Position numbers and translations under genes: made by a program. A stretch of 64,000 nt of DNA from Hormiphora californensis. Its lineage: Eukaryota > Animalia > Ctenophora. Positions 1 through 64,000 of the stretch are shown here, one piece after another. Position 1 is the first letter of the stretch. The number at the start of each line of letters is the position of its first letter. Below the pieces are notes generated by a model. The model ran no database searches. It was given only the letters and a program-made list of their open reading frames with translations, and had not been told where the DNA came from. The DNA lies in NCBI GenBank assembly GCA_020137815.1, contig CM035358.1, positions 7,874,001 through 7,938,000 on the forward strand, in the 5' to 3' direction.

Positions 1-403
1 CTGGAGGGCATCTCGCCTCGTAAAAGTCCAGCTGTGGGAGCGGGGTAGTTTTAGTTTGGATATTTCACACGACATATGTTGAGTAAGGGGGAAGAGTGTG
101 TCTTCCACCTTACTCAACAACACGGCATGGTTAAGGGTAGGAAAGAGCACGGGGAAATGGGAAAGGTGTGCAATGGAAACCATGAAGACAAAACATATTG
201 CATAACTAATATCCGGTGACCTCGAATTATCATACCTCGAATGAGTAATCTTCAGTGGCGATGGTGCCACTGGATTTCAACTTGCTGCACGAATTAAAGA
301 AAGTCTGATCAGTACTGATCTTGTTATCAATCTCATCCGCTAACTTCGTTACTTCGTTCGTTACCTCTGTGTAGTAACTCTGTATGTCAGAGTTCAGGTC
401 AAC
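1..403 (-). CDS. Downstream glypican-like exons, running off the left edge of the window
   Basis: Phase-0 exon 403-236 (ttcccag|VDLNSDIQSYYTEVTNEVTKLADEIDNKISTDQTFFNSCSKLKSSGTIATEDYSFE|gtatga) resembles the glypican helix ending in ...KVFQGCG. The next exon starts at 31 (cccacag|LDFYEARCPP). Its phase matches the donor at 5314. Confidence 0.6.
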
Positions 404-770
404 CTGGGAAGAGAGGTACAATTGTAGTTCATAATCATAGTTGTTGAGTAAGGGGTGGGAGAGGGTTCTTCTCCACCCCTTACGAAACAAGTTCATCTGA
501 GTTTATGATGAGATGGGCAGGATATTTATTGTGGTATTAGAGTGGTTAACCACCACCACCGTCACCCCATGAAGGGAATTCGCCTCGTGGGGTGACGCTG
601 CACCCTATACTACCACAACAATCAAAGTTACTATGGATAATGAGGATACCTAGTTGCCTCATGTTCGATCCAACTCCCCCCGGGTTAGGGTTTGAACAAA
701 ACATACTAAAGTATAGTGAATCGGGAAAATTGAGTTGTCTAAAAAAGACACAATGACCCCGTTTTGATAG

Positions 771-5314
<4,544 letters not shown>

Positions 5315-5450
5315 GTAGGTGTAAATGTTGTGCCCCAAATACCATATTTGGTAAAGTGTGTGTCACCATGGTAACCCCCCCCCCCCCAAGTGTAGTACTG
5401 CAAGTGCAGCTGTTTCAAACGTAGTAGTGCAAACAGTAGTTATTTTTTGA

Positions 5451-8400
5451 GATCACTATTTTGCAGTTTGGTGTATGTTTCGTCGTCAGTTCTCTGCCTT
5501 GTTTCACCGGGATAGGTTGTACATTTCTGTGTTTCGTGTATTGTATACTGTCTAGACACTGTCTAGGTCGGGACAGGTTGTACACTTCTTTGTTCGTGTG
5601 TTGTACATGGTCTTGTCTCTCTAGAACGGGATTTGTTGTACACAGCCTTGCTCCGGGTATGGTACACTGTCTGGTCGTCTTTTCTGTGTTGAACTTACTC
5701 CCGCAATCTCTTCATTCTCCCCATAAATTGCTAAATCAGAACACTTCCGTCTACATAGCAACACCCCCTTTCAGTGGCGAGTTATTTCAAAGTTCACTGC
5801 CGCTCAGACTCAGAGTCTGAGCCGCACACGCTTCCTCCTAATCCATTCTCTAGCTTGTATAACTTTGCGGCGGAGAGAACTCTTCCCATGAGATGCAGTG
5901 TCCTGTAATCTGTTCAGATCACTATTTTGCAGTTTGGTGTATGTTTCGTCGTCAGTTCTCTGCCTTGTTTCACCGGGATAGGTTGTACATTTCTGTGTTT
6001 CGTGTATTGTATACTGTCTAGACACTGTCTAGGTCGGGACAGGTTGTACACTTCTTTGTTCCGTGTGTTGTACATGGTCTTGTCTCTTCTAGAACGGGAT
6101 TGGTTGTACACAGCCTTGCTCCGGGTATGGTACACTGTCTGGTCGTCTTTTCTGTGTTGAACTACCTCCCGCCGTCTCTTCATCCTCCCCATCATTTGCT
6201 AAATCTGAACACCTCCGTCTCCATAGAAACACCCCCTTCAGTGGCGAGTTATTTCAAAGTTCACTGCCGCTCAGACTCAGAGTCTGAGCCGCACACGCTT
6301 CCTCCTACTCATTCTCTAGCTTGTATAACTTTGCGGCGGAGAGAACTCTTCCCATGAGATGCAGTGTCCTGTAATCTGTTCAGATCACTATTTTGCAGTT
6401 TGGTGTATGTTTCGTCGTCAGTTCTCTGCCTTGTTTCACCGGGATAGGTTGTACATTTCTGTGTTTCGTGTATTGTATACTGTCTAGACACTTGTCTAGG
6501 TCGGGACAGGTTGTACACTTCTTTGTTCCGTGTGTTGTACATGGTCTTGTCTCTTCTAGAACGGGATTGGTTGTACACAGCCTTGCTCCGGGTATGGTAC
6601 ACTGTCTGGTCGTCTTTTCTGTGTTGAACTTACTCCCGCAATCTCTTCATTCTCCCCATAAATTGCTAAATCAGAACACTTCCGTCTACATAGCAACACC
6701 CCCTTTCAGTGGCGAGTTATTTCAAAGTTCACTGCCGCTCAGACTCAGAGTCTGAGCCGCACACGCTTCCTCCTACTCATTCTCTAGCTTGTATAACTTT
6801 GCGGCGAGAGAACTCTTCCCATGAGATGCAGTGTCCTGGAATCTGTTCAGATCACTATTTTGCAGTTTAGTGTATGTTTGTCGTCACTTCTCGGCCTTGT
6901 TTTGACCGGGATAGGTTGTACATTTCTGTGTTTCGTGTATTGTATACTGTCTAGACACTTGTCTAGGTCGGGACAGGTTGTACACTTCTTTGTTCCGTGT
7001 GTTTTACATGTCTTGTCTCTTCTAGAACGGGATGGTTGTTACACAGCCTTGCTCCGGGTATGGTACACTGTCTGGTCGTCTTTTCTGTGTTGAACTTACT
7101 CCCGCAATCCTTCATTTCCCATAAATTGCTAAATCAGAACACTTCCGTCTACATAGCAACACCCCCTTTCAGTGGCGAGTATTTCAAAGTTCACTGCCGC
7201 TCAGACTCAGAGTCTGAGCCGCACACGCTTCTCCCTACTCCTTCTCTAGCTTGTATAACTTTGCGGCGGAGAGAACTCTTCCCATGAGATGCAGTGTCCT
7301 GTAATCTGTTCAGATCACTATTTTGCAGTTTGGTGTATGTTTCGTCGTCAGTTCTCTGCCTTGTTTCACCGGGATAGGTTGTACATTTCTGTGTTTCGTG
7401 TATTGTATACTGTCTAGACACTTGTCTAGGTCGGGACAGGTTGTACACTTCTTTGTTCCGTGTGTTGTACATGGTCTTGTCTCTTCTAGAACGGGATTGG
7501 TTGTACACAGCCTTGCTCCGGGTATGGTACACTGTCTGGTCGTCTTTTCTGTGTTGAACTTACTCCGCAATCTTTCATTTCTCCCATAAATTGCTAAATC
7601 AGAACACTTCCGTCTACATAGCAACACCCCCTTTCAGTGGCGAGTTATTTCAAAGTTCACTGCCGCTCAGACTCAGAGTCTGAGCCGCACACGCTTCCTC
7701 CTACTCATTCTCTAGCTTGTATAACTTTGCGGCGGAGAGAACTCTTCCCATGAGATGCAGTGTCCTGTAATCTGTTCAGATCACTATTTTGCAGTTTGGT
7801 GTATGTTTCGTCGTCAGTTCTCTGCCTTGTTTCACCGGGATAGGTTGTACATTTCTGTGTTTCGTGTATTGTATACTGTCTAGACACTTGTCTAGGTCGG
7901 GACAGGTTGTACACTTCTTTGTTCCGTGTGTTGTACATGGTCTTGTCTCTTCTAGAACGGGATTGGTTGTACACAGCCTTGCTCCGGTATGGTACACACT
8001 GTCTGGTCGCTTTTCTGTGTTGAACTTACTCCCGCAATCTCTTCATTCTCCCCATAAATTGCTAAATCAGAACACTTCCGTCTACATAGCAACACCCCCT
8101 TTCAGTGGCGAGTTATTTCAAAGTTCACTGCCGCTCAGACTCAGAGTCTGAGCCGCACACGCTTCCTCCTACTCATTCTCTAGCTTGTAAACTTTGCGGC
8201 GGAGAGAACTCTTCCCATGAGATGCAGTGTCCTGTAATCTGTTCAGATCACATTTTTGCAGTTGGGTGTATGTTTCGTCGTCAGTTCTCTGCTTGTTTCA
8301 CCGGGATAGGTTGTACATTTCGTGTTTCGTGTATTGTATACTGTCTAGACACTTGTCTAGGTCGGGACAGGTTGTACACTTCTTTGTTCCGTGTGTTGTA

Positions 8401-10345
8401 CATGGTCTGTCTCTTCTAGAACGGGATGGTTGTACACAGCCTTGCTCCGGGTATGGACACTGTCTGGTCGTCTTTTCTGTGTTGAACTTACTCCCGCAAT
8501 CTCTTCATTCTCCCCATAAATTGCTAAATCAGAACACTTCCGTCTACATAGCAACACCCCCTTTCAGTGGCGAGTTATTTCAAAGTTCACTGCCGCTCAG
8601 ACTCAGAGTCTGAGCCGCACACGCTTCCTCCTACTCATTCTCTAGCTTGTATAACTTTGCGGCGGAGAGAACTCTTCCCATGAGATGCAGTGTCCTGTAA
8701 TCTGTTCAGATCACTATTTTGCAGTTTAGTGTATGTTTGTCGTCACTTCTCGGCCTTGTTTTGAACGGGACAAGTTATACATTGCTGTGTTTCGTGTATT
8801 GTATACTGTCTAGACACTTGTCTAGGTCGGGACAGGTTGTACACTTTTTGTTCCGTGTGTTGTACATGGTCTTGTCTCTTCTAGAACGGATTGGTTGTAC
8901 ACAGCCTTGCTCCGGGTATGGTACACTGTCTGGTCGTCTTTTCGTGTGTGAACTTACTCCCGCAATCTCTTCATCTCTCCCCATAAATTGCTAAATCAGA
9001 ACACTTCCGTCTACATAGCAACACCCCCTTTCAGTGGCGAGTTATTTTCAAAGTTCACTGCCGCTCAGACTCAGAGTCTGAGCCGCACACGCTCCTCCTA
9101 CTCCTTCTCTAGCTCGTATAACTTTGCGGTGGAGAGAACTCTGCCCATGATATGCAGTGTCCTGGAAACGGTTCAAAACACTATTTTGCAGTTTAGTGTA
9201 TGTTTGTCGTCACTTCTCGGCCTTGTTTTGAACGGGACAAGTTATACATTGCTGTGTTTCGTGTATTGTATACTGTCTAGACACTTGTCTAGGTCGGGAC
9301 AGGTTGTACACTCCTTTGTTCCGTGTGTTGACATGGTCTTGTCTCTTCTAGAACGGGATTGGTGTGTACACAGCCTTGCTCCGGGTATGGTACACTGTCT
9401 GGTCGTCTTTTCTGTGTTGAACTTACTCCCGCAATCTTCATTCTCCCCATAAATTGCTAAATCAGAACACTTCCGTCTTACATAGCAAACCCCCTTTCAG
9501 TGGGAGTTATTTCAAAGTTCACTGCCGCTCAGACTCAGAGTCTGAGCCGCACACGCTTCCTCCTACTCATTCTCTAGCTTGTATAACTTGCGGCGGAGAG
9601 AACTCTTCCCATGAGATGCAGTGTCCTGAATCTGTTCAGATCACTATTTGCAGTTTGGTGTATGTTTCGTCGTCAGTTCTCTGCCTTGTTTCACCGGGAT
9701 AGGTTGTACAATTCTGTGTTCGTGTATTGTTACTGTCTAGACACTTGTCTAGGTCGGGACAGGTTGTACACTTCTTTGTTCCGGTGTTGTACATGGTCTT
9801 GTCTCTTCTAGAACGGGATTGTTGTACACAGCTTGCTCCGGGTATGGTACACTGTCTGGTCGTCTTTTCTGTGTTGAACTTACTCCCGCAATCTCTTCAT
9901 TCTCCCCATAAATGCTAAATCAGAACACTTCCGTCTACATAGCAACACCCCTTTCAGTGGCGAGTATTTCAAAGGTCACTGCCGCTCAGACTCAGAGTCT
10001 GAGCCGCACACGCTTCCTCCTACTCATTCTCTAGCTTGTATAACTTTGCGGCGGGAGAGAACTCTTCCCATGAGATGCAGTGTCCTGTAATCTGTTCAGA
10101 TCACTATTTTGCAGTTGGTGTATGTTTCGTCGTCAGTTCTCTGCCTTTGTTCACCGGGATAGGTTGTACATTTCTGTGTTTCGTGTATTGTATACTGTCT
10201 AGACACTTGTCTAGGTCGGGACAGGTTGTCACTTCTTTGTTCCGTGTGTTGTACATGGTCTTGTCTCTCTAGAACGGGATTGGTTGTACACAGCCTTGCT
10301 CCGGGTATGGTACACTGTCTGGTCGTCTTTTCTGTGTTGAACTAC
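5451..10345. repeat. ~466-bp tandem repeat array, ~10.5 copies
   Basis: Unit start gatcactattttgcagttt recurs at ~5451, 5917, 6383, 6850, 7313, 7779, 8245, 8709, 9176, 9639 and 10099. Each unit has internal ggttgtacac sub-repeats and a ctcagactcagagtctgag palindrome. Confidence 0.95.
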
Positions 10346-11664
10346 CTCCACCCCCCCTCCGCCCCACCCTCCCGCCCCCACCCCACCGCCTAAGTAGAGG
10401 ACTTTGTGAAACACGCCAGTACAGGGACAATCCTTGTGTTTTGGTGCACTAAGTCGCTTATCGCGTGTAACAACTCTCAATTGTTCTTATCTGTCCCACC
10501 CGACTTGTCCTATAGAACATCGTACACATTCTAGGGACGCTACAATCTGTCCCACCTCTTATTTGTATTTGATCGTTTTTGTTCATCTTGATCTCTACTG
10601 GAAGTGGAAATGGTACACCTCTCATCTGATCACCAACAACATCACGGTACCAATCAATAATCATACATCAAAAAGCTGTAAGTTCATCTGTCTGTATTGT
10701 CTGTTCATCTATTGTGTACCATTGATAATGATCCGGAGTAACCTTACCAATCAATAATTTACTTAGAGCTACTATAGACAGACTACCCCAGACCCAAGCT
10801 TGAGAAGTGTCCACTCGACGGACCGTCGTCGTAACAAACAAACAAAAGGCCTACCTGCACAGCCACCAAGCTTGAAAATGTTGCCCCCTAATTTGTCTTT
10901 TGCTTATTCGCAAGATAACTGCAATGTCCTCACGGGGCGGAGATGCGAAGAGTGCAACCGACCTTTAACCGTGGGGTCTGCGTAAGTGTCTTGCAAGTAC
11001 AATGACTGACTGACAACATGAATGCAATGATATCAACTGACCACAACACGATGACAGACGCTATGACGAGGTTGCAATGTCGTTCTGCCCTAACGGGCAG
11101 AGTTTGGCACGCTATAACCTATCTGTACCACCACCACCACCACAGTAGTTATTTATTCGCAGTCCTTAAATCGCCCCTCCTCTTTTTATACATCCTCCAA
11201 ATCAAAAAACAACTTACTGTGCCCACTAATGACCACAATTCGATCTATGAGTATGCAAAGTAGCCCCCCTCAGTACTAACTACTACACGTATGCAAAATA
11301 GCCTCCCCCAGTACTGTTACGGTCAATCGCCCTTTATATGTTGACAGTGCCGCCCTCCCCCCTACTATCGTACTACTTAGCATATGTATAATACTACTAC
11401 TTACTAACTGCCGCCCTACTATAACTCACCCCTCGCAGCTACTACCGATTTAACACCGTTCTGTCAAAGTGGAATAGCTCTGTACCTAAACTAACAACTC
11501 ATCACCAGTATCAAAAGACCCACTAATTCCTCCCACGGCCCACACACCAAATAAAGTTCCTCCTGTTTAAGGTACACACGAATAGTTCACTTCCCACCAA
11601 CAGTGCTCAATCAGGATCCCGAGAGCCGAATAACAAAGAGAAACAGGTTGCCTTTTTACCGTAC

Positions 11665-13875
11665 CTCAGGAAAAGGTTGATCACATTGCTGCCGGAGGTT
11701 CGCCCAGTCCCCTATCGATGGTGTGGTGGAGAGAGCCCTGTTACATGCCTCTGCACATGTCAGATTAACCCTCGTTGAGTAACAGCACTCCTTCAGATGG
11801 ACATAGTCTGATATACACGAATACAGGGCCACCTACAGGGGAGAGGGAAGGAGTGAATTCGTAGTCTGATATACACGAATATAGGGCCACCTACACAGGA
11901 GAGGGGGTGTTACTGAATTCGTAGTCTGATATACACGAATATAGGGCCACCTACACAGGAGAGGGGGTGTTACTGAATTCGATAAATGGGATTAGGGGTA
12001 TTATCACTATATCTCTCTGTAACTTTTAAGCTACTTAAATAACACACAGGGATATTTGATTTGAAGTATTGAAAGACTGGGGATTTTATTATATTTGTGT
12101 GTTCTGAATCACTGTTCTCTGTCAAAGGGGGGGGGGATGATCATGACTCTAATTCTAAATGACCACCCCCCCCCCCCCCCCCGGTGAATTGACCACACCA
12201 GTTACATTTCGCACCCCCCCCCCCCCTACTGGCCCCAGTTTCCTGCGGTGGACAACTTTCATAATAGCCTCTAAACCCCATCTGAAGCAGGGCTAGGGAT
12301 ATAATATTCTCACCAAAGTTATATCACCACTTGTAATATTCTAACCCTCCTTTAAATTTGCGGGGGGGGGGGGGGTTGAAACAGGGTCGAGCAAGGCAAG
12401 GCACAGCGTAAGCACTAGGTAACTCACCTCAATCTCTCTCTCACACTCACCTCAGTGGTTCTATTGCACTTCCCGTTAAAGTCAGAGAGGGGATGGGAGG
12501 TCTGACAAGCGCCCCCGCACTGTTGTGATACCGCCCTGTCGCAGCAGATAGGAACCCCTACTGGTAACCCATAGTTTGACCTGGTGACACACTTTACTAG
12601 TCTCTGCTGTACCTGGGGGGGGGAGATGTTACATTAGATAGAGAGGTGACACACTTTACTAATCTCTGCTGTATCTGGGGGGGGGGGGAGGTTATCATCT
12701 TTAGAAAGAGAGGTTATATAATTTCAGAAGAAGAGAGGTGATATGTCATATGGATATTACTTTAAGCCGCTATGAAGTTCAAGGTAGATAGATGATCTTA
12801 TGGATTATGGTGGTCACTGGAGAGATAGAGAGAAGCAGATGTGAAGACATGAGACTGGATCGAGAGATAGAGGTATTAAGGGAAGCAGATGTAGAGAGAG
12901 ATAGAGAGGTCTGAGGTGATGAGTAAATATAGAGACTTGAGGTTAGCTGAGAGGATTATAGAGCTGGATTATAACCCCGTCTTCTATAGAGCTGGATTAC
13001 TTATAACCCCGTCTTCTTCTATTATAACATATCATTGTGGTCTAGTCGGCATATTATCCCCCCTCCCCTCCTCCTCCCTTGTAACAACATTCAAAACAAA
13101 CACTGATCTTTTGTAATAATAGGGGGCTCTGTAGATAGAGGGGGCTCAGTAGAGAAAATATAGAGGGGCTCGACTTAGAGAAAATATAGGGGGCTAAATG
13201 GAGAAAAAATATGGGGGCTAAATGGAGAAATTTAAAAGTCTTCTTTTACAAAGTTAGGAAAGTATTTTAGTGAATTGGCTAATTATCTACTACCTGTTAA
13301 TTATCTACTAATAACCTACTAATTACCTGCTAACTATCTACTAATTACCTGTCGAGATGTAGCACAGGGGAAGAGAGTTGGTTTGAACTCTGTGATGTTC
13401 TCATCTGCAATCACTTCCTTGCAGTGTTCAAGGCAACTAGGGTCATCCTCAAGATGCATAGCGCAACATACTTCATCGATATAAAAATCTGGGAAGGGAG
13501 TTAGGGGTCACATAGCGCAACATACTTCATCGATATAAAAATCTGGGGAGGGAGTTAGGGGTCACATAGCACAACATACTTCATCGATATAAAAATCTGG
13601 GGAGGAGTAAAGCAGATTGTAGCAGATCACAGATGTAAAGGGGATGGGGTATAAAAGTCGTCCCCGATTGTAGACTGTGATAATCTCCCCTGGTATTATA
13701 ACGTACATGATGATAGATATTTAGGGGCTGACTGGGGATTGGGGGGGGGTCTCATGTTGTTTTTGAGACCCCCCTCCTCGGCTCACTTGAAATCATGACA
13801 GATCTCTGACTTACTAGCAACACATGTGAGAGGAAGGAAGAGAAGTATTATACAGAGGGAGCTGGTCCAGCTCAT
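11665..13875 (-). CDS. 5' exons of a secreted RECK-like protein: signal peptide plus three CC (cysteine-knot) domains
   Basis: Four phase-compatible GT-AG exons: 13875-13815 (MSWTSSLCIILLFLPLTCVA, signal peptide); 13488-13349 (FYIDEVCCAMHLEDDPSCLEHCKEVI...FPCATSRQ); 12612-12451 (VQQRLVKCVT...ICCDRAVSQQCGGACQ...KCNRTTE); 11832-11665 (VALYSCISDYVHLKECCYSTRVNLTCAEACNRAL...QQCDQPFPE). The CC-x(6-9)-C-x3-C...C...LxxC spacing matches RECK CC repeats. Not shown by the ORF track. Confidence 0.85.
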
Positions 13876-13994
13876 ATCACGTCATCGCTGTCTTTATCTT
13901 TCTCTATCTTTGCTAGTTTGGGTTATGTGTGAGTGAGGGATGGAGACGGTACGGAGAAAAAAAAACTCAAATTAAAAAGGAAGGAGAGAGAGAG

Positions 13995-14040
<46 letters not shown>

Positions 14041-14270
14041 GGATAGCTAGATAGATGGGCCGCCCTAAACCCACATAAAATATTTAATATCTGACGGCGG
14101 ACAGTCTCCAATTAGCTAAACACGGGTCTAGGGAGGCAGTCTCCAATTATATAGGTCTAAAGAGAGGTCGACTGTGTCGCTGTGTGTAGGGAAGCCAGAC
14201 TCTCTATCTTGGTGTGTCTGACAGACAGAGTACAGTTACCGGCTCAGGAAGTTTTAGGGGAGAGAGAGAG

Positions 14271-14336
<66 letters not shown>

Positions 14337-15364
14337 GAGAGAGAGAGAGATACCGTTTGTGAGTGTCTGTCCCCCTCCCGCTCTCTTGTTTCTATCACGC
14401 CCTAGTCCAGGGTACATTTCCGGGTCAGACAAAAGCGAGAGAGAGAGGGAGGGCCATGGAGATGGAGGGAGAGAGGAAGAGAGAGGGAGGGATGGAGTGG
14501 GGGAGGTGAGATAGATAGAGATCGGAGAGGGGGATGAGAGAGATGGTAGGGACTAGGGATCTACTGCAGGGGACTGCTAGAACTCAAGGCCGAGTCATAT
14601 TTTGATAGACTTAGAGATCTAAGAGCTCCACCCTGTTCTAAAATAGGATGATACTTGGATGGTGAGGGAGAGAATATAATAAAGATCATATTTTGATAAT
14701 CTTAGAGATCTAAGATTTAAACAAGCAGCCAAAATTGAAACTGAGTATTGGGTTTTTTCCAGGTGCCTGGTACACAAGGTACCGACAAAGGGAACAAGGG
14801 ATCAAAAGCAGGGCGGTATGTGTAGAGGAAATATTGTAATTATTGTTGCATCAGAATTATTGTATCACTATAATTCAACAAATTCAACAATACGTTTGAA
14901 AATCACGAGAAAGTGCAACAGCAAGTGTGCCAGGCTAGGCAGACTGTTATTTCGTTTTATATCGGTACAGACATATCAACAAAGTAATACTGGAGATATT
15001 CCGTTCTGTGGAAGACTACCAAACTAGCAATTTCATGCACATTCACAACTCCTATCTCGTTTTGAAGTGGCCCTCCCACCTCCCTCTCTCTCCCTCTTTC
15101 CCACCTCCCTCTCTCTCCCTCTTTCCCACCTCCCTCTCTCTCCCACCTCCCTCTTTCCCGCTTCTTTCTCCCTCTCCCTCCCTCTCTCCAGTCTCAACCC
15201 CCTCTCTTCCTCTCACTCACCAAACGATTATGAAAGTAGAGTTGTTACACTCGAGCCAGCTAGTCGGCATAATCACAGTGCATGTAGAGATAGAAAGAGA
15301 GAGAGAGAGATAGCGGAGAGAGCGTAGATAAGAGAGAGAGATAAGAGAGAGATAGGGAAGAGAT

Positions 15365-15417
<53 letters not shown>

Positions 15418-16754
15418 GATCGGAGAGCTCTCTCAGAGAGATAGTCGATTACGCCCGCCGGGACGCGTGGGGCGTCCGAGCGACGACCCCGATTGTGAGA
15501 GAAAGAAATAATATTAAAAAGGTTATTAGTTTTATCTTTTTGGTTTCATGTTTCACCCTGGTGAGCCTCGTTACGGTTTATGCACCAAGAGAGAAAAAAC
15601 GATTATACGAATAAATTTACTTTCTCTTGTCTATCTTCTCTCCCACTGTCCCCCCTTTCTCTCCCTCTCTCCACTCTCCCTCTCTTATTCTCCCATAAAA
15701 AGATAAAAATACAAATTATGCTAAACCAACTCCACCCTGACCAGGCCAAAATGACAAAAAATTCAAAACATCTGGATGAAGGATTCTTAATCCCCCGAGA
15801 ACGAATAGTTGTGACACTGCCATACCGATTTGGTAGCTCGCTATCGATGCTAGCACACGGTTTTCGGGTTACCGTGGTTGGTGACTTATAACCTGCATGC
15901 TCAACTCAGGTTCTTGGGTTATATCGTACAAATTCACCCATCTCCGAAAATAGAAAAATGAAGTGATTGGCGGAAATTACAAACAAGCATTCAACCCACA
16001 AGTATTTTCCCCAGAGTGATGAATTTTTCAAGTTTTACATTGCTTTAATTTGTCATTAAAAACAGTGTGACGTCATAACGTGACGTCATAATGTGACGAT
16101 ACATGTGACGTTGTATTGTACACATGTATCGTCACATTATGACGTCATAATAATGTGACGATACATGTGACGTTGTATTGTACATGGCTATCGCTGTGTT
16201 TACACATTGAAGCCCACGCAACCAGGCTAAGAGGTAGAGTCGAGAGGTAGAAAGTAGAGAGAAGAATGAGAGTGAGAGAGAGAGAAAGATAGAGGGAGAG
16301 AGAGAAAGTTATAGCTTTGTTTATAGCTCTGACCAATGATCTCACACGTACGAAAGTTGGAATCGACAAAATAATTTGCATTTGAAACTTATTATATCAA
16401 CTTAGGACACTTTGGTATTTTGCAGCTTTTGGTAGTTTGTCCTTGCTTTTGTATGATCCAGGGTTACATCATCTGATGATACAATCCTTCAATAATGTAA
16501 CATTGATACTAAAATTATAGAAGTTGAGGCTTTGCGACACTTGTGCTGAACTAGTGTAAGTTTGTGTGTGCATCTTTGTATTGCGGGGATATATATAAAA
16601 GATCCACACTCCCTTCTCTCTTTGTTAAATATTTGCCCTTGTGTTGTGTGTGCTGATCCATCATCATGGAAAGACCCAGCTAGTATGGTGTTGGAGCGGT
16701 TCTTCAAAAGGGTGGACAGTCGGGGCAGTAACATGGACCAGACCCCTGTAGTTG

Positions 16755-19700
16755 ATGAAAGTACTGCCAGATGAACCTACTTTGGGTGAGATGTCGGGAG
16801 ATTTGTCTTAGTTTTTCTAATTTTATTCGCTTAACTTGTCCTTTGTTATCACCTATTGTTCGTTAAAAGCCTGGAGCATATCTGTACGATTTTCGTTTTC
16901 AGAACTCAACGAGGCAACTCCGGGGACAGTCAGCGCCACAGCAACTCCAGATATGATTAAGAAACCAGAGGATATTGATGTGGATATCAACATGACATTA
17001 GTACACCGCTCACTCACATTACTTCTGGATAACAGGTATACGTGCTCCTTCATAAAACTTGTTACTTCTTCATAAATAAGAAGGAGCTCCTTCATAAAAC
17101 TTTTTGTAGGTTTGTGGAAGCGGAGGAGATTCTCAAGAGGCATTACGAAACTGACATGCATTTTGCACTTGGATACGGTGCCATGCTGACCTTTCAGGTA
17201 CAGATGAACATATCATGACGTATTTTTGCTCATTTCTCATACCGAGGTCTAACATCTACATGTGACATCGGGGTTCCGGTAAATCGAGGCCCGGTAAATC
17301 GGAGTCCGACTGTATGTTGTATTTATCTGTTGAACTAACTTTCTGACTATGACTGCTGCAGGCTATCATGACTCTTGATAAGAAAGAGATAGAAAAGGGT
17401 TACAAGATCTTGGAACGAGGTTTAGAGTTAACAGATAAAAGGAGACAAAAGAAAACCGACTATTTGAGAATGAGACCCCCGACTTATGAAGAGGTAATTA
17501 AATTAAATTAATTAATTAATTTTATCGAACCATTCCAGCTGAATTTATATTTCTAGTTATATCAAGTCCTCGTGTGTGTTTGAATATCATGGTGATATAT
17601 TGCGCCCCTATAGGTTGTTGCTGAACTGTTGTATGCTGAGACACTCCTACTGGACTCCCTTCTCACCTTCGCCCAAAGTGATTCCGTTATTGCGATGATC
17701 AAGGGAGCTGTAAAGGTAATACCAGGACATAATCAATCTCGAATCTCTTTCCATTTCTTTTATCATGTTTATAGTGTGTAAGAACAGTGGTCAGAGCTTT
17801 GGCCTAATAGGAAATATCACGATTATATATGATGTTACCAATAGCCACATTTAACCATCAACTATCATCAACTATCGACTATCGAGTCCTGAGTCCTATT
17901 GATGAGATTCCCGTCGACAAATGATATTACTCTCTCTGATCCGTAGGGCCGAACATCATATGGAATCTATAAGGATCTTTACAGCAAGTACATTGTACGT
18001 CCAGGGGATCCAGCTCAGAAACAACAACCAATCAAAGTCTCAAATGACTTTCTCAGCGGCATTCTCCTAGGATATGGGTGCTTTCAGATCATACTGGCGA
18101 TGGTTCCACCGGTAAGTTTAAACTATTTCTCGTCTGTCTGGTGGCTGGGTCAGATCCACGTGAGATATTATCTGATTGTTCAACCCCGTGTTTATTCAGA
18201 AACTATTGAAACTGCTGGAGTTGGTTGGTCTACAGGGTGACACACAGACTGGACTTGATGCGTTAGCAAAGGGGGTTGAACTGGATGGACTGAGATCACC
18301 CTTCTGTGCTCAGGTAAGGCATTTAAATATTGATCTGTGAAGAGCTACTAGTGCTCGAAAGTGTTACCTGGAGCTTCGACCATTTTGGTCACCCTGACCC
18401 ATACCCTGCCAACGATACTGGATACTATTTACTAATTATTAATTTACTAATTTACTAATTACTAACTTACTAATTACTTTCTCCAGGCAATAACAACGTA
18501 TAACACTGCCTTCAAATTCAACTTGGACCCCTACAACATAGACCTGTCTGTGGTGGATTCCCTGTGTGAAAAGTACCTTACCAGACATCCTAACTGCGTC
18601 TCATTTCACTTCTTTACCGGCCGGGCAGCTGTCCTGCGGAGAGATCTCGCGGGTGCTGCAGAAACCTTTGAAAAGTGTGTCAAGTTACAGGTGAGAGTGA
18701 CTGTTACTTACTTTTAACAAAGCTATGGAAAAGATGCCCTTTTTAGTGATCTCGATCTGTCGTACATAAGAAAGTGATTCACGAGCCCTAATTTTACTGT
18801 ATTTTATGATATGTAGACTGTAAATAAAGAGCTTTATACACCGCCTTACACACTACCCCACATGGACTACCCCACATAGAACGCTTCGTTGCCCCGTTAG
18901 ATATATCACTAACTCGTTAGATCTCACTCATTATATGTGTAAAACTTGGCTAAGCGCCAAACTTGTTTAATTACACACCCAAATAGAGAGGAATGAACAA
19001 CACATAAACCTTTGAATGAACTCCTTCTCGTTTACACAGCGTCAAATATCGACACAATCTCAATTAATATTCCCATAATAATAAGCTCAGTTCTAATCCC
19101 CCGGCCGCCAGATCACTCATGATAAACTCCTCTCCCCCAAATCACTCAGAATGTCCTACATTCCCCCCCCCCCCCCCCCCAAATCACTCAGAATGCGCTA
19201 ATACACCCCAAATCACTCAGAATGTCCTACATTCCCCCCAAATCACTCTGAAAGTCCCAAATCCCCGGCCAGAACGAGTGGATAACGATGCATCACACCT
19301 GCTGGTTCGAGCTCATGTGGATTGCAGCTATGCAACAAAAGTGGGCCGAAGCAGCGGATTATGCACAACGACTTTTTGGGGCGTCCAACTGGAGCAAAAC
19401 TTCCTATCTCTACCTCCTTGGTTCTTTCAGATACGCACAATATGTGGACTGTGATCCCTCACGCAAGTAATATATTTTCAAAATTAATCTCACTGCATTC
19501 AGTTTTAAATTGTTGCAGCTTGCTCCACCCTTTCTCAACAACTAAATTGATGTTATTCCCCACTTCCTTTGGGTCCCCTCTTTTCTTTCCTGAGCTAGTT
19601 AGGGATACCCCCTTCCCGATTAGGTACCATCAATCACTTCCTCTCAGGTACGCCAATGACCCGAACATAACGAACCTGTTTCGCGATGTAAAGGAGTATC

Positions 19701-21130
19701 AAATTAGAATCGCAGGGAAACGACTCCAGGTTGAGAAATACTGTGTCAGAAAAGCGAGGAGTTACCATAATCAAAACAATTTCCTTTTCTATCCGGCCAT
19801 CGAGGTAATAATCTAGTTGTTGCAACGATATTGTTGCCAACTGCCGAGTGACTTTTTTCCAGCAACTTTTTTAACCCTACACTAGCCTCCCCAACCTCCC
19901 TACCTTTATCACTTTATATAAAGTTGAATGACAAACTATCTTGTTTCCCTTTGTAAAGTTGAATTTATTTCAGGCGATGTTTGTATGGGGCATGTTTGTC
20001 TTGCTGGATAAGCAGATGACCAAGAAATTCATATCGCAGTGCCAAGAAAGATTGGAGCTGATAACCGATCATCAACTCAGTCCTGATGATAAAGGGCTAG
20101 GGCATCTTATGGTGGTAAGAAGGAGAGAGAGAGAGAGGGGGGAGGGAGATATAGAGATAGAGAGAAGGAGATAGAGAGAGAGGGGGAGGGAGAGATGGAG
20201 AACAGGGCGAAAGAAAGATATTCATGAAGTGGCAGAAAGGGGGTGACAGAGGTAGAGAGAGGTAGAGAAAGAGAGAGAGAGGTAGAGAGAAAATGATAAA
20301 TAGGCCTGGGAGCAACTCCAAGGCGGAAACGTACTATTTTATTGTGTCTCTCCCCCTTACTCTCTCCCCTCCACAGGGCGCATTATGGAAACACTGTTAT
20401 CTACTTGAGTCTGCAGAGGTTCAAGAAGAGAGAGAAATGTTCCTCGAAAAGTCAGAGGAATCACTCAAAAAATCCCTTTCATTCGGTAAACATTCCACTA
20501 CTGTCTTCCAGTGTCCCTGAGGTGGATAATTCAGACGAACTAACTTCACAGCTAAAGTCGGATTTTTTGAAACTGTCACCCCCCTGGGTATTTTCAAATT
20601 TCGTAAATGACCATAAATCCGGTTCCTGACGAGATAGAGACTTGAAATTTGGAGGTTACGAAGATCTTGCTAAGTTCTTCCGAACCTCTTCAAGTCTCTA
20701 TCTCATCAGGAACCGGAGATATGGCGAATTTTGTTATTTCAGGGGGGTGACAGTTTCAAAAAATCCGACTTTACATTGCATTCTGTAAATCTTGGATTTC
20801 TTTTTTTTAAAGCAAATCCCAAAATACCAATTTTTTCAGAGAAACAAATAAAGAAAGATCACTTTGTCATTGCGTGGTCAAATTACGAGCTAGCGGAGCT
20901 ATATTGGCTGAAAAAGGATGACAAGCAAGCTAGTGAGCGGTTGAAGGCCTGTAAGAAAGTGTCATCTAAAGTGAAGTATTCTCTGGAGAGTCGGATTATG
21001 TTTAAGGTTGGTAAAATAACTTCCAAACTTATCCGGAAATGAAGTAGTAATTGTTTCATTAATCAATTTTAATTTTCAGGTACATAATCTTCAGGAGAGA
21101 GTGAAGGAGTTGCAGAAGGAACGGTCTTGA
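16755..21130 (+). CDS. TTC39: TTC39 / Iml2-family TPR protein, 14 exons
   Basis: Exons 16755-16785, 16903-17035, 17110-17197, 17362-17493, 17614-17715, 17947-18111, 18200-18313, 18487-18690, 19273-19466, 19648-19804, 19974-20114, 20377-20485, 20840-21006, 21080-21130. Motifs: LLLDNRFVEAEEIL, HFALGYG, LLELVGLQGD, HHTCWFELMW, SNWSKTSYLYL, IAGKRLQVEKYCVRKA, YSLESRIMFKVH. The true start could be the ATG at ~16685 if a base is missing. Confidence 0.9.
20553..20773. mobile_element. Palindromic MITE in a TTC39 intron
   Basis: Terminal inverted repeats (TIRs) taaagtcggattttttgaaactgtcaccccc / gggggtgacagtttcaaaaaatccgacttta, plus inner arms ccggttcctga..gagacttgaa / ttcaagtctc..tcaggaaccgg. Confidence 0.85.
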
Positions 21131-21591
21131 GGAATGGGTGTATTTATTTTGTTAGGGACTTTTAGTTTGTGTCCGTGTGCGAAACACAGGGATGTTGTTA
21201 TAGTCTGGATTGCTATGTTACAAGTTTAATTGTAACTGTGCTGAGGCTAAGACTCTAGACATCATACGCCTGTTGTGTGTAACAAATTGATTGATAGTAA
21301 AATTTTATCATACAAATTCAAATTAATAATGATTTGACATTTTCTGAGGGCGGTTGATTAGTTTTGAAGTCTGTCGGGAGAGAAAGAAAGTCAAACCGAT
21401 GGGGTACAACGCCTGACACGGCTTGAATTTAGCCAAAACGTTACCAATGTCTGGCCCGTAGTGTCAGGAGTTTTAGGAGAGGCCCCGGACTAAAGCATAG
21501 GCATATACCAGTTACCACCAGTTGGTCTGGTTTCCAGACTTTAAAATCGCGAAATCTGGAAGCAAATTTTGAAAAGTGGAACGTTCAGTGA

Positions 21592-22830
21592 GGGCGCGAT
21601 TATAATCTGGGTGCCTTGCAGCCTGTTTACAGGTGCGCGCTACCAAAAGAGTATACTTAGACCGACTTTTTTCAAACGGCTATAGCCATGGAACCACATG
21701 GCCGATTTGAGTAAACTAAACGGTATCAGTTAGAGAATTGATAGCCCTAACCGATAACCCCAAACCAAACCCTAACCATACCCTAACGGATAGCCCTAAC
21801 CCGTCGCGCGCGCCAAAACTACGAATTGTTAGCAATGAAAGGCACCCAGATTTTAACGTTTTCCGTTCAGTGATCTGATCCGAAATAAAAACGCGCGCGA
21901 CAAAATCGTACTTTTTTCTCCGCGCGCCAATACAAAGCAGCGAATATTATTAAATTTGGCGCGTTCCGTTACAGTCGGACTTCCTCCTGGATAGTGGATA
22001 TTGGATACACTCCAGACATTATCTGCAATTTTCTCAGAACTATTACCCATCAAAGACACACCATTTATCGGCAAAAAAAAACTAAAAATAGAAAGTAAGG
22101 ATACATTAAACACGGTGTTAACTTGTTCGACCCTGTTATTCATCAAGTTTGAACAAAAACAAGGACTGTTGTTTAGAAAAAAAAGAGAAAATACGGGGGA
22201 CAGAAAAACCAACCATGGTAACCATGACAACCACACCATGGTAGTGGTAACCATGACATAACTACCATGCAATGGTAGGTATAACACACAACCCCCCGCT
22301 GTAGCTCAGAAGCCTGAAGCCCCAGGGGGATGATAACAGAATATTGTGGTGTTTTTTAGTTACTGGTTCAGAGCATTTGGCCCCCCGGACAGGGCTGTAT
22401 AGGCCAAATTCATTAAAGTGGGCCCGGTTGCTTTGGTAAGGTTTTCTGGGTAATCGCTTTCCAGCTTGAAGATATAATTCCCACCACACACACCATAGTC
22501 CCCGCGTACCTTAACTTTACCCAAGCAACCCGGTCCCACTTCTTGTCCAATAAATATCCGCTTCTCACTTTTCCGCTATCACACTCTTATCTCTCTCTCT
22601 TCCACCTCTCTGTGCCCTTTGTGAGATTCTTCCCGAACACCCCGAAAGCTTTGCAAGCGGACGGGGCATATTCTCCATCTCTCTCTCATATCCACTGGCT
22701 TACCTCTGCTTTCTCAAAATATTTCCATCGATTAATTGTTCGTGTCTGCCCTCTCACTCAAAGTGCTTTGATTGAGGGAACCAACAGTATCAGTCACAAA
22801 GACCTCACGAATAATCGGGGACAAACTAGT
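21592..22830 (+). repeat. Dispersed ~1 kb repeat, copy 1 (carries an extra ~200-bp cctaac-rich insert at ~21663-21863)
   Basis: Near identity to 28935-29938 over gggcgcgattataa...cgttcagtgatctgatccgaaataaaaacgcg...caaccccc, then weaker similarity up to caaactag. Confidence 0.85.
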
Positions 22831-23184
22831 TCAAGTGATGGCCTCGTCTGTTTTAACCCTCGTGTACTTGGTGTGGCTCTACAGAAACCCAGTGGGTGGC
22901 CAGAAGCGCTCTCTGATGGGGACAATAAAGATTACCCTGCTTAACTTCAACAGCGCCGTGTCGATGGGTATCATTATCTACACCAATTCGATATTACAAT
23001 CAGCCACTACCCTGCAGACCGTGGAACTGAAGAGAAAATGAATGCTTTGACTACTAAAGTCATGGGGATGTATCTGGCGTTCAATTTCTGGCCAACCACA
23101 GCCTCACTCCTCAACGGACTGCTCTATCTCGCATTTACAAAGAATGCAAGAACACTCCGGAGAAAAACAATGCGATATTCCTGA
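22821..23184 (+). pseudogene. Truncated rhodopsin-like GPCR fragment (TM5-TM7)
   Basis: LVQVMASSVLTLVYLVWLYRNPVGGQKRSLMGTIKITLLNFNSAVSMGIIIYT, then after a frameshift near 23040 VMGMYLAFNFWPTTASLLNGLLYLAFTKNARTLRRK (degenerate LNPxxY plus basic helix 8). The 5' part is replaced by the dispersed repeat. Confidence 0.55.
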
Positions 23185-23852
23185 GTCTTGCCTGGCTAGA
23201 ATGTGTTTCGGGCGTTAGAGGGTTAGAACATAGCAACCTGAGTCAGCGACAATGCGACATTAGGTCAGCTTCTAATGAGTCAGCTTCAGTTGGACTGGTT
23301 TGAAACATACAATGGTTTTGGCAGCGGTTTCTCATACTCATCTGGCCAGCAAATCAATTCAGACTTTGCTAAGACTATTTCAGATGGTGTAGAAGATAGA
23401 CAGTGATATGATATGATATTGTATGGTACATGTACTGTATACAGCGATAGAGGCCTTCTGTTTCTAGAAAACTGCATTTTTCACGTGCTCTCAGTTTATT
23501 TGTTTCCACCTATCAAAGACACGTGCACGGATCTGTAATATTTAAGCTGTATAGTGTATTATATTCGACATATTATATTATTGCTGTTAAAATTCTTAGA
23601 ATTTTTTTTTTCGTTACCGGGGGGGGGGGGGGGGAGGATTAGTGTAAAATGATAGGTATATTGCTGCAGGTGGTAGAAGTGTAAAAAATGATAATGAGAA
23701 ATGGATGATGAATAGCAGTCAGGCAGTAATAACTTGGAAACTGAAAATGAAACTTTGCTGAAAATAGTAACAGAGTAAGCTCTTAGAAACAAAAACAAAT
23801 GAAAAAATTGGAAAATAAATGCAAATATAATGATCTGTTCTCTACTACTATG

Positions 23853-23961
23853 CAGGAACCGACCGAATAAGGAATTACTGGTCCCTGATTGGCTGATAAC
23901 CAGTCACGTGACCTAAATAACGGGTTCTGATTGGTTGTTTACTTACATGCGGTCGGTTCCT
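23853..23961. mobile_element. ~108-bp hAT-type MITE (other copies at 40016-40123 and partial 43694-43778)
   Basis: TIR caggaaccgacc / ggtcggttcct(a/g); flanked by ctactatg / cttctatg (7 of 8 bp TSD match). Confidence 0.75.
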
Positions 23962-24081
23962 ACTTCTATGTCTAGTGCTATAAATAATGTGTGACAATGA
24001 TTCACATTCATTACTACTATCCCAGTCATAGTCTCTCTGTACCCGGACCCCCAACAACTATAATTCTCCACTATTTTACTA

Positions 24082-24221
24082 TAGTCGGACCCCGATTTAA
24101 CGGCAGGATAATCTTCCCCGATATAGGAAATTAACAGTATTTGACCCCGATTTAGCGGACACCCCGATTTAACGGACAAAACCCTTTCCCCCGAGGGTGC
24201 CGTTAAATCGGGGTCCGACTG
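24082..24221. mobile_element. Small TA-flanked MITE family (related pieces at ~3228-3320, 17270-17312, 52060-52175)
   Basis: TIR agtcggaccccgatttaacgg / ccgttaaatcggggtccgact. Confidence 0.75.
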
Positions 24222-24411
24222 TATCTACTATAGTCGGTCTCCTTTAGAAGTGGCGGTCCACTTTGCCCGTTACCGGTGGCTACATAATACCACGGAGTAT
24301 AGTATAGTTTAGTCCCTGCATTTCTGATCTTTTAGTATTTCAGGATCTCTAAGATATTTCTTCACAGCTCTATGAAATACAGCGGTGTAGTTACTATCAT
24401 ATCTGCATGTT

Positions 24412-27400
24412 TCAAAAGAACTGACTATTAGTTCTGGTGGTGGGCTGTTTCTCCAAGAAAGCTTTATATCTCTTCTTATCGTTCTCAGTTACTGGTTCTT
24501 CAATGCTGTAACTGGAAAAGTACATCCCTTCTTCTGTCAGCACTTCAGCCTTTAGAATATCGTCCTGAAAATGGGGGGGGGGGGGTTAGGGAGTTAGGGA
24601 GCGAGAGTGGGGTTAGTTGAGTTTAGTTGTGGGGATTAGGGATTAGGGAGTCATGTAGGATGGAAAAACAAGATGAAGGATATCACAGGGTATCAGTTGC
24701 ATGTGCATTGTGCAAGAAAGGTTTGCACACACATTGCTACGGAACTGTCTAACTTTGTGCAGACAGCAAATTGTGCAAACTCTTCTAAGACATAGTGGGT
24801 ACCATTATCCATCCATCTCTCTCTCCATCTCCTTCTCACTCCCAGCTTGTTCATTCTTATCTCACAAACTGTTATACAATCAACGATGAAACATTTGTTA
24901 CCTGCAGACTTCCATCCGCCTGCAAATCACAGACACCAGCTTGGAACTTTTGGAATTCCTCTAAATGTCTGGCAAGCTCCCAGCACTTTTCAAAGTTTAT
25001 CAAATCGGTGTTATCAATCTGGAGAGATGAGGTATGTTAGAACACTTTGCAGTGGTTCCCCTAAATTATTAAGCTGTACCTAGACCCAACAAGAGCCACA
25101 GTACAGCAGAATTATACACGTAGGTAATCTCTTTTTGAAAACTTGCTCTTTCTCTTTGTTACACGTAGGTACTATAAACACGCCAAAACTAAACGCTTAG
25201 TGGTTGACTGTGTATAAGGCCCAAATAAGCTTCAGTCAAGCTTCACAGCATAGGTATTATGTATCACTTACCCTTGTTTTCTTGATCTCATTAATAGTAT
25301 GAATATCCTTCACAAGTATCGTAAAGAATGGTATCACACAGGTGTGCTGTTCACTTGCATTCCGCAGTGCAGTCCTGTACGTCTTGAAGTTCTCACTCGG
25401 ACTCATCTGTTTTTCAAGTGATTGAAGGTGTTCCACTTTACTTCTGTCTAGTTTATCACGTAACTTGTGTAGTCGTGTTATCGAACTCTGAAACAGGGAT
25501 TTAACATCTTTTAGAGATGGCCAGTGATAATTAATGTTAGTACACAGAGGTTTAAAAAATTAGTGATAAAGTAACCAGCCAGCTGTCAGAACTCCAAATG
25601 AAGCTATCTAAAATCAGGACGAAAGCAATGCTATGAAATTATTCAAACCTGTAACATATTAATATGTTACATGTTTAGTTACGTACCTGATTGAGACCAG
25701 CTAGAATTGCCATAGCAGAGTTAAAGTTTCCCTGACTGAAACACGCAACTGCAGTGTCCATATAGTATTCCATGGTCAGGTTTCTAGCTGCCCCCAACTC
25801 AGGGGATAGGACTTCAGTAGCAACAAAGTGGGAGAGGTGGTTGAACCTGTAGGAATGAGGGTGATACACAGGTGGTTAAACATGCAAGAATGAGGGGTTA
25901 ACTAGGTGGTTTTAAACCTGTATTAGGAATGAGAAAGAAGGTGTGAGATTCGTGAATATGAAGGCTTGTGTAGTCACACTCACCAGTTAACATATTTCTC
26001 CACATTTCCCCACGCGGTTGCAGGATCTTTATCTTTTGAAACATCTTTACCCAACATTGAGATAATTTCCCCGAAAGAGATATTATTAAGAAAATCAATT
26101 TCAATATGGGTTAACTGGGCAGCAATCAACTCTGGCTTTATATCCCTGACCTGAAATGATGGTAGTGTAAATTGAGACCCAAAACTGCATACCAAAGATA
26201 AAGCTGTTGAGAGACAGGGTCGCAAAGATAAATTATTTTTGGCAAACTTACAAAATCAAGTTTTTCCAGACAATCCGATTTAGGAACTTTCTTCTTGGAT
26301 TTCACATCCACCAATCTGTTATCAAGTAACCTAATCAACCTATCACATCCTCGAGAACATGATGGATCAAGATTCTTACAGAATCTCAGTGCTTCATGAA
26401 GTTTGTCCATCATGGACTGTCGGATGAAATCATTTGGAAATGTTTCCACCCATTGGAGGAGGAAGAGGGCAAGGTGGGGAGCTACGGTTGCTGTTTCTGG
26501 TAAATCAGGGTTCGCTTGCTCAATCTGACATCGCTCTAAAACCTGGGAAAAGCATGAGGTAATCATTACAACATGGTTAAACAATGTCAAACAAATGTTA
26601 AACTGTGCTAAAGTAGGTTAAAGACTGTATGTTTAATGAGATCACGCCTACCTGGGTAAGGACCTCGACAGGATCAACAAAAATTCTGCACGAAAGGAGA
26701 AAGGCAAAGAGGTAATCCTCCGGGGGATAGTACTCAGATGTTGGGGTCAAATGCCTGAGGAGGTGTTATTATTTGTTAGTCGATTGATTTGTAGTTCGTA
26801 CACAAATTAAAAGGAAGGGAAACAAATAATTACAAAAATAAGGGGAGGGGCCGGGTGGGGTGGGGAGGATGTATTTACAAGATTTTACAAGATTTTACAA
26901 GACTAGAGTACCCGTTTGCTGGGAACCCGTGACCTGGTAAATGGTAATTTGTGTTTGATTTTTAAAAGATAATTTGTTTGTTCCTTAGAGCAATGACAGT
27001 GGTCATCCGACATATTCCGACGTGAAATTCGACCTGAATCTCGACCTTGAATGAGGCTCGCATCAGAGAGATGTGCCGCAGTAAGCAAATGATGTCGCGC
27101 TTCAACTCTTCTCTCTCGTTAGTCTTTGTATCTCTCTCACTACGAATGCGCGCCTCATTCCAGGTCGAGATTCAGGTCGAATTTCACGTCGAGGTATGGC
27201 AATTATGTCGGATGACCACTGTCAGAGTCTCATAGTAGGAGCGGTTAGATCTGCACGTGCAGAAAGTCGCGCGCCACCCTAATCTCAGGTTACTCTCACG
27301 GCTTCATTTCGCATCCAATCCAAAAGTGACCTTCATCAAACATGTAGATCTCCTCAAGGAGAAGGGAAAATTTGCGGGACATTTCTTGATTGGATGCGAC

Positions 27401-28283
27401 CTCGAGGAGCTATGACAATGCGCAAAAAGGGGTGGCACGCGACTTTAACCACGTGGTGATCTAACCGCTCCTACTATCATGATACACATTGGGTTTTTGA
27501 AAAAACGGCCATTACAATTTTGGCGAGGCGGGTAAATCATTTACTGTAACGCGCGAATTTTTCCAAAAAGCGCTGCTTTTTTACGCCGCGCGCGGAACCT
27601 AAAATTACGCGCGCAGTGTAAAATTTTAAAATTCATTGAAAATTTCCTCGCGTTTTATGTCGCCAAAAAAAAGTCGACGAAAAATCCCAAATTCGTGAAT
27701 TATAAGAACTCCGGTCAGTTCTCATCTTGCCAATCCGTTTTCCGGGAACCCCTGGCCAAAGGACATTAAAGTTCACATAACGACCAAGTTTCATATCGAT
27801 TGGATAAGATTTTGGGTGGCTACGGTGAAAAATATCGTATTTTTGGCATTTTTAACTTTCCCGACGCGATTTACGACCCTTAAACATTGAGTTACGGGAA
27901 ATCGCTATCATGTAAAATGAAGTTCAAACGATTCTCTTTCCCCACTATTGCGTTAGTTTTTTTATTTAGAGCGGTTTTCAGGGTCTTAGAAGCGTTTGAA
28001 AAATGTAAGTATTTTTGGCGCAATGACGTCACCCCGTGACGTCACTGTTGTAAAGATCGGATCAAAAATCTGAGCCCGTACTTACACCCGCCTTGGTCCA
28101 AAGTACCAGTGTACAAATTTTCAGGGGTCTAGCTCAAAAACTGTAGGAGGAGTAGGGAGAAAACAATTATCGGACTAACATTTTGGAATTTATTATATGG
28201 ATTTACCCAATTAAGTCATTGATAGACCCGGCAATTAATTTTCCATTCTCGAACTGCTTTGAACACTCGTCATCTTCTTCCAT
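24412..28283 (-). CDS. RASGEF1: RasGEF domain protein of the RASGEF1 family, 8 exons
   Basis: Exons 28283-28207, 26754-26652, 26542-26252, 26150-25984, 25846-25687, 25487-25272, 25018-24902, 24564-24412. Motifs: GKLIAGSINDLIGHLTPTSEYYPPEDYLFAFLLSCRIF (REM), QWVETFPNDF, AAQLTHIE, WFNHLSHFVATE, GNFNSAMAILAGLN, NFKTYR, IPFF, INFEKCWELA. Confidence 0.92.
26994..27224. mobile_element. MITE in RASGEF1 intron 1
   Basis: TIR tgacagtggtcatccgacata / tatgtcggatgaccactgtca with inner palindromic arms. Confidence 0.8.
27232..27477. mobile_element. Second, adjacent MITE in RASGEF1 intron 1
   Basis: TIR atagtaggagcggttagatc / gatctaaccgctcctactat. Confidence 0.8.
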
Positions 28284-28934
28284 GTGCTACAGAGATATCG
28301 AAAATATATTATCCACAAGGCCTGAGTATTGAGTTTGTTCATGGATTTCCAGGTCGACCCCCACAGCCCACTCTGTGATAATTGAGAGGCCAACTCACGA
28401 ACCCCAACACCGATTGGTATCAATTTTCAACAGCCGAAGAGAAGCAGCCGAAGAGAGGAAGGGGGTAACCGTATGTAGAGTTAATCGCGACGAGTCTCAT
28501 CACATTGGGTTCGATCATTTACCCCCGGTGTTGGGGTAGGCCGTAGGTGATAAATTTAAAATCACTCACACGATCTCGTCCAGCGTTAAAATCTGGGTGT
28601 TTCGTGAGTGCTGACAAACGGTTTTTTAGGGTTAGGGCCAAAGTAGGATTAGGGTTGGGGTTGGGGTTAGGCCTTGCCATTTCCTACCAGATAAATCATA
28701 AACTTTGAATTAGCCAAAACGGTTGAGTGGTTTAGCGGTTAGAGCCATTTTAGTGAATCAACTTTTTTGACAGCGCCGGGCCCACCTGTAAACAGGCCAC
28801 CAAACACCCAGATCGTAACGGCGCCCCACTTGGCAAACGTTGCTGGCCCCCGGGATAAGGCAGCGCTTTTCAAGCGCCCCACGATCTCGCGCTCGCGCTC
28901 GACTTTCAAACTTAAAATTCATGATCGCGATTAG

Positions 28935-29692
28935 GGCGCGATTATAACCTGGGTGCCTTGCAGCGTGTTTACAGGTGCGCGCTACCAAAAGAGTATACTT
29001 AGACCTTTGCAAAGTGGAACGTTCAGTGATCTGATCCGAAATAAAAACGCGCTCGACAAAATCGTACTTTTTTCTCCGCGCGCCAATACAAAGCAGCGAA
29101 TATTATTAAATTTGGCGCGTTCCGTTACAGTCTGGACTTCCCCCTGGATAATGGATATTGGATACACTCCAGAAATTATCTGCAATTTTCTCAGAACTAT
29201 TACCCATCAAATACACACCATTTATCGGCAAAAAAACTAAAAATAGAAAGTAAGGATACATTAAACACGGTGTTAACTTGTTCGACCCTGTTATTCATCA
29301 AGTTTGAACAAAAACAAGGACTGTGTTGTTTAGAAAAAAAGAGAAAATACGGGGGACAGAAAAAACCAACCATGGTAACCATGACAACCACACCATGGTA
29401 GTGGTAACCATGACAACTACCATGCAATGGTAGGTATAACACACAACCCCCCGGATTCAGAAGCCTGAAGCCAGGGGGTGCTAAAAGAATATGTGGCCGT
29501 ATAGGCCACATCATAAAGGGGGGTAACGCCTGAGATATATCCCACACACACACATGTGGTATATACAAGCACCCGGTCCCATTCTTGTCCAATAAATATT
29601 CCGCTCTCTTACTTTCATGCTCTCACTCTATCTCTCTCTCTCTCTCTCTATCTCTCACTCTATCTCTCTCTCTCTCTCTATCTCTCACTCTC

Positions 29693-29770
<78 letters not shown>

Positions 29771-29938
29771 ACTCCCCTTGAGATCTCCCGAAAGTGCAAG
29801 GGAGGCCATATCTCTATCCCTCTCTCTATCACTGGCACCCGTCAAATATCAATAACTTGTTCTGTTGTCTCACTCAAAAGTGCTTTGATGAGAAAACAGA
29901 CAGTCACAAAGATCACGAATATATTCGGGGCAAACTAG
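28935..29938 (+). repeat. Dispersed ~1 kb repeat, copy 2
   Basis: Direct-orientation match to 21592-22830; contains an expanded (CT)n tract. Confidence 0.85.
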
Positions 29939-30078
29939 CCTTTTGTTACAGTTTGGTACCAGGCTGTCAGAGCATTGGCCTGACAGGTACCAGGTAACAA
30001 TGTGACCACAGGTCACAAACAATCTCCATAGTCAAATAATATCACTGTCACTGACTCCTTGTGCGTATCAAACTCTCT

Positions 30079-30140
<62 letters not shown>

Positions 30141-30969
30141 CTCTCGGGGGACCGTTGCGGGTGTGTATTTGCACAATTGTGCAAAGCGATTCATTCCATC
30201 ATGAAATATTGGCCTCTCAGTTCCTTCGAGGAACGCTGGGTATAGAGATAATAATAATATAATGTTAATATATCGGGGACACAGATGCAGCTAACAAAAA
30301 AAAAGATACTTCCACTCCAAATCCTCCTTCTTCTTCTCTCAAACAAACAAAATGTGGTGGACCAAAATATAGGCGTCAATTTGGGAACTGAAAACCAAGG
30401 TACTATTATAAAGGCACTTCATATAATCTTTACTGAAACTTGGGGATACATTAGAATATTAAAATCTCGAAAGAAAGAGGGGGAAGAGGAGCAGGGTATA
30501 TTATTGGAAAATCTGTAAATATACTTAATATATATAACGCTCTTAATGATGGAAGCAATTTTTAAAACTCCATACAAAAAATATCTTGACACATATTCTT
30601 CTACCACACATAGACATATGCAAAAACGCGTATATATTTTACTTAAAACAAGAATTTAAAATCTTTAACAAAAAGTTATCAAACACTATCTCTCTGAGGC
30701 AAATATAATAATTTCCCCATGTTTATCGCATTACTGTTCATGCGTCACACCACGAAGAGAGTGTGTATTTATAAAGCTGTCAAATTATGTTCTCTGTATC
30801 AAAATCATCGTTCGTCCTGTATCGTCCTTTTCTCTCTCTCTCACTGTTTGTAATAAAACTCCTTCATTTTATCTCACATTCACAATGCACTAAATTGTGC
30901 TCATTTTACTCTCTCTGACAAACACTAAACAATCAAGATGGAGCGGTCTTTGTCCCCTCCTTCAGAACG

Positions 30970-33905
30970 CTAATTCTCTGCTAGCATGCTCTTAATACTG
31001 GGGCTGCACAGATCGAATGGCTTGTGTCCCGTCTGAAAGAAAGGGGAGGTGTTTTCATAACATTTAACACGGTCTACATATAATTTGGGGAGCTTCTAGA
31101 TCTTATGGAACAAGAAGAAGGGGCTAGCTAGCCCGGGTTAGGAGAGGATAGGGAAAGGTTGTTCATGTAACAATTTGACCTAATCTTTATGACGTCACGA
31201 GACTTCTGATGACGTCACCATACTTCTGATGACGTGATAATCACGCCACACACACGGTGTGACAGTATGGTGGATGTGCGCGCGCGCCATGTAGGTGTTT
31301 AAAACGCTCTGCGCCACGCACTCTCCACACGAGCGGAAAGGCGTGGGCTATGTAGACCCCTCGCGCGCGCGCGCTGACTCGGAGTGTCGACCGAACAAGA
31401 GCCGACACTTTTCTCTGCGAAACCAAATAAAGTTTAATAAATTGTCAAATAAATTATAAAAGTAGGGATATCTACCATAAAGGTAGCGGGGAAATAAGGT
31501 GGAATAAAACTTGTTGATGTGGGTGGTAACCCTTTAGTAACCAGTGGTTACTATGGTAACAACTTGGGTCTTGGTGATGTTGTGGTTACTAACGTTACCT
31601 TATTGACTAGGTTCATGTTGGCGCCCCGTTCCACTAACAAATTAATACTTCTTATGTGGTTCTTTTCACAAGCTAGATGCCTGAAAGAGAGAGAGGAATA
31701 GTTTACAAATATGTAGATCATAGGTATGTTATGATAGTATGATTCATATATGGTCATATCATCAATATATCCCCAATATATTCAATATATACAGCTTGCC
31801 TTCTAGAATAACCTAGAAGATAGAACTACCTAGAACTACCACTGGTATAGTCTACCACAGCTGTGTGATTCTAGAAGAAAGGGAAAGAAAACATTACTCG
31901 AGGGGGAGGGGGTGTTATTCGGGGGGGGGGGGGGGGGGGGGGGGAGGTGCACTACTCAGGGGCCGGGGGGGGGGGGGGGCATTACTCGGGGGGCCGGGGG
32001 GACATTACTCGAGGGGGAGGGTACATTACTCGGGGACCGGGGGGGGGGGGGGAGGGGGGCGTTATTCGGGGCGGGGGTGCATTACTCGGGGGGCCGGGGG
32101 TGCATTACTCGGGGGCCGGGGTGAGGGAGACCGGGGAGGGGGGTCGGGTGAGGGGGGTCCTGGGGTGCATTACTTACAGTGATGTATTACCGTCACAGTC
32201 TTTGCAGTCAATGTGTCCACCAGCATCTAGTAACATCTTTAATATCTGGTAATGATCCCTGTACGGAGGGGGTGGGTTATGTGGGGCGGGTGGGGGGAGG
32301 GGGAGGGGGTTATGTGGTGCAGAGAATAAACGAGAGATCCATCATGGATTACTAAAAAGAAAGTAAAAGATGAAGTAATGTGTTGTTATATTACTAATAA
32401 CATGTTTGTGTAACACACTAACTTTGCGGCAGCTTTGTGCATGGGTGATGTCCGTTGCTGATTTCCGATATTTGGATCTCCTCCTGCTGCTATCAAGACT
32501 TCACAAATCTGAGAAGAAAGAGGAGGGCGATATAAGGGTGATAGAGGAGGGGAGGGTAGGGGGTAGAATGAGGGGTGATAGAGGGGAGGGGGTAGAATGA
32601 GGGGATGGGGAGCTGGGAGAGGGGTGATAGATAGAGGAGGGTGATAGTGGGGTGGCAGATAAAGGGGGAGCCTGGAGAGAAGTGGTAGAGCGCCGAGCGG
32701 TGATAGAGGGGAGAGGGGTGGCAGAGGGGAATCGGGAGAGGGGTGGCAGAGGGGAGGGCCGAGGGGGTAGAATGAGGGGTGATAGAGCTGATTCTAATTC
32801 CTGATTTTAAATACCTCTATCCAATTCTTGGAGGCTGTGTAGAATAACGCTGTTTGGTCGAGATTGTTGATGGCATTAACATCGCAGAACCCCGTTTGAA
32901 GAAGCAGTACTGCAATATGGAGGTGACCACTGGAGGTAGCAATGTGAAGAGGTGTAGATTGGGCCTGAAATGGGGGGGGGGGTAGAACAAACAAACAAAC
33001 AAATAAAACAACAAGCAAGTGAACAAACAAACAAGCAGACAAACAAACAAACAAACAAACAAACAAACAAACAAACAAACAAACAAACAAAACAATAAGC
33101 AAGCAAACAAACAAACAAACAAACAAACAAAACAACAAGCAAGCAAGCAAGCAAACAAACAAACAATTAGACAAACAAACAAAACAAAACAAAACAAACA
33201 AACAAACAAAACAAACAAACAGACTCATTACTCACATCATCAGGGGTGTTTATATCAACACATCCCTCGATAGCCATGGAACAGTTTAAGATGAATTGAA
33301 CCACATCTCTGTGTCCTCCAGAGCACGCCCAATGAAGGGGCTGCCGACAATTCTGAAATAGAAGGTCAGTTTTCAATCTCCCTCACTCTCTCTCTCCCTC
33401 TCTATCACTCTCTCCCATTCTCATTGCGAGATCAGAGACAGAAAGACACCCACGCAACACTCTCTAACATCTCTCATTCACTCACTCAGGCAACACTAAT
33501 GGTTAATTGCTCACTTCAAAACACTTTTTATTTTTATATTTTAATGAAAAAGAAAAACAAAGACAGCTTTATGATTTTAATGCAAGTATCAGCTCAAACC
33601 ATCAACCTCTATCTCCCGGTCTTTATCTCTCTCCCAATTATTCTACATTTCTCTTCTCCTCGCAAGTTCCACCCACTCTTTTTCTCTGTGCTTTTTCTCT
33701 CGCTCCCTCTCTCTCTTTCTGTCTCTGATCTCACTCTGTCTCTCCTTCTGTCTCTGATCTCTCTCACTCTGGCTCGCTTTCTGTCTCTAATCTCTCTCTC
33801 TCACTCTGTCTCTCTTTCTGTCTCTGATCTCTCTCACTCTGTCTCTCTTTCTGTCTCTGATCTCTCTCACTCTCTCGCTCTCTTCCCCATCTCTCTCCCT
33901 CCCCC

Positions 33906-33937
<32 letters not shown>

Positions 33938-33948
33938 ACTCTCTTTCT

Positions 33949-33992
<44 letters not shown>

Positions 33993-34166
33993 ATCTCCTC
34001 TCTCTCTCATCTCTCTCTCTCTCCCTCTCTCCCCTCTCTCTCTCTCTCTCCCTCTCTTTCTCACCTGATCCGCTACAGAGATCAATTTCGGATTTGACTC
34101 GAGCATCATTTTGAGCCGTGTCATGCGGCCCTCATACGCGACCTGACATATCTCGACATTGGACAT
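30970..34166 (-). CDS. PSMD10: 26S proteasome assembly chaperone gankyrin (ankyrin repeats), 7 exons
   Basis: Approximate exons 34166-34065, 33352-33235, 32964-32814, 32507-32422, 32258-32178, 31681-31599, 31032-30970. MSNVEICQVAYEG...DQ/NCRQPLHWACSGGH/STPLHIATSSGH/TALFYTASKN/PMHKAAAK/GNTSLHLACE is collinear with gankyrin as I remember it. Confidence 0.88.
32985..33222. repeat. (AAAC)n microsatellite filling a PSMD10 intron
   Basis: Direct reading. Confidence 0.95.
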
Positions 34167-34519
34167 GATGTCACGCTCAACCACCACTAAACTTCATGTG
34201 GGGAGAAAGAGGTGTGTCTCAGAGGCAGGAGAGATTACATGAAATAAGAAGCATACATTATAGTGTGTGGAGGTGGCGGTAGAATATAATATATATGTGA
34301 ATATATCTTGTTCAATTTATTCACATATATTCACAATGTGTGTACCACACATATTCCACAGAAATTTCCTGGAAACTACAGTTGATTTCTAGGAACTGCC
34401 GCCAGAACCACCACCACCACCCCACACATGCTGAGTGAATGTACAAAGAAACAATAAAAGCGGGATTACATGATAACCATGAAAAGGAAAGGAATCATCA
34501 CAGTTTGGAACCACATCAT

Positions 34520-34710
34520 TTGGGTAGCCCCAATGGGACCGCCCCAAATTGGGGCAGACTCAAATTGGGATAGCTCCCAAATTGGGACCGCCCCAAATTG
34601 GGGCAGACCCATTGGAACCGTCAACCGTCCCAAATTGGGGCAGACCCATTGGAACCGCCCCAAATTGGGACCGCCGTGGTGTGGGGCAGACCCAGCTCAG
34701 ATTGGGAAAA
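34520..34710. repeat. Minisatellite built on the palindromic core cccaaattggg
   Basis: Repeated ccgccccaaattggggcagaccc-type units. Confidence 0.8.
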
Positions 34711-35236
34711 GATTGGGAGTTTTAATAGCTCAATGAATTGTACACGAAAAGAATGTGGGACGGAGCCCAAGCAAATTTTAATCGGATAGATAGATACTCA
34801 CAAAACCTCTCCTCACGTAGCGCCTTTTCACTCAAGTTCCATATTTGGGCATGTCACGCGTGACACACCATATATGGGCATCACAACCCAAGTGGCACAC
34901 ACACACGCACGTGTAAAATACAAATCAAAATATAAGACAAGGGAGTTTCGGCAATTGTGAAAGCAGATCTACCATCAGATAATTTTATCAAATTCGCTCT
35001 AAACTCTTCCACAAAATCAGACGGATCCCTTTCTTGGATCATAATAAACCCTGCTACAGTTCATCACTCGCTTCCGGGGCGAAGAATATACAAAATCTAT
35101 CGGTTTATCACTATCTAAGCTTAGATAGAATTTAGCTACTTCATGATCAAACAAATCACAAAAAGTGTACACCACTAAACAACAAACTGTACTATAACAC
35201 GTAAGATGGCACCTTAAAGTACTTTCTTCGAACAAA

Positions 35237-36029
35237 TAGTAGAGTCGATAACTACATCGACCTCTCCCAATTGTTCCAGTTTTTGTCACATCTGTTTGGA
35301 GCCTCGACACGACCTCTAAACAGGTGTTACTTTTTCACAAACTGTTTTCATCTTGGTGTAATCAGCATTTGAAATGTTGCTAATCATAACAAAAACCTGA
35401 CTAAATTTTTTCAACTTGGGGTAAAACCATGGGTGTCAAAAGTTAGCTCTAGGTCCCCTGAGTAACCATCTGGAGACTCCAAGAGATATTTCAAGCCGTT
35501 CTCCTGTAATCATTAATCCCGGTAGAGCACATATTTGAGTATGGACGTACGTGCAATTGCCTACAACCTCAACTTTAATGTATAACGTTAATGTGCGTCT
35601 CTCTCTTTTCTCCCCCTTGAGAAAGAGTTATCTCGCGCGGCGCAACCGCACGTGCGGTTTTTCCAGAGAGAGTGAGAGACATACAATAACATGTAAACAG
35701 CCTGCCAGCGCTCACGTACGTCCGCATTGTATTTTTTTCTCCACCGGGATTAATGATTACGGGAGAACGGCTTGAAATATCTCTTAGAGTCTCCGGATGG
35801 TTACTCAGGGGACCTAGAGCTAACTTTTGACACCCATGGTTTTACCCCAAGTTGAAAAAATTTAGTCAGGTTTTTGTTATGATTAGCAACATTTCAAATG
35901 CTGATTACACCAAGATGAAAACAGTTTGTGAAAAAGTAACACCTGTTTAGAGGTCGTGTCGAGGCTCCAAACAGATGTGACAAAAACTGGAACAATTGGG
36001 AGAGGTCGATGTAGTTATCGACTCTACTA
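35237..36029. mobile_element. ~790-bp MITE with ~290-bp near-perfect TIRs
   Basis: tagtagagtcgataactacatcgacctctcccaattgttccag...ttaatcccgg is mirrored by ccgggattaa...ctggaacaattgggagaggtcgatgtagttatcgactctacta. Confidence 0.9.
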
Positions 36030-36889
36030 AAAGAGAGAGCACCGCGTTCGTGGTATGAATTGTACTGATGATCTCCCATTCTCTCTATCTTTTTATCTTC
36101 TCCCTCCCTCCCGTTCTCTCTCCCTCTCTCTTTTTCTCGTTCTTTCTCTCCAATCTCTCCTTAAATCTTTACCCCGTTCTCTCTCTCGCTCTTTATCTTC
36201 CGCTTTCGCTTTCTCATTCTCTCTCGCTCTCCCTTTCTCACCCAGCGCCCTCATTTCTTATTCTTTATTCAACCAACCGCGCATATTTCTCTCTTGCAAT
36301 AGTATGAAACTGAACACATATGTTTTTATTTCATTCACTTTCATACAATTGAATGAAAGAGAGAAAGAAGGAACGTGATAGAGCCCTGTGAAACACATTA
36401 TCATGACAATACCAACTACTACTACTAGGTACTACTATCACAATTCACATCCCCCAAAACAAACTAAAAACATTTTCTCAGACAGTGAGAAATAGAATGA
36501 TGTTTCACCGGTCACACTGTACAACAAAACCAAACACAGTACGGTATTCGGGACACAGACTTCACTAGGCAATATAATATCTAGTAGACATAATACTAGC
36601 TGACAAAGTAGGGTCCTGGGCAATAGATACAGGCCTCAGTAATAGACACAATACTTCCTTAGAGACCTCTCTAGACACAATACTAGGACACAGATCTTAT
36701 CACAGTACAATACTAGGACACAACGGGGTCATTGGGACACATACCTCAGCTGTAGTAGTAGACACAAAACACAGACTACCACAATAACAATAGCCCCCCT
36801 TTCTGTGTCGAACACCTTATTTAACACCTTATTAACACAAGACTAACACGATCTTATTAACATGATTCTAACACGATTAACATCCTTTA

Positions 36890-39800
36890 CTACAGGCCCT
36901 TTCTACTCCTAAGTGGCCGATTAAACAACCAATTATCTCCGTCCTTATGGAATAGTCTTTGCTCATGAACCTCCCCAGTCTCCTCTCTCTGCCTCCTCAA
37001 AAACCTCTGATGTTCCTCAATCGCAAACTTCTCACTGCTCGCTGCATCAACATTATTCTCTGCGAGTGCCTTGGTAACATGCCTCCAGTGCCGTCTACTC
37101 TCCCACTCCTCCTGTCTTGATATTGGTAGACACTGCTTCTTAATGATCGGTATCGCATGGATATCCACGAAGACCTCCTTCTGCTGTCCCTCGAACTCTG
37201 CATACATTATGTTGTTCCACTCCCCGCTGACTTTACAGAAGGGTTTACTGGCTGCCACGTGACCAATAGTCCCAGTAATCTGATGTTTTCCACCCCCGTA
37301 GAAGGGTTTAGTAAGGAACGTGATCTCCGCCTGGTACCCAGTCTGGGGACATTTGATCTCACACTTTCCACCTAGTTCCACCCAGGGCCTCATTAGAATG
37401 TTCCGACCGTATCCGTTGGGAAATGTCACGTGATACTCCTCCCCGTGATCCAAGCAGGATAATACCGTGTCCCCTGCCATCTGAACCCCAATGGACAGTC
37501 CCAGGAATTTAGATTTCGTCCAGATAGAGGCATTCACCTCAATATTACTGTCTGGATGCTCAACATAGAATGCTGATATGGGTGGATGGTGGGAGACCTG
37601 TTCTGCGACAAACACAAGACTACTGGAGCTCTTGGCCCAGGGACAAGGTCCCTCCTTACGATTGGACTCTCGGAACTACCATCAGGCATGCCCGGCACAT
37701 CGAAATAACAGGAGAAACTCTCACCGAGGACTGGGTTGTATGGTTTTTTAGCCACACTACCCCTCCTACCAGCGTGGAATGCAGAGAGGTACCACTTGAC
37801 CGCAGCGACTATCCTGTCTTTGGGTGTGGGCGCTTTGGAGATACTGACGAATATGTCAGGGTGGGCTAGGAACTCGGCGTACATTTCCAGGAGGGACCGC
37901 TTTTCAAGGATGAATGTTGGAAGGGGAATCCTGGTTAGGTCCATACCGATACGAACCTAGGTGATAGGGAGGGTAAAGGGAGAGAGGGGGAGATGGAGAG
38001 AGAGGGAGGGGAGGGAGTGTGAGAGAGAGCGATCGGTGATAGGGAGGTAGGGAGGGAAGAGAATGATCTAGATATTACTGCACCTGGCGCGGCTAACCCT
38101 CCACAAAGCCTACACTTGAATCAATAGGGGGGGGGGGGGCTGGTGTGGTACCGCATGTAAAGTAACACATGTACTGTGTAAAGGGGAACCAAGTGTATCA
38201 CACCTACCTGACTGACAAGGTGGGTTATGACACTACTATTTCCACTATCAATCACAATTTCATCATCGTCGTCTTTTCCATAAAACTGATTGAACTCGTC
38301 CAACTCTCTAGCGCCCTCCGCCTGAGAAGGTCAGTGAGTAGTGAGTAGAGTGAGTAGAGTGATTAGTGACTAGTGACTAGTGAGTAGAGTGAGTAGAGTG
38401 AGTAGTGACTAGTGACTAGTGAGTAGAGTGAGTAGAGTGAGTAGTGACTAGTGAGTAGTGAGTAGGAGGGACCCTCTCAGAGGACACATGGGATTTAGAG
38501 CCCGGTAAATGGGCGCCTGGTAGGTGAAGAAATAATCGTCTGATGTGCCGCGGGTAGGGATTCTATTAACATAATAATTCTAGGTTCTCACAGTAGGAAC
38601 CTAGAAAATTCCAATCACAAAACGGAATTGAATTCAGGTTGAAGGTGTCACAGTGTGATCCTATAAAACTTATAAAACGGAATTACGACAAATAAAAGAA
38701 ACACGTTTCCAGCGGAATGGCATAATAAAATGGGTAGGAGACTGGAGAAGGAAAGAATGGGCCGGGGCAAGGTAGGCTGGGATTGGGTCATGGTGAGAAC
38801 ATAGAATAGAAGGTCTAGAAAATTCCAATCAAAGTAACGGAATTCAGCTACAAAAAAGAAACAAGTAGCACAATGAGCCCCAGTGCGGAGAATGCCCGGA
38901 TAACTAATGAGATTTAGGTTCGAGCCCATATATTATGACTTATATGGCTTGAGAAACCTATATATTTTCAAACTGCATTTATAATGAAATACGGGTCTCG
39001 CCATCTCAATATATATTGAAATACCCCCCCCCCCCCGCCATACTACTGCCAACATAGTTAGGGGGACGATATATCATAATTATAAATGTAGGTTTTAATA
39101 TCCATTCCCCTGCCGAGGTCTATGGCCTGCAGCACTATTCATGTGTAGTCCCCTCTCTTTCCTACTTTGTAAGAGACATACGGTGGCCCCTCTCTTTTAG
39201 ATAATATACGTGTATGTAGGCCCCAGCTTCCTACTTTTTTCAAGGAGACGTGGACTGGACATTGGCCCAAATATGTCCACGTGATGTTATTATATGGCTT
39301 CTCTAGAGAAAACCCATATTTTGGAACATATTATGGAATATATATATGTCGACCTTCCGGGATGAGAAAGAGAGAGAGAAGGGTTCACTTTCTTCCCCTC
39401 TTTCTCAACCTCACTCTCTCTCTTTCTCAACCTCACTCTCTCCTCTTAACTTCAGTCCTCACTTATGTTGTAAACTTCGACGTTTCGACCAATTATGTGG
39501 TCATGAAATTACCCCTCATCTCGAGCTCCCGGAGCGTATTAGGGATGACTTCGTAACCAACCCAATTATGTGGTACAGAGATAACGACCCTTCTATGGCC
39601 TTCAAATTAGTGGCATTCTACTACTACCCTAGTTATACTGCTATAGGGGAGAACGAGCAGGCCGATATATTTTTCAGATAGAGATGAATTCTGATCAACT
39701 GACTAACTACCCTGGTCCTCATAATTTGACAACTATGAACTACTAACATGTAGCATGGGGGGGAGTGGTGTGGTGTAGGTAGTCAGGTAAGTTACTAACC

Positions 39801-42531
39801 TGTACCGTGGGTGGGGGAACTCTACTAACCTGTAGTGCGAGTATCTCCTTGCTGGGGACTGTCTCCAGCACCAAAACAGGTTTCACAGCTTCAGGCGCAG
39901 TTGCACTGTCACTCAGCTCTTCGTCAGCGCTGCAGAACGCATCACTGTCTTCACTCTGTGAGGGGAGGAGGGGGTGGTCAGGGTTGGTATCATCACTCTG
40001 AAGGGGGGGGGGAGCAGGAACCGACCGAATCAGGAAATACTGGTCCCTGATTGGCTGATAACCAGTCACGTGACCTAAATAATGAGTTCTGATTGGTTGT
40101 TTACTTGTTTTGGTCGGTTCCTGCTCTGGAGGGGGGGGGGTACTTGATGGTGTGCAACGGCTGTCATGACGATAATATATTGATATGGGTTATGTCACTC
40201 TAATTTTAGATCTGATGTGAGAGAGTTGTTGACGTACTCAGTGGAGTATGATGGATATATTATTACTTTAGCACAGGGGATAATGTTTGAGGGGTCAGTG
40301 GTGATGGTCAACAGGGTGATGGCTGTAGCCCACAAGGCACCACCACTACAGCTAATATGGACATAATATTATTCAAGATGGGGGACTCTGTCAAAGCCTA
40401 GAATTGTTTGCGAAATAGACATCTCATCTGACCGCCTATAGTAACAGATCAATTGTTACACAACAAGATGTAATAAAGCTGCCTCCCAATATCAGATCTA
40501 CACACACAGACACAGCTTCACACTTGTCTTCAACACTACAACAAGATCACTAGACACCTGTAAACCAGCGACCGAATATTCGGTTCGGTTCGGTTCGGTT
40601 CGGAAATTCGGTGTTTTTTGGGCGGTTCGGTTCGGTTCGGTTCGGTAGGAAATTTTGGCCGAACCACCGAATTTTTTGGTCAAAAAATGCCCAGAAATCG
40701 GGCTTTTTCATGCAAAATTATTTCACGAAAATTGTATGGATTTCAATGTCAATTTCGCCGTATTAACCCTATTTCGAATCGGTGGTGCTATGTGGAAATG
40801 ATTTCGCTAGTTAGCGGGTTCGATATGGATTGATTTGATACCTGACTTCCCGTCGAATCGTGTCCTCATGAGAGGGTCAACAAATTCAGAAACTTTTTTT
40901 TTTCAAAAAATTCATGGAGAGCACCGATCAAGGTGTTAAGAATCATTCTCTGAAATTTTGTAAAAAAGTTTGGAAAATATTTCAAAGTCAATTTTATGGA
41001 AAATTTTCTATGTCAATTTTTGCGTACGAATCGTGTTTCGAATCGGTATTGCTAAGCGGGAGTGATGTTGCTAATTAGTGGGTCCGAGATGGATTATGCT
41101 GATATGTGATCCCCCATCAAATCTAATTAGGAAGTTTAGGGGAAACGATTCATGTTTCAATAAATCCTGCTATTTAGCGAGAGCACTGCCGCATAGCATC
41201 ACCGATTCGCAACACGATTCGTACGGCAAAATTGACATATAATTTTTTTTTCCGAAATTGACTTTGAAATATTTCACAAAGTTTTTTCACAAAACAGAAT
41301 AGTTTCTCTAAAAATTCATGGAGAGCATCGATCAAGGTATTGAGAATCATTACCTGAAATTTTGTGAAATTTTTTCCCTGCCCGGGTGAATGCCGAAGGC
41401 ATTCGCCTGGATGCCTTTTTACTTTGTAAAAAGGCATAGCAGGGTTAGAATTCGAAAACGACATTTTGGTATACTAACTAATCGGTAGAGGGACCATTTT
41501 GGTCACACTTTAGTTGCGAGGGGCAACGGTGTAGCAACAAGAGCCGCGCACACAGTTACGAGCTGCTCCTTCATAAACCACTTCATTGGCACGTTTTCAG
41601 GAAATGTGTGGCACGCAATGTGGCGGCGTGGCGCGCAATTTAGTGCTACTAAAACACAAGGATTTGCTCTATACTGTTTGTGTGATATATAAATGATCGG
41701 GATTTTGTGTCCCGCTTGCTGCTACAGCGGATCTGGTCATGATTTCCTTTCTTCATAGATTCACATGGCAGGGAAATTCAGCATTATGTTAGAACATAAT
41801 GCAATTAATCTTGTTTTTGTGAAAAATATTTTAAGTAAATTATGGTATACGAATCGTGTTTCTAATCGACAATGCTAAACGGGAGTGATGTTGGTAATTA
41901 GTGGGTCCGAGATGGATTGTGCTGATACGTGATCCCCCATCAAATCTAATTAGGAAATTTAGAGAGACACGATTCATGTTTCGTTTAATCCTGCTAATTA
42001 GCAATACCATTCCCGTATAGCATTGCCGATTCGAAACACGATTCGTACGCAAAAATTGACATAGAAAATTTACGATAAAATTGACTTTGAAAATTTTTTC
42101 ACAAAATTGACTTTGAAATTTTTTCAAACATTTTTTAACAAAATTTCAGAGAATGATTCTCAATACCTTGATCGGTGCTCTCCATGACTTTTTAGAGAAA
42201 CATTTATACAGAAAAAGTTTTGTATGGTTCGGTTCGGTTCGGTTACCGAAATTCGGTTCGGTTCGGTTCGGTTCGGTTCGGTAAAAAAGTTTTTCAAATT
42301 CGGTTCGGTTCGGTTCGGTGGAAAAAAACCCGGTTCGGTCGTTTCCTGCTGTAAACACACACCCACATAACAGTCCCATTACAAATCATAATCCCAACAA
42401 CTCTCTCCCCTCACTCCAACTCTCTCTCCCCTCGCTATAGGTCTTTACCACATCATGATTCATGGTATGATAGGCACCTTATCCTAATCCCAACACTCTT
42501 TCCCACATTAAACAACTCTCTCCCCTCACTA

Positions 42532-42592
<61 letters not shown>

Positions 42593-43985
42593 ACATCTCT
42601 CTCTCTCTCTCTCCTCACTACACGGCAGGTCTTTACCACATCATGGCCTGGTATAATGCAACAACAGATCTCTTTCATCTTCCGACCATCTCTCTCTCTC
42701 TCCGTCGTAACGGAGGGTTAGAATATAACACTGAAAACACCACTAATATTCCTACACCCCCTTCAACCTTGTCTTATATTCAGACGGAATATAAGACAAG
42801 GGTCTTTTTAAAAAAGGGTCTTTTAAAGGGTCTTTTAAAGCGGTGGGAGTATCTCTCTTTGCTGATAATAGTTAATACAGTCGCCATATTATATTAAACT
42901 ATTTTCCAACATCAACACCAATCTCTCCCAACATGATAGGACCCTAGATTCTCTTGCCTAGCTAGACTGTGTTTCGCGCCCCGCCCACGAAACACCCCCT
43001 TATGTTCTAACCCTCCTTTACAATTTATGTAAAGGAGGGTTAGAACATTTAAGAAAGATTCTCTAGGAAATTTAATTAAAGAAGATAACATATAGATCAA
43101 ACCTACCTCTGAAGCACTTGCAGCCATGTTATTTTCGTTCTCATTTGTTGGATTTTCAGTCAGCTCACTCATGTTCACTTTGACACCAGTAGCATTGGTC
43201 ACCTTACCTAAATAAATATGGGTGTTAGTTGGATCTTGCCTAGAGGAGAGGGAATAAGTGGGTTAACACTTCTAACTTAGAAGAGAATTTAAAAGACGCA
43301 TAGTTTGGTTAGAGTTTTTCGTGAAAAAGGAAAGAAGATATTGGCGAGAATTGAACTAAGGGATGGATTGAACAACTGACTGATAGAAAATAGACAGGGG
43401 GAAGAGAGATGTGTTAAGTTGCCAAAAGCACTTTGACAGTGTCTTCGAGCTGTAGTTAGACACACAAGCAGACCCAAGGGAATTATATTTCTAGATCCTG
43501 ACAAGCAGATCCTGGTTCACGCAGACACCATGCCCCATGGAATATTCTAGAGCTGATAGAACGTGGTTCCTTTTTACTTAATGAATACTACCATTCTCGA
43601 GTGTGGTGGCGAACAAATATTTCCCACCAATATATTCTGGACTTGGTGTTCTAGAAGGTCTACAGCCGGGGAAGTGTTCATGATTACCATGACCAGGAAC
43701 CGACACAAGTAAACAACCAATCAGAACTCATTATTTAGGTAACGTGACTGGTAATCAGCCAATCAGGGACCAGTATTTGGCTCTGGAAGGTCTACAACTG
43801 GGCAAGGTGTCCTGTGGAAGTGTTCATGATTACACACTTCATTCGTTATATAAAATATATATATAAAGCCGTCCTAAGTTATGTGCGTATATATGTGTAT
43901 GCACATAGAGCGGTGAATATTATGCAGAGAATATGCGCATAATATATGAGTGGGGATGTAATAATGCAACTCGGTAGGATTGGAG

Positions 43986-44054
<69 letters not shown>

Positions 44055-44061
44055 GAGAGAG

Positions 44062-44115
<54 letters not shown>

Positions 44116-46172
44116 GAGAGAGAGAGAGAGAGAGAGAGAATGCGAGAGAGAGAGGAGAGAGGAGAGAGGGAGGAGAGAGAGAGAGAGAGGAGAGAGGAGA
44201 GAGAGAGAGAGAGAGAGAGTAGAGGCTGATCGAGAGAAGACGAGAGGAGGAGAGAGAGGGAGAGAGAGAGAGAGTCGTTGTTCCGCCCAACGATCTAAGA
44301 ACACTCCACACCTTTAACATATTAGAATAATTCAAGTATCAAGAAATAAAATGCCGGGATTTTAAAAACGGCTCAATCAGAGTTGGTTCATCTCAACCAG
44401 TTATCTGCCTAGCAATCGAATCTTAATTTTAACTAAATAAGAGTTGTGACTTGTGTGGCTCATCATTTTATTTCGTAAGTGGTGTGAGCTCGCTCTGTGA
44501 AGGTAATGGAATAGAAGCGAGCGCACTCTGTGAGGGTTCGGAGGATCAAAAAAGAGCGGTACACAATGGAGGAAAAGGCAACCAAAGGTTCTGAGTAGAG
44601 TAACACGATCTCCTTCTTGAAATACAATGTAACCATTACATTCAGTAACTTGATCTCTGGGAAGAGAGATCATGTGAAATTCTGCAGACCGGGCTACTGT
44701 TATAATCAAGCTGTCTAGCGAAAAGGTTGTCCCCCTAAAGACTTCCTTTTCCGAACCGGGTCGAACTGCGTGTAGTCTGACAATGAAAATGAAGGGAAGG
44801 TCAAAGGTTTATCGAGTGGCAGACCATGCAACAAATCCGGTTAAAGCGAACACAGATCTATCAAACACACAGATCCATGACATCAAACACACAGATGATC
44901 CATGACATCTATCACAAAGATCACGACGCTGCACAACACATACAGATCACACAACACACGCCCCTGGACACAAGTTGGACACACACACACAACACACCGC
45001 CTAAATAAACACAAACAGGGCAAACACAAACAGAATCACAGAGACAGACACTGGGAGTTCAGATTTGGAGAGAAAGAGATGGAGGGGGAGAGAGACCAGA
45101 GGGGAAAGTGATGGAGGGAGAGAGAGACCACAGCGAGGAACAACGATGGAGAAAGAGGGTGAAATAACTGTAAATGATAAAGTAATGAGCGAAATGATGA
45201 GGGCGGGGAAGATTTAATTTGATATATACATATTGCTAATAAATATGATCATGTATTTCATTACATATTTTACACACACACCTGTGTTTTACTTGAATGT
45301 GTAATATAACACACGTGTAGCTTACTGTTTCATTGTCTTTAACACTTCCTAGTTCTACAAGTCACCCCCCCCCTTATATAATATTTGAACTTTCAAGTGG
45401 CCCGCCACCCCGACATTATTATGTGTATTGAGGGGGACATATTTTCTAGTGAATACCCCACAACTCACAATTGGGGAATTTATTATGCCACAACTACACT
45501 CACATGTTAACCAAGCTGTGTGTAATTGAGAAGTGAGGCGTAACATAGCGGTACACATGTGAGTCTGGTTATATATTTTACTATAATAATCAGTATCTCA
45601 TCATCATCAATCAAAATGTTCAATTCCATGGGATAAATTTGAAGAACTCAGTGAGATTCCTTGGAAGATTAAAAACAGGAAAAGAGCCTGAAAAAAACAG
45701 AAAAAGAGCCTGAAAAAGTAGAATTTCAATTATATATCAGTGTACCTGCTGAGAATTCGAGTTTGTTCATTTCTTCAACACAGCTTTGAAGGGAGCCGAT
45801 CATATCGTTACTGCAAATCTCAAGCTGGGCTGAATCAGAGGGGTCCAATTCTTTGCTGACCTGGGAAAAGTTATCGTTATTAGAATCAAACAGGAATGCC
45901 TAAATAAAACTGCCGTAGCTGGTTAACCTATTTTAAAGGTCGCATCCCGACCAGTCCCGGGTCCCGGGTTATCCAACTATAAATTCATACTAACAAGTAA
46001 AACAAGGAAGTTTTAGTTCAACAATTCACATTATTAAGATAGGACCATGATCTACATTATAAGCGTCAGTGGGGGCCGTCAGCCCGGCTCGAAATGTTCT
46101 TGAAGGTGCGACCAATGGGGATTTCTCCATTGGAAAGGTGTGATTTAGTAATATTTCACAAAAATCGCGAAT

Positions 46173-46222
<50 letters not shown>

Positions 46223-49200
46223 TGTGTGTGTGTGTCACACAACCAACACTTGTTATCCCTCTCATTCTCACACACACACACACACACACACACATACGCA
46301 GGGGGAATTAGTGTTGGTTGTGCGTAATGCACCGACAATAGTCAAGAAGAGAAAGGGGAGGATTGGAGAGATTCATACACTACCATTGCAATTGGCTCTC
46401 TAAATTGTCAATATAGGGTGAGACAGGGTGAGACTAAATTTCCAATCTAATCAGAATATTTCCAATGCCAGTGCCCCATATTGCCACGCGCTTGGAAATC
46501 TCGGTAATATACCAATTCTTGGTGTTCGAAGGAAATAGCGCTAATTAGCGATTTTAGGAGCGCTAATTAGCGCTAATTAGCGCTAATTAGCGCTATTTAA
46601 GATTTCGATATTTATAAAAAGTGTTAGAAGCGCTAAAAATAGCGCTATTTTATAAAATAGCGCTATTTGTGACCGCTAATTAGCGCTAATTAGCGGTCAC
46701 AAATAGCGGTAATTAGCGGTAGCGCTATTTTAGCGCTTTTTGCACTTAAAAATAGCGCTATTTTAGTAGAAAAATAGCGGTTCTAAATTTTGTGTTAATT
46801 TCAAATTTGATAACACCGCTATTCAAATAGCGGTCCTAAAAATTTTGAAATAGCGCTATTTAAGAGACATCGCTATTTGACGTATCTAAGCCATGATTGG
46901 TTGGCGTTGATCACGTGATTAAATAAATCCTTATGATTGGTCAAAATCTGTAACCGCTAATTAGCGCCATTTCTTAAAGATTAGCTATTTTTATTTACAA
47001 ATTAGCGCTAATTAGCGCTAATTAGCGCTATTAACAATATGAAAATACCGCTAACTAGCGCTAATAAGCGCTAAATAGCGCTAAATAGCGCTAATTAGCG
47101 CTATCAACAATTTGTAAATAGCGCTAATTAGCGCTATTAATACAATATATGTATATTACTTTGTTAATAGCGCTAATTAGTGCTAATTAGCGCTATTAAC
47201 ATTTTGCAAATAGCGCTAATTAGCGCTTATAAGTGCTAATAAGCGCTAACTAGCGCTATTTGAAAATTATTAATAGCGCTAATTAGCGCTTATAAGCGCT
47301 ATTAACATAATAGTAAACGTTTAAGTTGATAATAGCGCTAATAAGCGCTAATTAGCGCTATTAATAGTTTGCAATTAGCACTAATTAGCGCCTATTAGCG
47401 CTAATAAGCGCTAACTAGCGCTATTTGCAAATTATTAATAGCGCTAATTAGCGCTATTTAGCGCATTTCACAAAATAATGAATGTATATTTTGTTAATAG
47501 CGCTGATCAGCGCTATAGACAATTTAAAAGTAGCGCTAATAAGCGCTATTTCCATATTATTAATAGCGCTAATTAGCGCTAATTAGCGCTATTATCAACT
47601 TAAACGTTAACTATTTTATTAATAGCGCTAAAAAGCGCTAATTAGCGCTATTAATATTCTGCAAATATCGCTAGTTAGCGCTAATTAGCGCTAATAAGCG
47701 CTAATTAGCGCTATTTCCATATTATTAATAGCGCTAATTAGCGCTAATTAGCGATATTATCAACTTACACTTAAACTATTTCATTAATAGCGCTAATAAG
47801 CGCTAGTTAGCGCTATTAATATTCTGCAAATAGCGCTAGTTAGCGCTAATTAGCGCTAATTAGCGCTAATTAGCGCTTTTTTCATATTATTAATAGCGCT
47901 AATTAGCGCTAGTTAGCGCTATTATCAACTTATACTTTAACTATTTTATTAATAGCGCTAATAAGCGCTAATTAGCGCTATTAATATTCTGCAAATAGCG
48001 CTAGTTAGCGCTAATTAGCGCTAATAAGCGCTAATTAGCGCTATTTCCATATTAATAATAGCGCTAATTAGCGCTAATTAGCGCTATTAATAAAATAGTT
48101 AAAGTATAAGTTGATAATAGCGCTAACTAGCGCTAATTAGCGCTATTAATAATATGAAAATAGCGCTAATTAGCGCTAATTAGCGCTTATTAGCGCTAAC
48201 TAGCGCTATTTCCATATTAATAATAGCGCTAATTAGCGCTAATTAGCGCTATTATCAACTTATACTTTAACTATTTTATTAATAGCGCTAATAAGCGCTA
48301 ATTAGCGCTATTAATATTCTGCAAATAGCGCTAGTTAGCGCTAATTAGCGCTAATAAGCGATAATTAGCGCTATTTCCATATTAATAATAGCGCTAATTA
48401 GCGCTAATTAGCGCTAATTAGCGCTATTATCAACTTATACTTTAACTATTTTATTAATAGCGCTAATAAGCGCTAATTAGCGCTATTAATATTCTGCAAA
48501 TAGCGCTAGTTAGCGCTAATTAGCGCTAATAAGCGCTAATTAGCGCTATTTCCATATTAATAATAGCGCTAATTAGCGCTTAATTAGCGCTATTATCAAC
48601 TTATACTTTAACTATTTTATTAATAGCGCTAATAAGCGCTAATTAGCGCTATTAATATTCTGTAAATAGCGCTAATTAGCGCTAATTAGCGCTATTTCCA
48701 TATTAATAATAGCGCTAATTAGCGCTAATTAGCGCTAATTAGCGCTATTATCAACTTACACTATAACTATTTTATTATTAGCGCTAATAAGCGCTAATTA
48801 GCGCTATTAATAATATGGAAATAGCGCTAGTTAGCGCCAATTAGCGCTAATAAGCGCTAATTAGCGCTATTTCCATATTAATAATAGCGCTAATTAGCGC
48901 TAATTAGCGCTATTATCAACTAATACTTTAACTATTTTATTAATAGCGCTAATAAGCGCTAATTAGCGCTATTAATATTCTGCAAATAGCGCTAATTAGC
49001 GCTAATAAGCGCTAATAAGCGCTAATTAGCGTTATTTCCATATTAATAATAGCGCTAATTAGCGCTAATTAGCGCTATTATCAATTTATACTTTAACTAT
49101 TTTATTAATAGCGCTAATAAGCGCTAATTAGCGCTATTAATATTCTGCAAATAGCGCTAGTTAGCGCTAATTAGCGCTAATAAGCGCTAATTAGCGCTAT

Positions 49201-52200
49201 TTCCATATTATTAATAGCGCTAATTAGCGCTAATAAGCGCTATTATCAACTTAAACTTTTACTATTTTATTAATAGCGCTAATAAGCGCTAATTAGCGCT
49301 ATTAATATTATGCAAATAGCGCTAGTTAGCGCTAATTAGCGCTAATAAGCGCTAATTAGCGCTATTTTCATATTATTAATAGCGCTAATTAGCGCTTATT
49401 AGCGCTATTAATAAAATAGTAAAAGTTTAAGTTGATAAAAGCTCTTATTAGCGCTAATTAGCGCTATTTCCATATTAATAATAGCGCTAATTAGCGCTAA
49501 TTAGCGCTATTATCAATTTATACTTTAACTATTTTATTAATAGCGCTAATAAGCGCTAATTAGCGCTATTAATATTCTGCAAATAGCGCTAGTTAGCGCT
49601 AATTAGCGCTAATAAGCGCTAATTAGCGCTAATAAGCGCTAATTAGCGCTATTTCCATATTATTAATAGCGCTAATTAGCGCTAATAAGCGCTATTATCA
49701 ACTTAAACTTTTACTATTTTATTAATAGCACTAATAAGCGCTAATTAGCGCTATCAATATATTCCAAATAGCGCTAATTAGCGCTAAATAGCGCTTATTA
49801 GCGCTAATAAGCGCTATTTGCAAAATATTAATAGCGCTAATTAGCGCTTATTAGCGCTATTAATAAAATAATAAACTTTTAAGTTGATAATAGCGCTAAT
49901 TAGCGCTAATTAGCGCTATTAATATATTCCAAATAGCGCTAATTAGCGCTAAATAGCGCTTATTAGCGCTAATAATTGCTATTTGCAAAATATTAATAGC
50001 GCTAATTAGCGCTTATTAGCGCTATTAATAAAATAATCAACGTTTAAGTTGATAATAGCGCTAATTAGCGCTAATTAGCGCTATTAATATATTCCAAATA
50101 GCGCTAATTAGCGCTAAATAGCGCTTATTAGCGCTAATTAGCGCTATTTGCAAGATATTAATGGTAGAAGGGCCACGGCCCTTGAACACCGCCACGTGGC
50201 GGTTTTAACCGCCACGTGGCCCCTGGACGTGGCGTCAATTCTCAGGACGTGGCGCCAATGAGCCTTTTTGGCGGTGTTCATGTGGCGTTAATAGTCGAAA
50301 TTGGCGCTTCGAATTGGCGCTTTTCTTTTTTGGCCCCAGGGGCGTGGCGTTGGCCCCAGGACGTGGCGTCAATTTTTGAGTGGCGGAGATGTCAAAATTT
50401 TTTGGCGCTTTCGGATGACGCCACACCCGAAAAATTCGAATCGCCAATTTGTTTTTTTGGCCTATCATTTGGCGCTAATTTTTGGCGCTAATTTTTTGGC
50501 GCCATGTAAATTGGCGCCATATAAACTGATGCCAGAAACCCCTAGTGGCCCCTAGGGACCCCCAGGAGGCGCTAGAGTCACCTAAAAGCCCCCTAGAAGG
50601 CTCCAAGAGACCCCTAGAGGCCACTAGAGTCGATTAGAGTCCCTCAAAAGCCCAGAAAGATCGAATGCAGCCCCAGATGAGCACACAAGGCCCCCAAAAA
50701 GCCACCAAAGTTCTCTAGAGTCCCCTGAAACGCCCCAAGAGGACACCAGAGGTCCCTGAATGCCCGTAGAAGTCCCTAAAGACCCACAGAGGCATCAAGG
50801 ATTGAACAGTTAAAAAAGAGCTGTGTTTATGTAAATATATCGCCATGTAAGAACTCAATTAGCGCCATGTAAATGGCGCTAATAATTACTTTGGCGCTTT
50901 GATGTGGCGGAGTTTATGTGGCGCCAATTATGTGGCGTCAATTATTGACGCCACACCGAAAATTCAAAAAACCACGTGGCGCTAAAATCGACTAAAAATC
51001 CATTGGCGCCATCCTTTCAAAATTGACGCCACGTCCTGGGGCCAACTCCACGCCCCTGGGGCCAAAAAAGAAAAGCGCCAATTCGAAGCGCCAATTTCGA
51101 CTATTAACGCCACATGAACACCGCCAAAAAGGCTCATTGGCGCCACGTCCTGAGAATTGACGCCACGTCCAGGGGCCACGTGGCGGTTAAAACCGCCACG
51201 TGGCGGTGTTCAAGGGCCGTGGCCCTTTTACCATATTAATAGCGCTAATTAGCGCTAATTAGCGCTGATTAGCGCTATTTTTGTAAGTGTTAATAGCGCT
51301 ATTTTTTTAGAAAAATTGCCCGATTAGCGGTTACAAAAAGCGCTAAAATAGCGCTACCGCTAATTACCGCTATTTTTGATCGCTAATTAGCGCTAATTAG
51401 CGGTCAAAAATAGCGCTATTTTGTGAAATAGCGCTATTATTAGCGCTATTAGCGCTATCGATAAATAGCGCTATCGCTAATTAGCGCTAATTAGCGCTAA
51501 TTAGCGCTATTAAAACCGCTAATTAGCGCTATTTCCTTCGAACACCAAGAATTGGTATATTACCGAAATCTCACCCTGTGTGAGGAGATGGACGTAACAC
51601 GCGAAAAAATAAAGTTTCATATGCCATTTTTTGAAAAATTTTAAATTTTTCAAATTTCCCCATTTTGAGAATAAATAACAATTTCAGTTTTATTACCTTT
51701 CTCTCATCAAATTTTGAAATGTTTTTCTAATTTATAAAAGTGAGATTTTAGGTCTGAAAGTGAGATCAATTACATTGTCATATTGGCGAACATTTCGAGC
51801 CGGGGCCGTCAGAGGGAGGAGAAGAAGGGGTTTGTATTCAAGTGTGTTCTTCTACGAACCTATCTCTCTCGAGACCCCTCTTTTACAAGTACATATTATA
51901 ATAGTAGTAATATTTAAATGATATAGTAATATAACGGAGTGCTATTCTTATAACAACCCTCTAGCACTGCCTCTATTACAAGTAGGTAAAGGGGTGTAAT
52001 TCTACAAAACAAGAGACTCTTATCTAAAGCCTGATAATTAACTCACAAACAAAGCAGTTACAGTCGGACCCCGATTTGCCAGAACCCTGATTTACCGAGA
52101 GGATAAACGTCCCCCGAAATAGGAAATTAACAGTATTTGACCCCCGATTTACCGGGCACTCCGTTTTACCGGGCAACACCTATATAACCAAGTAAATCAT

Positions 52201-53106
52201 GTTCCTAAGACGTCTCACATCGTATACAAAGAAACAAACAAGGTCTCTCACCTGTTGAACCATTCCCGATACATTTTCCTCAAGAAGAGCAAGGTATCCA
52301 TTAACTTCCATTAGTTTTCGTTTCAAATCGTTAATGTTGTGCACCGGCACTGTCCTGAAACAGAACACATGAGCGTTTTCATATATCGGAACCAGGGAGA
52401 ACACGAGCGTTACATATCGGGACCAGCTGGAGAACACGAGCGTTACATATCGGGACCAGGGAGAACATGAGTATTGTACAGACTAGGGATCGGGAACGTG
52501 GAGAGGACCCTCTCTAACACACACATGTAACTTACGATGGTAGTATCCGGTTTGTGGGGCGATATATTGTCTCCTCAAGGGACCTCGTCCACCTGTCCCT
52601 ATCATCACTATCAGCAGCCCGGAAATGAAATGTCTTCTGATCCACACTAATTGTAAAAGTGCTTTCGTCCGTGTCGTCAATTCCTGAAGGGTGGTCTACA
52701 CTATCGTTACTGGATTAGTTGTTAACTTGGGGACTGGGACAGGGTTACTGTATTAGTTGCAAATGTTGTTAATTCTTTGACACTTCATCTTGTTAATTTG
52801 TTAAGTCACTTAACTTAAGTGTAACTTAACTTAAGTGTAACTTTATAAAAGTCAGTATCTGCCATCATCCTGACAGCTGACTCTGTCACCTGATAGCCAA
52901 CCTGATAGGTATAATAATACCCTGATAATACCCAGTATAATACCTATGATGGCTCCCTTCAAGAAGATCTTCCCTCGTTTCACATCCCTCCTCACTTTCT
53001 CACGGCTGGTGTAATAGTTCAGACAGAGGGTCTGGTCATCGAGTACAAAGAACCTCTGTTGCCACCCTTTCATCATGTTGGTCCATTTTGAAAGGGCCCC
53101 TTCCAT
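36890..53106 (-). CDS. OSBPL9: Oxysterol-binding protein-related protein (PH + ORD), ORP9-like
   Basis: Approximate exons 53106-52945 ([25 protein letters not shown]), 52684-52533, 52354-52252, 45860-45746, 43207-43107, 39997-39830, 38321-38209, 37956-36890 ([39 protein letters not shown]). One 1-bp deletion near 37657 splits the ORD exon into the two listed ORFs. Confidence 0.9.
38333..38465. repeat. gtgagtaga/gtgacta minisatellite abutting an OSBPL9 splice acceptor
   Basis: Direct reading. Confidence 0.85.
39456..39681 (+). CDS. Candidate terminal exon of a small nested antisense gene of unknown function
   Basis: Polypyrimidine tract and ttcag acceptor, then a 74-codon non-repetitive open frame [74 protein letters not shown]. 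No family recognised. Confidence 0.4.
40566..42348. mobile_element. Non-autonomous hAT-like DNA transposon, 1783 bp
   Basis: 8-bp TSD ctgtaaac (40558-40565 and 42349-42356); termini cagcgaccgaa / ttcggtcgtttcctg; (ggttc)n subterminal repeats; internal inverted duplications; no transposase ORF. Confidence 0.85.
46511..51556. mobile_element. Foldback-type element whose body is a (TAGCGCTAAT)n satellite with ~120-bp higher-order units
   Basis: TIR accaattcttggtgttcgaaggaaatagcgctaattagcg / cgctaattagcgctatttccttcgaacaccaagaattggt; TSD is ATAT or TA (empty site cggtaatattaccga). Confidence 0.85.
50163..51232. mobile_element. 1070-bp TIR element inserted into the satellite
   Basis: ~220-bp TIRs ggtagaagggccacggcccttgaacaccgccacgtggcgg / ccgccacgtggcggtgttcaagggccgtggcccttttacc; 8-bp TSD atattaat; central cccctagag-type minisatellite. 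Confidence 0.9.
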
Positions 53107-53505
53107 ACTATAGGAAAAATAATGCCATCAAATTTCATCGGGTACCACACACGGTCACCCCAACAAATTTCAAACACAATGAACTCTGGGCACCCGGCAC
53201 TGGTAAATCAAAGTCGTAAACCTGACACCGTTTCGGGGCGGAAATAAAGAGCCAAAATGAGCAGGATTTGTATGGTATGAGTCACGGATTCGAGTAACGA
53301 GGAACCGCACGGAAATGTTCAGGCCTCCACCCAGGCTGCACCACTTGAGTCACCTGTCACGACGACCAATGACAGCTCAGATGACGATAGGGTTACGAGT
53401 GCGTGCTTTTCTGTCAAAAGAGGTCACCCCAATAAGAAATGTCACCCTGAGGGGGCTCCAGGTCTAAAGACGTAAAACGAAAATTTAAGAGTGAAAATAA
53501 AAAAC

Positions 53506-56500
53506 AGTAAATATTATAAATTATAAAAGAAGCCACATGCATCTGGCCTAACAATGTCAATAATAGTATATATAAATTGTTTTTGCCTGACTGGCTACAC
53601 GAAGAAAATCACATAAAATACATGCAACAGTTAAAGACTAGTATGTATGGTACAGATCTGATGAAGAGCCATCATTCTTGTTCCTTCCTCTGTAACCCCG
53701 AATAGAACAAGTTATGGAGCGGACCATTGAAAATGATAGACGAACACGGAGGTATCGAATACACTCCTGGTAGGTATAGCCAGTTTTCCGCGATTTCTTG
53801 GTTGCGAGTTGCTTCAGAGTTCTGCTGAACTCTTGACCAAGTCCACCGGTCGTTGACATAACGAGGGGAGTAAAAGAAGCTTTTTCCACCTCGAGAATGC
53901 GATGTAGATAGTTCTTCTTCTTCCCTTCCTCGTGCTTGATATACGTTTGAGGGATATCCTGAGTCTCATTAGACTGTGCCCTTGGGTTAAAAACCCTTAC
54001 GTCAAAATAGGTGCAGTCCATTGGTCCCCAGAATCCCCTCGTTCGAATGTCAAGGCGAGCTCCATCCTCTGTAATGGTCCCAGGTGGTAGTTTTGCTCCT
54101 CTAACTTCCAGTAGGTGGGGTTCAGCCTTAGTGTCGTAGCACACTTTGTCCAGCTCCGCAGTTAGAAAGTCTCGAACGCAATCGTGTCTGACCGCAACAA
54201 ATCCCCCGCGTTTGCATGACATGGAGTGATCGATGCTGTTTTCCTCCCCACAAACGCACTGTGTTGCTCTCGGCTGTCCCACTAGTGGGAGATCGTATCG
54301 TGCTGAGATTGAATCAAAGAACTCCTGGCGATTGAGTGTGAGCTTCAATGACTCTAGGGGTAGACAAGTGAGCCATGTTGATGCCCCTTTCTCGCTGAGT
54401 AGATCAAGGTTCCTCGCCTCTCTTGGCTTGATTGACTGAACGATTTTTTCCCTGCATTCCTTGTGATAATTAGCTTTGCCAGTTTTGATGCTGAGGGCTA
54501 GGGCTTTCTCTGTCTCAGGATTCGGTATGTATTCTACGTCTTGTTTCTGGATGGCCTTCTGAAGTTCTTCTGTCGCTTTCAGTGAGTTCTGGTACTCCAG
54601 GTCAGCCATGTGACAGGGGTTTTCGACACCCAGCCCTCCCATTCTCGTAGGAAGTTCCATTATGGATCGTAGCGTATCAGGAATGAATGGTTGTCCTGTG
54701 ATGGCTGGGAGGAATTTCTCTCTGATTGCCTTCTCGATGGGCTCTAGTTCTGTAGCGATCCCTGGTGTTGTCCGCAGCAAGTAGTTCCACTTCTTACTCA
54801 ACCCGATTGTGTAGGCTGAATAAGCTAGTTGGGGTTCGTTGCAGGCAATGTCGCTCAGTTGTTCTATCTCCTCGACCCATGTCTTCACTTCATTCTTCAC
54901 CCACTCCTTCATTCCATCATCGCTCCCAATGAAGGAACCCAGGTAACGGTGACCAACAGTTGTTATGTTGACATCTGGAAACAGTTCCTTGGCTCTTTCC
55001 TCCTTGTCTTCTTTCACAATCAGCCAACTTTTCGAAGGCTCAGGGTAGTATCCAAAGCCTGGACCCTTCTCTTTTACCTTGCTCCACCACTTCTCGATAA
55101 TGGCTAGAGTGCCTCCGCCACCTGCATCATCTGCATAGAGGATCTGAAAGAGTTCATCATCTAAAGAGTTTTCAATGTTACGGAGAGAATTAGCTAATGG
55201 CATTAGGCCACATGCATACATAGGCATGGCAGTGGTATCACCCTGTGTTGTGCCTTCTTTTGATAGTAGGGTGTCATGTGAATTTCCATCAGATATGAAT
55301 AGTTTGGCTGGCAAGCCGTATGTGTTTGATAAATACATGCTAAAATCACGACATAAATAATCAATATTGCTTAGAGCAACTTTTCGGTTTAAAGAATTAA
55401 AGGCATTGGACGCGTCAATTAACAGTATACATTCACATTTATCATCATTAAATTTTTCTCTTAAAGCATGCACTGCAGCTTCAACACCACTCTTCAGTCC
55501 CCCACACAGTTGTATTGGGGCTGTTGCCTCTATAATGTCAGGTTTTAGGACCGTTACAACAACTTTCCCCACAAGCCTTCGAATCACTTCACCCACACCG
55601 ATCGGCCTGATACCTGCTGGCTTTTTCGATAAGGGAATCAGTCTGCTAGCAACGAATGCTTCAAGGTAGATGGGATCAGTATTTTCAGTTGCCAGTTTAG
55701 TTGCAAGGGTGGCGATCGCCCGTGCTAGGTCATACGATTTGGGTTTGAACTTCTTGCACAGCAGAATGTGTTTCCAGAGTCCAGCGTCAGCTCCAGACGG
55801 ACCACCTGATCCCGTAAGGTGTTTGGCAGCACGGAGCACTGATTCAGGGGTAATGCTAGAGAAAATCACGTCGTTGGTGGGCAGCACAGGGCCATGAAGG
55901 AAGTAAGTTGAGTCAGCCGGCTCCGGGTGTTTCAGTTTCAGCTGATTGACAACTGCCGAGGTGATAGGAACCGGTGCTACTCCACATGCAGAGTTTTTGA
56001 TAGCTCGGAGTGCAGCCCCTACCCTACCCTGAAGCATGAGTCGAGTGAATGCTTTCGTGCTGTTTTGTTGCTGGTTAGTGTTGGACTGTACTAGTCTCTT
56101 CTGGATCACTCTCCCTTCTCTAAGTAGAGTCTGTAAGTCGCCATCATGGAAGAGTTTCAGCCTGTGATGAAGAAACTTCACATGGTCTTTAGTTTTGCTA
56201 TCAGAAGAAGGTTTCTGTAACAGTAAAACAAAAGCTACCATCAGTTTGGTTAGAGCCACAGGCTTCATATCAGAGTCTGAGTTAAAGAGGTTGATAATTT
56301 CAGTAATTTCATGAATGAAGGCAAGTCCAGCATCACCTGAGGGGACCTGAAATAAGTTCTTCCTCCATAGAACCACTTCTGAATAAACCTCCCGGATCTC
56401 TGAATAAAGTTTTTCAATTGAGTTGGAGGGTACAAAAGGTGCAAAGCTACGTTTAGTGTCTTCCAGGAGTTTCATGAGCTCTGCTCTTCGCATGTTAGAT

Positions 56501-56904
56501 TTGGGTTTAACTCCGAGTGCCGTTAGTTCGGCTTTCATTTCATGCATTGTCTTTTTCGGCTCGGATTCGGGAGAACAATTAGCAGGGGGAGTTTCACATG
56601 AGGGACAAACCCAATACGTACCATTGTTTGAAATGTCTCTGAAAGTGGCAAGACTTATCTTAGAGCAGGTTCGATGGTACCATGCCTGGCATGAGTCGCA
56701 CTGAACACCGTCCTCAACTTCTTGGTGGCAGGTTGGGCATGGATACTCGATCGTAGTAGGGTTAGCCATTATAATCGGTCATAGGCTGATGGCTTCGTTT
56801 TAGGCCTGCCCGTATGGGCGGTTGCTCATCCTGCGTGGAGATCTCAAATTAATTTGTTTAAAGTAGTGTTGAAAAGTAGTGTTGAAAAGTAGTGTTGAAA
56901 AGTT
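53506..56904 (-). mobile_element. Full-length CRE-clade (RLE-type) non-LTR retrotransposon beginning with a spliced-leader exon
   Basis: 14-bp TSD tgaaaataaaaaac at 53492-53505 and 56905-56918; single intact ORF; 73-nt 5' UTR after the SL; AT-rich ~130-nt 3' UTR without poly(A). Confidence 0.9.
53638..56769 (-). CDS. Retrotransposon protein: PHD finger, SAP/HeH-like helix pair, reverse transcriptase, Zn knuckle, restriction-like endonuclease
   Basis: CPTC..QCDSCQAWYHRTC..WVCPSC (PHD); IRPIGVGE, IDASNAFNS, GTTQGD, YADD, YLGS (RT); CVCG..HSMSC..RHD; RLDI..FDVRV..HEEGKKKNY..FTPLVMSTTGG (RLE). Intronless, 1043 aa. Confidence 0.95.
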   Translation of the reverse strand: MANPTTIEYPCPTCHQEVEDGVQCDSCQAWYHRTCSKISLATFRDISNNGTYWVCPSCETPPANCSPESEPKKTMHEMKAELTALGVKPKSNMRRAELMKLLEDTKRSFAPFVPSNSIEKLYSEIREVYSEVVLWRKNLFQVPSGDAGLAFIHEITEIINLFNSDSDMKPVALTKLMVAFVLLLQKPSSDSKTKDHVKFLHHRLKLFHDGDLQTLLREGRVIQKRLVQSNTNQQQNSTKAFTRLMLQGRVGAALRAIKNSACGVAPVPITSAVVNQLKLKHPEPADSTYFLHGPVLPTNDVIFSSITPESVLRAAKHLTGSGGPSGADAGLWKHILLCKKFKPKSYDLARAIATLATKLATENTDPIYLEAFVASRLIPLSKKPAGIRPIGVGEVIRRLVGKVVVTVLKPDIIEATAPIQLCGGLKSGVEAAVHALREKFNDDKCECILLIDASNAFNSLNRKVALSNIDYLCRDFSMYLSNTYGLPAKLFISDGNSHDTLLSKEGTTQGDTTAMPMYACGLMPLANSLRNIENSLDDELFQILYADDAGGGGTLAIIEKWWSKVKEKGPGFGYYPEPSKSWLIVKEDKEERAKELFPDVNITTVGHRYLGSFIGSDDGMKEWVKNEVKTWVEEIEQLSDIACNEPQLAYSAYTIGLSKKWNYLLRTTPGIATELEPIEKAIREKFLPAITGQPFIPDTLRSIMELPTRMGGLGVENPCHMADLEYQNSLKATEELQKAIQKQDVEYIPNPETEKALALSIKTGKANYHKECREKIVQSIKPREARNLDLLSEKGASTWLTCLPLESLKLTLNRQEFFDSISARYDLPLVGQPRATQCVCGEENSIDHSMSCKRGGFVAVRHDCVRDFLTAELDKVCYDTKAEPHLLEVRGAKLPPGTITEDGARLDIRTRGFWGPMDCTYFDVRVFNPRAQSNETQDIPQTYIKHEEGKKKNYLHRILEVEKASFTPLVMSTTGGLGQEFSRTLKQLATKKSRKTGYTYQECIRYLRVRLSFSMVRSITCSIRGYRGRNKNDGSSSDLYHTY

Positions 56905-56909
56905 TGAAA
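56843..56909 (-). other. Genomic copy of the ctenophore spliced-leader exon with an internal 13-mer triplicated
   Basis: Minus strand reads TTTCAAA(CTTTTCAACACTA)x3 CTTTAAACAAATTAATTTGAG, matching the ctenophore SL as recalled (...TTTCAAACTTTTCAACACTACTTTAAACAAATTAATTTGAG). It is followed by ATCTCC rather than GT, so it is not an SL RNA gene. Confidence 0.85.
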
Positions 56910-57636
56910 ATAAAAAACGGCAGGGATTTTTTAATTTGGAGGTCTAGTGCCGCGCAATCCTTTTTATGCGCGGCGTTGTATTTGCGCGTGACAACACACA
57001 CTGCGCTGGCAAGTGCAACAGGTGGCCATTTTCCTTGTTTACATCAATAAGCGATACATTATGTAACAACATTTGGTTATTTGAGCCGGCACTGGCGTAA
57101 TACTGCACTGCAGTGACTGCTCCCTGGGACCCCCCCCCCTGATTCAGATTCGCGGTTGCGTTGAATTGGGCTAGGGCCGGGGTTCCCAGACCGGTAGACC
57201 ACCTGACCAGTGATCACAGTCCCAGCTGGGATCCAGAGGGATTATAATAGATAAACCACCAGAGACGAAATCTATTGCCAGAAAAGTGACTCAGTGACAT
57301 GTCATGACAATTCTGACCCACTATTTTGGCGGTGCATGGCTTCCCGGGCATATAACAATAATCTCCAGCTGGGACGTCTCTGGAAAGGTATACGGATACC
57401 TACTAGTACTTACTATAACTACATAGCCTACAAATATTTAGTTGTTTAACAATAACAGGGAGAACAAATCATTTTAAGAGAAAAATTATCGTGATATGGA
57501 CACACTGATAAGCTTCAAGCGACTAAAAACAGTTGCACTCATTTGTACAATTATTGAGTTTCTAACTCAATATTATATTACAGCCGTACAACAACAAAAC
57601 AGTGACAGCAGGTCTCGCCAGGTCATGAAACGAATA

Positions 57637-57895
57637 TTAGGGGAAACTCTAACTGAATGCCCGCGCAGTAATGGCGTCCCATCACTGGTAAAAATCTAAC
57701 TGATAATGGGAGTCATCACTCTGGGCGCGCCAGGATTTGCCACAACTTTTGCCAAAAAAAGGCTTTTACGTAGGGCGCGATGACAAACACACGAACATGG
57801 TCGCGCGTTCTTCCATCATTCCTTCCATTCAATTAGAGTTTTACCAGTGATGGGACGCCATTACTGCGCGGGCATTCAGTTAGAGTTTCCCCTAA
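57637..57895. mobile_element. MITE with ~57-bp perfect TIRs
   Basis: ttaggggaaactctaactgaatgcccgcgcagtaatggcgtcccatcactggtaaaa and its reverse complement. Confidence 0.9.
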
Positions 57896-58102
57896 GAATC
57901 CAAGCATATCGTCCATAGGAAAATAGTGTCTGTCCTACAACAGCGTTAAAACAAGGACATTATCTCAATTCTTCATTCTCCTAACTCTTTCTCAGTTCTG
58001 TGCCCTAATTGGCATGCCTATTTGTCTCTTGTTAGTTGTTGCAATTGGTAATCTCTATAATAAAAGCAGCACAGCAGCATTTCATTTCTTCAGACCAGCT
58101 CT

Positions 58103-61100
58103 TCAACTGGTTTTCTTGTGTTTGGTCAGAAAATCCCTGACTTTCTGCTCGTTCGAACCGGAAAATTCTTCAATCTGAAAAGATGGAATTTTAAAAAACC
58201 GTCGATCCCGTCGATAATATGTATTCACTTTTTGAATGCTCAAAAATGTTCAGTGTTCACACGACACGGCGTGCCTGGTGAAATTTTAACACGACCTAGC
58301 ATGCGACGGGAAACCACCACTTGTACGTGGTAGCTGAGGGTCTACAGAATGGCGCTACGGTGCGGGAAAAAACATTCCATTCCCTAAAATATTTTTTTTA
58401 CTTTTATTTGATTTGGGTCAAAATTGGCTATATTAAACGTGGTCCCGAAAAATCCATAATGACTTAGCACACGAAATATGTCACCCCTACCTATTTTTGC
58501 ACGTAGAATCGATTGCCGTTGAAGTCGAATCTCTAAGATGACTGTAAAATGGTCAAAAGTTGATTTTTTACCATTTTTTGGAGGTTTTTGGCCCCTAAAG
58601 GGGGGGTTCCAACCTATTTTTTTGTATTTTTTTGTATTTTTTTGTACGGACCATACATAAAAGTATCCAAAATTCCTGTTTTTTTCCATACAAACAATAC
58701 AAAAAAGTACAAAAAAGTACAAAAAATAATGAAGGATGTGGGTGCGTGAAAAAAGTATAAATAATACATGTACATGAACATAAACGGAACCCAGCTATAC
58801 ATAAACGGTAAGAAATTGCGATTCGGGGAAATTTCTCGCTTAGAAAATACGATTCGGGAAAATTTTCTCGGTAAGAAATTGCGATTCGGGAAAATTTCTT
58901 GCTTAGAAAATACGATTCGAGAAAATTTTCTCGGTAAGAAATAGCGATTTGGAGAAATTTCTCGCTTAGAAAATACGATTCGAGAAAATTTTCTCGGTAA
59001 GAAATTGCGATTCGAGGAAATTTCTCGCTTAGAAAATACGATTCGAGAAAATTTTCTCGGTAAGAAATTGCGATTCGGGGAAATTTCTCGCTTAGAAAAT
59101 ACGATTCGGGAAAATTTTCTTGGTAAGAAATTGCGATTCGAGGAAATTTCTCGCTTAGAAAATACGATTCGAGAAAATTTTCTCGGTAAGAAATTGCGAT
59201 TCGGGGAAATTTCTCGCTTAGAAAATACGATTCGGGAAAAATTTCTCGGTAAGAAATTGCGATTCGGGGAAATTTCTCGCTTAGAAAATACGATTCGGGA
59301 AAATTTTCTCGGTAAGAAATTGCGATTCGGGGAAATTTCTTGCTTAGAAAATACGATTCAGGAAAATTTTCTCGGTAAGAAATTGCGATTCGGGGAAATT
59401 TCTCGCTTAGAAAATACGATTCGGGAAAACTTTCTCGGTAAGAAATTGCGATTCGGGGAAATTTCTCGCTTAGAAAATACGATTCGAGAAAATTTCCTCG
59501 GTAAGAAATTGCGATTCGGGGAAATTTCTCGCTTAGAAAATACGATTCGAGAAAATTTTCTCGGTAAGAAATTGCGATTCGGGGAAATTTCTCGCTTAGA
59601 AAATACGATTCGAGAAAATTTTCTCGGTAAGAAATTGCGATTCGGGGAAATTTCTATCGCGATTTTGGCATGCTACATATGTAAGATATGTATATATTTT
59701 GTGCTAAATTGCGTGAAATAGCGTGGAAGAATGTTTAAAAACAGTAAAAGTTCAAACAATAATGGTAAATTACCATATAAAACTGTTTTTATTTTTTTGT
59801 ATTTTTTTGTACTTTTTTGTATTTTTTTGTATTTTTTTGTTTGAGGAAACCCGTGTTTTTTTCCGTACAAACGTACACGAAATAGGTTGGAACCCCCCCC
59901 CCCCTAAACCATTGAAAACGTTGAGATAGGAATTTGAAACTAGTGCCAATCGTTAAAATGGTCATTTTTCTACCAAGAACCAAGTTTTCGTGTATATCCG
60001 ATTTATGGTTAGATTTGGGCAAATTGTTGAAATCTGCCAACTAGGAGAACCGTAACTTGATTTTCTTGTTTTTTGGATTTTGGCATTTTTGACAAACTTC
60101 TGATTGAAATGGTCAATCGGGACCATGCTTAAGTTGTTTATGGGACAATTTTTGACTAAAATCCAAGATTTCATGCCAATCCAATAACAGATCGTTGATT
60201 TATAGAAAATTTAAGTAGGCAAAACGGTCAAAATGACAACTTTTCTTGCTTATTTTCACCGTTTTGCCTACTTCAATTTTCTATAAATCAACGATCTGTT
60301 ATTGGATTGGTATGAAATCTTGGATTTTAGTCGAAAATTGTCCCATAAACAACTTAAGCATGGTCCCGATTGACCATTTCAATCAGAAGTTTGTCAAAAA
60401 TGCCAAAATCCAAAAAACAAGAAAATCAAGTTACGGTTCTCCTAGTTGGCAGATTTCAACAATTTGCCCAAATCTAACCATAAATCGGATATACACGAAA
60501 ACTTGGTTCTTGGTAGAAAAATGACCATTTTAACGATTGGCACTAGTTTCAAATTCCTATCTCAACGTTTTCAATGGTTTAGGGGCCAAAAACCTCCAAA
60601 AAATGGTAAAAAATCAACTTTTGACCATTTTACAGTCATTTTAGAGATTCGACTTCAACGGCAATCGATTCTACGTGCAAAAATAGGTAGGGGTGACATA
60701 TTTCGTGTGCTAAGTCATTATGGATTTTTCGGGACCACGTTTAATACAGCCAATTTTGACCCAAATCAAATAAAAGTAAAAAAAAAAGATTTTAGGGAAT
60801 GGAATGTTTTTTCCCGCACCGTAGCGCCATTCTGTAGACCCTCAGCTACCACGTACAAGTGGTGGTTTCCCGTCGCATGCTAGGTCGTGTTAAAATTTCA
60901 CCAGGCACGCCGTGACGAGTCGGTTAAAACGGGAGAGTTCCATGAAAACTGTTACTTCATATAAAGTCAGAATTTCTTACCTTTCTGCATCTTCGAAAGA
61001 ACTGAAATGTTGGCACACACGATACTCCACAAGCCTGGGCTGTCACCTGCAGAAAATTGGAATTTTGTCATCTAGCTGCCGAGGACGGACAGACTTGCTC

Positions 61101-61474
61101 GACCCTGGCCTGTTTCACCGCCCCCACAATTTAAAGGAGGGTTAACAGTGTGGCTTACTGGCTAGTTGCCAGAACACAGTCGAACTCTGCACTGTCAGTG
61201 CAATGGCCTTACAGGTCCCGTTTTCACTGTTTTGAAATTCAAATTGAATATCAAACAGATCAGATCGTTCAGATTGTCACCACCAGATGTTTTCCAATAA
61301 ACAACTTACTATATTGTCATCTACATTGATTTGAAAGAAGGCCACATCAGGATTCTCTGTCACGATAAGGTTGACCTTTGGGGTTATCACTCGACATGGT
61401 CCGCACCACCTTGCTGTGAACACAAACACCAGGAGTTTCTCACCTCCACCTTCCAGGGCATTCTCAAAGTCACT
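58103..61474 (-). CDS. TXN: Thioredoxin (short first exon not located)
   Basis: Phase-0 exons 61474-61310 (SDFENALEGGGEKLLVFVFTARWCGPCRVITP...INVDDNI), 61046-60981 (VTAQACGVSCVPTFQFFRRCRK) and 58174-58103 (IEEFSGSNEQKVRDFLTKHKKTS*); WCGPC active site. Confidence 0.9.
58265..60914. mobile_element. Non-autonomous Chapaev-like DNA transposon in the thioredoxin intron
   Basis: ~330-bp TIRs starting CACGGCGTGCCTGG and ending CCAGGCACGCCGTG; 4-bp TSD acga; internal 63-bp array; second internal palindrome at ~59905-60580. Confidence 0.8.
58806..59655. repeat. 63-bp tandem repeat, ~13.5 copies, each made of two related ~31-bp halves
   Basis: Unit cggtaagaaattgcgattcggggaaatttctcgcttagaaaatacgattcgggaaaattttct. 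Confidence 0.95.
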
Positions 61475-63743
61475 CTGAAAATATAAATCATTTGAGACTG
61501 GAAATGAGTAGAAATTAAATAAAGTATAAACAAGAAAGGCGTGAATTTGAAAATTCAAATTTTAGGGTCTGGCCATGCGGATTTTTATGCGCGCGCACAT
61601 GTGTATGACTAAGGTGATTGCTGAAAAGTTGCACTTTCATTTTCTAAGAGACTGCGCGCAGTACTAAGATGAGACATGAACAGCGTGAGACAAGAATGGC
61701 GCCTGTCCCACGAATAAAATATGCAACAATAATTATCAATTTTTAGCAATTATCAATATTGGCATCCGGTAACTTGGAGGTAGGGTTCTAGGTTGTCGTG
61801 GAATGTGCCTACATGTGAAACTACAACACACGGCAGTAAAGTGCCGGGCGCCTGACATGTCATGACATGTGTGACATCATACTATTTTCAACGATTCTCA
61901 CATCTCAAAAGATACGAAACTGTCGATCATGCCTATGATGATGATGATGATGATGATGATTCAGTGTTCTCACTTTCTTTCTGTTTCCGGAGAGTCTGAA
62001 CACAACAGTTTCCGTGTGAACTGGGCGATTAGAGGTAGTAGAACACAGGCTGCAGGTTCAAGGAGAGAGAAATATAAAAACAGACGGAGCTTGTTGATAT
62101 GCGGCTTCTCCTAATTTGGCTACTGTATATTCATGCATATCTTTGCTACAATACACCTTAGCAGCTAATACTACTGTCATCAGTTTCCTAGGACACCTAA
62201 AGGGTTTATTCCTAGCTGCGTGTGTGTGTAGGATCTATCCAGCTGCTGGTACCTATCTCCCTATCTCCCTATTATAGTTCTACTGATTCTACATACCCTT
62301 CACTCAAGCTGTCAGGCGGAGCTACCCGATCTGAGGGAACTGTCTTTAAAACAGCTAAAAAGAACTTCCCGGGACCTTCCATTTTGGCACTGTTCTAATG
62401 ACGATGTATTGGAATGATAGAGTTTGAGATATTGGTTGAGTCGGCGTGTAGTATTATATGAGCACGGATTGTGGGATTGATTTGTATGAATGGCCACAGT
62501 ATAATTAAGACGGATTGCACCGCTTTTGTCTCCGCAACTTCTTTCTTTCTATCTCCTCTCTTCTCCTATTTTCTATCTCCTCTCCCTCTCACCCGTTCTT
62601 ATATTTTCGTGATCGTGACTTTATGCAAAAGATAGAACTAAGAAGAGAGGGGGAAGAGAGAGTTAATGAAAGTACCTCATGTAACAACTAAGAAGAGTGG
62701 TATGAAATGCCCCCCCCCCCAAAGATCACGGAGATTACCTGGGTATTAGGTAATCTCCGTGATCTTTGGGAACACTTCATACCTGTATCTAGCTATCCAG
62801 TATACGGCTGAAAAAAAGAAAGAAACAACGCGAAGCACGTGTGGGCACGTGCAAAAGACAATGAGTACGGAGCACGGACACAGTGCAAGCGACTCAATGA
62901 GTGAAGTGAAGTGAGACATAGTATGAAGATGGATACGGTATAAACTGCAGGGATATTCGGTACTTTTTTCTAACAAAATCGCCGTGTTATTTTCTACAAG
63001 TCTACAACTTTTATTGACGCCGGAAGGAGCTATCATTTCTACAGACTAGTAATACATGGTAAAAGAGGAGATATTCATTAGAAATGAGATTAATTAGGAG
63101 GGGGACATTTTATTGTTCGGAACAATAAAATGTCCCCCTCAATGTTCTCTGCAGAGATTTATAGGGAGGGACTTTACGATCATTATCATCATGTGGTCAA
63201 AAGATACACTCAGACAAACCGCACATGTATTGCACATGATAGCCAATGTATACCAATTATAGACATTCTCTGACCCCCCTCTCCCAGCTCTGGAGTAAGA
63301 GTACAAACGGCTGTATGATCATTAAGGCTGTCACAGATCTGATCACACATTCACAGTGCTGACAATTCGTTTCACGTTCTATCGCCCTGGGAAATCCACC
63401 GAGCTTGTTTGGTTTTAGATAAAGTATGTGCTACACAGATCAGTCCGTAGCACTTCCCTTGAAAGACGCAGCTATTATACAATGTATTGCTCTCCCTCAC
63501 TTACACACACAGGTCCTGGACCTTGTATTGGAAAGGAATGAGGCATTGCATACATCTCTCTCTCTCTCCCTTCTCTCCCTTCTCTCTCTCACTATTTTTC
63601 TCTCTCTCTTTCTCTCCCTTCTCTCCCTTCTCTCTCTTTCTCTCTATCATCATATATGATCGCACAATGTACGACTTTAATTGGGTACCCTGTACTAACA
63701 CCGATTACAGAACATCATTGCTAACCAGTTGCCTAGTTGAGAT

Positions 63744-63824
<81 letters not shown>

Positions 63825-64000
63825 TATGGCCTAGAGAGAGAGACAGTAGACACCTGAACAGGATAGAATGCAGACTGGAGATTACTAACTAACTAACATT
63901 CAGCTAGGCAACTCATATTGTATTCTGGCTCTTCCTAAACATTGTACCAACCCATGTTCCAAACGACCAAACGTCACACTGTGTGTTTTTCTGTCACACT

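Follow-up and report, generated by a model that had tools for sequence, protein, structure and literature searches.

RECK-type CC repeats and a divergent glypican core, possibly parts of one gene, at an apparently inverted locus of the ctenophore Hormiphora californensis

A locus in the ctenophore Hormiphora californensis carries, on the minus strand, phase-compatible exons for a signal peptide and three RECK-type CC repeats and, on both strands, exons for a divergent glypican core, with a complete C-type lectin gene lying between them. We tentatively favour, at less than even confidence, a reading in which the CC repeats, a linker and the glypican core belong to a single gene whose middle block is inverted in the assembly. 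Held a little more loosely is the specific proposal that one ctenophore protein has three RECK-type CC repeats in place of the N-terminal cysteine region of the glypican core, with the inversion being artefactual. In bilaterians, RECK and glypicans alike are tethered proteins that modulate Wnt signalling, and we know of no animal in which CC repeats and a glypican core are combined. If the proposal is true, a single protein unites two Wnt-modulator modules encoded by separate genes in bilaterians, and this new architecture is directly testable for Wnt binding. The locus bears on the origin of the Wnt co-receptor toolkit in early animal evolution. Even under a cautious reading, it shows that a comb jelly carries RECK-type CC repeats without the remainder of RECK, as well as a very divergent glypican.

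Results and Discussion

RECK-like CC exons on the minus strand

The window, by which we mean the whole stretch of 64,000 nucleotides that was analysed, contains the following RECK-like exons.

13815..13875, minus strand: RECK-like exon 1, with the ATG at 13875 and signal peptide MSWTSSLCIILLFLPLTCVA; donor A/gtaagt; carries out 1 nt
13349..13488, minus strand: RECK-like exon 2, CC repeat 1 (FYIDEVCCAMHLEDDPSCLEHC...PCATSRQ); ends in phase 0; no Pfam match of its own
12451..12612, minus strand: RECK-like exon 3, the last cysteine of CC1, then CC repeat 2
11665..11832, minus strand: RECK-like exon 4, the last cysteine of CC2 and CC repeat 3 without its sixth cysteine

Exons 2–4 have AG/GT borders throughout, and exon 4 ends in phase 0 at ...QQCDQPFPE/gtacgg. 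CC3 lacks its sixth cysteine because the last cysteine of each CC unit is encoded at the start of the following exon. The first-pass annotation had described this same arrangement of a signal peptide and CC1–CC3 exons ending in phase 0 with the final cysteine of CC3 absent, and the exon borders and phases agree with it.

Profile searches place the repeats near RECK at borderline scores. Exon 3 matched RECK-like_N (PF22961) at 27.1 bits against a cut-off of 27, a borderline pass, and at 28.8 bits in the whole-genome scan, where this was the only locus in the genome above the cut-off. In Pfam searches, exon 4 scored 20 bits against CC4_RECK (PF23332), below the cut-off of 27, and 19.4 bits for the DB module. 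The CC exon is single copy in the genome. A full HMMER search with exon 4 recovered one 71-aa ORF fragment from another species (P0006), an orthologous ORF with 55% identity (E = 2.5e-18); the two sequences part ways at the same point, PFP[DE]/V.... The remaining two matches of that search were repeats. Exon 4 alone covers less than a whole domain; AlphaFold modelled it as a piece of four helices, at a mean pLDDT of 66.8, and a Foldseek search of this single-exon model against the PDB returned nothing under E = 4.

The locus resembles RECK in having a signal peptide followed by tandem six-cysteine CC repeats (CC-x7-9-C-x3-C-x12-17-C-x10-12-C) and in reaching RECK-like_N. Unlike RECK, it has only three CC repeats, no CC4 (the Wnt7-binding repeat) over the cut-off, no linked FZ-like or Kazal domains and no sequence match to PDB chains; sequence searches of the PDB with exon 3, exon 4 and a four-row profile did not find any RECK chain. 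FZ_RECK (PF23298) was not found at the locus, and elsewhere gave weak matches on other chromosomes (≤20.5 bits). The 34 Kazal_2 matches genome-wide include 0 near C9:7.85-7.94 Mb, and CC4_RECK had no match in a whole-genome scan in which the control likewise matched nowhere. These results bear out the earlier observation that RECK Kazal and later CC exons are missing. On the minus strand from 11664 to 1869, nothing else qualified as a fifth CC exon, and the search yielded no alternative 3' exon of the CC gene. Several minus-strand candidates for exon 5 (11060, 11562 and others) were dropped for their codon scores and missing donors, that of 11060 being an unfavourable codon score.

Glypican-type exons on both strands

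The whole-genome Pfam Glypican scan did not include the window among its scored matches, so the exons were located by hand.

3119..3177, plus strand: probable glypican exon (GNRHLGRPDLDKIHTAAAI); carries in 2 and out 1, with good splice sites and a phase chain
3408..3501, plus strand: probable glypican exon with Cys 5 (ALKAGVGNDVSDKCADMLFFELQPLKDAQE); phase chain
3763..3881, plus strand: glypican exon with Cys 6 (...LPDLTEECYIGAVRGG); in phase, z = 6.1
5172..5314, plus strand: glypican cysteine-rich exon (KFGGCNLCLKETESSQPCKMLCRNILSGCLKG...); phase 0 at its end
236..403, minus strand: probable next glypican exon (VDLNSD...FFNSCSKL...); starts in phase 0 with a strong acceptor
1..31, minus strand: start of a glypican exon (GLLRGEMPSSQLDSSWLCTYVFSGVSEVNCWNRT...) bearing Cys 13 and Cys 14, which continues to 104 bases beyond the left edge of the window
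about 903 bases beyond the left edge, minus strand: next glypican exon (FTKEGQGQNPEVPG...); in phase

The strongest similarity was found for 5172–5314, the sole Pfam match of which is Glypican (PF01153) over profile positions 240-270. Its score of 13.7 bits, the best of any exon in this exon-by-exon search, is below the gathering score of 26.4. All similarity searches were run in this way, with single exons rather than the joined model. The exon also matched the paralogue L024 (E = 1.6e-6), a ctenophore glypican HMM (E = 8.8e-5) and L005 (z = 9.1), and it contains the central cysteine block CxxC...PC...C...GC with family spacing, as CNLCLKETESSQPCKMLCRNILSGCL. When the genome's glypican paralogues were searched against the window by tblastn and phmmer, only 5172–5314 was recovered, apart from a match at 39179–39268 that we attribute to chance. 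The z score of 3763..3881 refers to the adjoining L005 positions, 157-187. Together, these comparisons uphold the earlier claim that real glypican exons are present at the locus.

From 3408..3501 to the next exon, the cysteine-to-cysteine distance is 47 residues, compared with 50 in L005 (counted on the sequences), and Cys 11 and Cys 12 are separated across the 5314 to 403 junction by 56 residues, compared with 54 in L005, with phases 0/0. Exon 236..403 showed no significant similarity; its codon score in this frame was far above those of the other five frames, on a log-odds scale that was trained on ~2000 codons, is noisy for short exons and gives values above 10 to many non-coding ORFs. The next exon is out of phase with the donor at 236 and matches the phase of a weak donor at 271. 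Further 3', the expected C...CWNG and NPE motifs follow the core in order and in phase, with z scores of 4.7-4.8 for the NCWN exon against the C...CWNG motif of paralogue L001b and of 3.8 for the GQGQNPEVP exon against P0003. By eye only, 3119..3177 resembles 'QRPFADL' of L005.

The plus- and minus-strand exons correspond to successive, non-overlapping parts of the family and are collinear and mostly in phase, which places Cys 5 to Cys 14 of the 14 family cysteines. The Cys 1-4 exon (C...CP..CC) was absent from the window and the 30 kb left flank, and a crude scan of the window and flank returned no glypican start or signal-peptide exon, in line with the first-pass annotation. In glypicans, Cys 2 and Cys 4 are paired with the CxxC block. 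The last recognised ORF ends in ...SNISLMLSTHTSSFCHSILASPYSQFFQII-stop, without a Ser-Gly run or clear GPI signal and with a weakly hydrophobic tail, and there may be further exons 3' of it.

Compared with glypicans (GPC1-6, Dally and Dlp; L005, L024, L001, L003 and L004), the locus shares the CxxC...PC...C...GC block, the helical stretch to Cys 12, and the C...CWN and GQxxNPE motifs in family order and spacing. It differs in its strong divergence (13.7 vs 26.4 bits in Pfam), in having exons on both strands, in lacking Cys 1-4 and ~65 N-lobe residues among the exons found, and in a last recognised exon in which no Ser-Gly sites or clear GPI signal were seen. Protein searches with L005 returned only its own orthologues, and a search with an alignment that included exons from the window recovered no orthologue of the glypican at this locus. 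Two other candidates were set aside: a metagenome scan match (L027), which was a short pattern matched by chance on a bacterial contig, and plus-strand 10915-10981 (NCNVLTGRRCEEC), which had no similarity and a flat codon score.

Strand arrangement and a putative inversion

As assembled, the locus yields no single transcript, since the CC exons read from the minus strand and the glypican exons at 3119-5314 from the plus strand. The earlier proposal of one RECK-CC/glypican protein thus fails for the assembled order and could hold only with the inversion undone; its specific junction at 771 fails on phase. The distribution of glypican exons over both strands is best explained by an inversion, and one gene cut by an inversion of 5-11 kb fits. 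Undoing it gives an unbroken frame from the ATG through exons 1–4, 900-949, 3119, 3408, 3763, 5172 and 403. All of these exons are open with usable splice sites; we therefore regard the inversion as an artefact of the assembly or haplotype, or else as a very young variant, and infer that the inverted state is not the functional one.

The inverted block would extend from ~404-899 to somewhere in 5315-11650. One landmark lies in this interval.

5450..10343, no strand: tandem array of 466 bp × 10.5 copies, separating RECK-like exon 4 from the plus-strand glypican exons

The array is within whichever intron contains the right-hand breakpoint. No inverted repeat or footprint above chance was found at the breakpoints. 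The window contains 0 N bases, and the junction region has no second copy in the assembly. Heterozygous inversions are known in the Hormiphora californensis genome, inversions are frequent in the species, and the assembly is a wtdbg2/HiRise/gap-closed composite (PMC8527503). Users of this assembly should be aware that a local inversion breaks a gene model here.

Under the single-gene reading, an extracellular protein would begin with the signal peptide and three CC repeats (13875-11665, minus), continue through a short linker exon (plus 900-949) giving the sixth cysteine of CC3, and pass into a glypican core that spans Cys 5 to Cys 14 plus the NPE motif, encoded by plus 3119-5314 and then by minus-strand exons that start at 403 and extend leftward beyond the edge of the window. 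By analogy, its putative role would be to modulate Wnt-type ligands, in secreted or membrane-tethered form. We tentatively infer that the CC and glypican parts are in one transcript; the support is circumstantial, namely that the CC gene has no other 3' exon and the glypican no start exon or N-terminal cysteine region among the sequences searched.

The junction and rival readings

Two overlapping candidates for the exon that joins the modules differ in frame.

900..949, plus strand: candidate exon 5, acceptor ttactcctctgcag, peptide NSVPYCLHNEYSHFSN; carries out 2 nt
771..949, plus strand: junction exon proposed earlier (...LCVRR...VPEGYSSAELCPVLPPQ...), in a frame different from that of 900..949; unsupported for either module

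The shorter exon (NSVPYC...) is in phase with both exon 4 and 3119 and supplies a cysteine after five residues. Because it was selected for its phase and early cysteine, the case for it as the exon that supplies the sixth cysteine of CC3 is weak; its phase match to 3119 is the only independent point and has a one-in-three chance of arising randomly. Its likeness to the starts of CC exons ranked 8th of 1358 candidates, which is not exceptional. The donor at 949, GTACAT, is weak (score -0.7), and the exon, if left unspliced, reads on to a TAA at 972-974.

The exact model of the first-pass annotation, in which exon 4 splices to the acceptor at 771 and one restored base (QEAxLCVRR) gives a cysteine that both closes CC3 and opens a complete glypican N terminus (VPEGYSSAELCP...), appears very improbable. 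There is an AG acceptor at 770/771, the ORF at 743-982 spans 80 open codons, and C...GF...VP...LCP loosely recalls a glypican N terminus by eye. However, phase 0 from 771 reads CAA GAG GCA CCC TCT GTG TGA, or QEAPSV-stop, with six codons before the stop. The open frame would require one base from the preceding exon, whereas exon 4 carries out 0, so a splice from exon 4 to 771 does not work. A second frame shift would be required to reach 3119, and both the inversion and base corrections would have to be accepted in a pilon-polished assembly. The peptide also fails as a glypican N terminus, with no Pfam match, no significant similarity to glypican N termini and no CC after CP, and the donor is poor.

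Some observations count against a single gene even with the inversion undone. The glypican would lack some 65 residues of its N lobe, helix 1 among them, as well as Cys 1-4, and unseen exons may therefore sit in the interval from 949 to 3119. The 236 to 31 junction comes into phase only with the weak donor at 271, the donor at 949 is weak, and Pfam Glypican scores stay below the cut-off. A somewhat unlikely alternative is that one inversion cut two adjacent genes that originally shared an orientation, one for a small CC protein and one for a divergent glypican. The first would encode a secreted protein with three RECK-type CC repeats, all complete, and would have plus 900-974 (NSVPYCLHNEYSHFSNKYMFHLLR-stop) as its last exon, and the 5' exons of the second (start, signal peptide and Cys 1-4) would be unrecognised or elsewhere. 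The 900 exon does run straight to its TAA, so the weak donor is not needed, and the cysteine count is then even, with 11 residues between the fifth and sixth cysteines compared with 10 and 12 in the other repeats. To our knowledge, every animal studied has RECK and glypicans as separate genes, and the ctenophore paralogues L005 and L024 possess their own N termini. Spliced-leader trans-splicing is common in the Hormiphora californensis genome (PMC8527503), and the downstream gene would therefore need no promoter of its own. Against two genes, no glypican ATG/signal-peptide or CP..CC exon was found in 975-3119, the window or the flank, and the phase match between 949 and 3119 would have to be a coincidence.

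Less probable again is a fixed, real inversion that left a relic, with the CC gene truncated after exon 4, a headless glypican core spread over two strands, and neither gene giving a functional full-length product in this species. The gap-free window, the single copy of the junction region, the absent glypican N lobe, the 236 to 31 mismatch with the best splice sites and the frequency of inversions in the species (PMC8527503) would all suit such a relic. However, all recognised exons are open, with AG/GT borders and phases compatible across nine junctions, and exon 4 is conserved at 55% identity in another species.

A C-type lectin gene between the exons

A two-exon gene lies between the exons of the larger model.

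2007..2055, minus strand: lectin exon 1, with ATG and signal peptide MFEVLLFVFTLGSSQN; carries out 1 nt
1258..1868, minus strand: lectin exon 2, a sushi-like region and a C-type lectin domain, to the stop codon

Exon 2 matched Pfam Lectin_C (E = 2.5e-12), and a search with the ORF found two orthologous ORF fragments (P0009 and P0010) with 60-65% identity. It was considered as a downstream exon of the CC gene and excluded because the lectin has its own ATG, signal-peptide exon and stop. Genes nested in introns are known from 1654 host genes in Hormiphora californensis (PMC8527503), and this complete gene resembles them in its position. Its intronic status depends on the host model; under the single-gene reading, it would lie inside an intron of the larger gene, on the opposite strand. 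The lectin gene is now on the same strand as the CC exons and would become antisense to them once the inversion is undone.

RECK-like CC exons

On the minus strand, the window contains a RECK-like gene of four exons from 13875, all with canonical AG/GT borders.

Exons of the RECK-like gene
13875-13815, minus strand: exon 1, MSWTSSLCIILLFLPLTCVA, carry-out 1 nt
13488-13349, minus strand: exon 2, CC repeat 1, carry-out 0
12612-12451, minus strand: exon 3, last Cys of CC1 and CC repeat 2, carry-out 0
11832-11665, minus strand: exon 4, last Cys of CC2 and CC repeat 3, carry-out 0

Exons 3 and 4 begin with five to seven residues followed by the sixth Cys of the preceding repeat. Exon 4 ends in ...QQCDQPFPE followed by gtacgg, which bears out the first-pass annotation in its claim that CC3 is one Cys short. 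We note that similarity searches were run per exon. In Pfam, exon 3 matched RECK-like_N at 27.1 bits (cut-off 27; 28.8 bits in the genome scan), and exon 4 scored 20 bits for CC4_RECK and 19.4 bits for the DB module. The CC exon is single-copy in the genome. A full HMMER search with exon 4 recovered P0006, a 71-aa ORF from another species on a 114,635-bp ENA contig (55% identical, E = 2.5e-18), and the likeness breaks off at the matching point, with PFPD and then V-S, as would be seen if an ORF caller had read on through a GTAAGT donor. From the RECK-like_N match and the P0006 identity, we therefore conclude that the CC exons are real and conserved. In contrast to canonical RECK, the locus had no match to the CC4_RECK, FZ_RECK or Kazal models in genome scans (110.7 Mb assembly, 45 contigs), and the gene is a CC-only relative, not canonical RECK.

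Tandem copies of the acceptor plus the first 20-30 exon bases precede the 5' ends of three exons: RECK-like exon 2 (54-bp unit x 2.8, window 13457-13605), RECK-like exon 4 (60-bp unit x 3.0, window 11804-11981) and the glypican exon at 3763 (a looser upstream copy of its 5' end, window 3709-3762). In the two RECK-like exons, upstream copies hit stop codons and the last copy alone is productive.

Glypican exons on two strands

Glypican exons had also been reported downstream of the CC exons, all on the plus strand. Of these plus-strand exons, 5172-5314 and 3763-3881 are real, as their matches indicate. The remaining glypican family sequence is found leftward of them, on the opposite (minus) strand.

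Glypican exons in and beside the window
5172-5314, plus strand: best glypican exon, KFGGCNLCLKETESSQPCKMLCRNILSGCLKG...
3763-3881, plus strand: glypican exon, ...LPDLTEECYIGAVRGG, z = 6.1 against positions 157-187 of paralogue L005
403-236, minus strand: probable glypican exon, starts in phase 0, matching the phase 0 end at 5314
31 to -104 (left of the window start), minus strand: glypican exon, ...WLCTYVFSGVSEVNCWN..., z = 4.7-4.8 against paralogue L001b at the C...CWNG motif
~903 bases left of the window, minus strand: glypican exon, FTKEGQGQNPEVPG..., in phase, z = 3.8 against P0003

The sole Pfam match of 5172-5314 was Glypican, at 13.7 bits over profile positions 240-270 (cut-off 26.4). 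Scored with a ctenophore glypican HMM, this exon came first of 3894 ORFs (E = 8.8e-5), and it matched the paralogues L024 (E = 1.6e-6) and L005 (z = 9.1); the L005 positions matched by 3763-3881 adjoin, upstream, those that it matches. Together with 3119-3177 and 3408-3501, these two exons make up a chain whose phases agree and whose splice sites are good. From Cys 11 to Cys 12, the path via 403-236 spans 56 residues, compared with 54 in L005. Placed along the family sequence, the glypican pieces occupy separate stretches and jointly carry Cys 5 to Cys 14.

The Cys-rich glypican exon of the window has its closest relative in L024 (G000:C2:2752239-2755358), a multi-exon paralogue whose N-terminal exon reads ...GGICYRDSNTTKFVPTCCSFDREMAL. 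L005 (contig C5) is a glypican encoded by one exon; its orthologues share 46-50% identity with it, and one eukprot protein reaches 95%. Window 3928-4640, which separates glypican exons 3881 and 5172, is a proline-rich, CCACC-rich repeat of 112-bp units with long ORFs open on both strands, probably intronic low-complexity DNA. Outside the window, some 6.1-6.2 kb to its left (L013 3780-3938, plus strand), a Cys-rich ORF, ...CGEGVTCQELPPNCPGIKVPGMCCPVCGKC..., recalls a VWC or IGFBP-type module and has no Pfam match.

Probable inversion and its breakpoints

The simplest reading of the two strands is one gene cut by an inversion, with a left breakpoint between 404 and ~899 and a right breakpoint between 5315 and 11650, an interval containing a 466-bp x 10.5 tandem array. 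At the breakpoints, neither inverted repeats nor footprints exceeded chance expectation, and no second copy of the junction was found in the assembly. Assembled with wtdbg2 as a composite of two haplotypes, then HiRise-scaffolded and gap-closed, the genome comes from an animal whose heterozygosity is 3.2% and in which heterozygous inversions are known (PMC8527503). A fixed inversion that breaks the gene is no more likely than an artefact or a haplotype variant.

The array (window 5450-10343) has copies 95% identical, an internal 62-bp sub-repeat and a strongly T-rich plus strand (AT skew ~-0.3). The 11-mer AAGGTTACTCC lies at 882-892 (plus), just before candidate acceptor 900, and its reverse complement at 10735-10745 closely follows a GGTAAGG site, which is located 930 bases downstream of exon 4 of the RECK-like gene; the pair could be an inversion footprint, although chance alone would yield one such match. 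A hairpin-like ~50 bp element (GTTGAGTAAGGGG...CCCCTTAC), at window 441-492 and 76-122, flanks minus-strand exon 403-236. Contigs C1, C3, C7 and C13 carry further copies, 81-90% identical to the one at 441-492, and the element resembles a miniature mobile element.

One gene or two

The first-pass annotation proposed, as a hypothesis, a junction of exon 4 with an exon at 771 and likened part of its peptide to the glypican N terminus. In phase 0, 771 reads CAA GAG GCA CCC TCT GTG TGA and so hits a stop; the 80-codon open frame there is off by one base, requiring a carried-in base where exon 4 carries out none. That frame ends in phase 0 at 949, and 3119 requires two carried-in bases. Its peptide had no Pfam match, no significant similarity to the glypican N termini tested and no CC after CP. 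Phase, the carry-in at 3119 and the peptide's lack of similarity therefore leave the junction unsupported, and splicing at exactly 771 is highly improbable.

A scan for phase-0 acceptors with an early Cys gave an acceptor at 899/900 (ttactcctctgcag followed by AAC TCT GTC CCG TAC TGC..., peptide NSVPYCLHNEYSHFSN), whose candidate exon carries out 2 nt at 949, in phase with 3119. This exon supplies x5-Cys like exon 4, the Cys count becomes even, and CC3 has 11 residues between its fifth and sixth Cys, compared with 12 and 10 in the other repeats. With the inversion reversed, a single open frame crosses nine junctions between the ATG at 13875 and 403. The exon was chosen for phase and Cys; by likeness to the starts of CC exons it comes only 8th among 1358 candidate acceptors, and its donor, GTACAT, is weak.

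Of several readings, none better than even, our tentative first choice is that the CC and glypican exons form one chimeric gene, which keeps both sets of exons from the first-pass annotation and discards its 771 junction. Three points speak for one gene: a candidate scan found no alternative exon 5 for the CC gene on the minus strand, a crude scan for start exons yielded none with an ATG and signal peptide that could belong to the glypican, and no C...CP..CC exon was found in the window or 30 kb of left flank. Counted against it are ~65 residues of the glypican N lobe that would be missing, a gap which suggests unseen exons, the 236 to 31 junction, which needs a weak donor at 271, and protein searches that recovered no full-length orthologue. 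Two neighboring genes are a somewhat less likely alternative; left unspliced, the 900 exon reaches TAA at 972-974, which would close a tidy 200-residue CC-only protein. A rearranged relic is less likely still: every recognized exon is open with its splice signals kept, so there is no visible decay.

Lectin gene and neighbors

A minus-strand ORF of 235 codons (1261-1965) belongs to neither module; it was rejected as part of either, having its own ATG exon and its own stop.

Exons of the lectin gene
2055-2007, minus strand: exon 1, ATG, MFEVLLFVFTLGSSQN, carry-out 1 nt, in phase with exon 2
1868-1258, minus strand: exon 2, sushi-like region and C-type lectin domain, runs to stop

The C-type lectin domain in exon 2 has a Pfam E of 2.5e-12, and the lectin shares 60-65% identity with each of two ORF fragments of other species. 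The gene lies between 949 and 3119, a placement resembling the nested intronic genes known for the H. californensis genome (PMC8527503).

Elsewhere in the window, with ORFs judged by eye, are a TTC39-like gene (16500-21000, plus), a RasGEF-like N-terminal region (25200-26700, minus), ankyrin-repeat exons (31500-33400, minus) and exons of an oxysterol-binding-protein relative (36890-37960, minus). A retrotransposon occupies 53.6-56.8 kb.

Follow-up and report, generated by a model that had tools for sequence, protein, structure and literature searches.

We identified, in the letters of a 64-kb stretch of Hormiphora californensis DNA (the whole stretch analysed, 64,000 nucleotides, hereafter the window), a non-LTR retrotransposon of 3.4 kb on the minus strand (56904-53506), with one open ORF. 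Its features, and one exon of a neighbouring gene, are as follows.

56905..56918, minus strand: 5' copy of a 14-bp target-site duplication, gttttttattttca, identical to 53505-53492
56843..56909, minus strand: head derived from the spliced leader (SL); its 3' end is the exact SL exon end (...TTTGAG), followed by AT, with no GT donor
56865..56903, minus strand: three tandem copies of the 13-nt SL unit ACTTTTCAACACT (period 13, 3.4 copies, 100% match)
56831..56842, minus strand: leader segment of 12 nt, ATCTCCACGCAG, with a CAG acceptor at its end; missing in the sister copy
56800..56829, minus strand: upstream ATG and 9-codon uORF within the 5' UTR
56806..56819, minus strand: leader motif GCCC-N4-GGGC-AG, a 4-bp G/C hairpin with a variable loop, 23 nt past the SL junction
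53638..56769, minus strand: single open ORF of 1043 aa (stop codon included)
56596..56739, minus strand: N-terminal PHD finger, Pygopus-type, aa 11-58 (Pfam)
55126..55626, minus strand: reverse transcriptase core, RVT_1, aa 382-548 (Pfam)
53920..54258, minus strand: CCHC knuckle and restriction-like (PD-(D/E)xK) endonuclease (RLE) region (invariant residues, R2 alignment, fold)
53506..53637, minus strand: 3' UTR, the family-conserved part extending to 53523
53492..53505, minus strand: 3' copy of the duplication gttttttattttca, a perfect direct repeat
58106..58249, minus strand: probable last exon of a thioredoxin-like host gene, outside the element, about 1.2 kb upstream

The first-pass annotation of this locus had described a complete ORF with PHD, reverse transcriptase and RLE parts, which our searches bear out. 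PHD and RVT_1 are the only Pfam domains in the ORF, and a single-sequence PDB search returned PHD fingers only; R2 was reached through a homologue profile and the predicted fold. Residues C838, C840, H848, C852, R861, H862, D907, D923, E947 and K950 are invariant in 32 homologues, whose profile aligns with the R2 reverse transcriptase and with the R2 CCHC-RHN-EP stretch. The predicted fold finds its best matches among R2 proteins (structures 9nl3, 9nl2, 9dou, 8gh6 and 8ibw; 900-1200 alignment columns), followed by LINE-1 ORF2p. The ORF thus has a LINE-type reverse transcriptase with, C-terminal of it, a CCHC knuckle and a PD-(D/E)xK endonuclease predicted from residues, alignment and fold, and on this footing the element is an RLE-bearing non-LTR retrotransposon of the R2-like group. 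Target-site duplications, and 5'-truncated copies with a common 3' end, are the hallmarks of target-primed reverse transcription, and this family shows both.

The same annotation had called this an intact CRE element. Intact and RLE-bearing it is, but the CRE label goes beyond the data, which support an R2-like RLE architecture only: the five copies examined occupy A/T-rich sites that are unrelated to one another, and not, as CRE-type specificity implies, SL RNA gene exons. Members of NeSL/Utopia insert into SL1 or U2 snRNA genes and often have a Ulp1-type protease domain (PMC4640811); we found no SL1 or U2 snRNA target here, and no protease domain beyond PHD and RVT_1 in Pfam. Insertion was non-specific here, with five copies at unrelated sites; this is one of two criteria for the HERO clade, whose RLE elements are mostly non-specific (PMC4640811), the other being grouping in an RT phylogeny.

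We identified two full-length copies of the family in this genome, both with an open ORF, and at least 10 5'-truncated copies with 94-99% identity. Duplications at five family copies measure 14, 15, 11, 11 and 9 bp. The two full-length ORFs differ at 36 synonymous and 8 non-synonymous codons, indicating that the lineages leading to both were under selection. The element is young, recently active and apparently coding-competent.

At the 5' end, the 73-nt 5' UTR (56842-56770) is joined without a GT donor to the SL end ...AAATTAATTTGAG, which stops at 56843. The published Hormiphora californensis leader (PMC8527503) is matched by this head, so that its identification as the host SL stands, as do the fusion without a donor and the perfect 14-bp duplication. 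The SL had been described as lying immediately inside the 5' duplication; an SL head is present there, but it holds the 13-nt unit three times, and five of its nucleotides overlap the duplication. The SL match starts at 56909, and the duplication's final 5 nt (TTTCA, 56909-56905) are SL letters too, indicating a true duplication of 9-14 bp with 5-nt microhomology. The 13-nt unit occurs once in the canonical SL and once in the sister copy, and the triplication is thus specific to this locus; among contigs of sequencing runs, loose ends with the canonical GTTTCAA diverge from the locus at 56877. The triplication probably arose by slippage of the reverse transcriptase between two ACTTT words of the SL. 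At the other end, the last 17 nt of the 3' UTR (53522-53506) are A/T-rich and copy-specific, with no poly(A), and a DNA contig of one sequencing run (X2) covers 53211-53527, including the 3' junction, without a difference.

The head is the only SL match in the window, indicating, as had been proposed, that the element did not insert into an SL gene. Where an SL gene would have a GT donor, an Sm-like site and a conserved upstream block, the element has GAG followed by AT and the UTR. On sequence grounds a chance origin of this anatomy is excluded, because other family copies have 9-15 bp duplications of their own and an SL 17-mer with up to 2 mismatches is expected only 0.11 times per window. 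Among the Logan contigs of the sequencing runs, none had a joint that skips the element, as an empty-site allele would, none crossed the 5' junction, and none showed canonical SL freshly added to element RNA.

We investigated the distribution of the SL in the genome (110.7 Mb, 45 contigs), with a complete site-by-site census for chromosome 1 (C1). Real SL RNA genes account for 16 of the 564 exact matches, and are recognised by the donor and intron GTAAGCTGAG, an Sm-like CTTTTGG and a conserved upstream block, GGTCC...CATCAGCA. At least 548 matches, spread over all 13 chromosome-sized contigs, are SL heads. On chromosome 1 the SL-gene intron was found at none of 52 SL sites, most of which visibly stand at the start of sequences repeated elsewhere. 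Dozens of further retroelement families of this species are SL-headed as well. Within the heads, the SL stops exactly at the exon boundary, the GTAAG intron is never included, and the block that precedes real SL genes is lacking. Truncations and duplications of the head are each confined to one insertion, and such irregularities differ between independent insertions. A pattern search of the genome found no tandem SL-SL heads.

The second full-length copy, whose 5' junction we compared with that of the element, is also SL-headed, but its SL junction lies 12 nt deeper in the element, immediately behind CAG. Long and short junction forms of this kind were identified in five families, the element's own and four others, and the extra segment of the long form ends in AG in all five (chance about (1/16)^5), indicating spliceosomal acceptor choice.

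From the observed SL identity, duplication, lack of SL-gene features, AG rule, family structure and R2-like fold, we consider it very likely that SL trans-spliced element RNA was copied back by target-primed reverse transcription at a site unrelated to SL genes, as the first-pass annotation had proposed. An element that starts with a DNA copy of the host SL implies that host trans-splicing of its RNA preceded the return to the genome, and alternative AG-bounded junctions in the sister copy and in four further families are what trans-splicing followed by reverse transcription predicts. In this sequence of events, the source RNA would gain the host SL at an AG acceptor ahead of ATCTCC..., and the element's reverse transcriptase would copy the capped RNA almost to its 5' end, target-primed, at an A/T-rich site, the insertion giving rise to the 14-bp duplication. 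Near the RNA 5' end the enzyme would slip twice between the two ACTTT words, triplicating the 13-nt unit, and the cDNA end would be joined to the target at the 5-nt microhomology.

An alternative is a single capture of the SL in an ancestor, after which it would have been kept as a 5' terminus belonging to the element itself and transcribed from DNA, for example by an internal promoter, without renewal. A variant head with three shared substitutions (SL-B) speaks for inheritance of this kind: it is present at 12 sites, none of them an SL-gene locus, and is confined, in the sites sampled, to two related LINE families with an AlkB-like ORF, all copies of which carry it. As there is also no recognised SL gene for SL-B, at least some families may inherit their head via DNA. 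The conserved leader architecture past the SL could likewise hold promoter or translation signals. However, the two full-length copies differ in both junction and head, the alternative junctions follow AG in all five families, the truncations and duplications of heads are private to single insertions, and the retrocopies lack the upstream block of real SL genes. Thus, we regard an inherited head as unlikely for this element.

The chimera could also have arisen without splicing, if the reverse transcriptase, on reaching the 5' end of the element RNA, jumped to SL RNA or to an SL-bearing mRNA. End-to-end template jumps are well known for R2-type enzymes, and the partial SL duplications at several heads resemble jumps or slippage. 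A jump would not account for an SL that always ends at the exon boundary and never extends into the GTAAG intron, nor for an element-side junction that obeys the AG rule in 5/5 families, unlike a transcription start or a jump, and we therefore consider this origin very improbable.

Site-specific insertion into an SL RNA gene, as in the trypanosomatid CRE/SLACS/CZAR or nematode NeSL elements, would bring the same endonuclease class and SL sequence at a boundary, but is refuted by the anatomy of the element: the SL lies inside the target-site duplication and on the 5' side only, its surroundings lack an SL intron, an Sm site and the block found upstream of SL genes, and other copies occupy unrelated A/T-rich sites. 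An assembly artefact or cDNA contamination, for which nothing specific speaks, is equally negligible given the duplications at five copies, the DNA contig across the 3' junction, and SL heads at hundreds of sites on all 13 chromosome-sized contigs.

Several known systems bear comparison with this element. CRE1/SLACS/CZAR of trypanosomatids and NeSL-1 of nematodes share its single ORF, the order of reverse transcriptase, then CCHC and RLE, and an association with the SL (clade list in PMC4640811). In contrast, they insert into SL RNA gene exons as DNA, whereas the ctenophore element sits at unrelated A/T-rich sites and would have acquired its SL via trans-spliced RNA. L1Tc of Trypanosoma cruzi faces the same problem of a defined LINE 5' end in a trans-splicing host; it has its own Pr77 internal promoter and HDV-like ribozyme, with unspliced transcripts, whereas the ctenophore element appears to use the host SL. 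R2 resembles it in the reverse transcriptase, in having CCHC and RLE at the C terminus, and in its use of target-primed reverse transcription. R2 inserts specifically into 28S rDNA, and its 5' end is freed from a co-transcript by an HDV-like ribozyme. The ctenophore element differs in that it has a PHD finger in place of ZF/Myb, that an Rfam scan gave no HDV-like or hammerhead ribozyme match within it, and that its 5' end would be formed by trans-splicing.

Closer parallels come from SL relics. Dinoflagellate retrogenes carry DinoSL in DNA at the retrocopy 5' end, indicating that trans-spliced RNA was reverse transcribed (PMC12014239). Those are host genes with relics in tandem; here the retroposed units that begin with a DNA-encoded SL are autonomous retroelements, without tandem SL-SL heads. 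Our full-text literature searches did not turn up any account of autonomous retrotransposons headed by the SL in ctenophores. The first-pass annotation knew of no such description for ctenophore CRE elements, but a lack of precedent is not established, as partial precedents exist in other hosts. In parasitic flatworms, 597 SL-like loci on mobile elements were discarded in a 2025 study, in which LTR and LINE elements carry partial SL and the authors suggest that the loci are integrated retrotransposon transcripts that had gained the SL (PMC12582326). This is a one-sentence suggestion without junction analysis, whereas the ctenophore case comprises full-length elements flanked by duplications, evidence on the splice acceptors, a conserved leader architecture and a comparison with the number of true SL genes. 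In Hydra (2025), the SL was reported on about 30% of TE Iso-Seq reads, suggesting that TEs use host trans-splicing at the RNA level; in the available portion of that report the SL is described on TE transcripts and not in genomic copies, whereas here it lies in DNA copies (PMC12220107).

In each generation a non-LTR retrotransposon has to restore its full, capped 5' end, which is known to be achieved by internal promoters or, in co-transcripts, by 5' ribozymes. Host trans-splicing appears to rebuild the 5' end here, with the SL written into each new DNA copy; we infer that it, rather than an internal promoter or ribozyme, sets this end in each generation. A feature of the published genome is also corrected by the census: of the ~560-720 Hormiphora 'leader loci', most are retrocopy heads, and the SL RNA genes number just 16. 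The SL head is a built-in tag for full-length reverse transcription, and the AG-bounded junction variants are a natural record of acceptor choice; together they make SL trans-splicing and LINE 5'-end formation testable in an early-branching animal.

We additionally identified conserved structure downstream of the SL. The G/C hairpin motif is conserved in 28 distinct leaders (chance 4.5e-5 per 80 nt), at an offset of 23-25 in long-form leaders, with an ATG 8 or 11 nt ahead of it in 24 of the 28. It is included in the minimum-energy fold of the 5' UTR, whose overall folding energy is unremarkable (z = -0.6), the small G/C hairpin being the only conserved structure; its stem is invariant. Under the tentative proposal set out next, the hairpin, 23-25 nt past the junction, and the ATG ahead of it would function in translation or be recognised by the element protein.

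How SL-headed copies are re-expressed may depend on the terminal AG of the relic, acting as a renewable acceptor for read-through transcripts. We tentatively propose, as a possibility somewhat short of an even chance, a self-renewing promoterless 5' end, in which the relic (...TTTGAG) recreates a trans-splice acceptor at the element's first base, read-through transcripts are re-trans-spliced to the same capped RNA, and a whole community of retroelements in ctenophores (R2-like LINEs, other LINEs and Penelope-like elements) lives off host SL trans-splicing in place of internal promoters or ribozymes. Short junction forms would then come from a downstream (Y)CAG. Read-through could start from the thioredoxin-like gene that ends about 1.2 kb upstream; this gene has a WCGPC exon at 61558-61277, on the same strand as the element, and RNA-library contigs lie at or near its probable last exon, at 57756-57893 and 57964-58176.

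We identified the element as a unit of 3399 bp on the minus strand (56904-53506), lying between two copies of a target-site duplication and having a 5' UTR of 73 nt behind its head. As the first-pass annotation had described, the duplication is perfect over 14 bp, the ORF that it encloses is complete, and the spliced leader (SL)-like head is fused to the 5' UTR with no GT donor, the letters ATCTCC... following directly on the SL end at 56843 (...AATTTGAG). The head was confirmed to be the SL of Hormiphora, since the element's opening letters align to the leader given in section 37 of the genome paper (PMC8527503). Within the head, 56903-56865 holds three copies of a 13-nt SL piece, which Tandem Repeats Finder reports with period 13 and 100% match. 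The SL match starts at 56909, the leader's first letters being absent from the DNA, and the five letters common to the duplication and the SL constitute microhomology at the 5' junction of the element. No second SL match was found within the 64-kb window (C9:7874001-7938000).

Features of the element and of the host gene upstream of it
56918-56905 and 53505-53492, minus strand: target-site duplication gttttttattttca, 14 bp, identical copies
56769-53638, minus strand: single ORF, 1043 aa
56829, minus strand: upstream ATG, opening a 9-codon uORF
56819-56806, minus strand: leader motif
61558-61277, minus strand: WCGPC exon of a thioredoxin-like host gene, upstream of the element
about 58249-58106, minus strand: probable last exon of the same gene, end ...EEFSGSNEQKVRDFLTKHKK

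The ORF contains a PHD finger and an RVT_1 domain (Pfam), and in an alignment of 32 homologous sequences (37-57% identity, one from Mnemiopsis) the CCHC, RH, D, D, E and K residues at aa 838-950 are invariant. The profile of these homologues matches R2 structures both in the RT and in the CCHC-RHN-EP stretch, and an AlphaFold2 model of the ORF (pLDDT 87.8, pTM 0.78) has as its best structure matches five R2 proteins (E 1e-21 to 2.5e-18, 900-1200 columns), with LINE-1 ORF2p ranking behind them. From profile and predicted fold, the element is thus assigned to the R2-like, endonuclease-bearing non-LTR retrotransposons, whose clades, CRE and HERO among them, are listed elsewhere (PMC4640811). Within that group the CRE label given earlier is putative, with HERO or another clade an equal candidate. 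The element does not show the behaviour that defines classical CRE elements, which insert site-specifically, since its copies lie at unrelated A/T-rich sites.

A DNA search of the genome (110.7 Mb, 45 contigs), with alignment of the fetched loci, identified two full-length members of the family, the window element and a sister copy (L115), and at least ten 5'-truncated copies of 94-99% identity that have their 3' end in common. Target-site duplications were found at five copies (14, 15, 11, 11 and 9 bp), all at unrelated, A/T-rich insertion sites. Behind the conserved 3' end comes an A/T-rich tail that differs between copies, with no poly(A) in those aligned. Both full-length copies have an open ORF. 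Of the 3132 nt compared, 45 differ between the two, giving 36 synonymous codon changes and 8 non-synonymous ones, which indicates that both derive from lineages selected for a working protein.

C3:7155187-7158529: L115, ORF open; target-site duplication of 15 bp, TTTTTTAAACAATTT; plain single-unit SL head; private 3' tail of 24 nt

Across the genome, the 22-nt tail of the SL has 564 exact matches. The Hormiphora genome paper counted 718 leader loci, which it regarded as leader sources, and drew no connection between them and mobile elements (PMC8527503). We identified 16 true SL RNA genes, in which the SL leads into a GTAAGCTGAG donor, with a stem-loop, the Sm-like CTTTTGG and a terminal stem-loop beyond it; upstream of all 16 there is a conserved block, GGTCC...CATCAGCA.

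C13:3181656-3195345 (L061, L113): cluster of nine SL genes, spacing mostly about 740 bp
C5:6431345/6431986, C9:4528289/4528853 and C11:221861/222502: three inverted pairs of SL genes
C12:4023262: single SL gene

All 52 SL sites of chromosome C1 were read, and in every one the intron of the SL gene is absent and the SL adjoins other sequence, most of which recurs at other loci.

The junctions between SL and element carry the signature of splicing. L115 has its SL junction 12 nt downstream of that in the window element, and the segment that it lacks, ATCTCCACGCAG, ends in CAG. Comparing 114 SL heads for pairs with the same but shifted downstream sequence, we found five families with shifted junctions, in which the extra segments present only in the long form (SL joined upstream) are CAG, ATAG, TTTCAG, ATCTCACCGCAG and ATCTCCACGCAG. 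All five end in AG, for which the chance expectation is (1/16)^5. In the heads read, the SL side is always cut at the end of its exon, and none of the junctions read contains intron letters. These junctions fit the prediction of trans-splicing at alternative 3' splice sites. The AG rule and the exact exon end together exclude a transcription start as the origin of the junction, and likewise an insertion into an SL gene or a jump of the template onto SL RNA. The proposal that the element's RNA was SL trans-spliced and then reverse transcribed is accordingly upheld.

Many heads are short by a few letters, and partial duplications of the 5' part of the SL were found in the window element and at L003, L006-L008, L010, L011, L016 and L024. 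Such irregularities are private to single insertions, except in segmental duplicates with the same flank (L013, L014, L053); the head of L115 is plain, in contrast to the triplicated head of the window element. The 13-nt triplication may have arisen because the reverse transcriptase slipped from one of the SL's two ACTTT words to the other.

The 5' end may also be renewed at each round. Both full-length copies have an SL head, and the assembly holds no family copy with a different 5' end. The SL heads do not carry the upstream block of true SL genes, and no Rfam ribozyme was found in the element, whereas the trypanosome L1Tc has its own promoter and its own ribozyme. The last letters of the relic (the SL copy written in DNA) restore AG exactly before the element's first base, making renewed trans-splicing of a read-through transcript possible; such a transcript would be re-trans-spliced at the relic's AG, and use of the next CAG downstream would give the short form. 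Consistent with renewal from read-through, no complete SL in the genome has another SL within the 12 nt after it, unlike the tandem SL copies of dinoflagellate relics; head defects are not inherited among the heads compared; and about 1.2 kb upstream of the element is the probable last exon of the same-strand thioredoxin-like gene, whose 3' region is represented in an RNA library by contigs at 57756-57893 and 57964-58176.

The restriction of a variant head, SL-B, to two families argues against renewal as a universal rule. SL-B has three shared substitutions and 12 exact genome sites, none of the 12 at an SL-gene locus, and among the heads sampled was found only on two related LINE families, whose ORF contains an AlkB-like 2OG-oxygenase stretch and an esterase-like stretch. 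Either the head of these families may be inherited through DNA and not renewed, or an SL-B gene exists that the search pattern missed.

L043:1493-3015 and L055: SL-B LINEs, 99% identical
L088, L096, L097 and L101: SL-B LINE sites on C1

We additionally identified a leader motif, GCCC-N4/5-GGGCAG, in 40 of the 114 SL heads (28 distinct leaders, across many divergent families; chance 4.5e-5 per 80 nt). It starts 23-25 nt past the SL junction in long forms, its stem is invariant and its loop variable, and 24 of the 28 leaders have an ATG that precedes the motif by 8 or 11 nt. The window element is one of this group. A hairpin a short way 3' of an AUG can favour initiation, and the motif is equally a candidate initiation aid and a candidate binding site for the element protein. 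In a further group the SL is directly joined to hammerhead-like cores (CTGATGA...GAAAC; L066, L067, L075, L078, L086, L090, L093 and L111 on C1, and L030), several of these units being head-to-head inverted SL pairs, e.g. C1:3434329/3434374. These units resemble Penelope-like elements that arose from trans-spliced RNA.

Evidence from sequencing runs consisted of assembled contigs. The SL part reached extreme depth in two DNA samples and in two metatranscriptomes; its loose ends at 56843 are diverse, indicating many partners, and those at 56877 continue with the canonical GTTTCAA, indicating that the triplication is specific to the window locus. Element-body contigs of low depth, family variants unlike the window copy, were present in both RNA libraries. 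The family is thus probably transcribed in wild animals, and DNA carry-over may be the source of these contigs. One DNA contig from run X2 (53211-53527) crosses the 3' junction exactly; the empty-site haplotype that had been proposed as a check did not appear as a joint among the run contigs.

SL-bearing retroelement copies have already been hinted at in principle. In flatworms, 597 SL-like loci on LTR and LINE elements were set aside in 2025, with integrated trans-spliced retrotransposon transcripts suggested as their origin (PMC12582326); in a Hydra study of the same year, about 30% of TE Iso-Seq reads bore the SL (PMC12220107); and DinoSL relics are known on dinoflagellate retrogenes (PMC12014239). 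A full-text literature search found no analysis of autonomous elements that are full-length and SL-headed, or of the acceptor rule and leader architecture of such elements.

Finally, we noted other features in the window. At 57637-57892, an insertion/deletion allele of 256 bp, which may be a small mobile element, is skipped in DNA contigs of both individuals (X2, X5). A long tandem array of 63-bp period (about 58600-59720) repeats a 21-aa unit in several frames and is flanked by inverted repeat copies of about 200 bp (58384-58722, minus strand; 60446-60883, plus strand) that encode one and the same peptide stretch. Long GA/CT microsatellites at 43870-44340 and 63490-63830 give rise to spurious Ser/Leu- or Arg/Glu-rich ORFs.
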